A stretch of DNA of 64,000 nucleotides from assembly GCA_019187495.1 (NCBI GenBank), contig JABAQN010000009.1, positions 34,934 through 98,933 of the forward strand, written 5' to 3'. This stretch comes from Steroidobacteraceae bacterium. Lineage in GTDB: Bacteria; Pseudomonadota; Gammaproteobacteria; Steroidobacterales; Steroidobacteraceae. The position numbers were made by a program, and so were the translations under genes. Shown piece after piece: positions 1 through 64,000 of the stretch. How positions within the stretch are numbered: position 1 is the first letter of the stretch; each line of letters opens with the position of its first letter. Below the pieces are notes generated by a model. It ran no database searches and had not been told where the DNA came from. It saw only the letters and a program-made list of their open reading frames with translations.

Positions 1-1500
1 CATGCTGATGCCGTCGACACGCTGTTGAGGCGTGCCGTCGATGACAGCGGGCTGCGGCAGGCCCACCGCCTCGAGGATCGTCGGCGCGATGTCGATCACG
101 TGATGGAACTGCGAACGCAGGCCACGTTCCGCGATGTGCGCCGGCCAGGAAATCACGAGGCCGTTGCGCGTCCCGCCGAAATGCGAGGCGATCTGCTTGG
201 TCCACTTCAGGGGTGTGTTCATCGCCCACGCCCAGCCTGCGGCATAGTTCTCCACGGTGTTCGGCCCGCCCAGCTGGTCGAGCAACGCGAGCTGGTCGGC
301 CGCGGTCTCCACGACGCCGTTGGCGAACCCGCCCATCGGATTCGTGTTGCCGAACACATCGCCTTCGGCGGAGGCGCCGTTGTCGCCCTCGATGAAAAGA
401 ACCAGCGTGTTGTCGAGTACGCCCATGCGCGCGAGCTCATCGATGAGCCGGCCGAACTGATGGTCCTGGTACGCGAGCATGGCGGCATACACTTCCATCA
501 TGCGCGCCGTCGTGCGCTTGAGCCCGGGTGTAACTGTCTCCCATGCCGGAATGCCGGGAGGCCGGGCGGTGAGTTGCGTGTCGGCTGGTACGATGCCGAG
601 GTGTTTCTGCCGTGCGATGCTTTCCTCGCGCAGCCGATCCCAGCCCTGGTCGAACTGGCCCCTGAACTTCGCGATCCAGTCGCGCGGCGCCTGATGCGGC
701 GCATGCGTCGAGCCCGGCGCGTAATAGAGAAAGAATGGCTTTCCGGGCCCCGCCGCCTGCTGATCGTGCACCCAGCGAATGGCATCGTCGACGAGCGCCT
801 GGTCGAGCATCTCGCCCGGCGGCGCCGCCACGCGCGAAACTCCGCGATACAGCGCCGGCGTGAACTGGTTGGTCTCGGCGCCGACGAAGCCGTAGAAATA
901 CTCGAAGCCGAGACCCGTCGGCCACTGGTCGAACGGCCCGGCCACCGACGAGGCCCCTGCCTGCACGTTGTGATGCTTGCCGAACATCGCGGTGTTGTAA
1001 CCGTTCAGCTCGAGCACCCTGGCGATGGTCGCCGCGCTCTTCGGCAGGATGCCGGAATATCCGGGGTAGCCCGCCGCGAGATCGGTGACCACACCGCTCC
1101 CCACCGCATGATGATTGCGCCCGGTGAGGAGCGCCGCGCGGGTCGGCGAGCACATCGCGGTGGTGTGGAAGCGGTTGTACTTCAGGCCGTTCGCGGCAAG
1201 TCGATCGAGGTTCGGGGTCGGGATCGGACCGCCGAACGTGGACGAGGCTGCGAAGCCCACGTCATCGGTCATCACGAGCAGCACGTTCGGTGCGCCCGCC
1301 GGCGCGCGTACGGGTTGCGGAGCCGCTGGCTTCGAGTCCGCGTAAGTGCGCCCGATGGTGCCGGTGAACTGCGCCGCCGGTTTCGGCAGCACGACCTCCG
1401 CCGGAGTGGCGAGAGGCGCCTGCGCGCGAATGGGCGGAGCGATGAGAAATGCGATGAAGCCAGTGCCCAATATCCGCAGTGCATCCCAGGTCGTGCTCAT
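1..1500 (-). CDS. Cys-type (formylglycine) arylsulfatase, N-terminal ~500 codons; 3' end lies beyond window start
   Basis: Own minus-strand translation from ATG 1500..1498 gives MSTTWDALRILGTGFIAFLIAPPIRAQA (signal peptide), PNVLLVMTDDVGFAASSTFGG and MCSPTRAALLTGRNHH (C-x-P-x-R sulfatase signature). Spot checks at nt ~720-780 (IRWVHDQQAAGPGKPFFLYY) and nt 1-108 (FHHVIDIAPTILEAVGLPQP) stay in frame and align with the two full-length sulfatases below. It is absent from the ORF track because its stop is outside the window; 25..1674(+) is its antisense shadow. Confidence 0.9.
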   Translation of the reverse strand, partial: MSTTWDALRILGTGFIAFLIAPPIRAQAPLATPAEVVLPKPAAQFTGTIGRTYADSKPAAPQPVRAPAGAPNVLLVMTDDVGFAASSTFGGPIPTPNLDRLAANGLKYNRFHTTAMCSPTRAALLTGRNHHAVGSGVVTDLAAGYPGYSGILPKSAATIARVLELNGYNTAMFGKHHNVQAGASSVAGPFDQWPTGLGFEYFYGFVGAETNQFTPALYRGVSRVAAPPGEMLDQALVDDAIRWVHDQQAAGPGKPFFLYYAPGSTHAPHQAPRDWIAKFRGQFDQGWDRLREESIARQKHLGIVPADTQLTARPPGIPAWETVTPGLKRTTARMMEVYAAMLAYQDHQFGRLIDELARMGVLDNTLVLFIEGDNGASAEGDVFGNTNPMGGFANGVVETAADQLALLDQLGGPNTVENYAAGWAWAMNTPLKWTKQIASHFGGTRNGLVISWPAHIAERGLRSQFHHVIDIAPTILEAVGLPQPAVIDGTPQQRVDGISM

Positions 1501-1762
1501 GATCGTGCTACCACTTGCTGGCAATTGAAGTCCTCTTGGCCCCGGCAGCGATTCCTTCCGGCTTCGAAACCCGGTCACACCACGCTGCCGCCACGCGGTC
1601 GCGCGGCAGAAAAGGCGAGAAAATGGGGATTGGAGGAGGAAAGGAACCGAACACTACAGTATCAGGCTCCATGAAGGTGCGCCGTCAATGGAGTCAATAG
1701 CCCGAAAAAAACAACAATCACCCCGTCCAAACAATGGGTGATGCTGGATACACAGGCCAAGG

Positions 1763-2851
1763 TCACGTTGGCGGAATTGGTGCTGCATTCAGCTCTTTCT
1801 CACACAAGGTCTTTCGCGAGGCAGACGGCGAACGACCGGTCCATTTCCTGAAAGCCCGCGCAAAGTTCACACTATCACCAAAGCCGAGCCTCTGTGCTAT
1901 TTCGCCGAGCGGCATGGCATGATCTTGCAGCAAATCGAGCGCTAGTGAATGACGGCAGCGATTCTTCAGATCCTGCAAACTGGTGTGCTCGTTCAAGAGC
2001 CGGCGCTTTAGCGTTGCAGAGCTGATGCCAAGTTGCGCCGCGATCTGTTTCGTTGTTGGCAGGGCCACGTGGTGTGCGAGCGCCATACCGAGAATAACGC
2101 GCACGCGCTCCGAAGTCGGCAGCTGCGATGAGACTGTCATGGTCAGATCAAATGGAAACTCCTGCAGAAGATCATCCAACTCGGACGTGCTGCGCACCAC
2201 AGGCAAGCGGAGGAAGGAGGCTGGAAATCGCAGGAAATTGTCCGATCCTCGGTAGACAACGGGATGCGGCAACAACCACGCAACGACTTCGTCTCGCAAG
2301 AGCTGCCGGTAACAGACCTCGACACTGAGCGGAGCAAGTTCGGTGCCGATCAACCAGCCGAACAGGCGCGCATAGGTCGAGAGCCCTGTGAGATCCGAGA
2401 GAAGGGCGCTGGCATCACGTTCTTTATGGAACGTATGCATCCGAAATTTAGCACGCCCTGCCATGCACCGAAGCGAAAGCTCCCCAGCCCGACCACCGAG
2501 CATCCTGCAAAAATCGGCGGCACGCTGGATTGCCTGTTCAAGGGTACTGCAGCTGATGATGCAGTAGCAGAGCAAATCGACCTCTGCCTTGTTCATCGCC
2601 GGGCGGCCGGCCCGGCGGCCGATGTGAGCCTCGAGAGTTTGCGCGCAGTCCCGGAAGATGGCACAGATCTGCGCGTGCGATAACCGTCGCCGCAAATAAG
2701 CGAGCGAAAATGCGCCTGTCCTTGACTCGAGGCCCGCGCGTTCCAGAATTCCCTTGATATCACCCCCGACGTCGCGAACTCTCTCCAGGAGCTCGTGTAC
2801 GACTGCTGGTGGAATCGAACTTGAATTCAGCCTCGCGATGTACTTGCTCAT
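1763..2851 (-). CDS. AraC family transcriptional regulator
   Basis: 362-aa ORF with a C-terminal double HTH: TTKQIAAQLGISSATLKRRLLNEHTSLQDL ... LGEIAQRLGFGDSVNFARAFRKWTGRSPSASRK. It lies directly upstream of, and co-directional with, the partial sulfatase. Confidence 0.9.
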   Translation of the reverse strand: MSKYIARLNSSSIPPAVVHELLERVRDVGGDIKGILERAGLESRTGAFSLAYLRRRLSHAQICAIFRDCAQTLEAHIGRRAGRPAMNKAEVDLLCYCIISCSTLEQAIQRAADFCRMLGGRAGELSLRCMAGRAKFRMHTFHKERDASALLSDLTGLSTYARLFGWLIGTELAPLSVEVCYRQLLRDEVVAWLLPHPVVYRGSDNFLRFPASFLRLPVVRSTSELDDLLQEFPFDLTMTVSSQLPTSERVRVILGMALAHHVALPTTKQIAAQLGISSATLKRRLLNEHTSLQDLKNRCRHSLALDLLQDHAMPLGEIAQRLGFGDSVNFARAFRKWTGRSPSASRKTLCEKELNAAPIPPT

Positions 2852-2879
2852 CGACGCTGGGGCATTCCATTGCCTGAGC

Positions 2880-4203
2880 CTAGCAGGCCGCTGAAAAAGT
2901 CAGGAACTTGAGCGTGCGGGGGCTGCCCAAAGGCAAGCGAGCGAAACGACGGACAAGCTGATGCGTGGACATGTGAATCCCCAATCGAAGATGTTCAGTT
3001 ACTTTTCGCCGGACGATCGGGTACCAGCGCGGCATCCGCTGCGCTCGATCAAGAGCTACACGGATGCGGCGCTGAAGGCGATCCGCCCGACGCTTGATGG
3101 GATGTACAGCGACATGGGCCGTCCGTCGATTCCGCCGGAACGGCTGCTCAAGGCACAGTTGCTGATTGCGTTGTACTCGGTGCGCAGCGATCGATTGTTT
3201 TGCGAGACGCTCGATTACAACATCCTGTTTCGCTGGTTTCTCGACATGAGTCTGGAGGAGCCGGCGTTTGACGCCTCGACGTTCAGCAAGAATCGCGAGC
3301 GACTGGCCCGCGAGGAAGTCGCGTTGAAGTTCTTCGATGCGGTGGTGCGCCAGGCACGTCGACTCGAGCTGCTGTCCGACGAGCACTTCAGTGTTGATGG
3401 CACCCTGATCGAGGCGTGGGCCTCGATGAAGTCGTTTCGGCCGAAGGACGGCGGTGGCTCGGGCCCGGACGCCGGGGGTGATCGGGATTTCAAGGGTGAG
3501 CGGCGGCGCAATGACACGCACGCCAGTACGAGCGACCCGGAGGCCAAGCTGTTGCGCAAGGCGGCCGGCAAGGAAGCCAAACTGTGCTTTGCGGGTCACG
3601 GCCTGATGGATAACCGCCACGGTCTGATGACCGACGTGGCGCTGACCGTCTCGGTCGAGGTGACCGAGCCGCAGGCCGCGCTGGCGATGATCACGCGGCA
3701 ACGCCGCAAGCATCTGCGCCCGAAGAGTGTCGGCGGCGACAAGGGCTATCACACCCAGCAGTTCGTCACCGGGCTGCGCGAGCACGGCACCGCGGCCCAC
3801 GTGGCGTTCATGGAAGCGCGCAATGTCGGTCTCGGTGAAGGTGTGCGCGAGAGCGCCGGCTACCGGGCCAGCCAGATCGTGCGCAAGCGCATCGAGCAGT
3901 TCTGGGGTTGGGGCAAGACCGTCGGCGGGCTGCGCAAGACCCGCTTGCGCGGCGTGCGGCGCAACGCACCCCTGCTCGCGCTGAACGGTGCCGCTTACAA
4001 TCTGCTGCGGATCAGCCGGCTGTGCCCTGCTACAGGATAGGAGTCTCTGCGGTGCACGCTGACCGCTCGAATGACGAGAATCACCATGCCGAACGGGTCG
4101 CGATGAGGGCGATCGCCGTCGAATCCACCAAGGCGAATTGAGCGAGCTACACGTCGAAGGGCGAATCATGATCGAAATATCGGCTTTTTCAGCAGCCTGC
4201 TAG
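2880..4203 (+). mobile_element. Intact IS5-superfamily insertion sequence (~1.3 kb) with terminal inverted repeats and CTAG at both junctions
   Basis: Left end is CTAG-CAGGCCGCTGAAAAAGTC (2880..). The reverse complement of the right end is CTAG-CAGGCTGCTGAAAAAGCC (..4203). This is about 22 nt of inverted repeat with 2 mismatches, enclosing a single transposase ORF. CTAG at 2880-2883 and 4200-4203 fits the YTAR 4-bp target duplication of IS5-type elements, but because it is palindromic it could instead be the outermost IR bases. Confidence 0.85.
2961..4040 (+). CDS. IS5/IS1182-like DDE transposase
   Basis: 359-aa ORF. The N-terminal InsH-like region reads RPSIPPERLLKAQLLIALYSVRSDRLFCETLDYNILFRWFLDM. 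Candidate DDE residues lie in SVDGTLIEA, GGDKGYH and RKRIEQFWGWGK. Confidence 0.9.
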   Translation: MRGHVNPQSKMFSYFSPDDRVPARHPLRSIKSYTDAALKAIRPTLDGMYSDMGRPSIPPERLLKAQLLIALYSVRSDRLFCETLDYNILFRWFLDMSLEEPAFDASTFSKNRERLAREEVALKFFDAVVRQARRLELLSDEHFSVDGTLIEAWASMKSFRPKDGGGSGPDAGGDRDFKGERRRNDTHASTSDPEAKLLRKAAGKEAKLCFAGHGLMDNRHGLMTDVALTVSVEVTEPQAALAMITRQRRKHLRPKSVGGDKGYHTQQFVTGLREHGTAAHVAFMEARNVGLGEGVRESAGYRASQIVRKRIEQFWGWGKTVGGLRKTRLRGVRRNAPLLALNGAAYNLLRISRLCPATG

Positions 4204-4365
4204 GAAGTGGAGCGAACCCGTGGTCGAATCTGAAGTTTTCTAAAGGCCAAATTTCATCACCCTGCGCATCGACCTACGGCAATTGGACTTTGATAGGTCT
4301 ATTCATCGTGATGGATACCACATCATTTAAATGCATCGGCGCGGTCCATTACAATGCCCAATGTT

Positions 4366-4380
4366 TTGTGCAATGCACAA
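4366..4380. promoter_or_regulatory. Perfect 7-1-7 palindrome TTGTGCA-A-TGCACAA in a low-GC spacer; candidate regulator-binding site
   Basis: Read directly from the sequence. It lies in the AT-richer non-coding stretch 4204-4546, between the IS right end and the sulfatase stop. Before the IS insertion this stretch was the upstream region of the AraC gene. Confidence 0.2.
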
Positions 4381-4546
4381 GCGGGCTGCGAAAAACGGCC
4401 GAAGCACCGCTGCGCCACATATCACCTCCTTGGTGCGCAGGCCACTAAAGAGCCCGTCCATTTCGGACACAGTAGCGGGTTTCAATTCCAGTATGTACCG
4501 CCCGCCGAGGCGATGAATGTGCTTCTGGGAGACGTATTATTATTTA

Positions 4547-6811
4547 TTACTGCAGCGAGATACGTATGTCCTCGACAATGCCTTCAAAACGGGCGGGCGC
4601 CACATAGTGAATGCTCACTGGCGAACCACGATCGGCGCCGATGTCAAAGGTGTCTATAGGAGACGGAATGCCGACCCGGCGCAATCGCCCCTCACCACTG
4701 GCTTTGCCATCAATGAATAAGCGAACTATACCGCTGCCCCAACGCTGGGAATCCGTGCGCTGCAGCTCGAAACCCACCTCGATACTTCCTAAAGGCAGCA
4801 AAGATTCGCTTCGAATCACCTTGGTCTCCATGCCAAAGAAGTTGTGCTCATAAACGAGGAAGCCGTTCTCCACGTAAAGTACAAAACCGCCGTATCGACC
4901 ACCGTCAGCAATAATCACCCCCGACGTACCCACATCCGGCACAACCACTCGGGCGCTGACGCGGTGACTACCATTCAGTTTTGGTACAGCTGATACGACA
5001 GGCATGCGCGGCATGTCTCCGGGATAGACAAACTCCTTACGATTTCCGGCCACAGTGGGTTGTGCGTAAACGCTGGTGAACGTGCCCATCGTCGGATTCT
5101 GCAGTGGATAGACGTGATTGCGCCTCGCTTCGCGATCGAACAACTGCTTCAGATCGCGCAACTTCTCCGGATACTGCTTAGCGAGATCTCGCGCTTGACT
5201 GAAATCCTCTTCGACGTGATATAGCTCCCATCGATCACTGTCGAACCTCTCACCGGGTGGCGCAAAATCACCCAGAATCCAGTAGTGTGTCGCACCGGCC
5301 ATCCATCCATTCTGGTAGATGGCACGGTTGCCAGCAATTTCGAAATATTGCGAGCGGGGCGGATTCGATGGGGTGCTATGGACGAAGCTACCCGCGAAAC
5401 TGCGGCCTTCGATGGGCACCTGATTAGCGCCATCCACGACCTCCGACATTTCGATACCGAGTACATCGTAGATAGTAGGCGCGATATCAATGACATGCGT
5501 GAAGACAGTGCGCAGACTGCCTGGATCCTTGATGCCTTTAGGCCAAAAAACCACAAGCGGATTGCGTGTGCCGCCGAAATGCGCCGCATCGGTCTTGACA
5601 CCTTGGAATGGTGTACTTAATGCGTACGCCCATGCGGTTGCCATGTGATTGTCCAAGGCCGGGCCACCGAGCGCATCGATATGACCCATTTGATCCACTA
5701 GCTCAGTGGGAATGCCCGCGAATCTCGCGATATTTTCATCGGAGCCCTCAGTACCGCCTTCTGCGCTGGGGCCGTTGTCACCCACGATATAAAAAATAAG
5801 TGTGTTGTCACCTCTCGGTCCGCTTCTTACTGCACTTAGCACGCGCCCGACTTCAAAGTCGGTCTGCTCGAGAAACGCGGCGTAGACCTCCATCTGGCGC
5901 GCGTACAGTCGCTTCTGGTCGCCAGTGAGGCTGTTCCACGCCGCAAGCTTCTTCGGCAGAGGATTAAGCACGGCATCGGCAGGAATAACACCCAGCCTCT
6001 TCTGCCGTTCGAAGATGTCGGCGCGCATCTGATCCCAGCCCTCGTCGAACTTGCCTCTGTAGCGCTCGATCCACGCCGCAGAGACATGGTGCGGAGCGTG
6101 CGTTGCGCCCGGCGCGAAGTAGAGAAAATAGGGCTGCGTCAGCGCAGACTGCGCATTCAACCATCTTATTGCGTCATTGGCGATGTCCGTGGTCATGTGA
6201 TAGTACGGCGCAGGCGAGTGCTCCACTGGTGTAGTGTTGCGGTACATGGCCGGCTCCCACATGCTGCTTTCTCCTCCCATGAATCCATAGAAGTAGTCGA
6301 AGCCCAGGCCTGCCGGCCAGCGATCGAATGGTCCAGCCGGACTGATTTCCCAAAGAGGTGTGTTGTGCCATTTTCCGAACGCAGCTGTTCTGTAACCGTG
6401 CCGCCGCAACATCTCCGGCAGAGTCGCTACACTCTTAGGCCAGAAGGTGTTATAGCCGAGGCCGCCGCCAGAAATTTCGGTGACGGTGCCGAAGCCCACC
6501 TGATGATGATTGCGACCGGAAAGCAACGCCGCGCGTGTAGGCGAACAAAGGCCGGTAGTATGGAAGCGATTGTATCGCAGGCCTTCGTCAGCCAGCCGAT
6601 TCAATGTCGGCGTAGCAATCGGGCCTCCGAAAGTGCTGCTGGCACCGAACCCGACATCATCCAATAGCACCACCACGATGTTCGGTGCATCGGCCGGCGC
6701 CTGCGGCGCCGTTACCCATGCCGCCTCGACCCGAGATACTGCAGAAGCAAGACACATCCCGGCTAACGTCACGACGAAGCTGCCAAGTCGCAAAGAACTG
6801 ATGGTGCTCAT
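4547..6811 (-). CDS. Cys-type arylsulfatase with signal peptide and ~200-aa C-terminal extension
   Basis: 754-aa ORF with N-terminal hydrophobic signal MSTISSLRLGSFVVTLAGMCLASAVSRVEA, then PNIVVVLLDDVGFGASSTFGG and LCSPTRAALLSGRNHH. Confidence 0.93.
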   Translation of the reverse strand: MSTISSLRLGSFVVTLAGMCLASAVSRVEAAWVTAPQAPADAPNIVVVLLDDVGFGASSTFGGPIATPTLNRLADEGLRYNRFHTTGLCSPTRAALLSGRNHHQVGFGTVTEISGGGLGYNTFWPKSVATLPEMLRRHGYRTAAFGKWHNTPLWEISPAGPFDRWPAGLGFDYFYGFMGGESSMWEPAMYRNTTPVEHSPAPYYHMTTDIANDAIRWLNAQSALTQPYFLYFAPGATHAPHHVSAAWIERYRGKFDEGWDQMRADIFERQKRLGVIPADAVLNPLPKKLAAWNSLTGDQKRLYARQMEVYAAFLEQTDFEVGRVLSAVRSGPRGDNTLIFYIVGDNGPSAEGGTEGSDENIARFAGIPTELVDQMGHIDALGGPALDNHMATAWAYALSTPFQGVKTDAAHFGGTRNPLVVFWPKGIKDPGSLRTVFTHVIDIAPTIYDVLGIEMSEVVDGANQVPIEGRSFAGSFVHSTPSNPPRSQYFEIAGNRAIYQNGWMAGATHYWILGDFAPPGERFDSDRWELYHVEEDFSQARDLAKQYPEKLRDLKQLFDREARRNHVYPLQNPTMGTFTSVYAQPTVAGNRKEFVYPGDMPRMPVVSAVPKLNGSHRVSARVVVPDVGTSGVIIADGGRYGGFVLYVENGFLVYEHNFFGMETKVIRSESLLPLGSIEVGFELQRTDSQRWGSGIVRLFIDGKASGEGRLRRVGIPSPIDTFDIGADRGSPVSIHYVAPARFEGIVEDIRISLQ

Positions 6812-6867
6812 TCATGTCCCTCCTGCATGCGCTTTCAGCTCTGGTTATCGGACTTCCCACGACAAGC

Positions 6868-9189
6868 CTACTTCAGCGTAACACGCACCCCCTCGAGCTC
6901 CCCGGTGAAGGGAAAGGCTCCCTCGATGGAGTCACTGATCCGCCCCGGTGGCGACCGACCAATCGTGAACAAGTCGAACTCATTGGTGAACAGCGGAGCT
7001 TCGAAGTACTCGAGCCTGGCCTGGGCGACCAGCTCACCATTGACATACAGGCTGCCTATTCCACCACCAGCTTTAGGGTTCGCATCGTACTCATAACTCA
7101 CCTGTACACGGCCTTCCGGTAGCCGCTCCGATGCGCGAATGATCTGATGACGGCGCGCCCGGTAATTGTGTTCATACACCAGATAGCCATCCCGGACGTA
7201 CAACACGAATCCACCCAGATTCCCGCCATTCGCGACAATCGTGCCTCGTACATCCCTTCGATTCACCGTCAGGTCTGCGGTGATGCGATGCGAACGATTG
7301 AAGTCCGGCCCCTCCATCGAAGGCATACCCGGAAAATTCGCAGCAAACACGAGTTCATCATGACCATCGAGCAATCGTGGCTGTTCCCCGCCAAACCCGT
7401 TCCTGGCGAAGGAGTTGTTCAGAGGAAAAATATTGTTTGCTCGCGCCTCTCGCTCGAAAAGCGCCCGCAGTCGTTGCAATTTTTCCGGGTACCTTGCAGC
7501 GAGATCCTCGGTCTGGCTGAAATCATCCTTCAAATTGTAAAGTTCCCAACGATCCTTCGAGAAATCCTCCTCGCGCCGAAACTCCCAAGGCACTGCATGC
7601 ATGGCGCCTGCCCACCAACCATCGTGATAGATCGCACGACTACCCATTTGCTCGAAAATCTGCAACTGATGGCGCGAAGGAGCCTCCCGCTGGGTAAAGG
7701 TATATGCGAAACTCACACCATCCATCGGCAACTGCTCAACTCCATTGACAATCTTCGGAGCCTCGATACCGACTACCTCATAAAGTGTCGATGCGACATC
7801 GTTCACGTGCGTGAACTGCTGCCTCAACCCGCCATGCTCAGGAATCTTCGCCGGCCACGACACAATCAAGGGCGATGATGTCCCCCCCAAGTGTGACGCG
7901 ACCTGCTTCATCCACTTGAAGGGCGAGGACATCGCCCATGCCCAGCCGGCCGAATACTGTGCGGCCAACTGCGGACGACCCAGCTCTTCCAGAAGTTTCA
8001 CACGCTCGCTGATTGGTACCGGAGTCGTGCCGATCGGTGCAAGATCGCGCCCCCCAATTCCGCCTTCGCCGCTCGCACCATTATCACTGACGATGTAGAG
8101 AATGAGCGTGTTTTCACCTCCAGGGCTTGTACGTATGGCATCGATGAGCCGTCCCACCTCGTGGTCAGTGAACGCCAGAAAGGCTGCGAACACCTCCATT
8201 TGGCGCGCAAACAGCTTTTTTTCGTCCTCCGTGAGCGAACTCCAGGCGGGAATCTCCGGCGGTCGCGGCGTGAGCCTGGCGTCGCTCGGAATAAACCCGA
8301 GCTTCTTCTGGCGATCGAAGATGCGCTCACGCATCTGATCCCAACCGCCATCGAAGCGGTGTCGATACGTGTCAATCCAGTCCATCGGTGGCTGATGTGG
8401 CTCGTGGGTCGCGCCTGGTGCGTAGTAGACGAACCATGGCTTCCCCGGTGAGAGCGCACGCTGCGTGTCGAGCCATGCGATCGCCTGATCGGTAAGATCG
8501 CTGCCAAGGTTATAGTTTCCAGCTGCTGCGCGCGGCGGTTCGATTAGAGTCGTATTTCGCCAGAGCACCGGATCGAAGTGATCCATTGCTCCCGCCATGA
8601 AGCCATAAAAATACTCAAACCCGAGTCCCGTGGGCCAACGTGTAAAGGGGCCCGCGGGACTCACTTCCCAATACGGCGTGTTGTGCCATTTGCCGAACGC
8701 CGCGGTGCTATACCCATGCAGTTTCAGCACCTCGGCGATTGACGCCGCGCTTTTCGGCCAAACAGCGTTATAGCCAGGAAAGCGGCTCGCAGATTCGCTC
8801 ACCGTACCGAAGCCGACGCGATGATCATTGCGCCCCGTCAGAAGGCTGGCACGCGTCGGTGAGCAGAGCGCGGAAACGTGGAAATTGTTGTACCGCAGCC
8901 CACCGGCTGCAAGGGCATCCATACCTGGCGTCGCCACAGGACCGCCAAAAGTGCTTGCGGCGGCATAACCGACATCATCGAGTAGCACGACGAGGATGTT
9001 CGGCGCACCCTTTGGCGCCACCGTGGCTCCTGGCCACGCGTCCTTCGGCCCCGCAACTGCCATACGGTCCTGCGCTGCGACTCTCTCGTGCACGACGTCG
9101 ACGTCCCCGGCGTGGGCGCCCATTAGGCAAGACAGTCCCCAGAAGATGCCTCCCAAGGAAACAAGGTTTCGATACTTGGACATGATCAA
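6868..9189 (-). CDS. Cys-type arylsulfatase with signal peptide (paralogue)
   Basis: 773-aa ORF with PNILVVLLDDVGYAAASTFGG and LCSPTRASLLTGRNDH. The architecture matches 4547..6811. Confidence 0.93.
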   Translation of the reverse strand: MIMSKYRNLVSLGGIFWGLSCLMGAHAGDVDVVHERVAAQDRMAVAGPKDAWPGATVAPKGAPNILVVLLDDVGYAAASTFGGPVATPGMDALAAGGLRYNNFHVSALCSPTRASLLTGRNDHRVGFGTVSESASRFPGYNAVWPKSAASIAEVLKLHGYSTAAFGKWHNTPYWEVSPAGPFTRWPTGLGFEYFYGFMAGAMDHFDPVLWRNTTLIEPPRAAAGNYNLGSDLTDQAIAWLDTQRALSPGKPWFVYYAPGATHEPHQPPMDWIDTYRHRFDGGWDQMRERIFDRQKKLGFIPSDARLTPRPPEIPAWSSLTEDEKKLFARQMEVFAAFLAFTDHEVGRLIDAIRTSPGGENTLILYIVSDNGASGEGGIGGRDLAPIGTTPVPISERVKLLEELGRPQLAAQYSAGWAWAMSSPFKWMKQVASHLGGTSSPLIVSWPAKIPEHGGLRQQFTHVNDVASTLYEVVGIEAPKIVNGVEQLPMDGVSFAYTFTQREAPSRHQLQIFEQMGSRAIYHDGWWAGAMHAVPWEFRREEDFSKDRWELYNLKDDFSQTEDLAARYPEKLQRLRALFEREARANNIFPLNNSFARNGFGGEQPRLLDGHDELVFAANFPGMPSMEGPDFNRSHRITADLTVNRRDVRGTIVANGGNLGGFVLYVRDGYLVYEHNYRARRHQIIRASERLPEGRVQVSYEYDANPKAGGGIGSLYVNGELVAQARLEYFEAPLFTNEFDLFTIGRSPPGRISDSIEGAFPFTGELEGVRVTLK

Positions 9190-9216
9190 TGCTCTTTTGG
9201 ATCCAGTCCCTGACCT

Positions 9217-11571
9217 TCACCATTTGTAAGTTGCAGTAACCATGTATGTGCGCGGCTCTCGGAACTGACCCACACGATACATGCTGAAATCGATGTTACT
9301 GCTCAGCTCATCTTCATCCGTCAGATTGCGGCCCCAAAGTGACACATCCATCGTGCCCGGCCCGATCAGCAGATCGCTCAGCAGCAACCGGGCATTCAGA
9401 TTACGGGATGCTGGCACTGAATCGACGCCCGCAAGGTACTGCCCGCCAGCATTCGGTGCCGCGAGGCTCTTGTTCACCGGCATCATATGCATTTTCGACG
9501 TATAGGAGTAATCGAGCAGCACCCTCAGATCGCCCCAGGCGGCACGCAGCAGCCGACCCTCGAGATTCACGTTGAGTGTGTGCTTGGGCGAGTACGGCGG
9601 CTCACGGTTGCTGGCGGTGTCGATCAACGGACCACCTATCCCAACCGGTCCTCCGGGCGTCAATGGCGGCAAAAGCGCGTTATCCACGTACTTGTTGAAT
9701 TTTGCATCAAGATATCCATATCCCAGTTGCAGTTGCCAACCGTCAGCGATCGACAGAGCTGCATCTACCTCAATGCCCTTGCGTGTCGACTCGCCCGCAT
9801 TGACCATGAGCGACTGCGTTGTGCCGGGCAGGAGCTGTGTCATCTGTTGCTTGGTGATCTTCGTATGATAGAAGGCCAAGTTCAGCCGCGCTCGACCTTC
9901 GAAGAAAGAAGTCTTCATGCCGACCTCACTTGCTACTGATTTCTCCGGCATATATGGCGTAGTAACCCGCGGGTCGGCCACCTCGGGGCTAAATCCACCA
10001 CTCTGAAAACCCGTGGCCACGCGGCCGTAGAAATTCAGATCCCTGTTCGCCCTGTAAGCCAGAGCCACCATCGGTGTGGTGGCACTGAAATCCTCGCTGT
10101 AGGCGATGAACGGTAGAATCTCCGCAGCAAATGCGCCACCAAAGCCATTCGTGCGAAAACGATGAGACCAGCCTCTCTTCTCCTCCTGCGTGTATCGGGC
10201 CCCGACAGTCGCTGTCCAGCGATCGCCGAACGAATAGTCGACCTGGGAATAAACCGCCTTCGCACGCGTGCCCAAGGCATAGTCGGCACGTTGCGGCGGA
10301 CTCCCGAAGAGCGAGAAATCCTGGCTTCCCCTCGTTTCGCCATCATCGGTGAAATAGTAAAGCCCTAGCACGTACTTGAATCGCGCGCGATGACCGACCC
10401 ATTGCAGCTCGTGCGAGTCCTGCTCATAGTGCGTATTTCGACTGCTATGCGCATGCAATCCCCATACGATCGGTCCGAGGGAAATCGTATCCAGCGGTGT
10501 TCCGTCGAGATCGTTCTGATCGCTATAGCGCATAGTGCGCCTGGCGAAGATGTACTTGAGCTCATCTTCGTCGCCCGCCTGCCATGTGGCGGTGAGCGCA
10601 TGTGCATCACTCTTGCTCCGCTCATGGAGAGGATCCGCCCCGGCACCTGTGACGTCAAGCACGCTGGGCCGTGAAGTCGTAGCATAGGGAGTGAGTGCGG
10701 TCTGGATCGCCGTGCCGAGCGCCGGCCCGAAAAGAGCCGGGAATGTGCCTCGCCAGCCATTGAGCGCGTAGATTGGAATCGGGGCCGGCGTATTGGCTAC
10801 GTCGGAATAGTCGAAATCGTATATCGCGTTGAAGTTATCCGAAAACTCGAGCATCAAGGAGGCACGCGCGGCCTCGCTATCCTGAGCGCCGAGGTCGGGG
10901 CCGCCAAGATTTTCCACCCATCCGTCACGCTTCTGCTTGCGCGCACCGAAAGCCAGGCTCGCGATCCCGACGCGCGGCAAGTCGAGACTGCCCCTGATCG
11001 CACGATGATCAAGGTTGCCAAGTTCGACTCCTGCGGAGCCTCGAAACTCTCCCGACGGGCGACGGGTGACAAAGTTGATCGCGCCACCCTCGGTATTGCG
11101 CCCGAAGAGTGTACCTTGAGGTCCACGCAGAACCTCTACCCGTTCGATATCTACGACATCGAAGATGTTGCCTTGGGATTTACCGAGATATACTCCGTTG
11201 AGATAAATTCCCACGGACGGCTCTCCGTAGATCGCCACTTGCCCGGGAAAGCTGCCGCGGATGCTTACGCGTGAAATCAGCGATCCGCCCGGGCTTTCTC
11301 GAAACATGAGATTTGGCGCGAGCGCATTCAGGTCCGCGAGGCCGGCAATGCCGCGGCTCTGAATTTGCTCCGCGCCAATAGCCGTGATCGAGATCGGCAC
11401 ATCCTGAAGATTCTCCGCACGTTTCTGGGCAGTGACGACGACTTCCGGCAATGCCATGCTCTCGTCTGCCGGTGGCGCCTCTTGTGCGACTGACGATGTT
11501 GACATGCCCCATGCCGCAAGCAGCGAAGCAGCAACTCGCACACTTCCGGCAGCGCCCGTTCGCGAGATCAT
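9217..11571 (-). CDS. TonB-dependent outer-membrane receptor
   Basis: 784-aa ORF with a signal peptide, the plug motif LPEVVVTAQKRAENLQDVPISITAI and a C-terminal aromatic end ...VTATYKW. It ends 27 nt upstream of the sulfatase start, which suggests an operon. Confidence 0.92.
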   Translation of the reverse strand: MISRTGAAGSVRVAASLLAAWGMSTSSVAQEAPPADESMALPEVVVTAQKRAENLQDVPISITAIGAEQIQSRGIAGLADLNALAPNLMFRESPGGSLISRVSIRGSFPGQVAIYGEPSVGIYLNGVYLGKSQGNIFDVVDIERVEVLRGPQGTLFGRNTEGGAINFVTRRPSGEFRGSAGVELGNLDHRAIRGSLDLPRVGIASLAFGARKQKRDGWVENLGGPDLGAQDSEAARASLMLEFSDNFNAIYDFDYSDVANTPAPIPIYALNGWRGTFPALFGPALGTAIQTALTPYATTSRPSVLDVTGAGADPLHERSKSDAHALTATWQAGDEDELKYIFARRTMRYSDQNDLDGTPLDTISLGPIVWGLHAHSSRNTHYEQDSHELQWVGHRARFKYVLGLYYFTDDGETRGSQDFSLFGSPPQRADYALGTRAKAVYSQVDYSFGDRWTATVGARYTQEEKRGWSHRFRTNGFGGAFAAEILPFIAYSEDFSATTPMVALAYRANRDLNFYGRVATGFQSGGFSPEVADPRVTTPYMPEKSVASEVGMKTSFFEGRARLNLAFYHTKITKQQMTQLLPGTTQSLMVNAGESTRKGIEVDAALSIADGWQLQLGYGYLDAKFNKYVDNALLPPLTPGGPVGIGGPLIDTASNREPPYSPKHTLNVNLEGRLLRAAWGDLRVLLDYSYTSKMHMMPVNKSLAAPNAGGQYLAGVDSVPASRNLNARLLLSDLLIGPGTMDVSLWGRNLTDEDELSSNIDFSMYRVGQFREPRTYMVTATYKW

Positions 11572-11928
11572 CGGTCCTCTCCCTTTCTATCATGACCACA
11601 ATCGGAGATGGCCACTCCCCTCGCTACTATCCACATACGTCATCAAAGTGAAATAGCTGGGTAGCTCAATCGGCAACATCAAAAGGCTCACTTGACGTGC
11701 CAGAGCGTCGACCGCAGCGAGAACACGTTGGATGCCGGCGCCCGTTGCCGGCTATGCTGTCGCAACCAATCGTGATCGAGGCTTTCGGCCGGCTTCAATG
11801 GCACCGCCCTATTTGCGCGCATCATGCAGGCTCATGGCCATGCTCCGGTAGCGGACCTTCCGGAAGCCCAATTGGAGTCAACCCGCTCGGCTGTCGACCG
11901 TCATCAGCTGAGCACGAGTCCACTCGGA

Positions 11929-12228
11929 CTAGATTTCTTTTGACTCGCACACCACGTACCGCACCCGATCCGCACGTGTTCCACAGCCGCCGTCGTCTCG
12001 CCGACTTGACCACCCGAACACGATGACAAATCTGAAGGCCTCACGAGGACGCGTAAACTCCATGAACTCCGCCTCAATCGTTCTCCCAGACGCTGCCATC
12101 GCCCACTCGATTACCAGACGATCCTGAATGGGGCATCTCGATTTCAGCGTGCGCGCGGTGTCAGCGCACAATTTCAGTTGCAGCTCGATGGCATGGTAGA
12201 TCTCGCTGATGCCTGGGGGACTATTCAT
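11929..12228 (-). CDS. Hypothetical small protein (possibly a gene fragment) in a low-GC gap
   Basis: ORF starting at the internal Met MNSPPGISEIYHAIELQLKLCADTARTLKSRCPIQDRLVIEWAMAASGRTIEAEFMEF... I recognise no family. Its composition is less Arg/Pro-skewed than typical shadow ORFs. Confidence 0.2.
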   Translation of the reverse strand: MNSPPGISEIYHAIELQLKLCADTARTLKSRCPIQDRLVIEWAMAASGRTIEAEFMEFTRPREAFRFVIVFGWSSRRDDGGCGTRADRVRYVVCESKEI

Positions 12229-12532
12229 TGCATCGGACGCGCGACAGGCCGCCGGCTTCCGGTGTCGCAGTCTCGAATATTTTTGCCAGTGCAGTTCCCG
12301 GCTCGATCGGTGAACTGGTGGCCGACGCGACGGGAGACAACAGCAGTGCCACATTCCGCTTCATGAGATTCAAGCTTGCAGTCAGATTTCCCGATCTGAA
12401 AATCAGGTATCGGGGATGTACGGTATCGATTACGGCGAGCCCCTCTGCCGCGATCTTTGATCCATTCTGCTGTTGCTGCGCATACTGCCCCGACGGATAC
12501 TGCATCACAGCTCCAGGAAGGGATGATGGGCC

Positions 12533-13774
12533 ATGCAAAAGCGACTCCCCCCACGCAAGGTTCTCTACGGCGGCGCAATGCTCGATCAAAAGGAGATCGA
12601 CGCCGTGGTCAAGGTCATGCAGAAGGGCATGGCCATCGGCAAGCAGGTGCAGACGTTCGAGAAGCGCTGCGCAGAAGTCATGGGCCACAAGTACGGCGTG
12701 ATGGTCAATTCGGGCTCCTCGGCTCTCATGCTGGCGATGCGCATGCTGAACCTGCCAAAGGGTTCTGAAGTGATCACGCCCGTGCTCACCTTTTCCACCG
12801 ACGTGGCGTCCATCGTGCATGCGGGCTACGTGCCGGCATTCGTCGATGTGGAGCTCGATACCTACCAGATCGATATCGAGCGAATCGAACGCATGATCGG
12901 GTCGAACACGCGTGCAATGCTCGTGCCGAATCTCGTCGGTGGGACGCCCGATTGGGACCGTCTGCGGGCACTTGCAGACAAGCACAATCTCAAGCTCGTC
13001 GAGGACAGCTGCGATACCCTCGGCGGAACACTCCGTGGCACGAAAACGGGGCTCCGGGCGGATATCTCGGTAACGAGTTTCTCGATCTTCCACATCATCA
13101 CCTGCCTCGGCAACGGCGGCCTCGTCGCCGTCGATGACGAAAAGCTCTGGGACTGGGGCCTGATGGCGCGTTGCTGGGGCCGTTCCTCGGAGAAATTCAT
13201 GCACGGCACGCGCGTGAATGACAGCGACGGACGTTTTCTCGAGGATCTCGATGGCATTCCTTACGACGGCATGTTTATCTTCGAGGATGTCGCCTACGGC
13301 TTCATCCCGAACGAGGCGGGCGCGGCGTTCGGTCACGAGCAGCTCAACAAGCTCGACATGTTCTGGAAGCTGCGCGATCGCAATTTCCAGAGCCACCGTC
13401 GCTTCCTTGACAAGCACCCGGATCTCTTCATCCCCGCACGCCTCCTGCCCGGTGTAGATACCACCTGGATCTGCTACCCCGTGCAGCTGCGGCCCGAGAC
13501 GGGCTGGAGCCGTCGTTCCCTGCAAGTGCATCTGGAAGATGCTGGCATCAACACGCGTGTGATCTTCTCCGGGAATATCACCCGCCATCCGATGATGAAA
13601 GGTGTCACCTACCGCAGCGATCCAGGGGGCTACCGCAACGCTGATCAGATCATGGAACAGGGCCTGATGCTGCCTTGCCATCCGACAATGACCGAAGACG
13701 ACTGCAGCTATCTCTATCAGACCATCGAGGACTGGATCGCCCTGCAGCGCAACCGGAAGACAGCCTCAGGCTGA
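12533..13774 (+). CDS. DegT/DnrJ/EryC1/StrS-fold PLP/PMP enzyme with His at the Schiff-base Lys position (sugar 3-dehydratase-like, RfbH/ColD type)
   Basis: 413-aa ORF with GKQVQTFEKRCAEVMGHKYGVMVNSGSSALMLAM. Its active-site segment is TSFSIFHIITCLGNGG, against the aminotransferase consensus SFHxxKxxTxGEGG. GGAAGGGA lies upstream of the ATG. Confidence 0.8.
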   Translation: MQKRLPPRKVLYGGAMLDQKEIDAVVKVMQKGMAIGKQVQTFEKRCAEVMGHKYGVMVNSGSSALMLAMRMLNLPKGSEVITPVLTFSTDVASIVHAGYVPAFVDVELDTYQIDIERIERMIGSNTRAMLVPNLVGGTPDWDRLRALADKHNLKLVEDSCDTLGGTLRGTKTGLRADISVTSFSIFHIITCLGNGGLVAVDDEKLWDWGLMARCWGRSSEKFMHGTRVNDSDGRFLEDLDGIPYDGMFIFEDVAYGFIPNEAGAAFGHEQLNKLDMFWKLRDRNFQSHRRFLDKHPDLFIPARLLPGVDTTWICYPVQLRPETGWSRRSLQVHLEDAGINTRVIFSGNITRHPMMKGVTYRSDPGGYRNADQIMEQGLMLPCHPTMTEDDCSYLYQTIEDWIALQRNRKTASG

Positions 13775-13779
13775 CGGCC

Positions 13780-14718
13780 ATGGAACTGCGCCCGCTCGGC
13801 CGGACGGACCTCCGCGTTTCCGTGGTAGGGCTCGGCGGCAACAATTTCGGCTGGAAAGCCGACCTTGCGGGCACCCGCTCGATCATCGACCGAGCACTCG
13901 CGTGCGGCGTGAACATTATTGACACCGCCGACAGCTATGGCCCCTCGGAGGACTTCATCGGCGAGATCCTGGGCGAGCGACGCAAGAACGTGGTGCTCGC
14001 CACCAAGTTCGGCTCGCCCATGGACACGGAGGGTCGGAAGAAAGGTGCTGGACGCGCTTACCTGATGACGGCCGTCGAATCGAGCCTGCGCCGCCTGCGG
14101 ACGGACTGGATCGATCTCTATCAGCTGCACTACCCCGATCCGGCGACACCCATCGAGGAGACGTTGCGCGCGCTCGAGGATCTCATCACCCAAGGCAAAG
14201 TGCGTGCCATCGGTTGTTCGAACCTCTCGGCCGCGCAGCTCGGCGAAGCGCAGGAAACCGCAAGGCAGATCGGTCTCGCGGGCTTTGCGTCCACACAGAA
14301 CGAATATAGCCTGCTCGTGCGGAATATCGAGAGCGAGCTCGGCCCGCAGATCGCGAAGTACGAGCTGGGGCTTCTGCCCTACTTCCCGCTCGCCAACGGA
14401 CTGCTGACCGGAAAGTACCAGCCCGGGAAGCCGCCACCGGCCGAGTCACGCCTGGCCGATGCCCCACCGTTCTTCGACAGCTACCGCGAGGCGTCGAAAT
14501 GGGAGATGGCTGCAAAGCTCCAGGCCTTCGCCACCGCGCGCGGGCACACTCTTCTCGAACTTGCGTTCTCCTGGCTCGCCGCGCAGCCAGGCGTCGCGAG
14601 CGTCATCGCCGGTGCGAGCCGACCCCAGCAGGTTGAGCAGAATGCGCGTGCCGCAGGCTGGAGACTCACGAGCGCCGAGCTGGCCGAGATCGACCGCATG
14701 ACCAGGCCGGCGCAGTGA
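13780..14718 (+). CDS. Aldo/keto reductase
   Basis: Internal Met of ORF 13675..14718: MELRPLGRTDLRVSVVGLGGNNFGW ... IIDTADSYG ... typical AKR. It starts 5 nt after the DegT-like stop. Confidence 0.88.
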   Translation: MELRPLGRTDLRVSVVGLGGNNFGWKADLAGTRSIIDRALACGVNIIDTADSYGPSEDFIGEILGERRKNVVLATKFGSPMDTEGRKKGAGRAYLMTAVESSLRRLRTDWIDLYQLHYPDPATPIEETLRALEDLITQGKVRAIGCSNLSAAQLGEAQETARQIGLAGFASTQNEYSLLVRNIESELGPQIAKYELGLLPYFPLANGLLTGKYQPGKPPPAESRLADAPPFFDSYREASKWEMAAKLQAFATARGHTLLELAFSWLAAQPGVASVIAGASRPQQVEQNARAAGWRLTSAELAEIDRMTRPAQ

Positions 14719-16352
14719 ACGGGAAGAACCGCTTCGACTTCGTGATCGCCGGCGGCGGCTCGGCCGGCTGTGTGCTCGCCCGGCGACTGTCGGACGATCC
14801 GGCGCTGCGGGTACTGCTCGTCGAGGCCGGAGTGCGGGATCGCAGCCCCTTGCTCAGTGCCCCGGGCGGGTTGCTGCAAATCATGCGCTCAGGGTCCTAC
14901 GCATGGCGCTACAGCTCGGTACCGCAGCGGCAGCTGAACGATCGCGTGCTCTATGTTCCCCGTGGCAAAGTACTCGGAGGTGGGTCTTCCATCAACGGCA
15001 TGGTCTACGACCGAGGCTCGGCGCGCGACTTCGACCGTTGGAACGAGTTGGGCAACGAGGGCTGGTCATACGCCGAGGTGCTACCCTACTTCCGTCGCGC
15101 CGAGACCTACGAGCCGGGAGCAAACGACTTCCACGGCGGAGACGGGCCGATACATGTCAGCCGCCCGCAGGTAAAACACCCGCTCGCCCGCGCTTTCGTC
15201 GAGGCAGGCGCGCAGGCCGGCTACCCGCATAACGAAGATACCAATGGCGCCCGCCGCGAAGGCTTCGGGCCGGTCGATGTCACGGTCGGCCGCGGCCGGC
15301 GCTCGAGCACGTCGTCCGCCTATCTGCGTCCCGTGATGAATCGCCCGAATCTGTCGGTGATCACCGGCGCGCACGTGACACGCATCCTGTTCGAGGGCCG
15401 GCGCGCCGTCGGTCTCAGCTATCGGCGGGGCGGCAGGGACTACACTGTCCGCGCGGCGCGCGAGGTGATCCTCTCGGCCGGCGCGATCAACTCGCCGCAG
15501 ATCCTGATGCTCTCCGGCCTCGGGCCCGCGGATCATCTGCGCGCGCACGGCATCCAGCCACTCCTCGATCTGCCGGGCGTGGGCGGCAACCTTCAGGATC
15601 ACCTGGCCATCACGGTCAAACACCGCTGCCTGCAACCGATCTCGATGTTCAAGTACTTCAGCCCGTTGAAGGGCACTGCGGCACTCGCTCGATACCTTCT
15701 ATGGCACGAGGGCCCGCTCGCGGATCCGGGCATGGAAGCGGCGGGCTTCGTGAAGTCGGAGACCCAGGAGCCCGAGCCCGACATCAAGCTGCTGTTCGTC
15801 ATGGCGCTCTACCGAAACCACGGTCGCGATGTCATTCCCGAACACGGTTTCTACGCGCACATCAACTGCCTGCATCCCGAGAGTCGCGGTACAGTACGGC
15901 TCGCCTCGGCCGATCCCGCTGCACCGCCTCTCATTGATCAGAACTATCTGAACGAGCCGCGGGATCTCAGCATCATGCGCCGCGGCGTGCAGATCGCCCG
16001 TGAAATTTTTGCTCAGCGTCCTTTCGATGCCTATCGGGGCGACGAGCTCGAGCCCGGACCGGCCGTACTGAGCGATGCGGAAATCGACCGCTCCATTCGC
16101 TCGAACGCCGATGCCGACTATCACAGCGTCGGCACGGCGCAGATGGGCCGGGACGCGCAGACCGTCGTGGACGAGCGCCTGCGCGTGCACGGCATCGACG
16201 GACTGCGCATCGTCGACGCCTCCATCATGCCGAGAATCGTAGGCGCCAACACCAACATGGCTGTCATCATGATTGCGGAAAAGGCGGCCGACATGATCCT
16301 GGACCGCCCCGCCCTGCCGTGTGCCGATCCCGTCCGCGATCATGCCCCCTGA
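14715..16352 (+). CDS. GMC-family FAD oxidoreductase (choline/alcohol dehydrogenase-like)
   Basis: 545-aa ORF with the FAD fold FDFVIAGGGSAGCVLARRLS and the GMC signature region GKVLGGGSSINGMVY. Its GTG start overlaps the AKR stop (GTGA). Confidence 0.9.
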   Translation: MNGKNRFDFVIAGGGSAGCVLARRLSDDPALRVLLVEAGVRDRSPLLSAPGGLLQIMRSGSYAWRYSSVPQRQLNDRVLYVPRGKVLGGGSSINGMVYDRGSARDFDRWNELGNEGWSYAEVLPYFRRAETYEPGANDFHGGDGPIHVSRPQVKHPLARAFVEAGAQAGYPHNEDTNGARREGFGPVDVTVGRGRRSSTSSAYLRPVMNRPNLSVITGAHVTRILFEGRRAVGLSYRRGGRDYTVRAAREVILSAGAINSPQILMLSGLGPADHLRAHGIQPLLDLPGVGGNLQDHLAITVKHRCLQPISMFKYFSPLKGTAALARYLLWHEGPLADPGMEAAGFVKSETQEPEPDIKLLFVMALYRNHGRDVIPEHGFYAHINCLHPESRGTVRLASADPAAPPLIDQNYLNEPRDLSIMRRGVQIAREIFAQRPFDAYRGDELEPGPAVLSDAEIDRSIRSNADADYHSVGTAQMGRDAQTVVDERLRVHGIDGLRIVDASIMPRIVGANTNMAVIMIAEKAADMILDRPALPCADPVRDHAP

Positions 16353-16716
16353 CCCGCAGTCGATGAAAGCCGCGATGCAGGCCTATATCGATGGCCTCAA
16401 TCGCGGCGATACTGACGCGGTGATTGCGCTATTCGCGGACGATGCGATCATTGAAGATCCGGTCGGCACTGAGCCCAAGCAGGGGCCGGCCATCCGTGAG
16501 TGGTTCCGCCAGGCTGTTGCGATGAGGGCACAACTCGCGCTCGCGACTCCCATCCGAGGATCGCACGGCAATGCGGCGGCGATGGCCTTCACCGTGACCA
16601 CCGAATGGGAAGGCCGAAGCGTCCGAATCCGCTCGCTCGACGTGTGTACTTTCGACGAGGCGGGCCGCATCAACCGTCTCGAGGGATACTGGGGACCCGA
16701 CGACGTCGAGGGTTGA
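16342..16716 (+). CDS. ksi: Steroid delta-isomerase (3-oxo-delta5-steroid isomerase, KSI) homologue
   Basis: MPPDPQSMKAAMQAYIDGLNRGDTDAVIALFADDAIIEDPVGTEPKQGPAIREWF closely parallels my recollection of Comamonas testosteroni KSI (..[44 protein letters not shown]..). Counterparts of Tyr14 (QAY), Asp38 (IEDPVG) and Asp99 (SLDVCTF) are present. The 124 codons fit the ~125-aa KSI. This start is chosen to keep the KSI-like N-terminal length and overlaps the GMC 3' end by 11 nt. Confidence 0.8.
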   Translation: MPPDPQSMKAAMQAYIDGLNRGDTDAVIALFADDAIIEDPVGTEPKQGPAIREWFRQAVAMRAQLALATPIRGSHGNAAAMAFTVTTEWEGRSVRIRSLDVCTFDEAGRINRLEGYWGPDDVEG

Positions 16717-16728
16717 GGGGACAATGCA

Positions 16729-17493
16729 ATGCGTGGCTTGAGAGACAAGGTGGTCGTGATTGCTGGCGGCGGCAGTGGCATCGGCGCGGCCACGGCACGG
16801 CGGCTGGCCGAGGAAGACGCGCGGGTCGTGATCGGAGACCTGTCCGCCAACGCCGCCCGATCGGTCGCGCGCAGCATCGAGTCGGCGGGCGGACGAGCGA
16901 CCGGCCTCGCCTTCAATGTGAGGGACACGGCCTCCGTGGCGCGCCTGATGCAGGTGGCGATGGATGCCTTTGGTCGGCTGGACGCGTTACACGTCAACGC
17001 CGCCGACATGGGCGCGATCCGCGAAGATCCGGACGCCGCCGAAATCTCCTTCGAGCTCTTCGATCGCACGATCGCCGTGAATCTTCGCGGCCATCTGCTG
17101 TGCACCCAGCAGGCGCTGCCACACCTGTTGCGCAGCGCCGGCTGCGCCATCGTCTACACGACATCCGAGTCTGCCTACATCGGAGAGCCGACTCGCGTGG
17201 CCTATGCCATGAGCAAGAGCGGCTTGAACGCGCTCATGCGTCACGTCGCCTCGCGCTGGGGTCGCCATGGCCTGCGCGCCAACGCCGTAGCCCCGGGCCT
17301 CACCCTCACCGAGGAAGTCGACCGTTCGCTGGATCCCGAGCTGCGCGACAAGTCCCTTGCCGAAGTGCACAGCACGCGCCTCGTGTCACCGCAGGATGTC
17401 GCGGCGACGGTGGCTTTCCTGCTTTCTGATGATGCCGCTTCCATCAACGGGCAGGTCATCAGCGTCGATGGTGGGCGGACGATGCGCGCATGA
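16729..17493 (+). CDS. Short-chain dehydrogenase/reductase (SDR)
   Basis: 254-aa ORF with VVVIAGGGSGIGAATARRLAEEDARVVIGD. GAGGGGA RBS lies upstream. Confidence 0.9.
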   Translation: MRGLRDKVVVIAGGGSGIGAATARRLAEEDARVVIGDLSANAARSVARSIESAGGRATGLAFNVRDTASVARLMQVAMDAFGRLDALHVNAADMGAIREDPDAAEISFELFDRTIAVNLRGHLLCTQQALPHLLRSAGCAIVYTTSESAYIGEPTRVAYAMSKSGLNALMRHVASRWGRHGLRANAVAPGLTLTEEVDRSLDPELRDKSLAEVHSTRLVSPQDVAATVAFLLSDDAASINGQVISVDGGRTMRA

Positions 17494-18344
17494 CCAGCGA
17501 TATCGATCTCATCGCCAATTGCTGGACGATCGCGGGAGATTTCCTGCCCGCACCGGGGCGCAGCGCCTGCCCGATTCCTCTCGAGGAACGTCTCGCTGCC
17601 GCTGCCGAAGCCGGCTATACGGGAGTCGGGTTTTTCCACGGCGATCTCATCGCGTATCTCGATCGGGGCGGCAGTTTTCGCGCGCTTCGCAGCCGTCTCG
17701 ATGCCCACGGCATCCGCCATGTCGAACTCGAGTATCTCACCGACTGGTTCGCAGACGGCGAGCGCCGACAACGATCCGATGCGATACGGCAAGATCTGTA
17801 TGTCGCAGCGGATGCGCTACGCGCTCGGCACATCAAGGTCATGCCACCTTTCGGCAACGAAGGCTGGTCCCGGCAGCGGCTGATCGACGAATACGGCGAG
17901 CTCTGTGCCGAGGCTGAGGACCACAACCTCCTCATGCCCATCGAGATGATCCCATTCTCAGACCTGCCGACACTGGACGCCGCCCTGTCGATTCCGGCGG
18001 GCGCGGAAGCCGCAAACGGCGGGCTTCTGATCGACGTCTGGCACGTAGTGCGTTCGGGTGGCTGCTTCGAGGACATCCAGCGCGTGCCTTCACGCTACCT
18101 CCTGGCCGCGGAAATCGACGACGCCGACCGCGTGATGCGCGGTGAAATTCGCGAAGACACGATGCACCACCGCAAGTTCTGCGGCGAGGGCGATTTTGAC
18201 GTACCGGCCTTCATCGCCGCGATGACTCGCGCGGGCTATCGCGGACCTTATGGCGTAGAGATCCTGTCCGACGAACTGCGGCGCCTGCCGCTCGCAGAAG
18301 CCGCTCGGCGCAGTTTCAGGACGGCGAGGGCGCAGTTCCGATGA
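17490..18344 (+). CDS. Sugar phosphate isomerase/epimerase (xylose-isomerase-like TIM barrel) family protein
   Basis: 284-aa ORF of typical family length and pattern (..AAAEAGYTGVGFF.., ..HIKVMPPFG.., ..IEMIPFS.., ..GGLLIDVWHV..). ATGA overlaps on both sides (17490 and 18341). Confidence 0.75.
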   Translation: MTSDIDLIANCWTIAGDFLPAPGRSACPIPLEERLAAAAEAGYTGVGFFHGDLIAYLDRGGSFRALRSRLDAHGIRHVELEYLTDWFADGERRQRSDAIRQDLYVAADALRARHIKVMPPFGNEGWSRQRLIDEYGELCAEAEDHNLLMPIEMIPFSDLPTLDAALSIPAGAEAANGGLLIDVWHVVRSGGCFEDIQRVPSRYLLAAEIDDADRVMRGEIREDTMHHRKFCGEGDFDVPAFIAAMTRAGYRGPYGVEILSDELRRLPLAEAARRSFRTARAQFR

Positions 18345-19453
18345 AGGCGCCGCGGCTACTGAATGTACGGGCAGCGGTCTGTCACGGCGTCGGTGAACCG
18401 TTACGGCTCGAAACCGTCCAACTCGCACCGCCGGCCGCGGACGAAGTGCTGATCGAGATCAAGGCGAGCGGTCTGTGCCATTCCGACTATCACCAGATGA
18501 CCGGTGTGAGCACGCCATACCCGTTTCCGGTCATCCTCGGCCATGAAGGCGCAGGTGTGGTCGCTGAGTGCGGCGCCGCCGTCGAGACGGTGCGCCCCGG
18601 CGACCATGTGGTGCCGCTGTCCATCGGCGAGTGTGGCCACTGCCGCAACTGCCGCTCCGGCAAAACCAATCTTTGCCTGGAATTCTTCGCGGGAATGCAG
18701 GCGCCGCCCCGGCGCTTTTCGATCGACGGCCGACCGGTCGCCGCCTACGCGAACAATGGCACTTTCGCCAGCTTCATCGTGATGAAAGAGCGGAACGTCG
18801 CCCGGATCCGCCGCGATGTTGCCTTCGATCTGGCCTGCACCATCGGCTGCGCCGTCGCCACAGGCGTTGGCGCCGTGCTCTACACCGCGCGCGTGGAGCG
18901 CAACGCCAGCGTCGCGGTTTTCGGTCTCGGCGGTATCGGCCTGAATGTCGTGCAGGGTGCCAGGCATGCCGGCGCAACCATGATCATCGGCATCGATGTG
19001 AATCCGGCACGCGAGGTGCTCGCACGACGCTTCGGAGCCACGCATTTCATCAATCCGCAGCAGCAATCGGGCAATGTCGTCGAGCACCTGCGTGCGCTGA
19101 CTGGCGGCGGAGTCGACTACAGCTTTGAGTGCGTCGGCTCGACACAGCTGATGTTCCAGGCGCTCGAGTGCACGCGTGCTGGGTGGGGCGTATGCACCGC
19201 ACTCGGTGTGCCGCCTGATGGCGAGAGGCTGCCCATACTGCCCTTCGATCTGCAGCTCGGACGCACTTTGAAGGGCTCTTTCCTGGGCAACGTCAAGACG
19301 CGCAGCCAGCTTCCGGGATTGCTGGATCTGTACGCCGACGGCGAGCTCAATCTGGCCGATCTCGTCACCCACCGTTTGCCCCTCGAGCGCATCAATGAGG
19401 GATTCGATCTCCTGCGCGAGGGTCGCTCGGTACGGACGGTTGTGACATTCTGA
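18341..19453 (+). CDS. Zn-dependent alcohol dehydrogenase (class III-like MDR)
   Basis: 370-aa ORF with GLCHSDYH, GHEGAGVV, the structural-Zn motif CGHCRNCRSGKTNLC and the Rossmann segment VFGLGGIGLNVVQGA. Confidence 0.92.
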   Translation: MKAPRLLNVRAAVCHGVGEPLRLETVQLAPPAADEVLIEIKASGLCHSDYHQMTGVSTPYPFPVILGHEGAGVVAECGAAVETVRPGDHVVPLSIGECGHCRNCRSGKTNLCLEFFAGMQAPPRRFSIDGRPVAAYANNGTFASFIVMKERNVARIRRDVAFDLACTIGCAVATGVGAVLYTARVERNASVAVFGLGGIGLNVVQGARHAGATMIIGIDVNPAREVLARRFGATHFINPQQQSGNVVEHLRALTGGGVDYSFECVGSTQLMFQALECTRAGWGVCTALGVPPDGERLPILPFDLQLGRTLKGSFLGNVKTRSQLPGLLDLYADGELNLADLVTHRLPLERINEGFDLLREGRSVRTVVTF

Positions 19454-19462
19454 GAGGTCGCA

Positions 19463-19603
19463 TCACCCGAGCGCACGCCGGTAAGCCGAAGGCGAGCGCT
19501 CTGCCCAGACCCTGGATGCGCGCGTGAAAGTCGCCACGTCGCTGATGTCCGGATGCGCGGCGACACCGTAAAGTTGGCAGTCATCTTTGCAGATGTGAAT
19601 AGA
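19463..19603 (-). pseudogene. 3'-terminal remnant of an AraC-family regulator gene
   Basis: Own translation of the 46 codons between two stops: SIHICKDDCQLYGVAAHPDISDVATFTRASRVWAERSPSAYRRALG*. The tail SDVxxFxRAxRxWxxRxxSxYR matches the C-termini of the two intact AraC genes in this window (e.g. GYSDVSNFRRAFRSWTGRRISDYR). There is no upstream continuation. Confidence 0.6.
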
Positions 19604-19706
19604 TCATATTTGCCAATGCACGAGCATGACCACCCCAGTCAATAATGGGGCTCAGGTGTCAGGACTCCATGGATAGCGGTCAAATGCGCCTTTCCCGCCT
19701 GCCGGA

Positions 19707-21359
19707 ATGTCAAGCTTGAGCACCAGAAGCACCTTTGATTTTGTCGAAGCGCCCGCGATCGTCCATGCCGACACGCTGGACTGGGAATTTGCCGCCGACG
19801 TGATCGTCGTGGGCCTGGGAGCCGCCGGCGCCGCTGCAGCGATCGAAGCGGCCGACCACGGCGCGAGCGTGCTCGTGCTGGACCGGCTGAATGGCGGCGG
19901 CGCATCCGCCCTGTCGGGCGGGGTGATCTATGCCGGCGGCGGCACACGGCAGCAGCGCTAGGCCGGAGTCGCGGACGATCCGGACAATATGTTCCGTTAC
20001 CTGAAGGAGCAGGTCGCGGGGATCATCAGCGACGGGACGCTGCGGGATTTCTGCAGGCAGAGCGCGAGCGGCCTCGCCTGGCTCGAGGACCAGGGCGTGC
20101 GCTTCTCGAGTCGAATGATGACGGGGAAGAATTCCTTCCCCGGTGGCGCCTGGGGCCTCTACTTCTCGGGCAACGAAGCCAACGCGCCCTACTCCGATCG
20201 GGCAGTTCCGGCACCGCGAGGGCATATCGTGCAGGCACGCGGGTATGCGACGGGCCACGGCCTGATGAAGGCCCTGATCGGCACGATCGGGCGGCGCCTG
20301 CGCGGCCGAGTCGCCGTCGTCGATCATTGCGAAGTGTTCCAGCTGCTGGTGGACGCCCGGGGAACGATCCTCGGCCTGCGCTGCCGGCGCGTGAAGAGCC
20401 GCATCGCCCGCGGACTGTGCCGCTTCGTCAATCGCATCGCCAACGGTTTCATGATGGGTATGCCAGGGACCGGCAGCGCCATCCGTCGATTGGCGCGGCA
20501 TTTCAGCGGGCGCCGGGAAGTCATGGCGGTCCGGGCAGGCCGCGGTGTGGTGCTCGCGACCGGTGGCTTCGTCTTCAATCGCCCCATGGTGGAGGCCGCG
20601 ACACGGGGAAGGGTCTACTCGCCCATGCCATTGGGTGAGGAGTGCCACGGCAGCGGGATCGCACTCGGGCAGAGTGTGGGCGGCACCGTCGACCGCATGG
20701 ACCGCCTGACCTACTGGCGCTTCTTCGCGCCTCCCGTGCATTTCCTGCATGCGATCCTGGTCGGACCTGATGGGGGGCGCATCTGCAACGAAGCGCTGTA
20801 CGGCGCGACGGTCGCCGACCGGATGATCGAGCGCTCCGGGGGTCGCGGCTGGCTGATCCTGGACCATGCGACCTTGCAAGAGGTACGTGCGGACCTGAGG
20901 AAGAGAATGCCCGTCGTGCAGAAGATCCTCGGCTGGCTCTACTTGAATCGCTGCCGGACCAGCGCGCCGGATCTGGCGGCGCTGGCGGACCGTCTCGACA
21001 TCGACCCCACGGCATTGGCGGGAACCGTCGCCGACTACAACCACCGCATCGAAGCAGGCCGCGGCGACGAATTCGGCAAATCGGCCGCCTATCGCTCGGT
21101 GCTCGCCGTGGGGCCCTGGCACGCCGTGGACGTCAGCATCGGCGCGCCTGGCAATCCCTGTTTCTCACTCACGCTGGGCGGCCTGCGGGTGGAAGAGGCA
21201 AGCGGCCAGGTGCTCGGTGAAAGCGGCGTCATCCGCGGTCTGTACGCGGCCGGGCGCAGCGCCGTCGGCATCTGCTCCCACACCTATATCAGCGGCCTCT
21301 CGCTCGCGGACTGCGTGTTCAGCGGTCGCCGTGCGGGTCGGCATGCGGCGCAGCAGTGA
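19707..21359 (+). pseudogene. FAD-dependent oxidoreductase of the 3-ketosteroid-delta1-dehydrogenase / fumarate-reductase flavoprotein type, interrupted by an in-frame TAG at 19959..19961
   Basis: ORFs 19707..19961 and 19989..21359 are in the same frame. Read-through gives ..DVIVVGLGAAGAAAAIEAADHGASVLVLDRLNGGGASALSGGVIYAGGGTRQQR*AGVADDPDNMFRYLKEQV.., a continuous KstD-like N-terminus. The dinucleotide-binding fold is entirely upstream of the stop. Confidence 0.8.
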
Positions 21360-21404
21360 GCCAAGCATCGCCTCGAGAAGGGCCCGGAGTCCTGTCCGCC
21401 CCTC

Positions 21405-22265
21405 TTATTCACCGGTGTCCGGGATGGCAACGTAAGCATGGGGAGGAATCACCGGCGGCGGCAGCAGATCCCGGCCGTCCAGCGAATGCACCGGAAGCTG
21501 CATGGCCAGCGGGAAGTGCAGGCTGTACGCCACGAGCCCTGTGCGCTCTGCGGCGGGCCGATGGCACAGCGCCAGGGCGGTTTCCGCCAGATACTCGACA
21601 GGTTCAGTGGGGTAGTCCGCCGGCGTCCAGCGATCGGCACCCGGGGTGCGGATGGCCGTGCTCGGTGAGACGGCATTGACCGCGATGTTGTCCGCCTGCA
21701 GTTCGGCGGCGAGACCCTGGGTGAAGCGATGGACTGCGGCCTTGGCGGCGGCATAGAGGGTGGCGCCTCCCAGGCGCGCGAAGATGTCGTAAGGCCTGGC
21801 GGGGGGCAGCGCGGTGCAGGAGCCGAGCATCACGATCCATCCGGCGCCGCGCTTGCGCATCTGCGGTACTGCCTGCTTGACGAGCGCGAACGGGGCGCGC
21901 AGATAGTGGTCGATAGTGGTGTCGAACATGGCCATGGGCATCTCGACCGTGGGAGCGTAGTCGGCGATGCCGGCGTTGTTCACCAGGATGTCGAGGCCGC
22001 CGGCCGCTTCGACCGTGCGGTCCACCAGGCTGTCGCGTTCGACGGGCTTTTCCAGATTGGCAGCCAGTGCGATCGCGCGCCCTCCGGCAGCTTCGATCAG
22101 GGACACCGTTTCCATCAGCGTCCCGGCGAACTCCGTCGCGCGATCCAGGCTGCGCGCCGTGACCACCACCGTGGCGCCCTCACTCGCGAGGCGCCGGGCG
22201 ATGGCCCGGCCGATGCCGCGGCTCGCGCCAGTGACCAGGGCGATCCTGCCTTGTAAAAGGTTCAT
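21405..22265 (-). CDS. SDR family oxidoreductase (286 aa, extended C-terminus)
   Basis: GRIALVTGASRGIGRAIARRLASEGATVVVTARS ... YAAAKAAV. It starts 12 nt after the PQQ dehydrogenase stop. Confidence 0.9.
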   Translation of the reverse strand: MNLLQGRIALVTGASRGIGRAIARRLASEGATVVVTARSLDRATEFAGTLMETVSLIEAAGGRAIALAANLEKPVERDSLVDRTVEAAGGLDILVNNAGIADYAPTVEMPMAMFDTTIDHYLRAPFALVKQAVPQMRKRGAGWIVMLGSCTALPPARPYDIFARLGGATLYAAAKAAVHRFTQGLAAELQADNIAVNAVSPSTAIRTPGADRWTPADYPTEPVEYLAETALALCHRPAAERTGLVAYSLHFPLAMQLPVHSLDGRDLLPPPVIPPHAYVAIPDTGE

Positions 22266-22277
22266 CGTCTCTCCCCA

Positions 22278-24662
22278 CTACGGGGAGGCAAACCCGGCCT
22301 GGTCCGGCAACGCGAACGCCATGACGTAGTCGCCGATCTTCGTGCCCATGAACTGGTGGCCCCCGGCGGCGATCACCACGTACTGCTTGCCCGTGCGCCC
22401 GGATACATAGGTCATCGCGGACGCCTGCCCTCCCGCCGGCAACCGCCCCTTCCAGAGCTCACGACCGGTCGTCACGTCGAAGGCACGCAGGTAGTTGTCG
22501 ATCGCAGCGCCGATGAACACCACGCCGCTGCGGGTGACGGTCGCTCCGCCGATGCTGAATACGCCGCGCACCGAAATGCCTAAAGGTGCGGTATCGCGCG
22601 TCGTGCCGAACGGCTCCTCCCAGAGCAGCTTGCGCGTGTCGAGATCGACCGCGGCGAGCTTGCCCCATGGCGGCGCATGGCAAGGGAAGCCGAGACGTGA
22701 CAGGAACGGACCGAACTCCGCGCCGTAGGGTGTGCCGAACTGCGGCGCCACGCTGAGGCCGCTGCCATGACCGTTGCCCGAGACCTGCATCCGCTCCACT
22801 TCCGCGCGCGGCACGAGGCGGTTGAGCAGCGGCATGTAGGAGGCGTTCACGATCATGATCCGCCGCCCCTCATCCACCGCCACACTGCCCCAGTCCATCG
22901 CGCCGAAGTTGCCGGGATACTGGATCGTGGGCGTCGTCGACGGCGGCGTGTACAACGCCTGGTAGCGCCGCTTGCGAAACTCGATGCGGCAGGCGAGCTG
23001 GTCGAGTTGCGTCGCGCCCCACATGTCCCGCTCGGTCAGCGGCTGCGGCGCAAAGCTCGGCATGCCGACCGAGAACGGTTGAGTCGGCGAGTAGCGCTCG
23101 CCGGGCACATCGCCCTGTGGCACCGCGCGTTCCTCGACTTTCGCCAGCGGATGACCATCGCGCCGGTCAAGCAGATACACCTCGCCCTGCTTCGTCGGCT
23201 GGATGAGCGCCGGCACCGTCTCGCCGTCGATCGGCAGATCGACGAGCACGGGCTGCGAGCCGACATCGTAGTCCCAGAGGTCGTGGTGTGAGGTCTGGAA
23301 CGACCAGCGCAGCTTGCCCGTCGCGGCCTCGAGTGCGATCACCGAGCTCGAGAAGCGATCGAACGACGCGGGACGCTGCGCGCCGTAGAAATCGGGCGGT
23401 GCATTGCCGGTCGGAATGTAGACGAGTCCGAGCGCGGGATCGGCGCTGAAGAGGCTCCAGGCATTCGGCGAACCGCGCGGATAGATCTCCCCTTCTTTCA
23501 ACGGCCCCATTTCAGCCGGTCGCGCGGCATCCCAGGCCCACAGCTGCTGCCCGGTGATCGCATCGAACGCGCGCACCACGCCCGAGGGTTCGTCTGTGGA
23601 AACTCCGTCGAGCACGAAACCACCGACGATCGCCGCATCGCCGACGATGGATGCCGGTGAGGTGACGAACTGGAAACCCGGAGTGACTTCCCCGAGATCG
23701 TAGCGCAGGGATATCTCGCCGTTCTTCCCGAAACTCTGGCAGCGTGCACCGGTCGCCGCATCGAGGGCGATCATGCGCGCGTCCAGAGTGGCGACAAGGA
23801 TGCGCCGCGGACAATCGGTCACGGCAGTGCGTGCCTCGTGGTAGGCGACGCCGCGGCATACCGCCATGACGACTCCCGTGACATCCACTTTCGGGTCGTG
23901 GCGCCACTTCTCCTTGCCCGTGTCGGCATCGAGGGCGACCACGATGTCACGCGGCGTGCAGAAATACAGCGTATCGCCCACCTTCAGCGGAGTCGCCTCG
24001 AAGAGGTAAGCGGGCTGTTTGCCCGGGTAGTTCTCCGGCAGGTCACCCGAACGGTACTGCCAGGCCAGCTCGAGTCGATGCACGTTCTCGGGCGTGATCG
24101 CGGTGGCCGTCGAATAGCGCGTGCCGGATTCACTCGCGCCATACGCCGTCCAGTCGGTGCCGCCCTGTGCCTGCGTTGGCGAGGGCTGCGCCGTCGACGC
24201 AGCCGATGCTGCCGGCGGATTCAGCATCCGGCTCGCACGCCAGCCGAGCCCGAGCACGACGAGCGCGGCGAGCACCACCAGCGTTGCTGCCGCCGACGCG
24301 GCGCCGCGCCGGCGCCCGTGCGGCGTCGTCTTGCCGATGAAGGCACCGCGCACCCAGGGCATCAACATGTAGAGCACGAGGGCGAGTGGCAGACCGAGTC
24401 TCGGGACCAGTTGCCAGAAATCGAACCCGACTTCGATGATCGCCCAGAGCAGCGTCGCGGCCAGCAGGCCGGCCGCAATCCACGCTGCGGACCGGCGTGC
24501 ACGCCACGCGAGCACGCCGGCCACGAACCACGCGAGCCCCGCGAGCAGGTAGTACCAGGAGCCGTCGAGGCTCGCGAGCCGCGCCCCGCCCACGATGAGA
24601 CAGGTTCCCACCGCGAGCATGACAAAACTCAATACTTTCAGGCCAATCTGTCGAATCTTCAT
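22278..24662 (-). CDS. Membrane-bound PQQ-dependent dehydrogenase, glucose/quinate/shikimate family
   Basis: Several N-terminal hydrophobic helices (MKIRQIGLKVLSFVMLAVGTCLIVGG..), then a beta-propeller with HHDLWDYDVGSQPVLVDL. Start moved to 24662 because GAGGAG lies 7 nt upstream and the N-terminus then aligns with the paralogue at 50773. The ORF-track start is 24701. Confidence 0.88.
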   Translation of the reverse strand: MKIRQIGLKVLSFVMLAVGTCLIVGGARLASLDGSWYYLLAGLAWFVAGVLAWRARRSAAWIAAGLLAATLLWAIIEVGFDFWQLVPRLGLPLALVLYMLMPWVRGAFIGKTTPHGRRRGAASAAATLVVLAALVVLGLGWRASRMLNPPAASAASTAQPSPTQAQGGTDWTAYGASESGTRYSTATAITPENVHRLELAWQYRSGDLPENYPGKQPAYLFEATPLKVGDTLYFCTPRDIVVALDADTGKEKWRHDPKVDVTGVVMAVCRGVAYHEARTAVTDCPRRILVATLDARMIALDAATGARCQSFGKNGEISLRYDLGEVTPGFQFVTSPASIVGDAAIVGGFVLDGVSTDEPSGVVRAFDAITGQQLWAWDAARPAEMGPLKEGEIYPRGSPNAWSLFSADPALGLVYIPTGNAPPDFYGAQRPASFDRFSSSVIALEAATGKLRWSFQTSHHDLWDYDVGSQPVLVDLPIDGETVPALIQPTKQGEVYLLDRRDGHPLAKVEERAVPQGDVPGERYSPTQPFSVGMPSFAPQPLTERDMWGATQLDQLACRIEFRKRRYQALYTPPSTTPTIQYPGNFGAMDWGSVAVDEGRRIMIVNASYMPLLNRLVPRAEVERMQVSGNGHGSGLSVAPQFGTPYGAEFGPFLSRLGFPCHAPPWGKLAAVDLDTRKLLWEEPFGTTRDTAPLGISVRGVFSIGGATVTRSGVVFIGAAIDNYLRAFDVTTGRELWKGRLPAGGQASAMTYVSGRTGKQYVVIAAGGHQFMGTKIGDYVMAFALPDQAGFASP

Positions 24663-24721
24663 TGCACGACTCCTCGATAATGCAAGCCTACCTCGTTTCA
24701 AGGCGCGCGGAGGTACCGCTC

Positions 24722-27619
24722 ATGGCGATCGAGTTCACTCGGCGGACTTTTCTCACCGGGGCGGGCGGCGCAGTCGCACTCTCGCTGGGGTATCTAGGCT
24801 GGCGGGTCTCGCAACCGAACGGCACATCGGCCGTACCGCCGGCGAGCGGCACGCCCGGGAGCCCCATTCCGCGCATCGCCTACGCGAGCTACGAGGATAT
24901 CTGGCGCGCGAAGTGGCGCTGGGACAGCGTCGCGAAGAGCACGCATTTCGTGAATTGCTGGTACCAGCGCGGCTGCAACTGGAACGTGTACGTCAGGGAC
25001 GGCATCGTCTGGCGCGAGGAGCAATCCGGCACCTACGAACAAATCGACGCGAAGATCCCCGACTACAACCCCCGTGGCTGCCAGAAAGGCGCGTGCTACT
25101 CCGAGCGCATGTACGACGGCGCGCGCCTCAGATATCCCCTGAAGCGCGTCGGTGAGCGTGGCGAAGGAAAATGGCAGCGCGTGAGCTGGGACGAGGGCCT
25201 GCGCGAGGTCGCCGATCGCATCATCGATGTGCTCACCTCCGACGGCCCCGGCGCCATCACCTGGGATCCCGGCACCGCCAACACCGGCGGCTGCAACGGG
25301 ATCGGCACGTTGCGCGCCGCGCACCTCCTCGACACGCCCGTGATCGACGTCAACGCCGACGTGGGCGATCACCATCCGGGTGCCCAGGCCACGGTCGGCA
25401 AGATTTCCTTTTCGGCCTCGATGGATGACCTCTTCCATTCCGACCTGATCCTCATCTGGGGCGGCAACCCGATCTACACGCAGATTCCGAACGCCCACTT
25501 CATCACGGAAGCGCGCTACAACGGCGCACGCATCGTCACGATCGCCCCGGACTACAGCGCCTCGGCGATCCATGCCGACGCCTGGATACCGGTGAATCCC
25601 GGCAGCGATGCGGCGCTCGCCCTTTCCATGGCCCATGTCATCGTGGCGGAGAACCTGCACGACACGGGCTTCATCCGCGAGCAGACCGATCTGCCACTGC
25701 TCGTGCGGCTCGATACGCGCAAGCTCCTGCGCGCGAGCGATCTCGAGCGCGGCGGGCGCGACGATCGATTCTGGATCTTCGACACCGCGACCCGGCGCCT
25801 GCAGCCTGCGAACCACAAGACGCTGGCACTCGGCGAACGACTGCCCGCGCTCGAAGGCGAGTATCAGGTCGACACGCTGCAAGGCCGCGTGAGCGTCACG
25901 CCGGCCTTCGCGCTGCTGCGTGCGCAGCTCGCGCAGAACTCGCCGGAGAAGGCGGCGGCGATCACCGGTGTCGATCCGGACGTCGTACGGGATCTCGCCC
26001 GCCGGATCGCGGCCGCGCGGGCCGCAACCTGCCTCACGCAGTCCAACTTCTCCAAGTACTACCACGGCCTCGAAATGGAGCGCTGCCAGATCCTCGTGCT
26101 GACTCTGTGCGGACAGATCGGGCGCAAGGGCAGCGGCATCACGGGCTTTCCCGCCATGGCCGCGAGCGGCATCGATGCCGTCTCGGCCGCGCCGGGCTCG
26201 CTGACTCCGAAGCTCGGCGCGATGCTGCTCGAGATGAAGGCGATGCCTCGTGCCCTGCAGGCGAAACTCGCGGGCCTCACCGACGAAATGATCGCGTACG
26301 AACTGATGCGCGATTTCTATCGCAGCGGCAATCTCGTCTCCGGCAATCTCTTCTGGCATCAGGTGGGGCTCGGCGATCTCTACGGCAGTTCCGCCCGCTG
26401 GGACCCGAGCATGAAGCGCGAACTCTGCGCCTTCCTCGAGGATGCCTTCAGGGAAGGCTGGCAGATCCAGCCCTCGACGACGCGCCAGCGAATCTTCCTC
26501 GAGGTGGGCGGCAACATCCTGCGCCGCACACGGGCCTACGACCGGCTCCAGGAAAGTTTCATCGCCGGCCTCGACCTGCTGGTGACGCTCGACTGGCGGA
26601 TGAGCAATACGGCGTTGCACAGCGACTATGTGTTCCCGGCCGCCGGCTGGTACGAAAAGGACGATATCACCTGGGCGACGCCGCTCGCGCCATATGCCCA
26701 CGTGGTGACGCGCGCGGTGCCGCCGCTCGCCGAATCGAAGTCCGACTGGGCGTTCAACGCGCTCCTGATGAAAACCGTGCAGCAGCGTGCACGCGAGCGC
26801 GGCATCCGCGACTTCACCGATCGCGCCGGCAAGACGCGCCGCCTCGACGAGGTGTTCGACCAGTTCAGCTTCGGCGGTCGCTTCGACGAACTCGGCGAAG
26901 AGAAGATGATGCAGGAACTGATGTCCATGGTGGACAACCTCGGCGGCATCAGCTGGGAGGAGATCAGGAAGAAGGGATATGCGCGCTACACCGGTCTCGG
27001 CACGCAGTTCCTGAACCTCGGCAACGCCACCGACATCAAGGCCGACGAAACGATCACCGCCAACACCTGGCACACTGAGAAGAAGCAGCCCTGGCCGACG
27101 CTCACGCGGCGCATCCAGTTCTATATCGACCATCCATTCTTCCTCGAGCAGGGCGAACAACTGCCCTCGCACAAGGACAGCCCCGCGATCGGGGGCGCCT
27201 ACCCGCTGCGCATGACCTGCGCGCACGCGCGCTGGTCGATCCACGCGAGCTGGCGCGATGACAAGTACCTGCTGCGCCTGCAGCGTGGCGAACCCGAGAT
27301 CCAGATCGGAACCCGGGACGCGGCGCGCCGCGGCATCGTCGACGGCGACCGGGTACGCGTCTACAATGACATCGGCTCCTTCAAGACGCTGGCGAAAGTG
27401 GTACCTGGACTGCGCCCCGGGCAGGTGCTCGTCCATCACGCCTGGGAACCCTTCCAGTATGAGGACGGCAAGTCTTACGCGACCGTGACAGCCAACCCTC
27501 TCAATCCGCTGCAGCTCGCCGGTGGCTATTTCCACCTGCAGCCCCTGCCGAATGCCGGCACACCGGGACCGGCGGACCGGGACACGGTCGTCGAGGTCGA
27601 GCGCATGATATCGGCATGA
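24722..27619 (+). CDS. Type II DMSO-reductase-family molybdopterin oxidoreductase alpha subunit (NarG/EbdA/steroid C25 dehydrogenase-like), orphan copy
   Basis: Start at MAIEFTRRTFLTGAGGAV (twin-arginine motif; GGAGG 8 nt upstream). It carries the His/Cys FS0-type motif HFVNCWYQRGC..GCQKGAC. The segment DDLFHSDLILIWGGNPIYTQIPNAHFITEARYNGARIVTIAPDYSASAIHAD aligns with the recalled NarG region ADWYNSSYIIAWGSNVPQTRTPDAHFFTEVRYKG.. No beta or gamma genes are adjacent. Confidence 0.88.
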   Translation: MAIEFTRRTFLTGAGGAVALSLGYLGWRVSQPNGTSAVPPASGTPGSPIPRIAYASYEDIWRAKWRWDSVAKSTHFVNCWYQRGCNWNVYVRDGIVWREEQSGTYEQIDAKIPDYNPRGCQKGACYSERMYDGARLRYPLKRVGERGEGKWQRVSWDEGLREVADRIIDVLTSDGPGAITWDPGTANTGGCNGIGTLRAAHLLDTPVIDVNADVGDHHPGAQATVGKISFSASMDDLFHSDLILIWGGNPIYTQIPNAHFITEARYNGARIVTIAPDYSASAIHADAWIPVNPGSDAALALSMAHVIVAENLHDTGFIREQTDLPLLVRLDTRKLLRASDLERGGRDDRFWIFDTATRRLQPANHKTLALGERLPALEGEYQVDTLQGRVSVTPAFALLRAQLAQNSPEKAAAITGVDPDVVRDLARRIAAARAATCLTQSNFSKYYHGLEMERCQILVLTLCGQIGRKGSGITGFPAMAASGIDAVSAAPGSLTPKLGAMLLEMKAMPRALQAKLAGLTDEMIAYELMRDFYRSGNLVSGNLFWHQVGLGDLYGSSARWDPSMKRELCAFLEDAFREGWQIQPSTTRQRIFLEVGGNILRRTRAYDRLQESFIAGLDLLVTLDWRMSNTALHSDYVFPAAGWYEKDDITWATPLAPYAHVVTRAVPPLAESKSDWAFNALLMKTVQQRARERGIRDFTDRAGKTRRLDEVFDQFSFGGRFDELGEEKMMQELMSMVDNLGGISWEEIRKKGYARYTGLGTQFLNLGNATDIKADETITANTWHTEKKQPWPTLTRRIQFYIDHPFFLEQGEQLPSHKDSPAIGGAYPLRMTCAHARWSIHASWRDDKYLLRLQRGEPEIQIGTRDAARRGIVDGDRVRVYNDIGSFKTLAKVVPGLRPGQVLVHHAWEPFQYEDGKSYATVTANPLNPLQLAGGYFHLQPLPNAGTPGPADRDTVVEVERMISA
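24911..24993 (+). repeat. 83-nt block identical to the reverse complement of 41081..41163 (arm 1 of an inverted repeat)
   Basis: Compared base by base. Both arms read aagtggcgctgggacagcgtcgcgaagagcacgcatttcgtgaattgctggtaccagcgcggctgcaactggaacgtgtacgt, encoding KWRWDSVAKSTHFVNCWYQRGCNWNVYV. Confidence 0.95.
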
Positions 27620-28755
27620 CGCGGACGTCTGCGCGCGCGGAGATTCGGGATTTCAGCCAGCTGCTGCTGCGCTTGCACGAAGGCGCGGCCGACCCGGGAC
27701 GCTGGCGCGAGTTCCTCGAACTCATCGGGCGACGCCTGCGGGCGAACTATGCGACGCTGGTGCTGCGCTCACCTGCTCTCGGTGAAAGCGGGTTGCTTTA
27801 CACATGGGGAGCAGGCACCGAGGGTACGGCGGCGTACACAGGGCACTACTACGCGCTCGATCCGTTCGTGCATCTCCCGGAGGGCCAGGTCGTGACGCTG
27901 CACGAATTCGTCGGCAGGGAACGCCTCGAGACGAGCGAGTTTTTCCGTGAATACATGCAGCCTGTCGACGCGATCTACATCCTCGGCATCGACTTGCACC
28001 AACCGGGCCAGTACTACCTCAAATTCCGCGTCTGCCGCTCCGCGCGCACCGGTGAGTTCGAGGCGGCTGCGCGGCGGTTCTGCGAATTGCTGATCCCGCA
28101 CTTGCGCACGGCCATCCGCACGCATGCCGTACTCGATCTGACACGCACCGAGCGCAGCATCTATGCGGATGCGATGACCGACCTGATGCTCGCCACGATC
28201 ATTCTCGACGAGGACGCGCGCGTCGTGCACACGAACGAACTCGCCCGGAAAGTCCTGGGTGAACGCAGGGGCATCGCTCTCGAAAATGCCGCGCTTGTCT
28301 TCGACGACCGCAGGCTTGCGCAGCGCTTCCGCGCCGCCTTCGCGCGCGCCCTCGAGGCGGGCCGGACCGGTTCATCCGGAATCGTGGAGGCCATACGCGT
28401 GCAACGAGTGCCCGCCGAAAGCCAGCTCGGCATGATCATCCGGCCGGGCTGGCCCCGCCTGCGCGAGTCGGACTCACCCATGACAGGCTCGGTCGCCGTT
28501 TTCCTGAGCACCGACACCGGCACCCGTGACGCCCCCACGGCGAGCGTGCGCGAACTGTTCGGCTTCACCGAGAAGGAGGCGCAGCTCGCCCTCTCGCTCG
28601 CCAATGGGCGCACCATCCAGGAGGCCGCTGTCGATCTCGGCATGAGCCTGCACACGGCGCGCACCCATCTGCGCGCGATCTATGCCAAGACCGGGATCGA
28701 TCGCCAGGCGAAGCTCGTGCGCGCCATCCTGCGCAGCGTGGCCGCGCTCAGCTGA
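27616..28755 (+). CDS. LuxR-family transcriptional regulator (C-terminal HTH, ~300-aa N-terminal sensor-like domain)
   Basis: C-terminus FGFTEKEAQLALSLANGRTIQEAAVDLGMSLHTARTHLRAIYAKTGIDRQAKLV. Its ATG overlaps the alpha-subunit stop (ATGA at 27616..27619). Confidence 0.88.
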   Translation: MTRTSARAEIRDFSQLLLRLHEGAADPGRWREFLELIGRRLRANYATLVLRSPALGESGLLYTWGAGTEGTAAYTGHYYALDPFVHLPEGQVVTLHEFVGRERLETSEFFREYMQPVDAIYILGIDLHQPGQYYLKFRVCRSARTGEFEAAARRFCELLIPHLRTAIRTHAVLDLTRTERSIYADAMTDLMLATIILDEDARVVHTNELARKVLGERRGIALENAALVFDDRRLAQRFRAAFARALEAGRTGSSGIVEAIRVQRVPAESQLGMIIRPGWPRLRESDSPMTGSVAVFLSTDTGTRDAPTASVRELFGFTEKEAQLALSLANGRTIQEAAVDLGMSLHTARTHLRAIYAKTGIDRQAKLVRAILRSVAALS

Positions 28756-28761
28756 GCGCGC

Positions 28762-29277
28762 TCACACGGCGACCGACATCTGCGTCACCGGCAGGCTTTC
28801 CGGCATTCCGCCGAGGCTCACGGCGCAGCGCGAAAGCGCGTGGAACGTCGTGAGCCCGATCGCCATGTGTGCGAGTTGCTCCGGCGTGAACTCGCGTCGC
28901 AGCCGCACGCCGAGCGCCGCGTCGACCTCTCCCGGCGTGCGCAGGTAGAGATCCGCGAACGCGAGCACGAGCTTCTCGCGCGCGGACAGGGCGCTCGCGG
29001 CGAAATCGTCGTCGATCTGCTCCACCTTGTCTTCGGTCAGCCCGTCGGCGAGCGCGATGTCGTAGCGCACGCTCTTGCAGAAGACGCAGTTGACGGTGCG
29101 GGCACTGCGAAGGCGCAGCATCTCCATGACCGCGGGGCCGATACTCGCCTGATGCCACATCGCAGCCTGCAGGTCGATGACCGGCTGCAAGGTCTCGGGC
29201 ACGAGGCCGAGACTGCTGTCGCGGATCACATGGCCGCTCTTGTGTTCAGGCGTTCCCGCACGCAAGCCCTCAGCCAT
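28762..29277 (-). CDS. Carboxymuconolactone decarboxylase (AhpD-like) family protein, CxxC retained
   Basis: 171-aa ORF with EMLRLRSARTVNCVFCKSV (the family motif with CxxC). It overlaps the upstream gene by 8 nt. Confidence 0.8.
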   Translation of the reverse strand: MAEGLRAGTPEHKSGHVIRDSSLGLVPETLQPVIDLQAAMWHQASIGPAVMEMLRLRSARTVNCVFCKSVRYDIALADGLTEDKVEQIDDDFAASALSAREKLVLAFADLYLRTPGEVDAALGVRLRREFTPEQLAHMAIGLTTFHALSRCAVSLGGMPESLPVTQMSVAV

Positions 29278-29764
29278 GACTGCCTCCCGGCGGCAGCAAT
29301 TCTCCGATCATCATCCCGAGCCGAATACGCCCGTCGATCACGCCCAGTGCCTCGATCAGCGCGACGAGCCCCGCATCCGAAAAGTGCGCCTTCACCGCTG
29401 CCGCCAGCTCGTCCGTGATTGCGCCGGGATCCTGGCCGTACACTTCGGCAAACTCGAGCGCCGCGCGCTCGGCGGCCGACAGCCGTGCATCGCGTGTCCA
29501 GTTGCCGCTGAGCAGGATCGCGCGCTTCCCGGCATCGAGACCCGCGCACAGCCCGGCAGGCGGCTCGACGGCCAGTTCCCGCGTCGCGCCGTGAAGCTGC
29601 GCAAGCCGCAACCGGCAGAGCTCGAGTATCTGCGCGGACACGTGTGGCTGTTGCCAGAGCGAGTGCCACAAGACTTCGTGGCGGCGCGCGAGTTCGCCGC
29701 CCGGCCGCCCCAAGGCGGCAGTCAGCGAGAAGCTGTCGAGCGGACTCGGGGAGGTGCCTGACAT
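29270..29764 (-). CDS. Carboxymuconolactone decarboxylase (AhpD-like) family protein, CxxC lost
   Basis: Internal Met MSGTSPSPLDS... The motif ELCRLRLAQLHGATRE sits where relatives carry GCxYC. The start is uncertain (29764 versus 29833). Confidence 0.65.
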   Translation of the reverse strand: MSGTSPSPLDSFSLTAALGRPGGELARRHEVLWHSLWQQPHVSAQILELCRLRLAQLHGATRELAVEPPAGLCAGLDAGKRAILLSGNWTRDARLSAAERAALEFAEVYGQDPGAITDELAAAVKAHFSDAGLVALIEALGVIDGRIRLGMMIGELLPPGGSHG

Positions 29765-29780
29765 GTCAGCCACTTCGCAA

Positions 29781-30584
29781 TCATGACGCCGCGAGCAACG
29801 CCAGCCAGTCGCGGCTGCGATCGGCATAAACAACGAAGTGCGGATTCAGGATATCCGCCTTGGCGTTGTAATCGAGCGGCTGGCCGTCGAGCCTCAGCAC
29901 GAGGCCTCCGGCCGCACACACGACCGCTTGCGCGGCTGCGGTATCCCACTCCGAAGTCGGCCCGAGACGCGGATAGATATCCGCGGCGCCTTCCGCGACC
30001 ATGCAGAACTTCAGCGAGCTGCCCACCGGCACGAGCTCGTGCGGGCCGAGTCGCGCGAGAAATGCGTCGAGCGTATCCCCGCGGTGCGACTTGCTGCCGA
30101 CGACCCGCACCGGCGAGGCCGCATGCGACTGCACGCGAAGTGGCTCGGCGGCACCCTCGTCTCGCCTGCGCCAGGCGCCTGCTCCCGACCGCCCCGAGTA
30201 CGTCGTGGCTCGCACGGGTACGTGCACCACGCCGAGCACGGGCGTGTGATCTTCGATGAGTGCGATGTTGACCGTGAACTCGCCGTTGCGCGACAGGAAC
30301 TCCTTGGTGCCATCGAGCGGATCGACCAGCCAATAGCGCTGCCAGCGGCGACGCTCCTCCCACGGCACCTCGTCGGCCGATTCCTCGGAGAGCACCGGGA
30401 TCTCGGGTGTCAGCTCATGCAGCGACTCGACGATCACGCGATGCGCGCGCAGGTCCGCGAGCGTGAGCGGGGAATCGTCGGCCTTGGTACGCGCTCCGAC
30501 ATCCTGCGAGGCGTAGACGTCGAGGATCTCGGCACCGGCGCGCCGTGCGATATCGACGACGGAATCGAGGAGTGCTGCGTTCAT
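29781..30584 (-). CDS. cysQ: 3'(2'),5'-bisphosphate nucleotidase CysQ
   Basis: [24 protein letters not shown] ... SPLTLADL ... [12 protein letters not shown] ... [18 protein letters not shown]. Its ATG overlaps the cysNC stop (ATGA). The longer 564-aa ORF in the track is an artefactual upstream extension. Confidence 0.9.
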
Positions 30585-32488
30585 GTGGGACTCAGCATAC
30601 CCGCCTCGGTGAGGAAGGCGACGATGCGATCGGCGGCCTGCTCGGGGGAGGTGGAGGTGGTCTCGAGGTGGATCTCGGGGTGCTCGGGGGCTTCGTAGGG
30701 GGAGTCGACGCCGGTGAAGTGCTTGAGCTCCCCGCGGCGGGCCTTCTGGTACAGCCCCTTCACGTCGCGCCGCTCGGCCTCGGCGAGCGGGGTGTCGACG
30801 AACACCTCGAGGAACTCGCCGGGGGCGAGGAGCTCGCGCGCCATGCGCCGCTCGGCGCGGAACGGGGAGATGAACGAGACGAGCACGATGAGCCCGGCAT
30901 CGACCATCAGCTTCGAGACCTCGGCCACGCGGCGGATGTTCTCGACGCGGTCCTGGGCCGTGAAGCCGAGGTCCTTGTTGAGCCCGTGGCGCACGTTGTC
31001 GCCATCGAGGAGATAAGTGTGCCGGCCCATCGAGAGGAGCCGCTTCTCGACGAGATTCGCGATCGTCGACTTGCCCGCACCCGACAGGCCCGTGAGCCAC
31101 AGCACGCAGGCCCGCTGCCCCTTCTGGCGCGCGCGCGTCGCCTGGTTCACATCGAGCGCCTGCCAGTGCACGTTCTGCGAGCGCCACAGCGCAAAGTGCA
31201 GCAGCCCCGCCCCGAGCGTGGCGTTGGTGAGGCGGTCGATCAGGATGAAGCCCCCGAGCGTGTGATCCTCCCCGTAGGGGGCGAACGGGATCGGCCGGTC
31301 GAGCTTGAGCTCGCACACCCCGATGTCGTTCAGCTCGAGTGTCTCGGCCGCCAGGTGCTCGAGCGTGTTGACGTTGATCTTGTACTTCAGCGGCGCGATC
31401 GTGGCCGAGGCCGTGCGCGTGCCGATCTTGACGAGATAGTCGCGGCCCTGCAGCAGCGGGGCATCGTGCATCCACACGATCGTCGCCTCGAACTGGTCCG
31501 CCACCTGGGGCGGGGCGTCGGCCGCGCCGATCACATCGCCGCGGCTCACGTCGATCTCGCTGTCGAGCGTGAGCGTGACCGACTGGCCGGCGACCGCGCG
31601 CTCGAGGTCGCCGCCGGCCGTCACGATGCGTGCCACGCGGCTCTCACGCCCCGAGGGGGCGACGCGGATCCGATCGCCCGGGCGCACGGTGCCGCTCGCG
31701 ATCAGTCCGGCAAAGCCCCGGAACTCGTGGTTCGGGCGGTTCACCCACTGCACGGGCAGCCGAAACGGCTTGCCCGAGTCCTCCTCCCCCACCTCCACGG
31801 TCTCCAGGTGCTGCATGAGGGTGGGACCGTGGTACCAGGGCATGTTCGGGCCCGGCTCGAGGATGTTGTCGCCGTAGACGGCCGACAGCGGGATCGCGGT
31901 GATGTCGGTGAGGCCCACCTGGGCGGCGAAGTCGTGGTACTCCTGCAGGATCGTCCTGAACACGTCCTCGGCATAGCCCACGAGGTCCATCTTGTTGATC
32001 GCGAGCACGATGCGGCGGATCCCCAAGAGCGACACCAGGAAGCTGTGCCGGCGGGTCTGGGTGAGCACGCCCTTGCGCGCATCGATCAGGATCACGGCGA
32101 GATCCGCCGTCGAGGCCCCCGTCACCATGTTGCGCGTGTACTGCTCGTGCCCCGGGGTGTCGGCCACGATGAACTTGCGCCGCTCGGTCGAGAAGAACCG
32201 GTAGGCCACATCGATCGTGATGCCCTGCTCGCGCTCGGCGGCGAGCCCGTCGACCAGCAGCGCAAAGTCGATCTCCCCGCCCCGCGTGCCCACCTTCTTC
32301 GAGTCCGCCTCGAGCGCGGCGAACTGGTCCTCGAACACCATCTTCGACTCGTACAGCAGCCGCCCGATCAGCGTCGACTTGCCGTCGTCCACCGACCCGC
32401 AGGTGATGAAGCGCAGCAGGCTCTTGTGCTCGTGCGCCGTAAGGTACCCCTCGATGTCGCGCGCGATCAGTTCGGATTTGTGTGACAT
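30581..32488 (-). CDS. cysNC: Bifunctional sulfate adenylyltransferase subunit 1 / adenylylsulfate kinase (CysN-CysC fusion)
   Basis: 635-aa ORF. GTPase motifs [23 protein letters not shown] and NKMD, followed by the APS-kinase P-loop [13 protein letters not shown]. Confidence 0.95.
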
Positions 32489-33441
32489 CAGAAGTAGCCC
32501 TCCTGCTTCTTCTTCTCCATCGAGCCGGCGGCATCGTGGTCGATGAGGCGCCCCTGGCGCTCCGAGGTCGTCGTGAGCAGCATCTCCTGGATGATCTTCG
32601 GCAGCGTGTCCGCCTCGCTCTCGATCGCCCCGGTCAGCGGGTAGCAGCCGAGCGTGCGAAAGCGCACGGTCTTCATCTCGGGCTTCTCCCCCGCCTTCAA
32701 CGGCAGCCGCTCATCGTCCACCATGATCAGCATCCCGTCGCGCTCCACCACCGGGCGCGGGGCGGCAAGATACAGCGGCACGATCGGGATGCCCTCGAGG
32801 TAGATGTACTGCCACACATCGAGCTCGGTCCAGTTCGAGATCGGGAACACCCGGATGCTCTCCCCTTTCCCCTTGCGCGTGTTGTACAGGTTCCAGAGCT
32901 CGGGGCGCTGGTTCTTCGGATCCCAGCGGTGCGCGGCCGAGCGGAACGAGAACACCCGCTCCTTCGCCCGCGACTTCTCCTCGTCCCGCCGCGCCCCGCC
33001 AAAGGCGGCATCGAAGCCGTATTTATCCAGCGCCTGCTTCAGCCCCTGCGTCTTCATCACGTCCGTGTGCACCTGCGAGCCGTGCGTGATCGGGCCGATC
33101 CCCTGCGCCAGGCCCTCCGGATTGACATGCACCAGCAGCTCCATGCCGCTCTCGCGCGCCATGCGGTCGCGAAACGCGTACATCGCCTTGAACTTCCACG
33201 TCGTGTCCACGTGCAACAGCGGAAACGGCGGCGGCGCGGGGTAAAACGCCTTGCGCGCCAGGTGCAGCAGCACCGAGGAGTCCTTGCCGATCGAGTACAG
33301 CATCACCGGCTTGTCGCACTCGGCCACCACTTCGCGAAAGATCTGGATGCTCTCCGCCTCGAGGCGCTGGAGGTGCGTGAGCACATCCGCACGTGCATGC
33401 TGGGTGGAAGAGGTGGTGGTAGCCGAAGCGACTCGATTCAT
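32488..33441 (-). CDS. cysD: Sulfate adenylyltransferase subunit 2 CysD
   Basis: 317-aa ORF with [18 protein letters not shown] (PP-loop) and a typical CysD C-terminus ...[10 protein letters not shown]. Its stop overlaps the cysNC start by 1 nt (TGATG). Confidence 0.95.
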
Positions 33442-33541
33442 GGGCGAAGGGTCTCCTTCGAGAGCGACAACTTGACAACCGCGGGGGCAGAGTCTATCGA
33501 GTATTCAACGCCCGCCCATCGTCCGAATTGGGGAGTCGACC

Positions 33542-33979
33542 ATGCATCGCACCGCTCGATCGTACAGCGCGGCAGCCGCCGCATTGGCATCACTGCTGAC
33601 TTGCCCACTGGTCGCCATCGTGCACGCCGACGAGGCGCACACTCCGCCGCCGGCAACGGTCGTGTCCCTGATGACCCGGGACCTCGCCAACGCACCCGGC
33701 AAGGAAGCCGTGATGCTCACGGTGGAGTATCCCCCCGGCGGCGCCTCCCCGGCGCACCGGCACGACGCCGAAGTATTCGTGTATGTGCTCGAAGGCAGCC
33801 TGACCATGCAGGTGGACGGCCAGCCGGCCGTCACGCTCACGGCCGGGCAGACCTTTCACGAGGCGCCGGGCGACGTACATCGTCTGTCCGCCAATGCGAG
33901 CCGGACCCAACCCGTGAAATTCCTGGTGTTCATGGTGAAGGACAAGGACAAGCCCGTCACCCTGCCCGTGACGCCCTGA
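33542..33979 (+). CDS. Secreted cupin-domain protein
   Basis: 145-aa ORF with signal-like AAAALASLLTCPLVAIVHA and the cupin motifs GGASPAHRHDAEVFVYVLEG ... GDVH. Confidence 0.8.
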   Translation: MHRTARSYSAAAAALASLLTCPLVAIVHADEAHTPPPATVVSLMTRDLANAPGKEAVMLTVEYPPGGASPAHRHDAEVFVYVLEGSLTMQVDGQPAVTLTAGQTFHEAPGDVHRLSANASRTQPVKFLVFMVKDKDKPVTLPVTP

Positions 33980-34010
33980 CACGACCGCCGCCGAGGCGCC
34001 AGCCTCGCAC

Positions 34011-35468
34011 TCACTTCATCATTCGATCGATCACCGAACGGTAGCGTTTGCCGAAGGGCGGCCGCATGCCGAAGAGATCGGTGAGGTTGATTCTCGATTG
34101 CACGTAGACGGCGCGCGCGTGCGAGAAGCGCTTGAATCCTTCGTACCCATGGTAGGCGCCCATGCCGCTCGGGCCGACGCCACCGAAGGGCAGATCCTCG
34201 CACCCCGAGTGCGCGGCGATGTCGTTGACGGTCACGCCGCCGGACTGCGTTCGCGCGATCACGCGCTCGAGTTCCGGTCCTCCACGTCGGCCGAAGTAGT
34301 ACAGCGCGAGCGGATGATCCCGGCCATTGATGTAGTCGATCACCTCGTCGATGTCGCGGTAGGTTCGAATCGGCAGCAGCGGCCCGAATATTTCCTCGCG
34401 CATGATCGGCTGGTCATCGGCCGGATTGATGACCAGCGTGGGCGGCAGCTTGCGCGCGGGCGATCCGCGAAACGATTCGTTCGCCGGATTCAGCTCGATG
34501 ACCTCGGTGCCCGCGGCGGCGGCGGCGTCCCGGTAGCCCTGCAACCGCGCCAGGTGGCGCCCGTTGATGATCGATGTGTAGTCCGGATTGTCGAGGAGGC
34601 GCGGATACATGCGTCCCACGGCGGCGCGCAGTGCCTCCACGGTGTCGCGCAACCGCTCCTCGGGGACGAAGAGATAGTCGGGGGCGATGCAGATCTGCCC
34701 GGCATTGCTCAGCTTGAAATCGACGATGCAGGCCGCCGCCCTGTCGAGCCCCATCGGCAGCTCGCGACTCACGATCACCGGTGACTTGCCGCCGAGTTCC
34801 AGGGTCACCGGGACCAGATGCTCGGCCGCCGCACGCATGACGTGGCGCGCGATCGTGCCGGCTCCCGTGAACATCAGATGATCGAAGGGTAGCGCCGCGA
34901 AAGCTGCGCCAATATCGAGTCCTCCGGGGAACACCGCCACTTCCTCCTCGCTGAAGTAGCGCGCGACGAGTTCGGCGAGCAGTGCGGAATTGTGCGGCGT
35001 GAACTCCGAAGGCTTGATCATGGCCCGGTTGCCGGCCGCCAGGATATCGGTGAGCGGCGTCACGGCAAGGTTTACCGGGAAATTCCACGGCGCGATCACG
35101 CCGACGACGCCGAGCGGCTGGTAGCGTATGCGGGCTCGCGCGCCGAACAGCGACGGCAGGAAGGCGACCTTGCGTCGCTCGTCCCGCATCCACACGGAGA
35201 GGTGCTTCTGCGCGTAGCGGATCGCGGAGACCGGGTAGGCGATCTCCGTCATCGCGGCGTTCTGGATCGAACGCTCCCCGAAATCCGCGCGCAGCGACTC
35301 GCAGAGCGCGCGCTCATTCTCCTTCAGCAGCGAGGCGAGTCGCTCGAGGCGATCGATGCGCGTGCGCAGGTCGGGCGCCCCCTGCGCACGCTGCGCGGCT
35401 TTCTGCCGCTCGAGCGTTCGGCGCAATCGGTCGGCGGAATCGACTTCGTTGCCGCGTGCATCGATCAC
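34011..35468 (-). CDS. NAD(P)-dependent aldehyde dehydrogenase (ALDH3 / coniferyl-aldehyde dehydrogenase-like)
   Basis: GVIAPWNFP, ELGGKSP and catalytic Cys in NAGQICIAPDY. Proposed GTG start at 35468 overlaps the chaperone stop (GTGA). The 665-aa ORF in the track is an upstream extension through the chaperone gene. Confidence 0.88.
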   Translation of the reverse strand: MIDARGNEVDSADRLRRTLERQKAAQRAQGAPDLRTRIDRLERLASLLKENERALCESLRADFGERSIQNAAMTEIAYPVSAIRYAQKHLSVWMRDERRKVAFLPSLFGARARIRYQPLGVVGVIAPWNFPVNLAVTPLTDILAAGNRAMIKPSEFTPHNSALLAELVARYFSEEEVAVFPGGLDIGAAFAALPFDHLMFTGAGTIARHVMRAAAEHLVPVTLELGGKSPVIVSRELPMGLDRAAACIVDFKLSNAGQICIAPDYLFVPEERLRDTVEALRAAVGRMYPRLLDNPDYTSIINGRHLARLQGYRDAAAAAGTEVIELNPANESFRGSPARKLPPTLVINPADDQPIMREEIFGPLLPIRTYRDIDEVIDYINGRDHPLALYYFGRRGGPELERVIARTQSGGVTVNDIAAHSGCEDLPFGGVGPSGMGAYHGYEGFKRFSHARAVYVQSRINLTDLFGMRPPFGKRYRSVIDRMMK

Positions 35469-36154
35469 GAGGGAACGCCCTTGCGCGGGCTGCGCGAGGC
35501 GGGGCCGTGAACCGTCTCGAGCTGCTCGAGATCGGCCGCGAGACAGCGCTCGAGCAGATCGACGAGCCCGGCGTAGAACGCCATGGGCCTGCGGGCCTCT
35601 AGCTTGCCGCGCATCATCGGAATCCAGCGGCCCGGGTGGCGCGCGATGAAGTCGCGCCGCCCGAGCTGGTAGGACGAAGGATCTTCGCCCTGGTCGATCA
35701 ATTCCGCCTCGCCGTACGCGAGCACGTGCAGGAACTCGAGCTCCGCCGACAGATGATCCGGTGTGTCGCCGCCCTTGCCCGTCGGCGTGAGCCCGAAGTG
35801 CTGGTAGAAACGCAGCACTTCTTCCATCGTCGTCATCTGCGGTCCGACGTGCAGGCCGCCATAGAGCGAACACGGGGATGCCGAGGTGCCCGCATCGAAA
35901 AGCCGCGTGTACTCGGTGGCGAGGGTACCCTCGCCGTCGCCCCCGACTTCCGCGAGAGCGTGCAGGTCGATGGGGCCAGGCAGCGGGGGTTCGAGCTTGC
36001 CGAGCCATTCCTCGAAGCGCGCGGCGAGCACGCCCGCGCGGATCGCCTCGAGCAGCTCGCCGCGCGGATAACCGAATGCCTCGGAGAAGAGCGCGTAGAG
36101 GGCACTGCGCGCCGCGGCAACCCGCGCAAAGGGCAGCTGCAGCTCACCGGTCAT
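35465..36154 (-). CDS. TorD/NarJ/DmsD-family redox-enzyme maturation chaperone (delta subunit)
   Basis: Start MTGELQLPFARV, with its ATG overlapping the upstream stop (ATGA at 36151..36154). Family motifs LATEYTRLF and PDHLSAELEFLHVL. Confidence 0.82.
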   Translation of the reverse strand: MTGELQLPFARVAAARSALYALFSEAFGYPRGELLEAIRAGVLAARFEEWLGKLEPPLPGPIDLHALAEVGGDGEGTLATEYTRLFDAGTSASPCSLYGGLHVGPQMTTMEEVLRFYQHFGLTPTGKGGDTPDHLSAELEFLHVLAYGEAELIDQGEDPSSYQLGRRDFIARHPGRWIPMMRGKLEARRPMAFYAGLVDLLERCLAADLEQLETVHGPASRSPRKGVPS

Positions 36155-37233
36155 CCCGCCACCCGTACGACACGCGTTTCGATGGCCGGCACTGGAAGGC
36201 TCGTGCGCGACCAGCGCAACATCATCATCCCCTCGGCGTGCCCGCACGTATCGATCCAGTTCGGCGCTCCGGGGTTGCGATCCGAGAGGATGATCCTCAC
36301 GGACCCATCGGCCTCGCGCACAGCGGTGTGGTTGTTGACATGCGAGCGGCCCGACGGCCAGGAAAGCGGCTCGAACCAGTAGTTCGTGACATCCACCCCC
36401 CAGTACGGCACATCGGCGGGCGCAAAGCGAATCTCGAGCGCTTCGCCTGCTGCCAGCCGAAAGTGCCCCGAGGCGAAACGATGACCGGTCGGCATTTCCG
36501 GCGACGGTTCCTTTTCCACGAACGGAATCACCCGATTCGGCGGCGCCAGCCGAGCCTGATCGACGATGGCCGCCCAGATCGCGGCGGAACGCGCGACATA
36601 GCCGGCGGTGCGCGGCAGCGCGGCCACGACCTGCGCGAGCGTGACATTCGGTCGTTCGCCTTCGACACCGCGTTCGCGCATGTGGAAGGTCGCCGAAGTC
36701 GTGCGGCTCCAGTCATGGGAATACTGGCGGATGAAAATGCAGTTCGCCTCGGGCGTGGTGCGGATCCAGTTTCCCGCCTGTCGTTCGGGCGAAAGCACGA
36801 TTTCGTAGCGGCCTGCGCCGTCGACCTGCAACTCCCGCTCGGTGAGGGCGCCCACTTGCGCGCTGTGCGCATCGAGCCCGATCTTGCCGGCGTAAACCGT
36901 GAACTCGATGAATGGCGCCTCACCGCGCGTGCCGCTCAACACATAGGTCTTGCGCCCGTCGAGCAGCGCCTGGTGGTAGCGCGCGTCCGATGTCTCACCC
37001 TCGCCGAGAGTCGTCGGAGTGACGAGCGGATACACCTCGGGATGGCCCGTGTCGGCGTACTCGAGCGTCGCCTCGAAGCCCATGCGGATGAGTCGCACGA
37101 GCTTGCGCAGGCCTTCCGCCTGCGAGAGATCGTCGCGCGGCGTCGTCGGGCGCGCGAGCACGGCGCCCGCCGCCTTCAGCTGTTCGCAGAATTCTTCCCA
37201 GGCCTTGACGGCCGGCAGTGTGTCGCTGCTCAT
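36151..37233 (-). CDS. Conserved protein of unknown function, DUF1214-like
   Basis: 360-aa ORF. The N-terminal pattern W.EFCEQLKAAGAVL..P....LSQAEGLRKLVRLIRMGFE ... GTRGEAPFIEF ... GNWI resembles DUF1214 proteins as I recall them. No HMM was run. ATGA overlaps on both sides. Confidence 0.6.
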   Translation of the reverse strand: MSSDTLPAVKAWEEFCEQLKAAGAVLARPTTPRDDLSQAEGLRKLVRLIRMGFEATLEYADTGHPEVYPLVTPTTLGEGETSDARYHQALLDGRKTYVLSGTRGEAPFIEFTVYAGKIGLDAHSAQVGALTERELQVDGAGRYEIVLSPERQAGNWIRTTPEANCIFIRQYSHDWSRTTSATFHMRERGVEGERPNVTLAQVVAALPRTAGYVARSAAIWAAIVDQARLAPPNRVIPFVEKEPSPEMPTGHRFASGHFRLAAGEALEIRFAPADVPYWGVDVTNYWFEPLSWPSGRSHVNNHTAVREADGSVRIILSDRNPGAPNWIDTCGHAEGMMMLRWSRTSLPVPAIETRVVRVAG

Positions 37234-38438
37234 TCCTCGGCCACCTTGAAGAACTCCTGGTAGAAGCGGTAGCGCTGCCGCTCCCGGGCACGATCGAGCC
37301 CGAACTGCTCGAGCGTGTAGCGATGCGTGCCGTGGCGGTCGCGCGGATTCCCGGCGATGAACGCGCGCATGCGCGTGAGCACTTCCTCGCTCATCGGCAT
37401 GCCGAAGTGGGCATAGATGCGCTGCGCCATGCCGACCTGGTCGCGCAGCATTTCCGTGAAGTGCATGTCGAATGCGTTCCGCGCGGCGGGCAGGTCACTC
37501 TGGCGAAACGCGACGCCGCGACGCATCGCCTCTTCCCACGACTTGCTCCAGATCTGCCCGATCTCGTGCCGGTCGACCTCGTCGCTGCCCATCGTGCAGG
37601 CCATCGCGACCAGCGAGCAGTGCGAGGCGATGAGCTTCAGCGGATCGCGATGCGTCATGACGATGCGCGCGTCCGGATAGACCTTGCAGATCGCATCGAG
37701 CGCCCAGTGATAGCCCGTGCTCTTCAGTACCCAGCGCTCGCGCGGATTGAGCCACTGCATGTACTGCAGCTGGCGCTTGTGCGTGCGGTAAACGGAAATC
37801 GGATCGCTTTGCTCCACCCAGCGCTGGTAGGCCGGTATGCGGAACTGGTTGGCGAAGATGATGCTCTTGAAATCGAAGGCGTTGAGCATCAGGCATTCCT
37901 GCGCCAGGTGCGCGCCCATTTCATGCAGCGCCTGGAACTCCGGAATCAGCGCCCGCGAGGTGCGCTCGAAGTGCGCCTCGCAGATCGCGATGCGGGGATC
38001 GGTCTCATAGGTCGCGCGCTCGGGCGGCGGCGACATGAGATGGCATTCCCAGGTCATCGGCACGCGGTTGGCCGGATCCTTTGCCAGCAGGTCGTGCATG
38101 ATGGTCGAGCCGGTGCGCGGCAGGCCCACCATGAAAAGCGGCTTGACGATCTCGACGTCGAGGATTTCGGGATGACGTTTGATGTCGTCCGTGACGCGCA
38201 GCCGGTTCTCGAGATGGCGCAGCAGGTCGTTGAAGGCGATCAGCCGCCCGACGGCATTCAGTCGCGCCTCCTCGTTCAGGCTCGCGAGCAGGCGCTGGAA
38301 TCCCTCGCGCCAGTCGGCCTCATTGCCGAAGTCCGTGAGCCCCGTATTGCGGCGTGCACTGTCGAGCAGCGCGGCTTCGGTCAACTGCACCTGGGGAACG
38401 GAGTCGGACGCCTGGCCTTTGGCCGCACCGGTGTTCAT
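37230..38438 (-). CDS. PAPS-dependent sulfotransferase family protein (Sulfotransfer_3-like)
   Basis: 5'-PSB motif GLPRTGSTIMHDLL and 3'-PB motif VMTHRDPLKLIAS. The second ATG (38438) is preferred because GGAGGT lies 6 nt upstream; the ORF-track start is 38444. Confidence 0.85.
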   Translation of the reverse strand: MNTGAAKGQASDSVPQVQLTEAALLDSARRNTGLTDFGNEADWREGFQRLLASLNEEARLNAVGRLIAFNDLLRHLENRLRVTDDIKRHPEILDVEIVKPLFMVGLPRTGSTIMHDLLAKDPANRVPMTWECHLMSPPPERATYETDPRIAICEAHFERTSRALIPEFQALHEMGAHLAQECLMLNAFDFKSIIFANQFRIPAYQRWVEQSDPISVYRTHKRQLQYMQWLNPRERWVLKSTGYHWALDAICKVYPDARIVMTHRDPLKLIASHCSLVAMACTMGSDEVDRHEIGQIWSKSWEEAMRRGVAFRQSDLPAARNAFDMHFTEMLRDQVGMAQRIYAHFGMPMSEEVLTRMRAFIAGNPRDRHGTHRYTLEQFGLDRARERQRYRFYQEFFKVAEE

Positions 38439-38457
38439 TGGCATACCTCCGGATTCT

Positions 38458-41352
38458 TCATCCGATTTTCTCGATCTCTACGCGCGTCGCCCGATCGGTC
38501 GAGCCCGGACTGAACACCGCCGGCATCGGCTGCAGGTGGTAGTAGCCGCCGGCGAGCTGGACCGGATTGATCGGATTCGGCGTGAGTGTCGAATAGCTCT
38601 TGCGGTTGGGGTACATGAACGGCTCCCAGGCGTGATAGCAGGTCGCCTGGCCCGGGCGGTGCGCCGCCGCCACTTTGACCTGCATCTCGCTCGAGTTGAT
38701 GTCGTTGAATACCCGCACGCGATCGCCGTCTTCGATGCCGCGTGCGAGCGCATCCTCGACGCTCATGTAGATGACCGGCTGGCCACGATTGAGGCGCAGC
38801 ATGTACTTGTCATCGCGCCAGCTCGCATGGATCGACCAGCGGGTATGGCCACCGGTCATGTAGAGCGGATAGTTGCCGCCGATGTTCGGCTGGTCCTTGT
38901 GCACCGGCAGCCGCTCGCCGAGCTCCTCATAGAAGGGGTGGTCGATGCAGAACTGCAGCCGGCGGGTGAGCGTGGGCCAGGGCATTTTCTTCTCGGTGTG
39001 CCACAGGCCCGCCGTGATCGTATCGTGCTCGCTGACGTCGGTGGCATTGCCGATATTCATGAACCCGTTGTCACCGAGCGCCGTGAAGCGCTGGAAGCCC
39101 TTCTCCTTCAGCTTCTTCCAGTCGACATCGCCGACATTGGTGGACACGTCGAGGATGAGATCCAGCAACTCTTCGACGTTGTCCTCGTGGTAGCGACCGT
39201 CGAAGGTGAACTGATCGTAGACGTCGAAGCGGCGCTCCTCGCCGTGGCGATCCTTGAATGTCCCGATGCCACGCTCGGCGGCGCGCCGTTGTATCGTCTT
39301 CAGCAGCAGGCAGTGGATTTCCCAGTCGGGTTTCGCTTCCGCGATGGGCTTCGCCGCGCGCGTCACGACCTGGGAGAAGGGCGAAAGCGGCGTCGCCCAG
39401 GTGATATCGTCCTTCTCGTACCAGGCCGCCGCGGGCAACACATAGTCGCTGTAGAGCGCGGTGTTGCTCATGCGCCAGTCGATCGTCACCATCAGATCGA
39501 GGGTCGGCAGCAGCTTCTCGATCATCACGTCGTAGCCGCGGAAGCGTCGCAGCACGTTGCCGCCGGCCTCCATGAAGATGCGCGGCCGGGTCGCAGGCTT
39601 GAAATGCCAACCCTTCTCGATCGCTTCATCCATGAAGGACGACAGCGGGCGCTTCATCGCCGGGTCCCACTTTTCCGAACTGCCGTAGAGCTCCTTGTAG
39701 CCCCCCTGGTGGTAGAGCCACAGCAGGCTCGGCGGAAAAGCGCCGTGGCGAAACTCGTCACGCGCGAGGTCGTAGATGGTCATTTCCTTCGTGTGCCCGC
39801 GCAGCTTGTCGGCGATGAAGCGCGGCGCCATCTTCAGGCCGAGCGCCGCGAGCTGCAGCTTCGGATTGCCCTGCCCCTTGAGGTTCGCGAGGGCATCTGT
39901 TCCATCCACCGACAAATAGGGGAACGCCATGTAGCCGGCGCCCTTGCGGCCCATTTGCCCGGCGAGCGCAAAACACAGGATCTGCGCGCGCTCCATCTCG
40001 ATGCCATGGTAGTACTTGGAGAAATTCGACTGGGCGATGCAGGTCGCCGCGCGCGCCTTCGCGAGATCGCGGGCCAGCTGCCGGATGACCTCCGGGTCAA
40101 CCCCGCAGATCGCCACGGCCTTTTCGGGCGCGTACTGCTGCAGGTGCTCGCGCAATTGCGCAAACACGGGTCGCACTTTCAGCTTCCCGTTCCAGGTATC
40201 GATCTCGAACTCGCCCTCGAGCGCCGGATCGAGATCGCCCAGGTCCAGGGTCCGCTGCGAGATTTCGACGCGCCGGCCCGTGGCGCGATCGAAGACATGG
40301 AACCGGTCGTCGGCACCGCCCTGCTCCACATCCGAGCCCCGCAGGAGCCGGCCGTTGTCGACGCGCGTCAGCAGCGGCAGATCGGTCTGCTCCTGGACAT
40401 AGCGCTTGTTGTAGATGCCTTCCTCGATCATCACGTGCGCCATCGAAAGGCCGAGGGCGGCGTCCGTCGCCACTTTCACCGGCACCCACTGGTCGGCGTG
40501 GACCGCCGAGGCCGAGTAGTCCGGCGCGATGGTGATGACGCGCGCCCCGTTGTAGCGCGCTTCCGTGATGAAATGGGCCTGCGGGATCTGGGTGTAGAAG
40601 GGATTGCCGCCCCAGATCAGGATCAGGTCGGAATGGAAGAGATCGTCCGACGAACTGCAATGCACCATCTTGCCCGTGGTCACGCAGAAGCCGGGGCGGT
40701 GATCTCCGATTTCCGTGTTGACATCGAGCACCGGCGTGTCGAGCACGAGCGACGTGCGCAACATCGCAAAGCCGGCGCCACCGTTCGTCTGGGCGGTGCC
40801 CTGGTCCCAGATCACCGAACCGGGGCCCTCCGCGGAAATCATGGCATCGATCAGCTTGTCGGCGATATCGGTGAGCGCTTCATCCCAGCTCACGCGCTGC
40901 CATTTGCCCGCGCCGCGCTCGCCGGCGCGCTTCAGCGGATAGCGCATGCGCGCCCCGTCGTACATGCGCTCGGAGTAACAGGCGCCCTTCTGGCAGCCGC
41001 GCGGATTGTAGTCGGGAATCTTCGGACTGATTGGTTCGTAGGTTCCGGACTGCTCTTCGCGCCAGACGATGCCGTCCTTCACGTACACGTTCCAGTTGCA
41101 GCCGCGCTGGTACCAGCAATTCACGAAATGCGTGCTCTTCGCGACGCTGTCCCAGCGCCACTTGGCGCGCCAGATGTCCTCATAGCTCTCGTAGGCGACG
41201 CGTGGAATCGGGCTGCCGTGCCCGCCCGGGGTGGCCGCGCCGATCGACGCATCGCCGGGTTGCGCCGCGCGCCAGCCGAGATAGCCGAGCGAGAGCACCA
41301 CCGCGCCACCGGCGCCGGTGAGGAATGTCCGTCGTGTGAGCTCGATTGCCAT
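38458..41352 (-). CDS. Type II DMSO-reductase-family molybdopterin oxidoreductase alpha subunit (EbdA / steroid C25 dehydrogenase-like)
   Basis: Start MAIELTRRTFLTGAGGAV (Tat motif; GGAG upstream). FS0 motif HFVNCWYQRGC..GCQKGAC. About 60% identical by eye to the orphan alpha at 24722. The ORF-track start 41433 adds an unlikely extension. Confidence 0.9.
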   Translation of the reverse strand: MAIELTRRTFLTGAGGAVVLSLGYLGWRAAQPGDASIGAATPGGHGSPIPRVAYESYEDIWRAKWRWDSVAKSTHFVNCWYQRGCNWNVYVKDGIVWREEQSGTYEPISPKIPDYNPRGCQKGACYSERMYDGARMRYPLKRAGERGAGKWQRVSWDEALTDIADKLIDAMISAEGPGSVIWDQGTAQTNGGAGFAMLRTSLVLDTPVLDVNTEIGDHRPGFCVTTGKMVHCSSSDDLFHSDLILIWGGNPFYTQIPQAHFITEARYNGARVITIAPDYSASAVHADQWVPVKVATDAALGLSMAHVMIEEGIYNKRYVQEQTDLPLLTRVDNGRLLRGSDVEQGGADDRFHVFDRATGRRVEISQRTLDLGDLDPALEGEFEIDTWNGKLKVRPVFAQLREHLQQYAPEKAVAICGVDPEVIRQLARDLAKARAATCIAQSNFSKYYHGIEMERAQILCFALAGQMGRKGAGYMAFPYLSVDGTDALANLKGQGNPKLQLAALGLKMAPRFIADKLRGHTKEMTIYDLARDEFRHGAFPPSLLWLYHQGGYKELYGSSEKWDPAMKRPLSSFMDEAIEKGWHFKPATRPRIFMEAGGNVLRRFRGYDVMIEKLLPTLDLMVTIDWRMSNTALYSDYVLPAAAWYEKDDITWATPLSPFSQVVTRAAKPIAEAKPDWEIHCLLLKTIQRRAAERGIGTFKDRHGEERRFDVYDQFTFDGRYHEDNVEELLDLILDVSTNVGDVDWKKLKEKGFQRFTALGDNGFMNIGNATDVSEHDTITAGLWHTEKKMPWPTLTRRLQFCIDHPFYEELGERLPVHKDQPNIGGNYPLYMTGGHTRWSIHASWRDDKYMLRLNRGQPVIYMSVEDALARGIEDGDRVRVFNDINSSEMQVKVAAAHRPGQATCYHAWEPFMYPNRKSYSTLTPNPINPVQLAGGYYHLQPMPAVFSPGSTDRATRVEIEKIG
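41081..41163 (-). repeat. 83-nt block identical to 24911..24993 in inverted orientation (arm 2)
   Basis: See arm 1. Mismatches lie immediately outside both ends. Confidence 0.95.
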
Positions 41353-41371
41353 GACCGGAGTCTCCTCTTCC

Positions 41372-42451
41372 TCAGAGCGTCGCCGGATCTTTCGTGAAGT
41401 CCGGGAAGATGTCCTCGGGCCAGCGATAGACAATCAGGATGTCCATGAGCTCGGACTCCTCGCCTCGGGCCTTCTTCGCCTTCTCTTCGTCGATGATCGC
41501 GAGCGACTCCCTGACGCGCGGCCCGAACAGCCGCTCGAGGTACTCGGTCGGAATGCGCGGCTTCGATGGATCCGGCTTGCCCGTTTCCGTCACGCTCGGC
41601 GGCGAGAGCGGCGGCACATAGAAGACATTCGGATCGGTACCGAATTCCTCGTGCAGCGGCAGGGCCACCTTCCACTTGTGCACGAGCTTGTGGATGGGTC
41701 CGTTCTCGTCATCGAGATAGCCGACGAAGCGCATGCGTCCCGGACACTGCCGGGCGCAGGCTGGTGCAACGCCCTGGTCGATGCGCGGGAAGCAGAAAAT
41801 GCACTTCTGCGACACGAGCTTCACGTGGTTGTAGTAGATGCGCTTGTACGGGCAGGCCTCCATGCAGAAGCGATAGCCTTTGCACTTCTGGTCATCGATC
41901 AGCACGATCCCGTCCTGCTCACGCTTGTAGATGGCGCCCCGCGGGCAGGCTTCGAGGCAGGCCGGATGCGTGCAGTGATTGCACAGGCGCGGCAGATAAA
42001 AGAAGTGGGAGTTCGGGTACTCGCCGCCACCCTCGTCCTCGTCCCAGTTCGGCCCCCACTTCGGCTTCTCACCCTTGAAATTCGTGGGCTGCAGATAGGC
42101 CTCCTTGCCCCCGCCGTCGAACAGCACTTCCTTCTGGTTGAACTGCCAGGCGTCGCCATACTCCTCGCGCCCCGGGATGCGGCTCGGGCGCGCGAGACCA
42201 TTCGCCTCGAATCCGCCGCCCATGGTTTCGTAGTCCTTCGGCGTCCCCTTGCCCGGCGCGGTATTGACCACGGCCCAGTACATCTCCTCCATGCCCTCCT
42301 CGCGGGTCCACTGCGTCTTGCAGGCGATCGAGCAGGTATGGCAGCCAATGCATTTGTTGAGGTCGAACACCATCGCGAGCTGGCGCCTCGGCTTGACGAC
42401 CTTACCGTCGATTTCGCGCCCGATCCGCGCCGCCTGGTCCAATGGATTCAT
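41372..42451 (-). CDS. Fe-S subunit (beta; NarH/EbdB-like, four Cys clusters)
   Basis: Start MNPLDQAARIGREIDGKVVKPRRQLAMVFDLNKCIGCHTCSIACK (GGAGGG RBS). Further clusters are CNHCTHPACLEACP, CKGYRFCMEACP and CIFCFPR..CARQCP. Confidence 0.9.
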   Translation of the reverse strand: MNPLDQAARIGREIDGKVVKPRRQLAMVFDLNKCIGCHTCSIACKTQWTREEGMEEMYWAVVNTAPGKGTPKDYETMGGGFEANGLARPSRIPGREEYGDAWQFNQKEVLFDGGGKEAYLQPTNFKGEKPKWGPNWDEDEGGGEYPNSHFFYLPRLCNHCTHPACLEACPRGAIYKREQDGIVLIDDQKCKGYRFCMEACPYKRIYYNHVKLVSQKCIFCFPRIDQGVAPACARQCPGRMRFVGYLDDENGPIHKLVHKWKVALPLHEEFGTDPNVFYVPPLSPPSVTETGKPDPSKPRIPTEYLERLFGPRVRESLAIIDEEKAKKARGEESELMDILIVYRWPEDIFPDFTKDPATL

Positions 42452-42455
42452 GTCT

Positions 42456-43115
42456 TCAACCCTCCAGCGAAAGTTCGACCCACACGGGGGAATAGGCCTT
42501 GAGGCCCGCGCGCTCGGAGTTCGCGCCGCTCCAGAGCGCCACCGCGAGGCGGTAATCCTTGCCCGGTTCGAACTTCGCCACATTGCCGGTCGTCGGCGCG
42601 TCGGCCGCGGCGGCCAGCGCCCGCCGGAAGACCAGCGACCAGCGCCCGTCGGCGTGCGCGCCCTGCGTCGTGATCAAGGGTGAGCTGGTCAGGCGCGAAG
42701 TGCCGATGCCGTCGGCCACATTGTTGAGTCCCATCTTTGGCTGGTCCGCACGCCAGTACCAGATGTTCACCGGCGCACCCTCCATGCCCATGATGAGCGG
42801 CGCGTCTTCCGTCAGCGGAAAGAGCAACGCCGCGGCGTCGGCGAACTGATCGTTGTCATTGATCGTGGTGACCGACTTCTGGCACTCCCACTCGAGGCGA
42901 AAGGCGAGCTCCTGGCCGTTGTGGGCCGCCTGCAGCCCGGCCGCGCTCGTGTGGCCGAACTCCCCGTCACGCCACTTCGCCATGATGTACTTCGAGGGCT
43001 GCATGCCCACGGGCGTCGGCACGAGCGCCACTTTGCGCGCCGGGAAGCGCTCCCACATCGATGCCCCGGGATCCCCGAGCGCGTCCGCACCCACATCGAC
43101 TCGTTTCGCAAGCAT
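42456..43115 (-). CDS. Heme-b-type gamma subunit (EbdC/DdhC-like) of type II DMSO-reductase-family enzymes
   Basis: 219-aa ORF at the position and size of gamma subunits, with the conserved-looking C-terminal segment ALWSGANSERAGLKAYSPVWVELSL. AGGAG lies 7 nt upstream. There is no obvious N-terminal signal peptide. Confidence 0.7.
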   Translation of the reverse strand: MLAKRVDVGADALGDPGASMWERFPARKVALVPTPVGMQPSKYIMAKWRDGEFGHTSAAGLQAAHNGQELAFRLEWECQKSVTTINDNDQFADAAALLFPLTEDAPLIMGMEGAPVNIWYWRADQPKMGLNNVADGIGTSRLTSSPLITTQGAHADGRWSLVFRRALAAAADAPTTGNVAKFEPGKDYRLAVALWSGANSERAGLKAYSPVWVELSLEG

Positions 43116-43118
43116 CGT

Positions 43119-44897
43119 TCAACTCCTGGGCACGTACGTGCGGTGAGCGGCATCGAGCGCGTAGACGGCGCTGCCATCGGGTCCGGGCAAAGCGCCCATC
43201 TTCTGCAGATCGGTCTTGCGCAGCTTGAAGGTCGAGGTGATGTCCGCCTCACCCAGGATGCGCACGAACAATGGTCGAGCATAGGCCGGCAGGCTCGTGC
43301 TCGCCAGCTCATAGAACGATCCGGGGTCGAAGCTGCGGCCCGGCTTCAGGGCAATCGCCGCCATGCCCGCGCGTCCCTCCTCGCCCGGCAGTTCCACGCC
43401 ATAGACGGTGATCGACTCGATATCCGGGTGGGCCCCGAGCGCCTCGGCCACTTCGGTGGTCGAGACGTTCTCGCTCTTCCACCGGAAGGTATCGCCGGTG
43501 CGATCGACGAAGTAGTAATAGTCGTCTTCGTCGCGGCGAAACAGGTCGCCGCTTCGAAACCACGCATCCCCGGGCCGGAACACGTTGCGCAGGATCTTGC
43601 GCTCCGTCGCTTCGGAGTCGGTGTAGCCGTCGAAGCGACCCGCACCGATGCCCGGGAGGCGCACGATCATCGCGATCAGTTCTCCCGTTTCGCCCGGCTC
43701 ACACTCGATCAGCGTGCCATCCGGGTTGCGTACGTAATCGCCGGTTTCCGGATCGACGCGCACGAGACGCGCATTGCTGCGTTCCCTGAACGGCAGGCGG
43801 CCGCAGCTGCCGATCCTGCCTTCGAGGTTCATCAGCCCGCAGTTGATCTCCGTGCCGCCGTAACCCTCGACGAGATGCGGGACGGCGAAACGCTGCTGGA
43901 ATCGCCGCCAGATATCCGCGTTGAGTCCCGCGCCGGACATCAGTCTCAGGCCATGCTCGCGATCATTCGATCGCGGCGGCTGATTGACGAGATAGCGGCA
44001 CATCTCGCCGCTGTACTGGGTGACGGTCACGCCGTAGCGACGCACATCGTCCCAGAAGCGGCTCGCGCTGAAGCGTCGCCGCAGCAGCATGCGTCCGCCG
44101 CAGGCGAGCACCTGCGACAGCAGCGACATGCCCGCGGCCACATGGTAGAGCGGCAGCACGCAGTAGAAGACATCGTCGGGCCCGTGCCGAAAGAGCGCGG
44201 TCCACCCGTCGCCCACGGCGAGCCAGCGCATGTGGGTGATCACCGCGGCCTTCGGCAGGCCCGTCGTGCCCGAGGTGAACACGAGACAGAACGTGCTCTC
44301 GCCGATGATGCCTTCGCGCAGCGCCCGCGGCGGATTCGCCTCGTTCGCGGGCTGCGTCCGCATTCCCTCGATGTCACCCGCGGCGTCGACTACCAGCACC
44401 GGCAGGCGCGAAGCCATGCCGCTGGCGCCCCCGGCACTCTCCAGTTGCGCGAGGCACTCCTCGCCCACGAACAAGGCCTTGCTCTGCGTGCTCGCACCGA
44501 TGGCATGCAGCAACGCATCTCCACCGATGTGCGTGTTGATCAACGCGGCAACGCAGCCGATCTTCGTCAGCGCGAACCAGAGATAAAGGATCTCCGGCCG
44601 GTTCTCGAGCATCACGGAGACGGTATCGCCGGGCGCGAGATTCCGCGCTCGCGCGAAATGCGCGTAGCGATTCATCGCCCGGTTCGCGGCACCGTAACTG
44701 ATCTCGCAGTCCTCGAAGACCAGGAAGGGCCGATCCGGGTGCGCGGCGGCGAGCGCCTCGAAGCGGTCGGCGACCGTATACGCCTGTTCCGGCGTGTGTT
44801 TCAGTACCGCGGCGGAAAGCACATCGAGCTTGCGCTGTGTTTCCTCGCGACTCGCCACCACCCCGGCTCCGCTCACATCGAAATGCCGCCGCCACAC
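43119..44897 (-). CDS. Long-chain/very-long-chain acyl-CoA synthetase (FATP/FadD6-like AMP-binding enzyme)
   Basis: 592-aa ORF with the AMP motif FTSGTTGLPKAAVITH and an overall FadD6-like N-terminus. The start is uncertain; 44897 overlaps the SDR 3' end by 25 nt. Confidence 0.88.
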   Translation of the reverse strand: MWRRHFDVSGAGVVASREETQRKLDVLSAAVLKHTPEQAYTVADRFEALAAAHPDRPFLVFEDCEISYGAANRAMNRYAHFARARNLAPGDTVSVMLENRPEILYLWFALTKIGCVAALINTHIGGDALLHAIGASTQSKALFVGEECLAQLESAGGASGMASRLPVLVVDAAGDIEGMRTQPANEANPPRALREGIIGESTFCLVFTSGTTGLPKAAVITHMRWLAVGDGWTALFRHGPDDVFYCVLPLYHVAAGMSLLSQVLACGGRMLLRRRFSASRFWDDVRRYGVTVTQYSGEMCRYLVNQPPRSNDREHGLRLMSGAGLNADIWRRFQQRFAVPHLVEGYGGTEINCGLMNLEGRIGSCGRLPFRERSNARLVRVDPETGDYVRNPDGTLIECEPGETGELIAMIVRLPGIGAGRFDGYTDSEATERKILRNVFRPGDAWFRSGDLFRRDEDDYYYFVDRTGDTFRWKSENVSTTEVAEALGAHPDIESITVYGVELPGEEGRAGMAAIALKPGRSFDPGSFYELASTSLPAYARPLFVRILGEADITSTFKLRKTDLQKMGALPGPDGSAVYALDAAHRTYVPRS

Positions 44898-45649
44898 ACC
44901 GGCAGGATTTGTCCGGTCACGTAGCTCGAGGCGGCACTCGCGAGGAACACCACGGGCCCGACGATTTCGTGCGGTTCCGCGACGCGCTTCAGCAACGTCG
45001 TCTGGACGGTGAAGTCCATGAAGCCTTCGGTGCTGCCGGCCAGATCCTTCAGCATGTCAGTCATGAACGGGCCCGGGGCGATCGCATTGACGCGAATGCC
45101 GAGAGGCGCCCATTCCTCCGCCATGCTGCGATTGAGCGAGCGCATCGCCGCCTTGCTCGAGCAGTACATGGAGAGATAGCCACCCGGCTTGATGGCGCCG
45201 AAGGTGAGGATGTTGACGATCGAACCGCCACCACTTTGCGCCATGCGCTGCGCCACGAGACTCGCGAGGCGCATCGGACCGCGCGTGTTGACGTGGAAGA
45301 AGCGATCGAACATTCCCTCATCCACGTCGGTGAGCGGCAACGGATCGTGCGCGATGCCGGCGTTGTTCACCAGCACGTCGAGCCGGCCGAACGAATCGCA
45401 CGCCGCCTTCACGAGAGTGTCGATGTCGGACCAGCGCTCCATGTCGCAGGGCACGACCTGCGCGCGTCGACCCTGCGATGCGATCTCGCCTGCCACCGCC
45501 GCACCCGCCGCCTTGTCCCGACACGCGATGATGACATCGGCGCCCGCTTCGGCCAGTCCGATCGCGATGGCGCGGCCCAGCCCCCGGTTCGCGCCGGTCA
45601 CGAGACAGACTTTTTGCGAGAGATCAAATAGCGCTTTGCTCGCAGTCAT
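44873..45649 (-). CDS. SDR family oxidoreductase
   Basis: Internal Met MTASKALFDLSQKVCLVTGANRGLGRAIAIGLAEAGADVIIACRD ... YCSSKAAM. The ORF-track start 45877 runs into the ADH gene. Confidence 0.9.
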   Translation of the reverse strand: MTASKALFDLSQKVCLVTGANRGLGRAIAIGLAEAGADVIIACRDKAAGAAVAGEIASQGRRAQVVPCDMERWSDIDTLVKAACDSFGRLDVLVNNAGIAHDPLPLTDVDEGMFDRFFHVNTRGPMRLASLVAQRMAQSGGGSIVNILTFGAIKPGGYLSMYCSSKAAMRSLNRSMAEEWAPLGIRVNAIAPGPFMTDMLKDLAGSTEGFMDFTVQTTLLKRVAEPHEIVGPVVFLASAASSYVTGQILPVCGGGISM

Positions 45650-45656
45650 GGTGTGC

Positions 45657-46748
45657 TCAGTCAAACAGGATGAGGCCGCGCGCATTGCGCCCCGCTTCGA
45701 GGTCGGCGAACGCCCGCGGCGCTTCCTCGATGCCATAGGTTCGCGTGATGAGTCCCTCGAGATCGAGACGCTTCGCCTGGTAGAGCGCCAGCAGGTTCGG
45801 CATGTCCACGCGGAAATTCGAATTGCCGTAAAAGCAACCGAGGATCCGTTTTGCTTCGCCGGCGAGCAGCAGCGCATTCAATTGCATGGCTTCGGTGTAC
45901 CGGCCGACGCCCACGATGCACACGCTGCCCCCGCGCCGTGCCGCCGCGTAGGCCTGCTCCATCACGGCGGGCCGCCCGGTCATCTCGAAGCTGTGGTCCA
46001 CGCCGAGGCCACCCGTAAGCGCCTTCACTGCCGCGACCGGATCCTCGCTCGCGTTCACGCAATCGGTTGCACCGAAGCGGCGCGCGTATTCGAGCTTGTT
46101 GTCGGCCAGATCGATGGCGATGATCTGCTTCGCGCCCACGAGTCGCGCACCCTGGATGGCCGCGAGGCCGACGCCGCCGCAGCCGAAGATCGCGACGGTC
46201 GAGGCCGGTTCGACTCCCGCCGTGTTCGCCACCGCGCCCACGCCGGTCATCACCGCGCAACCGACCAGCGCGGCACTCGCGAACGGAATCGACCGGTCGA
46301 TCGCGATGACATTCGCGGCGGGCACCACCGCGAACTGCGCGAGGCACCCGAGCTGCGACATGGCCCCGAGCTCCTGGCCGCGCAGCTGCAGCCGGCTCGT
46401 GCCATCCCACATCCGCCCAGCCGCATCGCAGTGCACGCACAGATGGGGCTCCTTGTGTGCACAGAACCAGCACTCGCCGCAGTTTGGCACGAAGGAAAGC
46501 ACGACATGGTCGCCGACTTTGACATTTGTCACACCCGGGCCGACTTCCGTGACAACGCCGGCGCCCTCGTGCCCGAGCACCATCGGCAGCGGCATCGGCA
46601 CCGTGCCGTTGGCCACCGAGAGATCCGAGTGACACACCCCGGCGGCCTTCATGCGCACACGCACTTCGCCGGCGCGCGGTGATGCGAGATCGACCTCTTC
46701 GACCGACAGGCGATTCAGTTCGAGTGCGACCAGAGCCTTCACGTTCAC
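45657..46748 (-). CDS. Zn-dependent alcohol dehydrogenase (MDR family); first gene of the 10-gene operon
   Basis: 363-aa ORF with GTG start, GVCHSDLS, GHEGAGVV, CGECWFCAHKEPHLC and IFGCGGVGLAAIQGA. Confidence 0.9.
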   Translation of the reverse strand: MNVKALVALELNRLSVEEVDLASPRAGEVRVRMKAAGVCHSDLSVANGTVPMPLPMVLGHEGAGVVTEVGPGVTNVKVGDHVVLSFVPNCGECWFCAHKEPHLCVHCDAAGRMWDGTSRLQLRGQELGAMSQLGCLAQFAVVPAANVIAIDRSIPFASAALVGCAVMTGVGAVANTAGVEPASTVAIFGCGGVGLAAIQGARLVGAKQIIAIDLADNKLEYARRFGATDCVNASEDPVAAVKALTGGLGVDHSFEMTGRPAVMEQAYAAARRGGSVCIVGVGRYTEAMQLNALLLAGEAKRILGCFYGNSNFRVDMPNLLALYQAKRLDLEGLITRTYGIEEAPRAFADLEAGRNARGLILFD

Positions 46749-46902
46749 CCCCGTGGGCCGGCTGTCGATGCCACAGCGACCGGTCGATCTTAGCCAGCAG
46801 GGCGAGCAGCGCCTTACGTGATTACCGACTGGTCAATTCTGATTAGGCCTTTCGCGCGATCGCGCTTTTGTCGAGACTCCTGCGTGTTAAGGTCCGACGA
46901 CC

Positions 46903-47625
46903 ATGGAAAAACTGATCTACGCCTTCTGGCGCGGCAACGAGTCGGCCGATGCCCTGCGCCGGCGCCTCATCAAGGACGTGCAGCCGCAGCTCCTCGCATT
47001 CGGGGTCGATCGCTTGCAGGTCAATGTGGCCGACCTCGACCTCACGGGCGCCGTCGAGCACATGCGGCTCAGCACCGGCGCGGGCGCGAAGCCGGACGGC
47101 ATCGTGAGCTTCTGGCTCACGAGCGCGTATCGGCGCGCACCCGCCGAGCAACTGCTCGCGAAAACCTTCGCGCGCATCGCGGGCTACGTCGTCGCCGAGT
47201 CGACGATCCTGCAAAACGTCGATCATCCCGCACCGGCGGGTGAGCGCACCTGGGGCTTCAGCCAGGTGAGCTTCCTGAAGGTGCCGGCGCGCCTCGGGTT
47301 CGACGAATGGCGGAGAATCTGGTTCGAGCGACACACGAAGGTCGGCATCGAGACGCAGGCCAACTTCCGCTATGTGCAGAATGTCGTCATCCTGCCGCTC
47401 ACCGCCGACGCCCCCGCGTGGCGCGGCATCGTCGAGGAAGGATTCCCGATCGAGGCGCTACGCGACCTGCGCGTCTTCTATGACGCGGTCGGGAATGAGG
47501 CGAAATTCCAGGCCAATCTCGCGCTGATGATGGAAAGCTGCGGGCGCTTCCTCGACGCCGACGGAACCGATGTCGTCGCCACGAGCGAATATGTGCTGCA
47601 CTCGGCGCCCGAACCGAAACTGTGA
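46903..47625 (+). CDS. Hypothetical protein (possibly tandem EthD-like alpha+beta barrel)
   Basis: 240-aa ORF with ordinary composition, divergent from the 10-gene operon. The N-terminus MEKLIYAFWR.. resembles EthD-type starts. The family was not verified. Confidence 0.5.
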   Translation: MEKLIYAFWRGNESADALRRRLIKDVQPQLLAFGVDRLQVNVADLDLTGAVEHMRLSTGAGAKPDGIVSFWLTSAYRRAPAEQLLAKTFARIAGYVVAESTILQNVDHPAPAGERTWGFSQVSFLKVPARLGFDEWRRIWFERHTKVGIETQANFRYVQNVVILPLTADAPAWRGIVEEGFPIEALRDLRVFYDAVGNEAKFQANLALMMESCGRFLDADGTDVVATSEYVLHSAPEPKL

Positions 47626-47628
47626 CGC

Positions 47629-48069
47629 TTATGCGCTCTGCATGCCCCCGAGCAATTGCCCGAGCTGGGCCGCGATCTTCGCGTATTCCCAATACGCCTT
47701 GAGCGAGACGATCTTGCCGCGCGCATCGACCCGGTACACGACGACGAGGTCGGTTGCGATCTCGAGGCCATTCGGCATGCGATTCACGAACGTCGCGACG
47801 TTCGCACACTCATCGCCCGTCGGGTAGGACTCGCGGATCCGGGTATCGAGTTGTCCCGGGGCGATCGCAACATCCCAGAAGCGCCCGATCGCTTCCTTGC
47901 CGCGGTGCCCGAGCCCCGACGGATCGAGAGGCGAGACACCTACCGGATCCTGGATCACCGCATCGTCCGCGAAGAGATCGAGCCAGGCTGCCTTGTTCTT
48001 CGCCCGCACGGCCGCGAGGGACTCCGCGCCTGCCTGCTGGGCACGATTGGTGAATTTCTCCGCTGGCAT
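47629..48069 (-). CDS. SnoaL/NTF2-like protein related to ketosteroid isomerases
   Basis: Start MPAEKFTNRAQQ. WLDLFADDAVIQDPVG repeats the KSI core motif seen at 16342..16716. Confidence 0.7.
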   Translation of the reverse strand: MPAEKFTNRAQQAGAESLAAVRAKNKAAWLDLFADDAVIQDPVGVSPLDPSGLGHRGKEAIGRFWDVAIAPGQLDTRIRESYPTGDECANVATFVNRMPNGLEIATDLVVVYRVDARGKIVSLKAYWEYAKIAAQLGQLLGGMQSA

Positions 48070-48131
48070 TTCTCTTGCTCCGCCGGCTGAACCCGGTGTC
48101 ACTATACTGGCCCGGACGGAGAAAGGGCCAC

Positions 48132-48950
48132 ATGAAACGACTTGGGAATCGCGTCGCGGTCATCACGGGCGCAGGTGCCGGCATCGGCAAGGGTATCGCG
48201 CGCCGCTATGCCGCCGAGGGCGCCACCCTCGTTCTCGCCGAGTACGACGCGACCACCGGCGCGCAGGCCGCCGAAGAAGTGCGTCGTGAATTTGGCGCGA
48301 CGGCGGAGTTCGTGCACGCCGACGTGACCCGGCGCCCCGAGGTCGAGGCGATGATCCAGACGGCGCTCCAGCGCTTCGGCAAGGTCGATATCCTCGTGAA
48401 CAACGCCTGGGCACGACGCCGGGGCGGTCCGTTCGCGGCACGCGTCGAGCAACAGACGCAGGCGGATCTGGATCACGCCTGGCGCATCGGCGCCCTGTCG
48501 GCGCTCTGGGCCATGCAGGCAGTGTTTCCTTCGATGCGCGCCCAGCGCTGGGGGCGCATCGTGAACCTGTGCTCGCTGAACGGCGTCAACGCCCACCCCT
48601 TCACTGTGGACTACAACATGGCGAAAGAGGCGCTGCGCACCCTGACGCGCACCGCGGCGCGCGAGTGGGCGCCGTACCAGATCTGCTGCAATGTCATCTG
48701 CCCGGGCGCGGCGACCGAGGCCTACCGGAAGTTCGCCGAGGCGAATCCGGAGAACGCCGCCGCCATGCTGAAACTCAATCCCATGGGCCGCATGGGCGAT
48801 CCCGAAATGGACATTGGCAGCGTGGCGCTCTTTCTCGCGAGCGAGGATTGCCGCTACCTCACCGGCAATACCCTGTTCGTCGATGGCGGCAGCCATATCA
48901 ACGGCGTTCCCTGGTCACCACCGTTGCCGGAGTCACCCGTACCCGCCTGA
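48132..48950 (+). CDS. SDR family oxidoreductase
   Basis: Start MKRLGNRVAVITGAGAGIGKGIARRYAAEGATLVLAEYD (GGAGAAAGGG upstream), with YNMAKEAL. Confidence 0.9.
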   Translation: MKRLGNRVAVITGAGAGIGKGIARRYAAEGATLVLAEYDATTGAQAAEEVRREFGATAEFVHADVTRRPEVEAMIQTALQRFGKVDILVNNAWARRRGGPFAARVEQQTQADLDHAWRIGALSALWAMQAVFPSMRAQRWGRIVNLCSLNGVNAHPFTVDYNMAKEALRTLTRTAAREWAPYQICCNVICPGAATEAYRKFAEANPENAAAMLKLNPMGRMGDPEMDIGSVALFLASEDCRYLTGNTLFVDGGSHINGVPWSPPLPESPVPA

Positions 48951-48969
48951 AGAGGCGTCCGCACCCGGC

Positions 48970-49749
48970 TCAGGGTCGATTCACCGACGCGCCGCCATCC
49001 ACGTAGAGAATCTGGCCGGTGATGAACGATGCGCGGCCCGAGGCGAGGAACACCACCGCCTCGGCGATCTCCCCGGGCTCGCCGAGCCGGCCGAGCGCCG
49101 CGGCGGCATTCAGCTCCTCGGCCCGCTGTGGATAGGCCTCGAGGTACTGCGCGACACCGGGCGTACGAATCACTCCGGGCGCCACGGCATTGATGCGGAT
49201 TCCGTCCTTCGCATACTCGGCGGCCGTGCTCTGCGTCAGGACATTCACGCCGCCCTTGGCCGCCGCATATGGCGTGTTGCAGGGGTGACCATACTGCGCC
49301 GCGCGCGACGAGATGTTCACGATCGCCCCACCCCGGCTCGCGGTGAGCATCGCCTGCAGTTCGTACTTCATGCACAGCCAGGTGTTCGTGAGGCACCCAG
49401 CCACGGTCTGCGCAAAATCTTCGTGGCTGAACTCGTGGATGAACCCCTGGCCGCGGCTCGCGGCCGCATTGTTGCAGGCGATGTCGATTCGTCCGAAGTG
49501 CTTCACCACCGCCGCGATCGCCGCCTCGACCTCCGCTTCGACGGCAACATCCGCGCCGACTGCCAGCGAATCGCGCCCCTGCGCGCGGACGAGTGCCGCG
49601 GTCTCCTCCCCGGCGTCCGCCTCCCTCTCGAGGATCGCGACGCCGGCGCCCTCGCGCGCCAGGGTCAGCGCGATCGCGCGTCCGATGCCGCGACCGCCGC
49701 CGGTCACGAGCGCCACCTTGCCTGCCACTATTCCTGAATCCACATTCAC
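48970..49749 (-). CDS. SDR family oxidoreductase
   Basis: GTG start (GAGGA 7 nt upstream): VNVDSGIVAGKVALVTGGGRGIGRAIALTLAREGAGVAILER ... YAAAKGGV. The 470-aa ORF in the track is an extension. Confidence 0.88.
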   Translation of the reverse strand: MNVDSGIVAGKVALVTGGGRGIGRAIALTLAREGAGVAILEREADAGEETAALVRAQGRDSLAVGADVAVEAEVEAAIAAVVKHFGRIDIACNNAAASRGQGFIHEFSHEDFAQTVAGCLTNTWLCMKYELQAMLTASRGGAIVNISSRAAQYGHPCNTPYAAAKGGVNVLTQSTAAEYAKDGIRINAVAPGVIRTPGVAQYLEAYPQRAEELNAAAALGRLGEPGEIAEAVVFLASGRASFITGQILYVDGGASVNRP

Positions 49750-49894
49750 TTTTCGATCCTCGAGCCACCGACGCCGCTTGACGGCTGCACACTTGCAACG
49801 CATCTTCGTCGGACGCGCATTGTGACACCTCTTGCGCAACGAACATGCAACCCGGTGCGCCGCGGGATTGACCGGCTTGACGAGGAACCTGTCG

Positions 49895-50776
49895 ATGACG
49901 AATGCCGCAATGGATCTTCCGCTTTCCGGCAAGTCCGCGCTGATCACGGGTGGCTCGGGCGCCATCGGCTCCGGCAGTGCCGCGGCACTGCTGCGCGACG
50001 GCTGTTCGGTGACATTGCTGGCGCGCCGCCAGGATGCCCTCGAGCGGGCGCGTGCGCGGCTGCTGCCGCTCGCCCGTGGTGGCGCAACCATCCGCCTCGT
50101 ATCGGGCGATGCGCTGGTGGGCGCCGATGTGCAGCGCGCATTGGGCGTCGCGAGTGGACAGCGCGGCGCAGTCGACGTGTGCGTCGCAACCGTCGGCGGC
50201 ACCACCTGCCGGCCGCTGCTGCTGCACGACGGGAAGAGCGTCATGGACGAATTGGCGCTCAACGTCCAGTCCGCCTTCCTCGCGATCCGCCACTGCATCC
50301 CGGGCATGGCGGCGGCCGGCGGGGGCAGCATCGTGCTCATCTCTTCCGAAGCCGCGGTGATGCCGCCCGAGTGGTTCGCCATCTATTCGACCGCGAAGGC
50401 GGCGGTGGATGCGCTCGCGCGCGCGAGCGCGCAGGAACTCGCTCGCTTCCGGATCCGCGTCAATGCCATCCGCCCCGGCCTGACGCGCGCCGAATGTTCG
50501 GATTTCATTTTCGGCTCGGAGGACACCCGGAACTGGGCGACGAGCAAATACCCGCTCGGCCGGCTCGGCGAGCCCGAGGACATCGGCGCAGCCGTGCGCT
50601 ACCTCGCGGGGCCCGAGTCGTCGTGGGTGACAGGGCAGAGCCTCTCGGTCAGCGGCGGCGCGGAACTGCGTTCACCGCTCGACTTCACGCGGGTGCTGGC
50701 GCCGCTTTATGGCGAGGCGACGGTGGCCCGGGTCATCGCGGGTGAAGACCCGCTCGCACAATCCCGGGCGCAATGA
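49895..50776 (+). CDS. SDR family oxidoreductase
   Basis: Start MTNAAMDLPLSGKSALITGGSGAIGSGSAAALLRDG (GAGGAA upstream), with YSTAKAAV. Its stop overlaps the PQQ-dehydrogenase start (ATGA). Confidence 0.88.
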   Translation: MTNAAMDLPLSGKSALITGGSGAIGSGSAAALLRDGCSVTLLARRQDALERARARLLPLARGGATIRLVSGDALVGADVQRALGVASGQRGAVDVCVATVGGTTCRPLLLHDGKSVMDELALNVQSAFLAIRHCIPGMAAAGGGSIVLISSEAAVMPPEWFAIYSTAKAAVDALARASAQELARFRIRVNAIRPGLTRAECSDFIFGSEDTRNWATSKYPLGRLGEPEDIGAAVRYLAGPESSWVTGQSLSVSGGAELRSPLDFTRVLAPLYGEATVARVIAGEDPLAQSRAQ

Positions 50777-53181
50777 TGGTCACGATGCTTCAGCGGGTTC
50801 ATGCATTGCTCCTGGCCGCAATCGGCCTCGCGATGCTCATCGGCGGAGCGAAGCTGCTGCGTCTCGGCGGCTCGGCGTACTATCTCGTCATCGGGCTCCT
50901 GCTCGTCGCGAGTGCGGTGCTGCTGTGGCGCCGCCGCCGAAGCGGTGCCTTGCTCTACGGCGCGATTCTCTTCATCACGCTGGCATGGGCCATCCGGGAA
51001 GCCGGCTTCGACGCCTGGGCCCTCGCGCCACGCCTCGGCCTGTTGTTCGTGCTCGGCGCCTGGCTGCTGCTGCCGATCGCGCGACGGGGATTCATGCCGC
51101 CGACACAGAGTTCCTCGCGCGCCCGCGGGCTGCGAATTCTGCCGAGGTCGCTGCGCCTCATCGGTGCCGCCGTGCTCGCGATCCTGATCGGCTGGGGATT
51201 GCGCATCGCCGGGCCCGCCGCGCCGGCTGATCCTGCCTATCAGGCCGGCGTGCGCGCGCCACAAGGCATCACGGGCACAGCCACGAGTGCGCGCCCGGGT
51301 GCAGACAGTTGGGCGTCCTACGGTAACGACCCTGGAGGCTCGCGCTTCAGCGCTGCCGCGCAGATCACGCCGGCGAACGTCGGTCGGCTCGAAGTCGCCT
51401 GGACCTACCGCGCCGGTGCACCTTCGCTGCCCGGCTACCTCAACTTCGAAGCCACGCCGCTCAAAGTGGGTCACTCGCTCTATCTGTGCACCGGCTACAA
51501 CGACGTCATCGCACTCGACGCCGACTCCGGCCGCGAGATCTGGCGCTACCGGGCCCACGTCGACACGACCGACGTGACGGCCTTCACCTGCCGTGGCGTG
51601 GCGTACTACCGCATTCCAGGCGCCACCGGGACCTGCGCGGCGCGCATCTACACCAACACGGTCGACGCGCGACTCATCGCCCTCGATGCCGGCGATGGTC
51701 ACCCCTGCGAGGATTTCGGCACCCATGGCATCGTCTCGCTGCTGGCGGGCATGGGCGAAGTCACACGCGGGTACTATCTCGTGACATCTGCGCCCACGGT
51801 GGTGCGCGGCCGGATCGTGCTGGGCGGCTGGGTGACGGATGGCCAGTTCTGGGGCGAGCCCTCCGGCGTCATCCGCGCCTTCGACGCGCAGACGGGCGCC
51901 CTCTCGTGGGCCTTCGACATGGGCCGACCCGACCGGCACACCGAACCGCCGCCGGGCGAGACTTACACGAAAGCGACGCCGAATTCCTGGGCGCCGATGA
52001 GTGTCGACGAAGCGCTCGGTCTCGTTTACGCCCCAACCGGCAACGCCACACCGGACTACTACGGCGCGCAGCGACGCAGCTTCGATGATCGCTATTCGTC
52101 GTCCGTCGTCGCGCTCGATGCCGGCACGGGCGACGTCCGCTGGTCCTTCCAGACCACGCACCACGATGTCTGGGACTACGACGTCGCCTCCCAGCCGACG
52201 CTGGTGGACCTGCCGACGGCGCAGGGCGTGCGCAAGGCGCTGGTCCAGCCGACCAAGCGTGGCGAAATCTTCGTGCTCGATCGCATCACGGGCGAACCCA
52301 TCAAACCGGTCGAGGAACGCGCGGTGCCGCAGCGCGGTGCGGCCGCGGGCGAGCGTCTCTCGAAGACCCAGCCCTTCTCGGTCGGCATGCCGTCGTTTCG
52401 CGGCCCGGATCTCACCGAACGAAGCATGTGGGGACTGACGCCTCTCGACCAGCTCTGGTGCCGCATCCGTTTCCGCGAAGCCCGCTACGAAGGGACACTG
52501 ACACCGCCGGGTTTGCAGTGGGCCGTGTTCTATCCAGGGTCGGTGGGCGGCCACAACTGGGGCAGCGTCAGCGTCGATCCGGATCGGCACATGATGGTGG
52601 CCACCTCCAACCGGATCGCGAACTACGTCCGCCTGCTTACGCGCCAGGACGCCGACGCGCGCGGGCTCAAGCCGCGCCGCCCGGGCAGCAGCGAAGTGGT
52701 CGGTGCCGCGGCGGCGCAGGAAGGCACGCCTTTCGGGGTAGACGTGCGCCCGTTCCTCTCGCCACTCGGCGTCCCGTGCCAGCCTCCGCCGTACGGAATG
52801 CTCTCCGGAGTCGATCTCGAGACGGGACAACTCGTCTGGCACCACGCGCTGGGCACCGCCCAGGACAGCGGTCCGCTCGGAATGCGGCTGGGCCTCAAGC
52901 TCCCGTTCGGCCCGCCGAATGCCGGCGGCGCGATTACGACCGCCGGCGGCCTGACTTTCGTCTCGGCCTCGCTCGATGCCTACCTGCGCGCCTTCGACAC
53001 CGCGAGCGGGAAGCGCCTGTGGGAGGCGCGCCTGCCCGCCGGCGGCCAGGCTACGCCGATGACCTACACGACCGACAGCGGCCGGCAGATGGTGGTCATC
53101 GTGGCCGGTGGCATGGCGGCGTTCAACACGCTCACCGGCGATTACGTCGTGGCCTTCGCGCTGCCGAAGGAGCGTCCATGA
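50773..53181 (+). CDS. Membrane-bound PQQ-dependent dehydrogenase, glucose/quinate/shikimate family (paralogue)
   Basis: 802-aa ORF with N-terminal TM helices and HHDVWDYDVASQPTLVDL. Confidence 0.9.
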   Translation: MMVTMLQRVHALLLAAIGLAMLIGGAKLLRLGGSAYYLVIGLLLVASAVLLWRRRRSGALLYGAILFITLAWAIREAGFDAWALAPRLGLLFVLGAWLLLPIARRGFMPPTQSSSRARGLRILPRSLRLIGAAVLAILIGWGLRIAGPAAPADPAYQAGVRAPQGITGTATSARPGADSWASYGNDPGGSRFSAAAQITPANVGRLEVAWTYRAGAPSLPGYLNFEATPLKVGHSLYLCTGYNDVIALDADSGREIWRYRAHVDTTDVTAFTCRGVAYYRIPGATGTCAARIYTNTVDARLIALDAGDGHPCEDFGTHGIVSLLAGMGEVTRGYYLVTSAPTVVRGRIVLGGWVTDGQFWGEPSGVIRAFDAQTGALSWAFDMGRPDRHTEPPPGETYTKATPNSWAPMSVDEALGLVYAPTGNATPDYYGAQRRSFDDRYSSSVVALDAGTGDVRWSFQTTHHDVWDYDVASQPTLVDLPTAQGVRKALVQPTKRGEIFVLDRITGEPIKPVEERAVPQRGAAAGERLSKTQPFSVGMPSFRGPDLTERSMWGLTPLDQLWCRIRFREARYEGTLTPPGLQWAVFYPGSVGGHNWGSVSVDPDRHMMVATSNRIANYVRLLTRQDADARGLKPRRPGSSEVVGAAAAQEGTPFGVDVRPFLSPLGVPCQPPPYGMLSGVDLETGQLVWHHALGTAQDSGPLGMRLGLKLPFGPPNAGGAITTAGGLTFVSASLDAYLRAFDTASGKRLWEARLPAGGQATPMTYTTDSGRQMVVIVAGGMAAFNTLTGDYVVAFALPKERP

Positions 53182-53537
53182 TCAAGGCGATAGCCCTGCT
53201 CAAGGCCCGCGCCGATCTCCCGCACGAGGACTTCGTGGACTACTACGAGACGCGCCATGTGCCGCTGATTCAAAGCCTCCTGCCCGAGACGCTGGATTAC
53301 CGGCGCAACTACCTTCGGCTCGAAGGCGCCGTCATCTGTGAGGGTGCGAGCGCGCCGGACTTCGACGTCATCACGGAAATGCGGTTCGCGGATCGCGCGA
53401 GCTTCGAGCGCATGATGGCGATCGCGACGCGCGCCGACATTGCACAGCGTATCGCGGAAGATGAAGAGCACTTCCTCGATCGCAGCCGCACGCGCATGTT
53501 CCTGGTCGAGGAGCGCGGCGCCGGACCGCCGCGCTGA
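53178..53537 (+). CDS. EthD-domain protein
   Basis: MIKAIALLKARADLPHEDFVDYYETRHVPLI.. (119 aa). Its ATG overlaps the PQQ-dehydrogenase stop (ATGA). Confidence 0.75.
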   Translation: MIKAIALLKARADLPHEDFVDYYETRHVPLIQSLLPETLDYRRNYLRLEGAVICEGASAPDFDVITEMRFADRASFERMMAIATRADIAQRIAEDEEHFLDRSRTRMFLVEERGAGPPR

Positions 53538-53601
53538 GCGGACTCCATCGAAGACATGAACCGTGCGATCGCCAGGCCGGCGGTCGCGCTGCGCGTGCGC
53601 G

Positions 53602-55065
53602 TCAGCTTCTCTCGACCCGCACCAGTCGTTCATCGCGCAGCGCCGACCGGCGCACCTTGCCCGCCTCGTTGAACAGCGGCCGCGTCACACGCTCGAAGCT
53701 GTGCGGCCACTTGTAGCGCACGAGGCGCGGTTCGAGGTGCGCACGCAGTTCCTCGTCGGAGACGGCCGCGCCGCCGGTCTCGACGATGGCATGGATGCGC
53801 TGGCCGAGATCGTCGTCCGGAAGGCCGATCACCACGCTCGCGCGGATCGCCGGATGCGCGTTGAGCGCGGCCTCGATCTCGGCCGGGTAAACGTTGCGTC
53901 CACCGCAGAGAATCATGTCGGTACGCCGGTCGGCAATGTAGAGATAGCCGTCCTCGTCGAGCCAGCCCATGTCGCCGACCGACTCCCAGCCGTCGTCCGT
54001 CACACGCCGCTCCGCGCCACGATAGTGAAAAGTGCTGCCCGCGCCGCCAGGCGGCAACATGTAGATCTCGCCGACTTCGCCTTGCGGCAGTTCACGGCCG
54101 TCGCCATCGAGGATCTTCAGGCGGCAGCCATCCACCGGGCGTCCGACCGAACCCGGGTGCTGCAGCCACTCGCTGCCGGAGATGAAAGTGCGCCCGATGC
54201 GCTCGCTCGGCCCGTAGCCTTCGAACAGCCGCTCGGGCCCGAGCCACTCGATCCACGCGCGAAACAGCCACTGCGGGCACGGCGCCCCGCCCGTGCCGAC
54301 GTACTCGAGTGAAGAAACGTCGTAGCGTTTGCGCACGGCCTCGGGCAGGCGCCAGATGCGATTCAGCATCGTCGGCACGAAGAACACCTTGTCGACCCGG
54401 TGCTGCTCGATGAGCTGCAGGCACCGCTCCGCATCGAAGCGGCGCATCACGACGCTCTTGCCGCCCGCGAAGATGCCGCCCCAGGCGGCGCTGAACGGCC
54501 CCGCGTGATACAGCGGACCCGGCACCAGCATCGCATTGCGCGGCTTGAACAGCGACATCGCCCGTTCGGTGTCGTAGAGCGCAGGGTTTGCGGGGATGAT
54601 CAGCTTCGGGCGCCCCGTGCTGCCGCCCGACGCCATCGCGCGTTCATGCGGCGCGACGAGCTCCGGCAGGGGCCCATCAGCGAATTCGGGGCCGGGTTCG
54701 TAACCGGCGGGCAGCGTGCGGCGCCCCTGCACCGGCTCGTCCAACCCCACGATCAGCGTCGGATCGGCTTCGGCGATCAGCGCGTCGCGTTCCATGCGCG
54801 GCATGGCGGGCGCGAGCGGATTCGGCACGGCACCGAGCTTCCAGGCCGCGATACAGGCATGGAAGTACTCCGCACAGTTGGGCAGGCAGATCGAGACAAA
54901 ATCGCCCTCGCGCACGCCTTGGGCCGCATAGGCTCGTGCCAGCCGGTTCGAGCGTCGCTCGAGCTCTGCGCAGGTGACGGGCACGTCCTCGATCACGATG
55001 ACGGTGCGTTCCGGCGTGCGCTCGGCGAACTCGCGGATCAGGCGGACGTAGGGGATCTTTGCCAT
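53602..55065 (-). CDS. AMP-dependent acyl-CoA ligase
   Basis: Internal Met MAKIPYVRLIREFAERTPERTVIV. AMP motif MASGGSTGRPKLI. Typical C-terminal ..GKVRRSALRDE. Confidence 0.88.
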   Translation of the reverse strand: MAKIPYVRLIREFAERTPERTVIVIEDVPVTCAELERRSNRLARAYAAQGVREGDFVSICLPNCAEYFHACIAAWKLGAVPNPLAPAMPRMERDALIAEADPTLIVGLDEPVQGRRTLPAGYEPGPEFADGPLPELVAPHERAMASGGSTGRPKLIIPANPALYDTERAMSLFKPRNAMLVPGPLYHAGPFSAAWGGIFAGGKSVVMRRFDAERCLQLIEQHRVDKVFFVPTMLNRIWRLPEAVRKRYDVSSLEYVGTGGAPCPQWLFRAWIEWLGPERLFEGYGPSERIGRTFISGSEWLQHPGSVGRPVDGCRLKILDGDGRELPQGEVGEIYMLPPGGAGSTFHYRGAERRVTDDGWESVGDMGWLDEDGYLYIADRRTDMILCGGRNVYPAEIEAALNAHPAIRASVVIGLPDDDLGQRIHAIVETGGAAVSDEELRAHLEPRLVRYKWPHSFERVTRPLFNEAGKVRRSALRDERLVRVERS

Positions 55066-55141
55066 GGACGGTCTCGGAAAGATGGTAGCGAGCCATCCCC
55101 CGGCTTGCATGCGCTTGCTGGATGCGTAAGCTGCCCGCAGC

Positions 55142-56173
55142 ATGTCATTTCCGGCCGGCCCCACGGTGAACGGCGCGAAAACCGCCAAAAGCAGCCTGCT
55201 CGCAGTCAACCGGGTCGCGTTCTATCTGGCACGCATGGGTGCCCGGGGCATCCCCGCCGGGCAGGTTCTCGCAGGCACGGAACTGCAGCCCGAACAGGTG
55301 CAGGGTGTCTTTCGCGGAACACCCGCGCACTACCGCACGATCATCGCCAACATGCTGCGGCTCACGGGTGATCCGTTCCTCGGCATCGCGCTCGGTGACG
55401 AATTTCGCATCAGCGATTTCGGCGTGCTCGGATATGCCATCCTGAGCAGCGCGACGCTGCGCCAGTCACGCAGCGTGATGGCGGAGTATTACACGCTGAA
55501 TGAGCACATCATCCGCCCGGATGTCACGATCGACGAGCGGCGCTGGTGCATCGAGATCTCGGAAACCTTCCCGCTGGGGCGCCACCTCCCCTTCGCGGTC
55601 GAAGAATATGTCAGTCGCGCCACGGCGCTCGCGTGCACGCTGACCAATCAGCCCTTCCCCGTCAAGTCGCTGCACCTTGCGTATGCGGCGCCGGCAGACC
55701 TGACGGCATATCGGCGGCGATTCGACTGCCCGATGTACTTCGATCAGCCGAAGACACTCGTGCATTTCGACGTCGCCCGCCTCGAGACGCCGATCAGCCT
55801 CGCGAACGAAGAGGTCTTCCGGGTGTGCGAACGCCAGTGCCATCTGACGGCTGATCGCATCGCCGGCGGCAGCTCCCTCGCCACACAGATCCGCGATGCG
55901 CTCATCGGGGCGCCGGGCGAGTTCCCCACCATGGACGCCATGGCGCAACGACTGAAGACGACCCCGCGCACACTGCGCCGCCGGCTGGTCGGCGAGGGGA
56001 TCAGCTACCAGAAAATCCTGGACGAGACGCGCAAGGACCTCGCACGCCAGTATCTCGAATATACGCGGCTCACACCCAAGGAAATCGCTTTCCTGCTCGG
56101 GTACAGCGACGTGAGCAATTTCCGGCGGGCATTCCGCAGCTGGACGGGGCGCAGGATTTCCGACTACCGCTGA
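55142..56173 (+). CDS. AraC family transcriptional regulator
   Basis: C-terminus TMDAMAQRLKTTPRTLRRRLVGEGISYQKIL ... KEIAFLLGYSDVSNFRRAFRSWTGRRISDYR. It is divergent from the acyl-CoA ligase. Confidence 0.9.
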   Translation: MSFPAGPTVNGAKTAKSSLLAVNRVAFYLARMGARGIPAGQVLAGTELQPEQVQGVFRGTPAHYRTIIANMLRLTGDPFLGIALGDEFRISDFGVLGYAILSSATLRQSRSVMAEYYTLNEHIIRPDVTIDERRWCIEISETFPLGRHLPFAVEEYVSRATALACTLTNQPFPVKSLHLAYAAPADLTAYRRRFDCPMYFDQPKTLVHFDVARLETPISLANEEVFRVCERQCHLTADRIAGGSSLATQIRDALIGAPGEFPTMDAMAQRLKTTPRTLRRRLVGEGISYQKILDETRKDLARQYLEYTRLTPKEIAFLLGYSDVSNFRRAFRSWTGRRISDYR

Positions 56174-57561
56174 GCGGCCTCCTCGAGCGCCTCCCGATAG
56201 GGCCGCAGGCACGCCTTGAGCACCAGCGCCCCGGCGGGGCAGAACACCGCTCCGATGATCGCCAGCGAATACCTGACCGCGGCATCGTCCTGAAACACGA
56301 AATCGGTGAGTGCCGCGGTTATGGAGGCCCCCAGACTCATCCCGACGATGTTGCCGAAGAAAATCTGCAGGGCAGTCACCTGCGCGCGCATCTGGTTCGG
56401 GGTCACGAGCTGCATCACGGCACCAGTCGTGCCGTAGTAACTGCACTTGAGGAAAGTCGTCGGCGCGAGCAACAGCAGCGCGAGCGCCGCGTTTGGCATC
56501 AGCGGTCCGATCATCGCTGGAACCGTCATCGCGAGCGCAGCGAACATGGTGAAGCGCATGTGCGCATCACGGCGGCCCCGGCTCTCGAGGCGCTCGGCGA
56601 AGCGCGCACCCCAATAGGTGCCGAGGGGGCCGAACACGAGATACGTGAGACCGAACCACAAGCCGGCCTCGCCCATCGACATGCCGTAGGTGCGAATGAG
56701 AAAGGTCGGATACCAGGCCATCATTCCGTAGCTGAAGACTCCAAGCAGTGCCGTCCCGATCGGAAAGCCGAAGTAGAGTCGACGCCGGTCGAGCAGGAAT
56801 CGCCACACGAAGGCGAGCGAGACGCCTTGCGCCCTGCCCGACGCATCGCGCAACTGGCCGCGCCGCTCGGGCTCCCGAATCCCGTACATCAGGAGCGCCA
56901 CCAGCAACCCCGGCGCACCGACGATGAGGAAGACCGCCTGCCACGGTCGCAGCACGCCAATGAGGGGCAGGACGATGTCCTCCGCCGTGCTTACCGCCTC
57001 GATGACCAGGCCCCCGATGAGGTAGGCCGCGCCACCACCGACGCTCAGGCCCATGGTGAAGATCGCGAGCGCACGCGCAATCCGTTGCGGCGGAAAATAG
57101 TCGCTCAGGAGTGAATAGCCCGGCGGGGAAAGCGCCGCTTCGCCCACTCCCACCCCGACGCGCATCAGGAACAGCGTGCCGTAGGAACGCGCGAGGCCAC
57201 AACCCACGGTCATCGCGCTCCACAGCGCGATGCCACAGGCGATGATCGTGCGCCGGTTCGCCCTGTCCGCCAGCCAGGCGATTGGCAGCGCCATGACGGA
57301 ATAGAAGAGCGCGAAAGCCCAGCCCTGCAGCAGGCTCATCTCGAAATCGCTGATTCCGAGGTCTCGCCTGATCGGCCCGACGAGCAGGCTCAGTATCTGC
57401 CGGTCGATGAACGAGAAAATGTAGGCGAGCAGCAATACGCCGAGTACGTAGTGCCGATACCACGGGCGCTCGTGCCACCGCAGTGCGGCGGGGCGGACCG
57501 CACCTCGCGCGGATTCGCCCGCCGCAGCGGATCTCACCGCATCAGAAGGTGAGGGAGACAT
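56164..57561 (-). CDS. MFS transporter
   Basis: Multiple hydrophobic helices and the MFS loop motif LADRANRRTIIACG. The start is uncertain (57537-57612). The 3' end overlaps the convergent AraC gene by 10 nt. Confidence 0.85.
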   Translation of the reverse strand: MSPSPSDAVRSAAAGESARGAVRPAALRWHERPWYRHYVLGVLLLAYIFSFIDRQILSLLVGPIRRDLGISDFEMSLLQGWAFALFYSVMALPIAWLADRANRRTIIACGIALWSAMTVGCGLARSYGTLFLMRVGVGVGEAALSPPGYSLLSDYFPPQRIARALAIFTMGLSVGGGAAYLIGGLVIEAVSTAEDIVLPLIGVLRPWQAVFLIVGAPGLLVALLMYGIREPERRGQLRDASGRAQGVSLAFVWRFLLDRRRLYFGFPIGTALLGVFSYGMMAWYPTFLIRTYGMSMGEAGLWFGLTYLVFGPLGTYWGARFAERLESRGRRDAHMRFTMFAALAMTVPAMIGPLMPNAALALLLLAPTTFLKCSYYGTTGAVMQLVTPNQMRAQVTALQIFFGNIVGMSLGASITAALTDFVFQDDAAVRYSLAIIGAVFCPAGALVLKACLRPYREALEEAAQR

Positions 57562-59776
57562 TGGCGCCATAGGTCCGCGGCCAGCCAAGCGTGCCGCCGC
57601 GGAAGCCGCCAAAATCGACCACGTTGTCGAAATACTCCTTGTCGGTGAGGTTCAGACCCCACAGCGAGAACTGCAGCCGCGTACGCTCGCCGAGTGCGAT
57701 CTTCGACAGGGTCAGGCGTGCGTCCAGGAGTCCACGCGCATCCAGTCGGGAGTTGGGTGCTGCGCCAGTCGCCTTGATGGCAATCGCATCGGCTTCGTCC
57801 TGGTAGTTGTAGTTCAGATGCAGGGACAGATCACCGAAGCCAAGGCTCGGGAAGCCATAGTCGAGACCCAGGTTGGCGCTGCTGCGCGGCGCGTTGTTCA
57901 GGCGCGCGCGATCGGAGACGTCGCCGATGATCGGGCCGAGATCGAACTTGTCGAACTTGTAGTGCAGGTAGGCAAGACTCAGATTGACGCGCAGGCGCTC
58001 GGTCAGCAACGCCACCGCCTCCAGTTCCGCTCCCTCGATTTTTGCCTTGCCCGCGTTGAGCGTTGCCGACACCGTGCCCGTGAACGACGTCAACTGCATG
58101 TCCGTATAGTCGCTGTAGAACGCCGCCAGATTCGCCTCCAGCCGCTCATCGAGCCAGCGCGACTTCAGGCCGATTTCGTAGGCGGTGAGTTCTTCGGACT
58201 TGAAAGGCACGGCCGCCGACGCCGCGGAGGATGCCTGGCCGTCATAGCCGCCGCTGCGAAATCCCTCGGCATAGCGAAAATAGACATTCACCTCGTCGGT
58301 GAGCCGGTAGCTCGGCGAGAACATCAGGGACGTATTGCTGAACTCCAGAGTCGGCAACACGAGATTCGGACCAGGGTCGCGAATGTCGAAAGTTCCGGTA
58401 CCACCGGGATAGGTCCTGATGAAGCGCGCCATCTCCTTTTCTTCCTCCGTGTAGCGCGCACCGAAGCTCAGCGTCAGGCGATCGAGTGCCGCCGGCGTGT
58501 AATCCACCTGGCCGAACACCGCCTTGTTGGTGTTCTCCATATAGGAATTGTTGTCGCGGTGGAGGGTGGCATTCGAAAACTGCTGGACCCGCAGGCTGTC
58601 GATCTTCTCGTTGAACCAGTAGAGGCCGAGAACGTACTTGAACTGCCCCGCACTGCCGAGGATCTGGAGTTCTTCCGAGACCTGCGTGCCGTCGTAGTCG
58701 CGCGCCGACTCGTAGTAGCCGACGTCGCTGCCATCGAAGTCCTGCCCGTCGACGGACTCCATTTTCCGGTAACCGATGATGGACTTGAGCGTGAGCCAGT
58801 CGTTCACGTCCCAGGTGGCCGTCAGCGCATGGGTGTCACTCAGGGTCTGGAAAAAGGCCGGCTCGTTGGCGCTGCCTACCGAGGGCTGCCCGCCGGGGAT
58901 GTACCCTTCGAATCCCGCCGGCATGGTGCCCGGCCGCACCACATCGATCACCTGCATCAGACGCTGGTTGTCATCGGCCTCGAAGCGCGAGTAGTCATAC
59001 GAGAGCAACAGGCTTTGGAGCGGTTCCCAGTCAACTGCCGCATGCACGCCGCGCCGATCCATGTCGCCGAAGCGATCGAAGTCGGCAATCGGACGCGCCG
59101 TGGCGGCGAAATTCTGCTGCACGTTCTCCGTGAAGCCGTCGCGCTGGCGGAGAAAATAGCTGAACCGCGCCTTGAGAGTTCCGAGGGCGGGTAGATCGAG
59201 ATTCACATTGGCCGAGCGCAGGTCTTCGTTGCCGAGCCCGAGCTTCACCGTCGTCCCGAATTCGCCGCTGGGGCGCTTGCTGATGATGTTGACGGCGCCG
59301 CCGATGGTATTGCGACCGTACAGCGTACCCTGCGGCCCGCGCAGGACCTCGACCCGTTCCACGTCGTCGAGATCGAACAGCGAATTCACTGTCTTGCCGG
59401 CGTAGACACCATCCAGATACATGCCGACGGCGTTCTCGAAACCCGGGTTGCCGGGATCATTGTTGCTCACGCCACGGATCGCGATGGTAATGACCCCGGT
59501 CGTGCCTTGCTTGATATGCAGGTTGGGCACGGACTTGGCAATGGAGTCGGTGTCCGTGACGCCGCGAACCTCGAGCGCCTCGGCATCCATGGCCGTGATG
59601 GCGATGGGGACCTCCTGGAGATTCTCCGAGCGCTTCTGTGCCGTGACGATGACTTCCTGCAAGCCGACGGTGTCGGTGCCTTCCTGGTCTTCGGCCGCAG
59701 CGGCAGCTGCGACTGCGGCGACAAGAGCGGTGCTGCCGACGAGGGCAATCAACATGGGGAGGCTGCGTCGGTTCAT
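57542..59776 (-). CDS. TonB-dependent outer-membrane receptor
   Basis: 744-aa ORF with a signal peptide, the plug motif LQEVIVTAQKRSENLQEVPIAITAM and the C-terminal end ..ANVSLTF. Confidence 0.92.
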   Translation of the reverse strand: MNRRSLPMLIALVGSTALVAAVAAAAAAEDQEGTDTVGLQEVIVTAQKRSENLQEVPIAITAMDAEALEVRGVTDTDSIAKSVPNLHIKQGTTGVITIAIRGVSNNDPGNPGFENAVGMYLDGVYAGKTVNSLFDLDDVERVEVLRGPQGTLYGRNTIGGAVNIISKRPSGEFGTTVKLGLGNEDLRSANVNLDLPALGTLKARFSYFLRQRDGFTENVQQNFAATARPIADFDRFGDMDRRGVHAAVDWEPLQSLLLSYDYSRFEADDNQRLMQVIDVVRPGTMPAGFEGYIPGGQPSVGSANEPAFFQTLSDTHALTATWDVNDWLTLKSIIGYRKMESVDGQDFDGSDVGYYESARDYDGTQVSEELQILGSAGQFKYVLGLYWFNEKIDSLRVQQFSNATLHRDNNSYMENTNKAVFGQVDYTPAALDRLTLSFGARYTEEEKEMARFIRTYPGGTGTFDIRDPGPNLVLPTLEFSNTSLMFSPSYRLTDEVNVYFRYAEGFRSGGYDGQASSAASAAVPFKSEELTAYEIGLKSRWLDERLEANLAAFYSDYTDMQLTSFTGTVSATLNAGKAKIEGAELEAVALLTERLRVNLSLAYLHYKFDKFDLGPIIGDVSDRARLNNAPRSSANLGLDYGFPSLGFGDLSLHLNYNYQDEADAIAIKATGAAPNSRLDARGLLDARLTLSKIALGERTRLQFSLWGLNLTDKEYFDNVVDFGGFRGGTLGWPRTYGANVSLTF

Positions 59777-59923
59777 GGGCTTGCTGATCCTCTCGGGACT
59801 TGCGCAATGGCGGCGATGGCTGCTGAGGATAGATACGCGCGCAAGCCGCCAAAACCGGCCCGAAGGATCAAATCCGGTCAGGATGTGTCAGCCGCGTGCA
59901 GGCGCTGCCCCGATCGCGACGCC

Positions 59924-61375
59924 TCATTCGAACACGCCGAGGATGTTCTGATACTTCTCGATGTACCAGCGATTCTCGCGGTTGTAGCGGGGAATCGCGA
60001 CCGGGCGGATGCCATTGTCGGTCTGGTGCCAAACGCACGGGCAGTTCACGCCACCTTCCCGCGATGGCTCGCCCGCGCGCCGCAGGTCTTCCAGCCGGAC
60101 CCGCATTCTCCCGAGGACCCGATACAGCTTCGCGACATTCCGCGGTCCGCCGTTGTAGCCGGCGACCGGGAAGATGCCGAGCACCGCCGGATTGGCGCGG
60201 TACGCGAGGCGAATATCCTCCCTCATTTGCGACAACTCGATGTCGAGCAGGCAGATCGCCGCCTTCATCGCATTCTGCAGGTTCGTCGCGCCGCGCTCGA
60301 AATTCGGGTCGAGCCCTGCCCCGGCACATCGCCTGACCACGAGCGCGTAGGTGCCGTTCCCGCGCCGGTTCGTGAACTGCATCGGGCCGAGCGCCGCCGC
60401 GCTCGAGACGCTGTATCGATACGCCTCCTGCCGCTTCAGTCCGTACTGGCTCAGCACCTGCTCGACGGCGGTGGCGCCGTCCTCTCGGAAATCCGTATCG
60501 TCCGTCTGCTCGATCACCGCGAGCGTGGTGATCACTTCGGCGGGAATCACGTCAGCGAGCAGCTCGCCCGGAAACGCCGCGCTCGGCACTCCGGCGAGGC
60601 GCAGCTCTTCGCCCGCCTTCCGGGCGGTGTCCAGCAGAAACTGGCGCCCGCTCCCGACGAACGCCGGATCGAGCGTATCGTCGGTGAACGGAAGGTAGAC
60701 GATCGGCCTGGCGGTCCGGGCCACGTCGCGCCAGCGCCTCGCCCGAAGCAGCGCGTTGTCGAACACGGGAAACTTCCTCCCGTAAACCTTCAGGTCTTCA
60801 CCATCCTTCGTGAAGGCAAACATCAACCGCTCGGCGCCGGTGCCCTTCACGTGGCGGGCGCGAACCCCGGACGTGCGCACGAGGAACTGCAGCGGTCTTC
60901 GCCCGGGTTTCCACCTGACCGGCGGGCGGGGGATTTCAACATGTGCGATCGTCCACTCCTGCCGCGACTCGCTCCACAGTGCGAAGGCGACCGGGCGCCC
61001 GCGCAGCACTTCCCGGCCACGTTGCCTGACGAAGAAATATTCGAGCTCGACATTGCGAAGCAGCGACTGAGCTTCGGCCACGCGGTCGCGGATCAGATCG
61101 CTGCGATCCGGGATCCGGCCCTCGACGACAACCTCGGCAAGTCCGCCGGTGGCGGGAGCGGCCTCATGCTGCTCCGACTCCGCGACCGCGAGCGGAACCT
61201 CCTGCTCTCCTTCGGGTGCAATCGTGGCCGGTGCCTGCTCGATCGCATCTTCAACCGGGACCGGTGGCTCTTCGTCTCCGGGGGTGCCTGGCGCCGTCGC
61301 GCATCCTGCAGCGATCAGCAGGCCGAGCAAGGACACGGTCCAGGCGGCGCGCCGCGGCGCTTGAACCCTCAACAT
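59924..61375 (-). CDS. Lipoprotein with a lytic-transglycosylase (SLT)-like C-terminal region
   Basis: Internal Met MLRVQAPRRAAWTVSLLGLLIAAGC (lipobox AAGC). SLT-like motifs ..SSAAALGPMQFT.. and ..VAGYNGGPRNV.. The catalytic Glu is not confidently placed. Confidence 0.6.
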   Translation of the reverse strand: MLRVQAPRRAAWTVSLLGLLIAAGCATAPGTPGDEEPPVPVEDAIEQAPATIAPEGEQEVPLAVAESEQHEAAPATGGLAEVVVEGRIPDRSDLIRDRVAEAQSLLRNVELEYFFVRQRGREVLRGRPVAFALWSESRQEWTIAHVEIPRPPVRWKPGRRPLQFLVRTSGVRARHVKGTGAERLMFAFTKDGEDLKVYGRKFPVFDNALLRARRWRDVARTARPIVYLPFTDDTLDPAFVGSGRQFLLDTARKAGEELRLAGVPSAAFPGELLADVIPAEVITTLAVIEQTDDTDFREDGATAVEQVLSQYGLKRQEAYRYSVSSAAALGPMQFTNRRGNGTYALVVRRCAGAGLDPNFERGATNLQNAMKAAICLLDIELSQMREDIRLAYRANPAVLGIFPVAGYNGGPRNVAKLYRVLGRMRVRLEDLRRAGEPSREGGVNCPCVWHQTDNGIRPVAIPRYNRENRWYIEKYQNILGVFE

Positions 61376-61563
61376 CCTGGCTGTGTGAATTCCGGCCGGC
61401 GCGGTATCAATGCACCGCTCGCATAGGCCAACTCGAGTGCAGAGATGAGCCAGGCCAGTCTTTGATCCGGCGTGCGGCGCTGGAACGACCATTGCCGCAG
61501 TGCCTCTGCATCCTCCCACGTCCCCCAGCCGACGGGCTCACCCTTGTCGTTGAATTTCAGCAT
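61369..61563 (-). CDS. Small hypothetical protein (64 aa)
   Basis: MLKFNDKGEPVGWGTWEDAEALRQWSFQRR.. It starts 9 nt after the upstream stop and overlaps the lipoprotein start by 7 nt (ATGTTGA). No family recognised. Confidence 0.45.
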   Translation of the reverse strand: MLKFNDKGEPVGWGTWEDAEALRQWSFQRRTPDQRLAWLISALELAYASGALIPRRPEFTQPGC

Positions 61564-61572
61564 CTTCCCAGG

Positions 61573-62061
61573 TCATGCCTTGCGCGATTGCAGACGCTCG
61601 ACGTCGGCGAGATCCTGTGGCCTGCCGGAAGCACGCTTGATGCGAATCAGGTGCTCACGCGAAACAACGCGAACATTCACGCCTCCCAGCTCGACCAGGG
61701 CTGCGTTGGTCCAGAGTTCTTCGAACGGCAGCGGCGATTCGAGAAAAATATCGATGGTAGGCTTGGTGTTCGTGGAATCCCAAAGGCTGAAGACGGTCAT
61801 GTTCCGGTCGCGCCGCCACGCTTCCCGGATTGCGGGATCTGCAAGCTGCATCGGATCGACAGGCGCCATCGGCCGATAGCCGATGCGCGTGAGCGCTGCG
61901 ATCGCAGCGCTCACGGACTCCGCGGTGAGTTCGAGGGCGATGTCGAGGTCTGCCGTGAGCCGATCGTGGCCATGCAGCACGACGGCAACACCACCCGCTA
62001 TCACGAAACGCACGCCGGCCTGCGCGAGTGCCTGGATGATTGCGTGGAAATCCGTCGGCAT
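61573..62061 (-). CDS. Minimal nucleotidyltransferase-fold protein
   Basis: Start MPTDFHAIIQAL. NTase motif G-G-x12-D-L-D in IAGGVAVVLHGHDRLTADLDIAL. The ORF-track start at 62136 runs into the tRNA gene and is rejected. Confidence 0.65.
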   Translation of the reverse strand: MPTDFHAIIQALAQAGVRFVIAGGVAVVLHGHDRLTADLDIALELTAESVSAAIAALTRIGYRPMAPVDPMQLADPAIREAWRRDRNMTVFSLWDSTNTKPTIDIFLESPLPFEELWTNAALVELGGVNVRVVSREHLIRIKRASGRPQDLADVERLQSRKA

Positions 62062-62091
62062 GGCCTGCGAGCGCGACTCTCCCGTGAGAAT

Positions 62092-62168
62092 TGGTCGGAG
62101 CGCCGAGATTTGAACTCGGGACCCCTTGCACCCCATGCAAGTGCGCTACCAGGCTGCGCCACGCTCCG
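62092..62168 (-). tRNA. tRNA-Pro (anticodon GGG)
   Basis: Hand-folded 77-nt cloverleaf: CGGAGCG TG GCGC AGCCTGGTA GCGC A CTTGC ATGGGGT GCAAG GGGTC CCGAG TTCAAAT CTCGG CGCTCCG A CCA. Confidence 0.92.
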
Positions 62169-62234
62169 ACACGATGATTCTTCGGCGCGAATGATACCAC
62201 TCGCCGCGCCGCGCGGTCGCGCGGCGGCCGCATT

Positions 62235-62591
62235 TCAGCGGCGCAATACCCGCAGCATGTCCTCGAGTTCCATTCGCACCTGGCGCACGATCTGCTGGCT
62301 CTGCATGGTGTCGCTGCGCGCCTCCTCACCCGTGAGCTTGTTGCGTGCGCCGCCGATCGTGAATCCCTGCTCGTAGAGGAGGCTCCTGATCTGGCGGATC
62401 ACGATCACGTCCTGGCGCTGGTAGTAGCGGCGATTGCCGCGCCGCTTGACCGGCTTCAGCTGCGGGAACTCCTGCTCCCAGTAACGCAGCACATGCGGCT
62501 TCACGCCGCACAGGTCGCTCACTTCGCCGATCGTGAAATAGCGCTTGCCCGGGATCGCGGGCAGCTCGTCGTTATTCTTTGGTTCCAGCAT
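62235..62591 (-). CDS. MerR-family transcriptional regulator (the type conserved downstream of ihfA)
   Basis: [45 protein letters not shown]. Confidence 0.88.
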
Positions 62592-62871
62592 AGGCCTCGA
62601 CCCGAGCCTTGAGCTTCTGCCCCGGACGGAATGTCACCACACGACGGGCCGTGATGGGAATCTCTTCTCCTGTCTTCGGATTGCGACCCGGCCGCTGGTT
62701 CTTGTCGCGCAAATCGAAATTGCCGAAGCCCGAGAGCTTCACCTGCTCACCGTTCGACAATGCCGCGCGCACTTCCTCGAAAAGAAGATCGACGAGCTCG
62801 CGCGCTTCACGCTTGTTCAGCCCCAGCTGATTGAACAGCGCTTCGGCCATTTCCGCCTTGGTCAGGGCCAT
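62572..62871 (-). CDS. ihfA: Integration host factor subunit alpha
   Basis: [88 protein letters not shown]. Confidence 0.96.
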
Positions 62872-62873
62872 CC

Positions 62874-64000
62874 CTACTCTCTTGTTTTCGCGTCCAGCGC
62901 ACCGGACAGGTCGGCCACGATCGCCGCCACGAGCCGGTCCGCATCCACGTCAGTCAGCGTGCGAGAATTATCCTGAAAAATCAAGCCTAAAGCGACGCTT
63001 TTTCGTCCGGATTCTATGCCGGGCCCCCGGTAGACGTCGAAGACTAGAAGTTCGCGCAGCAGGCTTGAACCCGACAAGGTTACACGTTCGCGAATCGCGC
63101 TTAAAGGCGTCGCCTCGTCGATCACGATCGCAAGATCGCGGCGCACCTGCGGAAAGCGGGAGAGCTCGCGAAACTGTGGCTTTTCCGCCGAAAGTGCGAC
63201 GAATTCGACTTCGAACAGCACCGGGACATATGTCAACTCGAGCACGCGCACGAGCTCCGGATGCAGCTCGCCGAGCCAGCCGATGCCTCGTCCGTCGCGT
63301 GTGATGCGCGCCGCGCGCCCCGGGTGGAGGCATGGCAGCCGATCGGCGACGAACGTGAAGCGTCCCGCGCCACCGGTCGCCGCAAGCAGTGATTCGAGAT
63401 CGCCCTTGAGGTCGTGGAAATCGACCGTCTCCTTCGCGCTGCCCCACTGCTCCGGCCATCGCGCTCCGCACGCCACGCCCGCGAGCATGTCGACTTCGCG
63501 TGTCCTCGTGCCATCCGGCAGGAACACGGTCCCATGCTCGCAAAGGCGCACGCGGTCCTGCTGGCGATGCAGGTTTTCACGCACGGCGCGCAGCAGGCCG
63601 GGCCAGAGTGACACGCGCATCACCGCCAGATCGCTCGCGATCGGATTGGCGAGCGCGACGGCCGGGATCCCGGGAAAGATCTGCTTCTGCAGGGCCGGAT
63701 CGACGAACGAGAAATTGATCGCCTCGTGATAGCCGCGCGCCGCCAGCAGCTCGAGCACGCGGGATTCGTCCGGTATCGAAGACGCAGCCGTGCCGATCCG
63801 CTGCGCCGCCTCGAGGCGTACCGCCGGAATCGTGTCGAAACCCGCGAGGCGCGCGATTTCCTCGATCAGATCCGCCTCGATCGCGATGTCGAATCGGTAG
63901 CCGGGCGGCGTGACTTCCCACCCGTCAGCGACCGGCTCAACTGACATGCCGAGGGCGCGAAGGTGCGCTTCCACGGCCGCATCGGCGGGCGCGAGCCCGA
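62874..64000 (-). CDS. pheT: Phenylalanine--tRNA ligase beta subunit, C-terminal part (5' end beyond window)
   Basis: The ORF is open to the window end. It shows B5/B3-4-like and C-terminal anticodon-binding-like regions (..[14 protein letters not shown].., ..[25 protein letters not shown]..) and the canonical pheT-ihfA order. Confidence 0.9.

Follow-up and report, generated by a model that had tools for sequence, protein, structure and literature searches.

In the window analysed here, 64,000 nt of an uncultured Steroidobacteraceae genome, one gene, alpha', stands apart from any partner gene; it encodes a catalytic subunit of an oxygen-independent molybdenum hydroxylase resembling ethylbenzene dehydrogenase (EBDH) and S25DH, in the type II DMSO-reductase family. 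The best explanation of the whole, which we consider probable, is that alpha' encodes a functional catalytic subunit destined for the periplasm, that its own gamma and beta genes have been lost, and that it would be assembled with the partners encoded by an operon 11 kb away. The alpha' locus comprises the following features.

22278-24662, minus strand: membrane-bound PQQ-dependent dehydrogenase of the glucose/quinate/shikimate family (PF01011, 766 bits; TIGR03074, 989 bits, above the cut-off)
24663-24721: 59-bp control region from which the PQQ dehydrogenase and alpha' diverge
24722-27619, plus strand: alpha', intact ORF of 965 aa, orphan catalytic (Mo-bisPGD and FS0) subunit
24722-24811, plus strand: Tat leader of alpha', RR at codons 7-8
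24911-24993, plus strand: 83-nt stretch identical to alpha1 (41081-41163), core of a gene-conversion tract in the FS0 domain, about codons 52-135
27616-27619, plus strand: ATGA overlap, read gcATGAcg (alpha' stop TGA 27617-27619, luxR ATG 27616-27618)
27616-28755, plus strand: sensor-LuxR one-component regulator of 379 aa (GAF/AHL-receptor-like domain, long helix, PAS-like domain, LuxR-type HTH)
28744-28759: 16-nt perfect palindrome GCGCTCAGCTGAGCGC, spanning the stop of luxR where two genes converge, may form a bidirectional hairpin
29781-33441, minus strand: cysD-cysNC-cysQ cassette for PAPS synthesis, with PAP phosphatase (Pfam), convergent on alpha'-luxR

The alpha' gene and its LuxR-type regulator

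The sequence-only reading had described a second full-length alpha gene with a Tat signal, about 60% identical to the operon copy and standing alone, which starts 59 bp from a divergent PQQ-dehydrogenase gene and whose stop overlaps the ATG of a LuxR-type gene at 27616. All of this is borne out. The frame is uninterrupted, the protein starts with the twin-arginine leader MAIEFTRRTFLTGAGG, and identity to the operon alpha (alpha1) is 62% (597/965) over the whole length. The window from 19 kb to 34 kb contains no gene for beta, gamma or delta. Both alphas carry PF00384 and PF01568 and find their best match in the type II DMSO reductase alpha model (TIGR03479, 918.5 bits for alpha'). Alpha' shares the fold family of EbdA, the EBDH alpha (2IVF_A; E = 7e-187, residues 7-959), and the cofactor ligands all align: His75, Cys79, Cys85 and Cys120 with the FS0 ligands of EBDH, and the Mo ligand Asp216 with Asp223; the active-site Lys445 likewise aligns with Lys450. 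Yet it reaches only 656 bits on the EbdA equivalog model (cut-off 2000), has Thr185 in the place of His192, and the operon of the window is ordered gamma-beta-alpha as against ebdABCD in EBDH. The dN/dS against three orthologues is 0.11-0.15, as for alpha1. Frame integrity, purifying selection and the kept cofactor ligands speak for alpha' as a functional gene.

The leader MAIEFTRRTFLTGAGGAVALSLGYLGWRVSQP is identical to that of alpha1 at 28 of 32 residues, and this type of leader is common to both clades. The region between alpha' and the PQQ-dehydrogenase start (ATG at 24662) holds a GGAGG ribosome-binding site at 24709-24713, whose motif and spacing are kept in an orthologous locus (L093). 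We found no consensus sigma-70 promoter in these 59 bp, and no motif common to the upstream regions of alpha' and of the operon.

The downstream ORF gives two weak profile matches (GerE at residues 317-369, PAS_4 at 192-251); PF00196/PF08448 are present in its relatives, whose annotation is CsgD/LuxR-family PAS protein. Two sensor domains and a LuxR-type HTH appear in its AF2 model (pLDDT 83.8), for which Foldseek finds EL222, VqmA, RhlR, SdiA, TraR and the VqsR ligand-binding domain. Like the PAS-LuxR one-component regulators VqmA and EL222, the protein fuses sensing to a C-terminal LuxR-type HTH (Foldseek probability 1.0); unlike them it is predicted to have two sensor domains, the N-terminal one GAF/AHL-receptor-like and the other PAS-like, and sequence identity to such regulators is 14-17%. 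Its dN/dS is 0.135, and the family occurs in steroid-type catabolic clusters.

The related L093/L094 (alpha 87% and LuxR 80% identical) have the same ATGA overlap and the same MTRT N-terminus of LuxR, and so has L096, in which the LuxR protein is 99% identical and an 80-nt stretch at the junction is identical. Sequence conservation thus shows the overlap to be kept in a second lineage. Contigs from three other samples repeat the order alpha'-luxR-CMD-CMD-cysQ, and their LuxR protein matches that of the window at 99% identity; the locus is therefore no assembly artefact. Co-translation of a catalytic subunit with its regulator had been regarded as unusual, but in this part of the window 9 of some 22 junctions between same-strand genes have a 4-bp overlap, and the four bases shared by alpha' and luxR are ordinary operon packing. 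The two genes would form one transcription unit. No Shine-Dalgarno sequence was found before the luxR ATG, whereas alpha' has its conserved GGAGG; luxR is therefore probably translated by re-initiation after alpha'. Ribosomes ending at the alpha' UGA would restart at the overlapping AUG, and LuxR would probably be produced at a low, fixed ratio. A promoter-like site within alpha' (27339-27367, 9/12 match) could supply a separate luxR transcript; a scan of 8 kb gave two such sites, with 0.8 expected by chance. The palindrome behind luxR has a fold energy of -19 to -21 kcal/mol over 40 nt and lacks a T-run, so that its role as a terminator is putative.

Genomic context and catalytic role

PQQ-dehydrogenase genes recur next to alpha': orthologues (62-75% identical) lie within the alpha' or alpha1 clusters of three loci (L015, L037, L021), and L105 has a PQQ gene as well. 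In L015 and L037, cysD-cysNC-cysQ-alpha' run on one strand with gaps of at most 15 bp, the alpha' orthologue being the last gene, and in L093 alpha'-luxR is the immediate neighbour of the alpha1 operon, at its delta-DUF1214-sulfotransferase end. This context suggests one super-cluster that takes in alpha'-luxR and the PQQ alcohol dehydrogenase as well as the PAPS-synthesis cassette and the sulfotransferase operon, and whose task would be the oxygen-independent oxidation of a sterol or isoprenoid side chain.

Alpha' might be the second hydroxylase of a hydroxyl-shift pathway, a role that we put forward tentatively: the support from context is circumstantial, and in the phylogeny alpha' is sister to the uncharacterised DH8 of the cholesterol degrader Sterolibacterium denitrificans, not to S25DH or S26DH. 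The model for this idea is provided by the allylic C26 hydroxylases of S. denitrificans, S26DH1 and S26DH2, which act as the second Mo enzyme in a C25-to-C26 hydroxyl shift (PMC7411048, PMC11061730). There, a second paralogous Mo enzyme follows once a tertiary alcohol has been activated and eliminated, and S26DH2 requires a separate alcohol dehydrogenase, such as the PQQ neighbour of alpha' might provide. However, the S26DHs are encoded in gamma-beta-alpha clusters of their own, their pathway uses ATP (kinase and lyase) and not PAPS for activation, and alpha' falls outside the DH5-7 clade. It also lies outside the clade of S25DH1-4. Its nearest S. denitrificans relative, and closest homologue from a cultured and studied organism, is DH8 (alpha8, 63% identical; WP_067170975 / AFF61343), in the sister clade; the N-terminus of DH8 is given in Supplementary Table 3 of PMC7411048. 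Unlike alpha', DH8 is encoded in a gamma-beta-alpha-delta cluster of its own, flanked by TetR and LysR genes. Being uncharacterised, it gives alpha' no substrate assignment.

A division of labour towards which we lean with some hesitation would have alpha' supply the PQQ or Zn alcohol dehydrogenases with an oxidisable (primary or allylic) alcohol, and alpha1 form an alcohol that needs sulfation. The alternative that alpha' is an isoenzyme, performing the alpha1-type hydroxylation of a tertiary or unactivated side-chain carbon on another substrate, is possible, if rather doubtful. Alpha' would then be a swappable specificity module on a shared beta-gamma and not a second pathway step. S25DH1-4 provide a case of just this kind, alpha isoenzymes working on near-identical beta-gamma sets, but they are 72-82% identical (PMC6016249), whereas alpha' and alpha1 are more diverged and sit in separate, deeply split clades. 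An alpha' orthologue (82%; L103/L104) occupies the slot ADH-SDR-CoA ligase-gamma-beta-alpha that alpha1 fills in the window operon, and genomes with alpha1-sulfotransferase-DUF1214 often lack an alpha'-clade gene (e.g. T. terpenica G006, G007, G009 and G131). Co-transcription with PAPS synthesis would also suit a tertiary-alcohol product in need of sulfation. Yet the neighbours differ consistently: sulfotransferase-DUF1214 follows an alpha1-clade gene in ten loci and never an alpha'-clade gene, and the latter adjoin PQQ or Zn alcohol dehydrogenases. Moreover, a minimal complete genome of the same genus (G030) retains exactly one alpha' and one alpha1.

Probable partner subunits and chaperone

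The genes that probably provide the partners of alpha' lie in the operon of alpha1.

42456-43115, minus strand: gamma1, EB_dh haem b subunit (PF09459), probable shared partner
41372-42451, minus strand: beta1, four-cluster Fe-S subunit (PF13247), start ATG 42451, probable shared partner
38458-41352, minus strand: alpha1, the operon alpha
35465-36154, minus strand: delta, TorD/NarJ-type chaperone (PF02613, 62.8 bits at 35615-35944), start ATG 36154 overlapping the DUF1214 stop

The order is gamma-beta-alpha with the TorD-like delta three genes further on, which corrects the picture given by the sequence-only reading. Whole-genome searches (80 contigs, 91.5% complete) gave three alphas, two betas, two gammas and one delta, plus NarGHJ; by tblastn there is no second delta copy, so delta is, besides NarJ, the sole chaperone of its type. 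A beta/gamma set dedicated to alpha' elsewhere, which would have spoken against borrowing, was not found in these contigs. The second beta lies on another contig (C4), where beta2 directly precedes and overlaps alpha3. This pair has no gamma of its own, and a 725-nt copy of gamma1 (96% identical in nucleotides) lies about 5 kb away, the two gammas being 97% identical. The copy suggests that subunits move between complexes in this genome. Beta2 and the lone gamma could therefore also serve as partners, but they are not reserved for alpha'. The same-genus G030 (Bin_35, rated 100% complete) has the alpha' orthologue and alpha1 with a single beta, gamma and delta.

Gamma and beta genes lie directly upstream of alpha' orthologues in L016, L017 and L103/L104, and the orphan state of alpha' is, by this comparison, derived. 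With 91.5% of the genome assembled, a dedicated beta-gamma set, perhaps with its own chaperone, could sit in the remaining 8.5% or so, as some orthologues do possess one, and nothing would be borrowed. We consider this improbable: in those orthologues the set is directly upstream, a place here taken by the divergent PQQ gene 59 bp off, the two alphas of G030 have a single beta and a single gamma between them, and independent contigs of other samples repeat the arrangement.

Just as improbable is that alpha' pairs with beta2 and the C4 gamma copy and not with beta1. This second beta exists, with a gamma on its contig, and nothing in the sequence forbids the pairing, but alpha3 is the evident partner of beta2, and the betas native to alpha' orthologues in L016 and L017 are 81% and 75% identical to beta1 as against 58% and 57% to beta2. 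Gene conversion points the same way. The split of the alpha' and alpha1 clades has support 1.0 over the other 2664 nt and collapses in the FS0 segment, where paralogues from the same genome resemble each other more than they do their orthologues. On this evidence, gene conversion has homogenised the FS0-encoding segment, and it ties alpha' to alpha1, not to alpha3 (only 44% identical). This segment is the most conserved part of the alpha protein, so selection contributes to the similarity. In EBDH and NarGH the FS0 cluster passes electrons on to beta. According to PMC8840923, FS0 is the cluster from which beta receives its electrons. Gene conversion alone does not demonstrate a shared beta.

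A 95% complete genome (G130) has an alpha' orthologue and only NarH- and NarJ-like matches when EBDH-type beta, gamma and delta are sought; this could mean that the partner genes escaped assembly, that alpha' works without them, or that the gene is a relic in that genome. That alpha' of the window is itself a silent or decaying leftover of duplication, or works alone, is nonetheless very unlikely given its purifying selection equal to that of alpha1 (dN/dS 0.11-0.15), intact frame, complete cofactor ligands and conserved ribosome-binding site, and given that S25DH alpha by itself yielded neither soluble nor active protein (PMC6016249).

Borrowing of the operon's beta, gamma and chaperone, as the sequence-only reading proposed, is thus well supported by subunit counts and precedent and not proven, a second possible set being present on C4. 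The single TorD-like chaperone of the operon would mature alpha', which would leave the cytoplasm through Tat as a heterotrimer with beta1 and gamma1 or the C4 gamma. The precedent, also invoked by that reading, is real: in S. denitrificans, S25DH1 is alpha1-beta3-gamma3 and S25DH2 alpha2-beta3-gamma3, with one chaperone, SdhD, and the gene order is gamma-beta-alpha there too (PMC6016249). In both organisms alphas outnumber beta-gamma sets. S25DH1 and S25DH2, like alpha', are EBDH-like alphas with a Tat leader and without adjacent beta and gamma genes; as predicted here for alpha', they draw on the beta-gamma pair from the gene cluster of another alpha and on one TorD-like chaperone. By contrast, alpha' is accompanied by luxR, a PQQ-dehydrogenase gene and the PAPS cassette, and in its uncultured host the sharing is predicted. 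An alpha that shares the beta-gamma of another alpha is therefore already known from S25DH1 and S25DH2 of S. denitrificans, and the arrangement of alpha' mirrors both.

An orphan alpha gene and its place in the family

The alpha subunit gene that we call alpha' lies apart from the operon that holds its paralogue alpha1. The source genome is a 3.57-Mb metagenome-assembled genome of 80 contigs rated 91.5% complete, of which the window is C11:34934-98933, and its nearest relatives are Steroidobacteraceae genomes. The arrangement around alpha' is not an assembly artefact, since contigs from three other samples (DRR438484, SRR27217540 and SRR27217541) reproduce the order alpha'-luxR-CMD-CMD-cysQ (CMD denoting CMD-family genes), with a LuxR protein 99% identical to that of the window.

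Genes around alpha'
24662 (start), divergent from alpha': membrane-bound PQQ dehydrogenase (TIGR03074, 989 bits)
24722-27619, plus strand: alpha', uninterrupted ORF of 965 aa, N-terminus MAIEFTRRTFLTGAGG
27616-28755, plus strand: luxR, sensor-LuxR regulator

The sequence-only reading had described a standalone, full-length alpha with a Tat signal, about 60% identical to the operon copy and 59 bp from a divergent PQQ-dehydrogenase start, and all of this holds. The ORF is intact and 597 of its 965 residues (62%) are identical in alpha1 (38458-41352, minus strand). Residues 6-11 (TRRTFL), followed by a hydrophobic stretch, form a Tat leader fitting the S/TRRxFL/I motif of PMC7411048 (Suppl. Table 3). 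Pfam finds PF00384 (128.8 bits) and PF01568 (58.3 bits). The top profile is TIGR03479, the type II DMSO reductase alpha, although at 918.5 bits alpha' stays under the curated cut-off of 984.75, as does alpha1 (946.6 bits); alpha' also fails the EbdA equivalog NF042978 (656 bits against a cut-off of 2000). The alignment with the alpha subunit of ethylbenzene dehydrogenase (EBDH, 2IVF_A) spans residues 7-959 (E = 7e-187), and His75, Cys79, Cys85, Cys120, Asp216 and Lys445 line up with the ligands of FS0, the subunit's own Fe-S cluster, and with Asp223 and Lys450. We take the His and three Cys to be the FS0 ligands and Asp223 to be the Mo ligand. Compared with three orthologues, alpha' has a dN/dS of 0.11-0.15; the values for alpha1 and luxR are 0.105 and 0.135.

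The best match from a named organism is P0026 (63% identical, N-terminus MESKPGMIGMDRRSFLKAGGSALALSLCHLELL), which the leader table of PMC7411048 (Suppl. Table 3) matches to alpha8 (DH8) of Sterolibacterium denitrificans, the sole protein of that species among the best 120 matches. An uncharacterised enzyme, described as "rather distantly related" to DH5-7, DH8 is encoded in a gamma-beta-alpha-delta cluster of its own; no beta or gamma adjoins alpha'. The alpha' clade has the alpha8 clade as its sister group in our tree; its position outside the S. denitrificans alpha1-4 (S25DH) and alpha5-7 (S26DH) clades is an indirect one, judged through alpha8. The window's alpha1 groups with a "T. terpenica EbdA-like" protein, and in this clade the alpha genes are followed by sulfotransferase-DUF1214 genes. 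Judged by sequence, neither alpha' nor alpha1 can be called S25DH or S26DH. Several relatives, including Thauera terpenica 58Eu, carry ChsH2-like hydratase and thiolase-like genes between alpha1 and the sulfotransferase (L093:12214-14804, and gaps of about 2.6 kb in L021 and L050); this insert is absent from the window operon.

Partner subunits and the origin of the orphan state

The neighbours of alpha' are the PQQ dehydrogenase and luxR, and the closest beta and gamma are 14 kb off. They belong to the minus-strand operon Zn-ADH, SDR, CoA ligase, gamma, beta, alpha1, sulfotransferase, DUF1214, TorD-like delta, ALDH. Across the genome, which also encodes NarGHJ, the EBDH-type alpha:beta:gamma:delta count is 3:2:2:1.

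EBDH-type subunit genes of the source genome
alpha, 3 copies: two in the window; the third, alpha3, at C4:9214-12138 (44% identical)
beta, 2 copies: beta1 at 42451-41372, minus strand, operon gene 5; beta2 at C4:8112-9248 (60% identical to beta1)
gamma, 2 copies: gamma1 at 43115-42456, minus strand, operon gene 4; gamma2 at C4:2602-3261
delta, 1 copy: TorD-like chaperone at 36154-35465, minus strand, operon gene 9

Beta or gamma genes dedicated to alpha' might have lain elsewhere, but our search of the whole 91.5%-complete genome found none. The genes on contig C4 are ruled out for this role: beta2 overlaps alpha3, and gamma2 is a 96% nucleotide copy of gamma1 over 725 nt (protein 97% identical), the duplicate (C4:2602-3333, against 42463-43187 in the window) including 72 nt from the end of the CoA-ligase gene upstream. 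The beta2-alpha3 pair has no gamma of its own, and gamma2, some 5 kb away, is the sole gamma nearby; two distinct alpha-beta pairs of this genome are therefore already served by what is almost one and the same gamma. Besides an orphan alpha, the genome thus has an orphan gamma. The stretch C4:3400-13300, holding SDR, SnoaL, TonB receptor, beta2, alpha3 and AraC regulator genes, has about 60% G+C over 10 kb against 66-69% in its flanks and may be an acquired island.

Orthologues of alpha' (80-87% identity) occur in four types of context.

Contexts of alpha' orthologues
gamma-beta-alpha': L016, L017 and L103/L104, the last with the full ADH-SDR-CoA ligase-gamma-beta-alpha' order
cysD-cysNC-cysQ-alpha': L015 (6494-12895) and L037 (6398-12889), one strand, gaps of at most 15 bp, alpha' as fourth gene
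divergent TetR, then alpha'-GST: L105
alpha'-luxR, again with the ATGA overlap and a LuxR that starts MTRT: L093/L094 (alpha 87%, LuxR 80%), convergent on delta-DUF1214-sulfotransferase-...-alpha1

The beta beside the L016 orthologue is 81% identical to beta1 and 58% to beta2; for that of L017 the figures are 75% and 57%. Two genomes of the same genus are informative: G198 retains beta-alpha', and G030 (Bin_35, rated 100% complete) has orthologues of alpha' and alpha1 with one EBDH-type beta, gamma and delta (2:1:1:1). From the comparison of these contexts and genomes, the orphan state of alpha' arose within the genus through loss of gamma-beta. The cysD-cysNC-cysQ cassette for PAPS synthesis (29781-33441, minus strand) is inverted in the window, where it converges on alpha'-luxR, relative to the same-strand operons of L015 and L037; both arrangements are found in Steroidobacteraceae.

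An EBDH-like alpha of this type is present in only 9 of 201 sampled family genomes. Among 77 related loci, many alphas lack an adjoining beta-gamma, or two or three alphas have one gamma-beta in common. A third Steroidobacteraceae alpha clade (L032, L036, L040, the same loci as L116-L118), about 70% identical to alpha1, mostly lacks upstream beta-gamma; L040 has a gamma downstream, on the other strand, and so does L038, the member of the clade that retains its upstream beta.

We consider it probable, from gene content and sequence, that alpha' is a functional orphan catalytic subunit sharing beta1, gamma1 or gamma2, and delta. The precedent invoked in the earlier reading, of S. denitrificans alphas using partners encoded elsewhere, is sound: S25DH1 and S25DH2 were shown biochemically to share beta-gamma-delta, and the gamma-beta-alpha order of that species is the same as in the window operon (PMC6016249). 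Thauera aromatica K172 has proved a working host for S25DH and S26DH. The proposal that alpha' borrows beta, gamma and chaperone from the operon is well backed. The subunit counts here and in G030 favour it, none of the partners being dedicated to alpha'. Against it stand the 91.5% completeness of the genome and the case of G130, the 95%-complete genome of L037, where a cysDNQ-linked alpha' orthologue is the only EBDH-like alpha and where the searches for EBDH-type beta, gamma and delta gave nothing beyond NarH- and NarJ-like matches. The near-identical Tat leaders of the two alphas were down-weighted as a specific sign of one chaperone, the same leader type being found across both clades in many genomes.

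FS0 hands electrons to beta, and the segment of alpha that encodes its domain has a history of its own. Alpha' and alpha1 are identical over at most 83 consecutive nt (24911-24993 and 41163-41081). In the 203 nt around this stretch the two genes of the window differ at 21 positions, whereas alpha' differs from its own orthologues at 26-44; in G030 the paralogue pair has 16 differences, against 33-48 with orthologues. In a tree of codons 52-135 the window's alpha' joins the window's alpha1 (support 0.89) and the two clades dissolve, while they have support 1.0 in the remaining 2664 nt. The segment (24875-25126 and 40948-41199, roughly codons 52-135 of both alphas; also L015 versus L026) clusters same-genome paralogues in two or three genomes. 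The pattern, in which paralogues regroup by genome here and form clean clades elsewhere, is recurrent gene conversion confined to the FS0 domain. Conservation alone was rejected as an explanation of the 83-nt identity: within these 83 nt other genomes show at least two differences, and in the segment tree the paralogues of a genome come together. Such conversion fits the docking of both alphas on a single beta, without proving it.

The overlapping regulator and control regions

As had been read from the sequence, the alpha' stop (TGA, 27617-27619) overlaps the start (ATG at 27616) of a 379-aa LuxR-type regulator. The match to PF00196 (GerE) at residues 317-369 scores 19.0 bits, under the cut-off of 23.5, and residues 192-251 weakly match PAS_4. 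Relatives are annotated as CsgD/LuxR PAS proteins, and many carry PF00196 in precomputed annotation. The AF2 model (pLDDT 83.8, pTM 0.72) has an N-terminal alpha/beta sensor domain, a long helix, a PAS-like domain and a four-helix HTH. Its Foldseek matches are EL222, VqmA, RhlR, SdiA and TraR, and the N-terminal domain resembles the ligand-binding domain of VqsR (TM 0.74 on target). The predicted fold is thus a LuxR-type HTH joined to a ligand-sensing domain. The source genome has five paralogues of this regulator, and family members occur in steroid-type clusters with ChsH2-like, thiolase-like, KstD-like and sulfotransferase genes. The family is also found downstream of a different orphan alpha clade, that of L032, L036 and L040, where paralogues 34-37% identical lie 0.3-0.8 kb beyond the alpha.

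Translation of luxR is likely coupled to the alpha' stop by termination-reinitiation, because no Shine-Dalgarno precedes luxR, whereas alpha' has a conserved GGAGG. Co-translation of a catalytic subunit with its regulator had been called unusual. We reject this view, because such overlaps are the local norm: of some 22 same-strand junctions in the 12.5-53 kb part of the window, 9 are overlaps of the ATGA, GTGA or 1-bp type. Across the luxR stop lies a perfect 16-nt palindrome, GCGCTCAGCTGAGCGC (28744-28759). It could form a hairpin in both directions, though it lacks a T-run, and just 6 bp lie between the convergent stops of luxR and a CMD-family gene.

No 9-mer occurs in three or more of the regions upstream of alpha' (24663-24721), L093, the operon (46749-46902) and cysD, and this comparison reveals no operator motif common to the alpha' and operon control regions. 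Upstream regions of alpha1 operons share a block, GAATTGAC(C)-N12-16-(T/C)ACGTAAGG(C/T)GC, in four genomes (window 46749-46902; L021:4400-4631; L026:4380-4604; L022:3000-3218). This block, absent upstream of alpha', is probably a promoter or operator. Consensus promoters and terminators were no more frequent than in shuffled sequence.

A possible role in a hydroxyl shift

If subunits are shared, alpha' could tentatively be assigned the second step, the one forming an oxidisable alcohol. Sulfotransferase-DUF1214 always follows alpha1 and never alpha'; the latter stands next to PQQ or Zn alcohol dehydrogenases and closes the PAPS operon of two genomes; G030, the minimal genome, has exactly one alpha of either kind. 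S26DH2, for its part, requires a separate alcohol dehydrogenase (PMC7411048, PMC11061730). The contrast in neighbours and the G030 count weigh against alpha' being a mere isoenzyme, a somewhat more doubtful reading that draws on the full ADH-SDR-CoA ligase-gamma-beta-alpha operon headed by alpha' elsewhere (L103/L104) and on several genomes that have the alpha1 operon without any alpha'-clade gene.

A more specific version of the second-step role, which we regard as rather unlikely in its entirety, has alpha' hydroxylate a primary or allylic carbon in a hydroxyl shift driven by sulfate. Periplasmic alpha1 would yield a dead-end tertiary alcohol, which a cytoplasmic sulfotransferase, supplied by the cysD-cysNC-cysQ cassette, would esterify. 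The DUF1214 protein would then expel sulfate to leave an alkene, alpha' on the same beta-gamma as alpha1 would hydroxylate the neighbouring methyl group, and the divergently encoded PQQ dehydrogenase would carry out the periplasmic oxidation of the resulting alcohol. The sensor-LuxR protein, which would share its mRNA with alpha', would respond to an intermediate of the pathway. Such a shift would be the PAPS-dependent counterpart of the ATP-dependent cascade of S25DH, kinase/lyase and S26DH.

Enzymes of the EBDH/S25DH family perform water-driven hydroxylation of unactivated C-H bonds and are in use for 25-hydroxyvitamin D3 synthesis; modular alpha subunits offer a handle for altering their specificity. 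Taken alone, neither an orphan alpha nor its overlap with a regulator gene is out of the ordinary. The link of orphan alpha' to PAPS synthesis, together with the sulfotransferase-DUF1214 pair, leads to a two-enzyme test of whether sulfation may replace phosphorylation in anaerobic side-chain activation. The design of one beta-gamma-delta chassis with several alphas would not be peculiar to Sterolibacterium: it appears to have arisen again in one Steroidobacteraceae genus, via loss of the gamma-beta that once preceded alpha', and gene conversion of the FS0 segment seems to accompany this sharing of subunits.

Follow-up and report, generated by a model that had tools for sequence, protein, structure and literature searches.

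The window analyzed in this study, a 64-kb stretch of DNA from a Steroidobacteraceae MAG, carries ten co-directional, tightly packed genes on the minus strand from 46748 to 34011 (Table 1). All ten genes proposed from the sequence alone were recovered by Pfam assignment, and re-reading of their junctions gave the same short gaps and overlapping codons. The gaps were 7 nt between the genes for the alcohol dehydrogenase (ADH) and the short-chain dehydrogenase/reductase (SDR), 3 nt between those for the acyl-CoA synthetase (ACS) and gamma, 4 nt between gamma and beta and 19 nt between beta and alpha. The stop and start codons overlapped as ATGA at the junctions of sulfotransferase (ST)/DUF1214 and DUF1214/chaperone and as GTGA at that of chaperone/aldehyde dehydrogenase (ALDH). 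Alpha and ST were separated by 13 nt if ST starts at its first ATG (38444) and by 19 nt if it starts at the second (38438). The second ATG, for which the earlier description of a 19-nt gap with GGAGGT is correct, is the likely start of ST: it is the NCBI start (402 aa), and GGAGGT is then a correctly spaced RBS. The start of ACS was uncertain, its longest ORF running 25 nt into the SDR gene.

Table 1. Genes of the ten-gene operon, followed by other features of the window.
Feature	Position (strand)	Pfam assignment	Remarks
Zn-dependent ADH	45657-46748 (-)	ADH_N + ADH_zinc_N	Operon gene 1
SDR	44873-45649 (-)	adh_short_C2, E 2e-59	Start ATG at 45649
ACS, long-chain (FadD6/FATP-type)	43119-44897 (-)	AMP-binding	
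Gamma (heme b) subunit, type II DMSO-reductase-family Mo enzyme	42456-43115 (-)	EB_dh, E 2e-25	
Beta (4 Fe-S cluster) subunit	41372-42451 (-)	Fer4_11	
Alpha1 (Mo-bisPGD, FS0) subunit, EBDH/S25DH type	38458-41352 (-)	Molybdopterin	
PAPS-type ST, Stf1/Stf9-like	37230-38438 (-)	Sulfotransfer_3, E 3.9e-37	Alternative ATG 38444
DUF1214 protein	36151-37233 (-)	DUF1214, E 9.4e-12	45.9 bits vs. cut-off 25
NarJ/EbdD-type maturation chaperone for Mo enzyme	35465-36154 (-)	Nitrate_red_del	
ALDH	34011-35468 (-)	Aldedh, E 7.7e-78	Last operon gene
CysD	32488-33441 (-)	PAPS_reduct	
CysN/APS-kinase fusion	30581-32488 (-)	GTP_EFTU + APS_kinase	P-loop intact
Alpha2, orphan paralog	24722-27619 (+)	Molybdopterin + Molydop_binding	No beta/gamma of its own
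LuxR-type regulator	27616-28755		Next gene after alpha2; weak LuxR-family match

The four enzymes that flank the Mo subunits had orthologs in related clusters, with identities of 65–87% for ADH, 58–83% for SDR, 59–81% for ACS and 60–80% for ALDH, which comes after the chaperone in those clusters. The SDR, a conserved cluster member, could serve either as an alcohol dehydrogenase or as a 3-hydroxyacyl-CoA dehydrogenase. The ACS passed the NCBIfam model for long-chain-acyl-CoA synthetase (PRK08279) with 668 bits against a cut-off of 625.

Alpha1 scored 678 bits against EbdA over a full-length alignment, 479 against PcrA and 236 against NarG. The corresponding NCBIfam scores were 704 bits for EbdA vs. 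265 for narG, and the match to EbdA of known structure (PDB 2IVF) had an E value of 2e-202. Moreover, D217 and K446 of alpha1 aligned with the Mo-ligand Asp (D223) and K450 of EbdA, respectively, and both were conserved. These scores and residues place the enzyme in the hydroxylase branch rather than among the oxyanion reductases. Similar to EbdABCD and p-cymene dehydrogenase, it has the FS0 His/Cys motif (HFVNCWYQRGC, residue 75) in addition to a Tat motif (TRRTFL, residue 6), and is accompanied by beta, gamma and delta homologs. Beta contained 15 Cys residues in four clusters and exceeded the cut-off of TIGR03478 (511.5 vs. 480.7 bits), whereas gamma and the chaperone fell below those of TIGR03477 (148 vs. 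169.85) and TIGR03482 (136.8 vs. 152.3), respectively. Different from EbdABCD, the operon proteins fell well short of the equivalog cut-offs of NCBIfam for EbdA/B/C/D (alpha 704 vs. 2000), and the operon differs from the ebd/cmd operons by its ST, DUF1214 and long-chain ACS genes. In addition, the position of EbdA His192 is occupied by Thr in alpha1, which counts against the explanation that we favor below. A second alpha suspected in the window was confirmed on the opposite strand; alpha2 was 62% identical to alpha1, possessed the same Tat and FS0 motifs and had a start codon and RBS. ST-linked alphas of other genomes were 65–87% identical to alpha1 vs. 57–60% to alpha2; judged by these identities, alpha1 is the paralog that travels with ST and DUF1214.

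The best sequence and structure matches of ST were Stf9 (PDB 2Z6V) and Stf1 (Rv3529c, 2ZQ5) of mycobacteria, with E values of about 1e-51 and identities of 28–32%. An AF2 model (pLDDT 86.7) gave TM scores of 0.85 to STF9 and 0.81 to STF1. ST shares the PAPS motifs of these proteins: GLPRTGST and THRDP, both noted previously, start at residues 107 and 264, and PRTGST and THRDP were invariant or nearly so across 24 ST homologs. We know of no acceptor for Stf1 or Stf9. Sulfate serves as the leaving group in reactions of CurM ST, insect retinol dehydratase and sorghum LGS1, in which an alcohol is sulfated and departure of the sulfate yields a C=C bond or a ring. These proteins share the PAPS sulfotransferase fold, but their similarity to the ST model is a general one of fold only (weak neighbors, TM 0.3–0.5). 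Different from ST, they are biosynthetic and have neither a Mo hydroxylase nor a DUF1214 protein as a partner; CurM ST-TE, which makes the terminal alkene of curacin, also has a thioesterase domain that ST lacks.

The 360-aa protein encoded next to ST was assigned to DUF1214 by the HMM scan. It matched PDB 6ANS with an E value of 3e-49, and its AF2 model (pLDDT 93.4), a two-beta-sandwich, had a TM score of 0.91 to the same structure. 6ANS of Burkholderia cenocepacia and VPA0735 and VPA0106 of Vibrio parahaemolyticus, structural-genomics proteins of the DUF1214 or DUF1254-DUF1214 type, share this fold and a conserved C-terminal NW-D/E-T-x-GH...RW signature. As they have no known function, they offer no mechanistic guidance. 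A structure search with the model returned uncharacterized proteins and no enzyme, and just three papers of the open literature searched mentioned DUF1214. Thus, to label this protein a lyase would be a guess. Among 73 homologs, however, the invariant polar residues included R43, D83, Y86, R169, N233, E288, N300 and R340, and H173, H251 and H332 were near-invariant. Such a pattern would fit an active or anion-binding site better than a protein that passively carries a ligand.

To examine gene-order co-occurrence, we used 21 species-level genomes with an ST at least 57% identical to that of the window. DUF1214 adjoined ST in 20 of them. An alpha gene was within 4 kb of ST in 15 of the 21 loci, that is, in all 15 with enough flanking sequence; the other six had at most 3.2 kb of upstream sequence each. 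The identities to the window proteins co-varied across these genomes (r = 0.94 and 0.97). The carriers belong to the Pseudomonadales, Halieaceae, Steroidobacteraceae, Rhodocyclaceae, Myxococcota/Deltaproteobacteria and Binatia, Gamma- and Betaproteobacteria included, and the cultured ones are the denitrifiers Thauera terpenica 58Eu (Rhodocyclaceae) and Denitratisoma. The same arrangement was found on a contig whose DUF1214 is identical to an NCBI protein of Denitratisoma sp. DHT3. The gene order was shuffled in places, such as ST-beta-alpha-DUF1214 in Myxococcota, and in 9 loci alpha was separated from ST by hydratase and thiolase genes of the ChsH/Ltp2 kind (ChsH-like and SCP2-type, respectively). 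On a 130-kb metagenomic contig, START-like, Sulfotransfer_3 and DUF1214 domains were joined by a Pro/Ala linker in one ORF of 963 aa (P0480), whose neighbors encode another Mo-bisPGD enzyme, an SDR and an ACS. The ST-DUF1214-alpha linkage, seen again in 15 independent species-level genomes from several phyla, is beyond chance, and its retention in this type of Mo operon is strong evidence for functional coupling. In the literature searched, no sulfotransferase was linked to EBDH/S25DH-type Mo hydroxylases, in line with the novelty claimed for this operon by the sequence-only reading.

That reading had also noted a PAPS cassette next door. A CysD/CysN-APS-kinase cassette is indeed present 570 nt downstream of the last operon gene, in the same orientation, and possibly supplies PAPS for ST, but neither CysD nor CysNC had a match in any of 87 related loci examined, and the cassette may be an ordinary cysDN(C). 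PAPS is a costly donor for a catabolic step, which counts against a sulfation route. Three sulfatase genes were found elsewhere in the window, 25 kb off, in a lower-GC block with a TonB receptor and an AraC regulator; two of their products had SGSH_C matches, typical of glycan sulfatases.

We tentatively propose, at a confidence somewhat short of even, that the operon is a conserved catabolic module for O2-independent oxidation of a hydrophobic alkyl end of isoprenoid type, in which a dead-end alcohol is sulfated with PAPS and the sulfate is then expelled with the assistance of DUF1214. Here we infer which hydroxyl ST sulfates, that the sulfate is eliminated, what DUF1214 does, how the two alphas divide the hydroxylations and what the substrate is, a sterol or steroid side chain being the likeliest candidate and another isoprenoid a possible one. 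The chaperone-matured and Tat-exported alpha1-beta-gamma would hydroxylate a C-H bond with water in the periplasm, and alpha2 may use the beta and gamma of alpha1. If the hydroxylated carbon is tertiary, the alcohol would not be further oxidizable. In the cytoplasm, ST would convert it with PAPS to a sulfate ester, and expulsion of the sulfate would leave an alkene, with DUF1214 catalyzing or steering the elimination or holding the labile ester. A Mo enzyme would hydroxylate the allylic methyl group of the alkene. ADH/SDR and ALDH would turn the resulting primary alcohol into an acid, which ACS would activate for beta-oxidation; the hydratase and thiolase encoded within many related loci would serve this last process. 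Many related loci had a single alpha within 10 kb, which counts against a scheme with two hydroxylases.

This scheme resembles the route of Sterolibacterium denitrificans, which comprises S25DH, 25-hydroxysteroid kinase, a putative 25-phosphosteroid lyase, S26DH, C26-ALDH and ACS. Both have a Tat-exported EBDH/S25DH-type alpha-beta-gamma with its own chaperone, more than one alpha for a shared beta and gamma (putatively so in the window), and ADH, ALDH and ACS downstream in the pathway. In S. denitrificans the tertiary alcohol is likewise not oxidizable and needs activation, which is cytoplasmic, and the Mo enzyme is periplasmic. By sequence inspection, neither ST nor DUF1214 had a signal peptide, and alpha carries the Tat signal, the same compartment split as between the kinase and S25DH. 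The tertiary 25-phosphoester of S. denitrificans is eliminated to a delta-24 alkene; the lyase gene is unknown and the kinase gene is not linked to the Mo operon (PMC8449060, PMC11061730). ST and DUF1214 with PAPS would thus be the counterpart of the kinase and phospho-lyase with ATP. Different from S. denitrificans, the window has ST and DUF1214 embedded in the Mo operon, and no APH-type kinase was encoded within its 64 kb, as had been stated before. S. denitrificans was also absent from the best 80 of 251 ST relatives from 185,579 species genomes. However, Denitratisoma sp. DHT3 is reported to possess 25-hydroxysteroid-kinase homologs (PMC8449060). Given the ST cluster on the contig with the DUF1214 identical to that of this strain, ST and the kinase are not simple alternatives, which weakens the earlier suggestion that ST stands in for the kinase.

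ST could also conjugate another hydroxyl, for example the 3-OH or 17-OH of a steroid or the primary alcohol, with no elimination. It would then solubilize, traffic or retain a very hydrophobic intermediate or produce a sulfated lipid, and DUF1214 would bind or later hydrolyze the sulfate ester. Sulfation of ring hydroxyls is the commonest biological sulfation of sterols, and the SDR travels with the ST-DUF1214 pair. In M. tuberculosis, a DUF1214-like/SDR/Stf1 trio at the positions of Rv3531c–Rv3529c is part of the KstR-controlled cholesterol cluster. On a contig of the M. tuberculosis complex with a 99%-identical Stf1, a 375-aa homolog of the window DUF1214 (BLASTP E 8e-29), an SDR and this Stf1 form an operon near kshA, and the SDR of our operon was among the best locus matches (32–36%) to the SDR at the Rv3530c position. 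A KstR operator is upstream of Rv3531c (PMC1995591), and Rv3531c is among the genes listed as needed to grow on cholesterol (PMC6429209); this link to steroids also favors our preferred reading. Different from the window, this aerobic cluster has no Mo hydroxylase; thus, the function of the trio is not intrinsically tied to an alcohol made by a Mo enzyme. The sulfatases of the window would also suit such conjugation, but for their distance, lower-GC surroundings and glycan-type matches. The position of ST and DUF1214 between alpha and the chaperone and beside beta-alpha in Myxococcota, however, argues for coupling to the Mo reaction, and the remaining operon, like the hydratase and thiolase of related loci, is catabolic. 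Sulfation of another hydroxyl is therefore unlikely, though it deserves serious consideration.

Even if sulfation and elimination occur as proposed, ST alone might be a PAPS-dependent dehydratase that performs both steps in one active site, like insect retinol dehydratase, and DUF1214 a carrier of hydrophobic ligands or a scaffold, or a protein acting on the product, e.g., an isomerase or hydrolase. Retinol dehydratase, CurM ST and LGS1 provide the precedent, at the level of general fold, and the two-beta-sandwich of DUF1214 has no enzyme relatives. Moreover, DUF1214 is elsewhere fused to SnoaL-like or alpha/beta-hydrolase domains and a SnoaL gene adjoins the ST-DUF1214 pair in three loci (L013, L019 and L022), so other proteins could supply catalysis. 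The many invariant polar residues, the strict pairing and the fusion with ST argue instead for a direct role of DUF1214, and we consider a solitary ST dehydratase rather improbable.

The same mechanism might serve a non-steroid substrate: a monoterpene, another isoprenoid or an alkyl compound, such as an isopropyl-bearing p-menthane, the side chain of a hopanoid or a phytane-/pristane-type chain. Monoterpenes were the substrates on which T. terpenica 58Eu was isolated. For the S25DH-like alpha of this strain, which groups with S25dA8 and p-cymene dehydrogenase (PMC6016249), and for S25dA8, a non-steroidal isoprenoid has been proposed as the substrate (PMC6016249, PMC6208644); alpha1 was 74% identical to the T. 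terpenica alpha (locus L013). The long-chain type of ACS, the recurrence of ChsH/Ltp2-kind genes in the clusters and the mycobacterial homologs within the KstR cholesterol regulon point away from such substrates, and T. terpenica 58Eu and Denitratisoma have been treated as steroid degraders (bioRxiv 10.1101/710707). A non-steroid substrate thus has a small chance of being correct. Finally, it is highly improbable that ST and DUF1214 are mere passenger genes inserted into a Mo-hydroxylase operon: the pairs in Denitratisoma oestradiolicum are flanked by IS elements, which indicates mobility, but the linkage has survived rearrangement in at least five major lineages, with correlated divergence, overlapping codons and a fusion protein. 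If our preferred reading of sulfation followed by elimination is true, the removal of a dead-end alcohol by sulfation and expulsion of sulfate would be a route not yet described.

The ten minus-strand genes read as an operon from 46748 to 34011 were borne out by open reading frames and Pfam matches. Their junctions were also as tight as first described: gaps measured 3, 4, 7 or 19 nt, and at three junctions the stop and start codons overlapped by 4 nt (ATGA, ATGA and GTGA). Every motif that had been named was found in the sequence. The gene of the PAPS sulfotransferase (ST) most likely starts at its second ATG (38438), 19 nt past the stop codon of the gene for alpha1, the alpha subunit of the operon Mo enzyme, because the deposited 402-aa protein begins there and GGAGGT is then at a normal distance. 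The acyl-CoA synthetase (ACS) passed the cut-off of a long-chain (FadD6/FATP-like) NCBIfam model. A promoter and terminator scan of positions 30000-47300 gave counts at chance level and found only a weak hairpin directly past the aldehyde dehydrogenase (ALDH) gene. The gene upstream of the operon, which is divergently transcribed, encodes a 240-aa protein.

Features of the window and their assignments
Feature	Position	Strand	Assignment
Sulfatase	1-1653	-	sub-threshold SGSH_C match
AraC regulator	1763-2851
Sulfatase	4547-6811	-	sub-threshold SGSH_C match
Sulfatase	6868-9189	-	sub-threshold SGSH_C and Laminin_G_3 matches
TonB-dependent receptor	9217-11571
GMC oxidoreductase	14715-16352
FAD protein	19989-21359		NCBIfam: generic 'FAD-binding protein' matches only
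PQQ-dependent dehydrogenase	22278-24719	-	membrane-bound; TIGR03074, 989 bits
alpha2	24722-27619	+	62% identical to alpha1; own RBS; same Tat and FS0 motifs
LuxR-type regulator	27616-28755	+
CMD gene	28762-29277	-	carboxymuconolactone-decarboxylase family
ALDH	34011-35468	-	Pfam: aldehyde dehydrogenase
chaperone	35465-36154	-	Pfam: Nitrate_red_del
DUF1214	36151-37233	-	Pfam: DUF1214
ST	37230-38444 (first ATG)	-	Pfam: Sulfotransfer_3
alpha1	38458-41352	-	Pfam: Molybdopterin / Molydop_binding
beta	41372-42451	-	Pfam: Fer4_11 Fe-S subunit
gamma	42456-43115	-	Pfam: EB_dh heme-b subunit
ACS	43119-44897	-	Pfam: AMP-binding acyl-CoA synthetase
SDR	44873-45649	-	Pfam: short-chain dehydrogenase
ADH	45657-46748	-	Pfam: Zn alcohol dehydrogenase
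240-aa protein	46903-47625	+	faint EthD match only
PQQ-dependent dehydrogenase	50773-53181	+	membrane-bound
second ACS	53602-55209		NCBIfam: sub-threshold matches to bile-acid and steroid-24-oyl CoA ligases

Alpha1 possesses a twin-arginine motif (TRRTFL) at residue 6 and an FS0 motif (H-x3-C-x3-C; HFVNCWYQRGC) at residue 75, and it aligned end to end with EbdA of ethylbenzene dehydrogenase (EBDH; 2IVF_A). In this alignment, D217 and K446 of alpha1 correspond to the Mo-ligand Asp223 and the active-site Lys450 of EbdA, and the position of EbdA His192 is occupied by Thr. The expectation that the alphas would resemble hydroxylases rather than oxyanion reductases held for alpha1, which scored 678 bits with EbdA, 479 bits with the perchlorate reductase PcrA and 236 bits with NarG in phmmer comparisons, and 704 bits with the EbdA model vs 265 bits with the narG model of NCBIfam. 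The beta subunit was above its curated NCBIfam type-II DMSO-reductase cut-off (511.5 > 480.7), and alpha1 (946.6 < 984.75), gamma (148.2 < 169.85) and the chaperone (136.8 < 152.3) were just under theirs. EBDH proper was rejected on the NCBIfam equivalogs for EbdABCD, for which the alpha, beta, gamma and delta scores were 704/2000, 466/740, 128/400 and 85/360, respectively. In published trees, an alpha of Thauera terpenica similar to that of steroid C25 dehydrogenase (S25DH) grouped with S25dA8 and p-cymene dehydrogenase (PMC6016249, PMC6208644). We assume that this published alpha is the one found in the T. terpenica 58Eu cluster (L013), which was 74% identical to alpha1. Judged from the bit scores and these trees for T. 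terpenica, the enzyme is an EBDH/S25DH-like member of the hydroxylase branch and not EBDH itself.

The second alpha paralogue recognized earlier in the locus, alpha2, was also found, without accompanying beta or gamma genes. The LuxR-type gene follows alpha2 directly, with the CMD gene beside it. Another CMD gene was found in a Myxococcota locus (L004, 442-1017).

ST matched Sulfotransfer_3 with an E-value of 3.9e-37. Both PAPS-binding motifs noticed previously were present and were invariant or nearly so in 24 homologues with identities of 51-86%: within PRTGST (residues 109-114), P109 and R110 were invariant and T111, G112 and T114 were conserved in at least 90%, and THRDP (residues 264-268) was invariant. 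The closest solved relatives were mycobacterial STF9 and STF1 (E about 1e-51), and in Foldseek comparisons the AF2 model of ST (pLDDT 86.7) had TM-scores of 0.85 to 2Z6V (STF9) and 0.81 to 2ZQ5 (STF1). By its motifs and modeled fold, ST is predicted to be a PAPS-dependent sulfotransferase. CurM ST, retinol dehydratase and LGS1, in which sulfate serves as a leaving group, were distant fold neighbors of the ST model in Foldseek; CurM (4GBM) resembled it only in general fold (TMq 0.35, TMt 0.49). An elimination of the CurM ST-TE type was dismissed, as Pfam detected neither a TE nor an ACP domain within ST or next to it.

The product of the neighboring gene, DUF1214, scored 45.9 bits with its Pfam family against a cut-off of 25. 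It matched 6ANS of B. cenocepacia with an E-value of 3e-49, and its AF2 model (pLDDT 93.4) with a TM-score of 0.91. Other matches of the model were Vibrio structural-genomics proteins, and all of the relatives found by Foldseek are uncharacterised; bicupin and Cry-toxin matches were dismissed at TM-scores of at most 0.25. The family is scarcely mentioned in the open literature, and neither ST nor DUF1214 matched any NCBIfam model. In 1.84 billion representative proteins, a profile search detected 2,608 DUF1214-like clusters at 50% identity (E <= 1e-10). No signal peptide is present in ST or DUF1214; thus, both are probably cytoplasmic, and the Mo enzyme is Tat-exported.

The gene order around ST recurred in public genomes. 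In a Pseudomonadales MAG, gamma, beta, alpha, ST and DUF1214 genes were followed by those for ACS, SDR, ADH and the chaperone, and a Halieaceae MAG had the same neighborhood around its ST homologue. The order was rearranged to SDR-ST-beta-alpha-DUF1214 in a Myxococcota MAG, and a deltaproteobacterial MAG had alpha, hydratase, thiolase, ST and DUF1214 genes. A scan of 185,579 species-representative genomes with an ST profile gave 251 loci, of which the best 80 were screened with the window proteins. Among these 80, ST identity was at least 57% in 21 loci; DUF1214 was adjacent in 20 of them and an alpha lay within 4 kb in 15. The sole exception for DUF1214 was a 1.4-kb contig ending within ST, and the six loci without alpha had at most 3.2 kb of upstream sequence. 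In the other 59 loci (ST identity <57%), a distant DUF1214-like protein was found in 12 and an alpha within 4 kb in 1. Identities to the window proteins were tightly correlated among ST, DUF1214 and alpha across the 15 complete loci (r = 0.94 and 0.97); therefore, the three genes were co-inherited. The genetic case for coupling ST and DUF1214 to the Mo operon is thus much stronger than the sequence-only reading could make it, and the interpretation proposed in that reading is partly supported. Moreover, the ST-linked alphas were 65-87% identical to alpha1 vs 57-60% to alpha2, and on these identities they are orthologues of alpha1, not alpha2. In nine loci, genes for a ChsH-like MaoC/DUF35 hydratase and an SCP2/Ltp2-type thiolase lay between alpha and ST; no copy of either was found within the 64-kb window. 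Finally, the closest Steroidobacteraceae relative (L022) contains a second, divergent DUF1214-ST pair (18813-21060; 29 and 36% identity) 7 kb downstream of its main cluster, which shows that the module expanded by paralogy within one genome.

Cultured bacteria were also among the hosts. T. terpenica 58Eu possesses the full cluster, directly upstream of which are F420 genes (cofE-like F420 ligase and cofD; L013 570-2284). A DUF1214 search identified orthologues assigned to Denitratisoma sp. DHT3 and D. oestradiolicum, and a contig encoding a protein identical to DUF1214 of DHT3 had the order alpha-hydratase-ST-DUF1214. In D. oestradiolicum (L090; LR778301.1, 2853326-2874438), two ST-DUF1214 pairs are 5 kb apart. 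Genes for an acyl-CoA dehydrogenase, two SDRs and a luciferase-like monooxygenase accompany one pair, and IS1595 and DDE transposases lie on either side of the other. A Mo alpha was not found within 10 kb of these pairs, and from this context the ST-DUF1214 pair seems to be mobile. Oxidoreductases of the luciferase-like type, which may depend on F420 or a flavin, were encoded near ST-DUF1214 in the Myxococcota (L004 16398-17420) and Denitratisoma (L090 1389-2405) loci. A 'luciferase' co-purified with the 25-hydroxysteroid kinase (25-HSK) of Sterolibacterium denitrificans (PMC8449060).

A PAPS cassette had been described next to the operon, and cysD and a cysN/APS-kinase fusion do follow ALDH after a gap of 570 nt. 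As a conserved part of the system, however, the cassette did not stand, as no CysD or CysNC match was found in 87 related loci; it may simply be housekeeping cysDN(C). The reported lack of a kinase was upheld, with no APH phosphotransferase (25-HSK homologue) detected by Pfam among the approximately 55 larger open reading frames of the 64-kb window. At the left end, positions 1-11571 form a block of lower G+C content (0.55-0.59 vs about 0.66) with three sulfatase genes, a TonB-dependent receptor and an AraC regulator, which by its gene content looks like a sulfated-glycan utilization island. These sulfatases were rejected as partners of ST for want of linkage or conservation with its operon. 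The flanking genes further include two for PQQ-dependent dehydrogenases, at least five extra SDRs, a GMC oxidoreductase, an aldo/keto reductase, an AraC regulator, an MFS transporter, a TonB receptor and a second ACS. The neighboring dehydrogenases received only generic names from NCBIfam. A PQQ dehydrogenase gene also follows ALDH in L022.

In S. denitrificans, S25DH hydroxylates the tertiary C25 with water, an APH-type kinase phosphorylates the alcohol, a putative lyase removes the phosphate, yielding the delta-24 alkene, and S26DH hydroxylates the allylic C26 before ALDH and a CoA ligase act (PMC7411048, PMC8449060, PMC11061730). The clusters of this study contain every element of this route but the kinase. 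Different from S. denitrificans, a cytoplasmic ST with an obligate DUF1214 partner is embedded in their Mo operon. Tentatively, with confidence somewhat short of even, we regard sulfation and elimination of a tertiary alcohol as the most economical explanation. ST would sulfate the alcohol and the sulfate would then be eliminated, and DUF1214 might catalyze or steer the elimination or protect a labile sulfate ester; alpha1 and alpha2 may account for the hydroxylations. CurM ST, retinol dehydratase and LGS1 are precedents for sulfate as the leaving group. PAPS has a high group-transfer potential, by which the sulfation step would be irreversible, in contrast to that of 25-HSK. [quoted passage not shown] Homologues of 25-HSK have also been reported in Denitratisoma sp. 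DHT3 (PMC8449060); therefore, ST and the kinase can coexist.

A joint role of ST and DUF1214 is indicated by a metagenomic fusion protein. The 963-aa P0480, one of the proteins from the DUF1214 profile search, combines START-like (Polyketide_cyc2), Sulfotransfer_3 and DUF1214 domains in a single open reading frame with a Pro/Ala-rich linker (L091 18-2909, on a 130-kb contig of JGI metagenome 3300050225). Near its gene are those for a TetR protein, an SDR, an ACS and a 708-aa Mo-bisPGD enzyme that has Molybdop_Fe4S4 and belongs to a different subfamily; an alpha/beta-hydrolase and an FMO/BVMO-like gene are also nearby. This fusion, a single observation, is a classic Rosetta-stone sign of a joint action of ST and DUF1214 on a hydrophobic ligand. 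P0449 (DUF1214 N-half and ST, 470 aa, on a 2.4-kb contig) was set aside as a second fusion, being a possible gene-calling or assembly artefact. In other metagenomic proteins, DUF1214 is fused to a SnoaL_2/limonene-epoxide-hydrolase-like domain (P0463) or to an Abhydrolase_3 esterase (P0469), and a SnoaL-like (NTF2-fold) gene is near ST-DUF1214 at L013 13354-13839, L019 16001-16471 and L022 17029-17469. These may be alternative catalytic partners of DUF1214. Such SnoaL-like and alpha/beta-hydrolase fusions, together with the SnoaL gene adjoining the pair in three loci, also favor another explanation, in which ST alone is the dehydratase, like retinol dehydratase, and DUF1214 may be a carrier or act later; P0480 points to a joint action.

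The ST-DUF1214 module also has a counterpart in mycobacteria. The PDB sequence of M. tuberculosis Stf1 led to a 99%-identical protein on an M. tuberculosis-complex contig (L088), on which genes for a PPE protein, a 375-aa protein, an SDR and ST occur in this order, with kshA further on (trio at 2486-5546). We take this order to be Rv3532/Rv3531c/Rv3530c/Rv3529c. The 375-aa protein at the Rv3531c position matched DUF1214 of the window over 306 residues (BLASTP E 8e-29), its Pfam DUF1214 match being weak (E 0.0067), and the best matches of the SDR were SDRs of the Mo clusters. A KstR operator is located upstream of Rv3531c (PMC1995591), and Rv3531c is listed as one of the genes needed to grow on cholesterol (PMC6429209, citing Griffin et al. 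2011). Given the operator and the homology, the DUF1214-like/SDR/ST trio belongs to the actinobacterial cholesterol regulon. Rv3531c-Rv3529c thus repeats the trio of the Mo clusters, but, unlike in the window operon, it is found without any Mo hydroxylase. That the trio works without this enzyme favors the alternative that the target of ST may be another hydroxyl, which would be sulfated to solubilise or traffic the molecule; the linkage of ST to alpha in the Mo clusters is in keeping with sulfation of the alcohol made by the Mo enzyme. The substrate may also be non-steroidal, as a non-steroidal isoprenoid has been suggested for the S25DH-like alpha of T. terpenica (PMC6016249, PMC6208644). 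A broader and more doubtful proposal is that ST and DUF1214, often with an SDR, would constitute a widespread and hitherto unrecognized PAPS-dependent alcohol-to-alkene dehydratase for hydrophobic substrates, in which DUF1214 would represent a new family of sulfate-ester lyases.

The full texts of the 8 million papers and preprints searched contained no link of sulfotransferases or DUF1214 with S25DH/EBDH-type enzymes and, as anticipated, no Mo-hydroxylase operon with an embedded sulfotransferase. The individual families were already known; new are the conserved embedding of an ST-DUF1214 module in Mo-hydroxylase operons, the homology of this module, by sequence comparison, to the Rv3531c-Rv3529c operon, and the proposed PAPS-dependent dehydration. 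If the proposal is true, the module would be a third means by which bacteria that oxidize sterol or isoprenoid side chains without oxygen escape the tertiary-alcohol dead end, the other two being ATP-dependent phosphorylation/elimination and flavin desaturation. PAPS sulfation would also, for the first time, serve as leaving-group chemistry in catabolism, and DUF1214 would have its first function. Cultured strains hold the cluster or parts of it (T. terpenica 58Eu, D. oestradiolicum and the DHT3-like contig), which makes the hypothesis directly testable, and, if the reading is right, a testable hypothesis also follows for mycobacterial Stf1 and Rv3531c. Orphan Rv3529c (Stf1) and Rv3531c in the cholesterol regulon of M. 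tuberculosis would, in the broader proposal, be explained, for example, by removal from host oxysterols of the 25-hydroxyl, which would otherwise block side-chain beta-oxidation. The broader proposal would also supply, in many uncultured Proteobacteria, Myxococcota and Binatia, the missing part of a route that leads without oxygen from an unactivated methine or methyl of an isoprenoid to the carboxylate. If the reading is right, Mo-dependent side-chain oxidation would extend far beyond a few denitrifying model strains, to Halieaceae, Pseudomonadales, Steroidobacteraceae, Myxococcota and Binatia.
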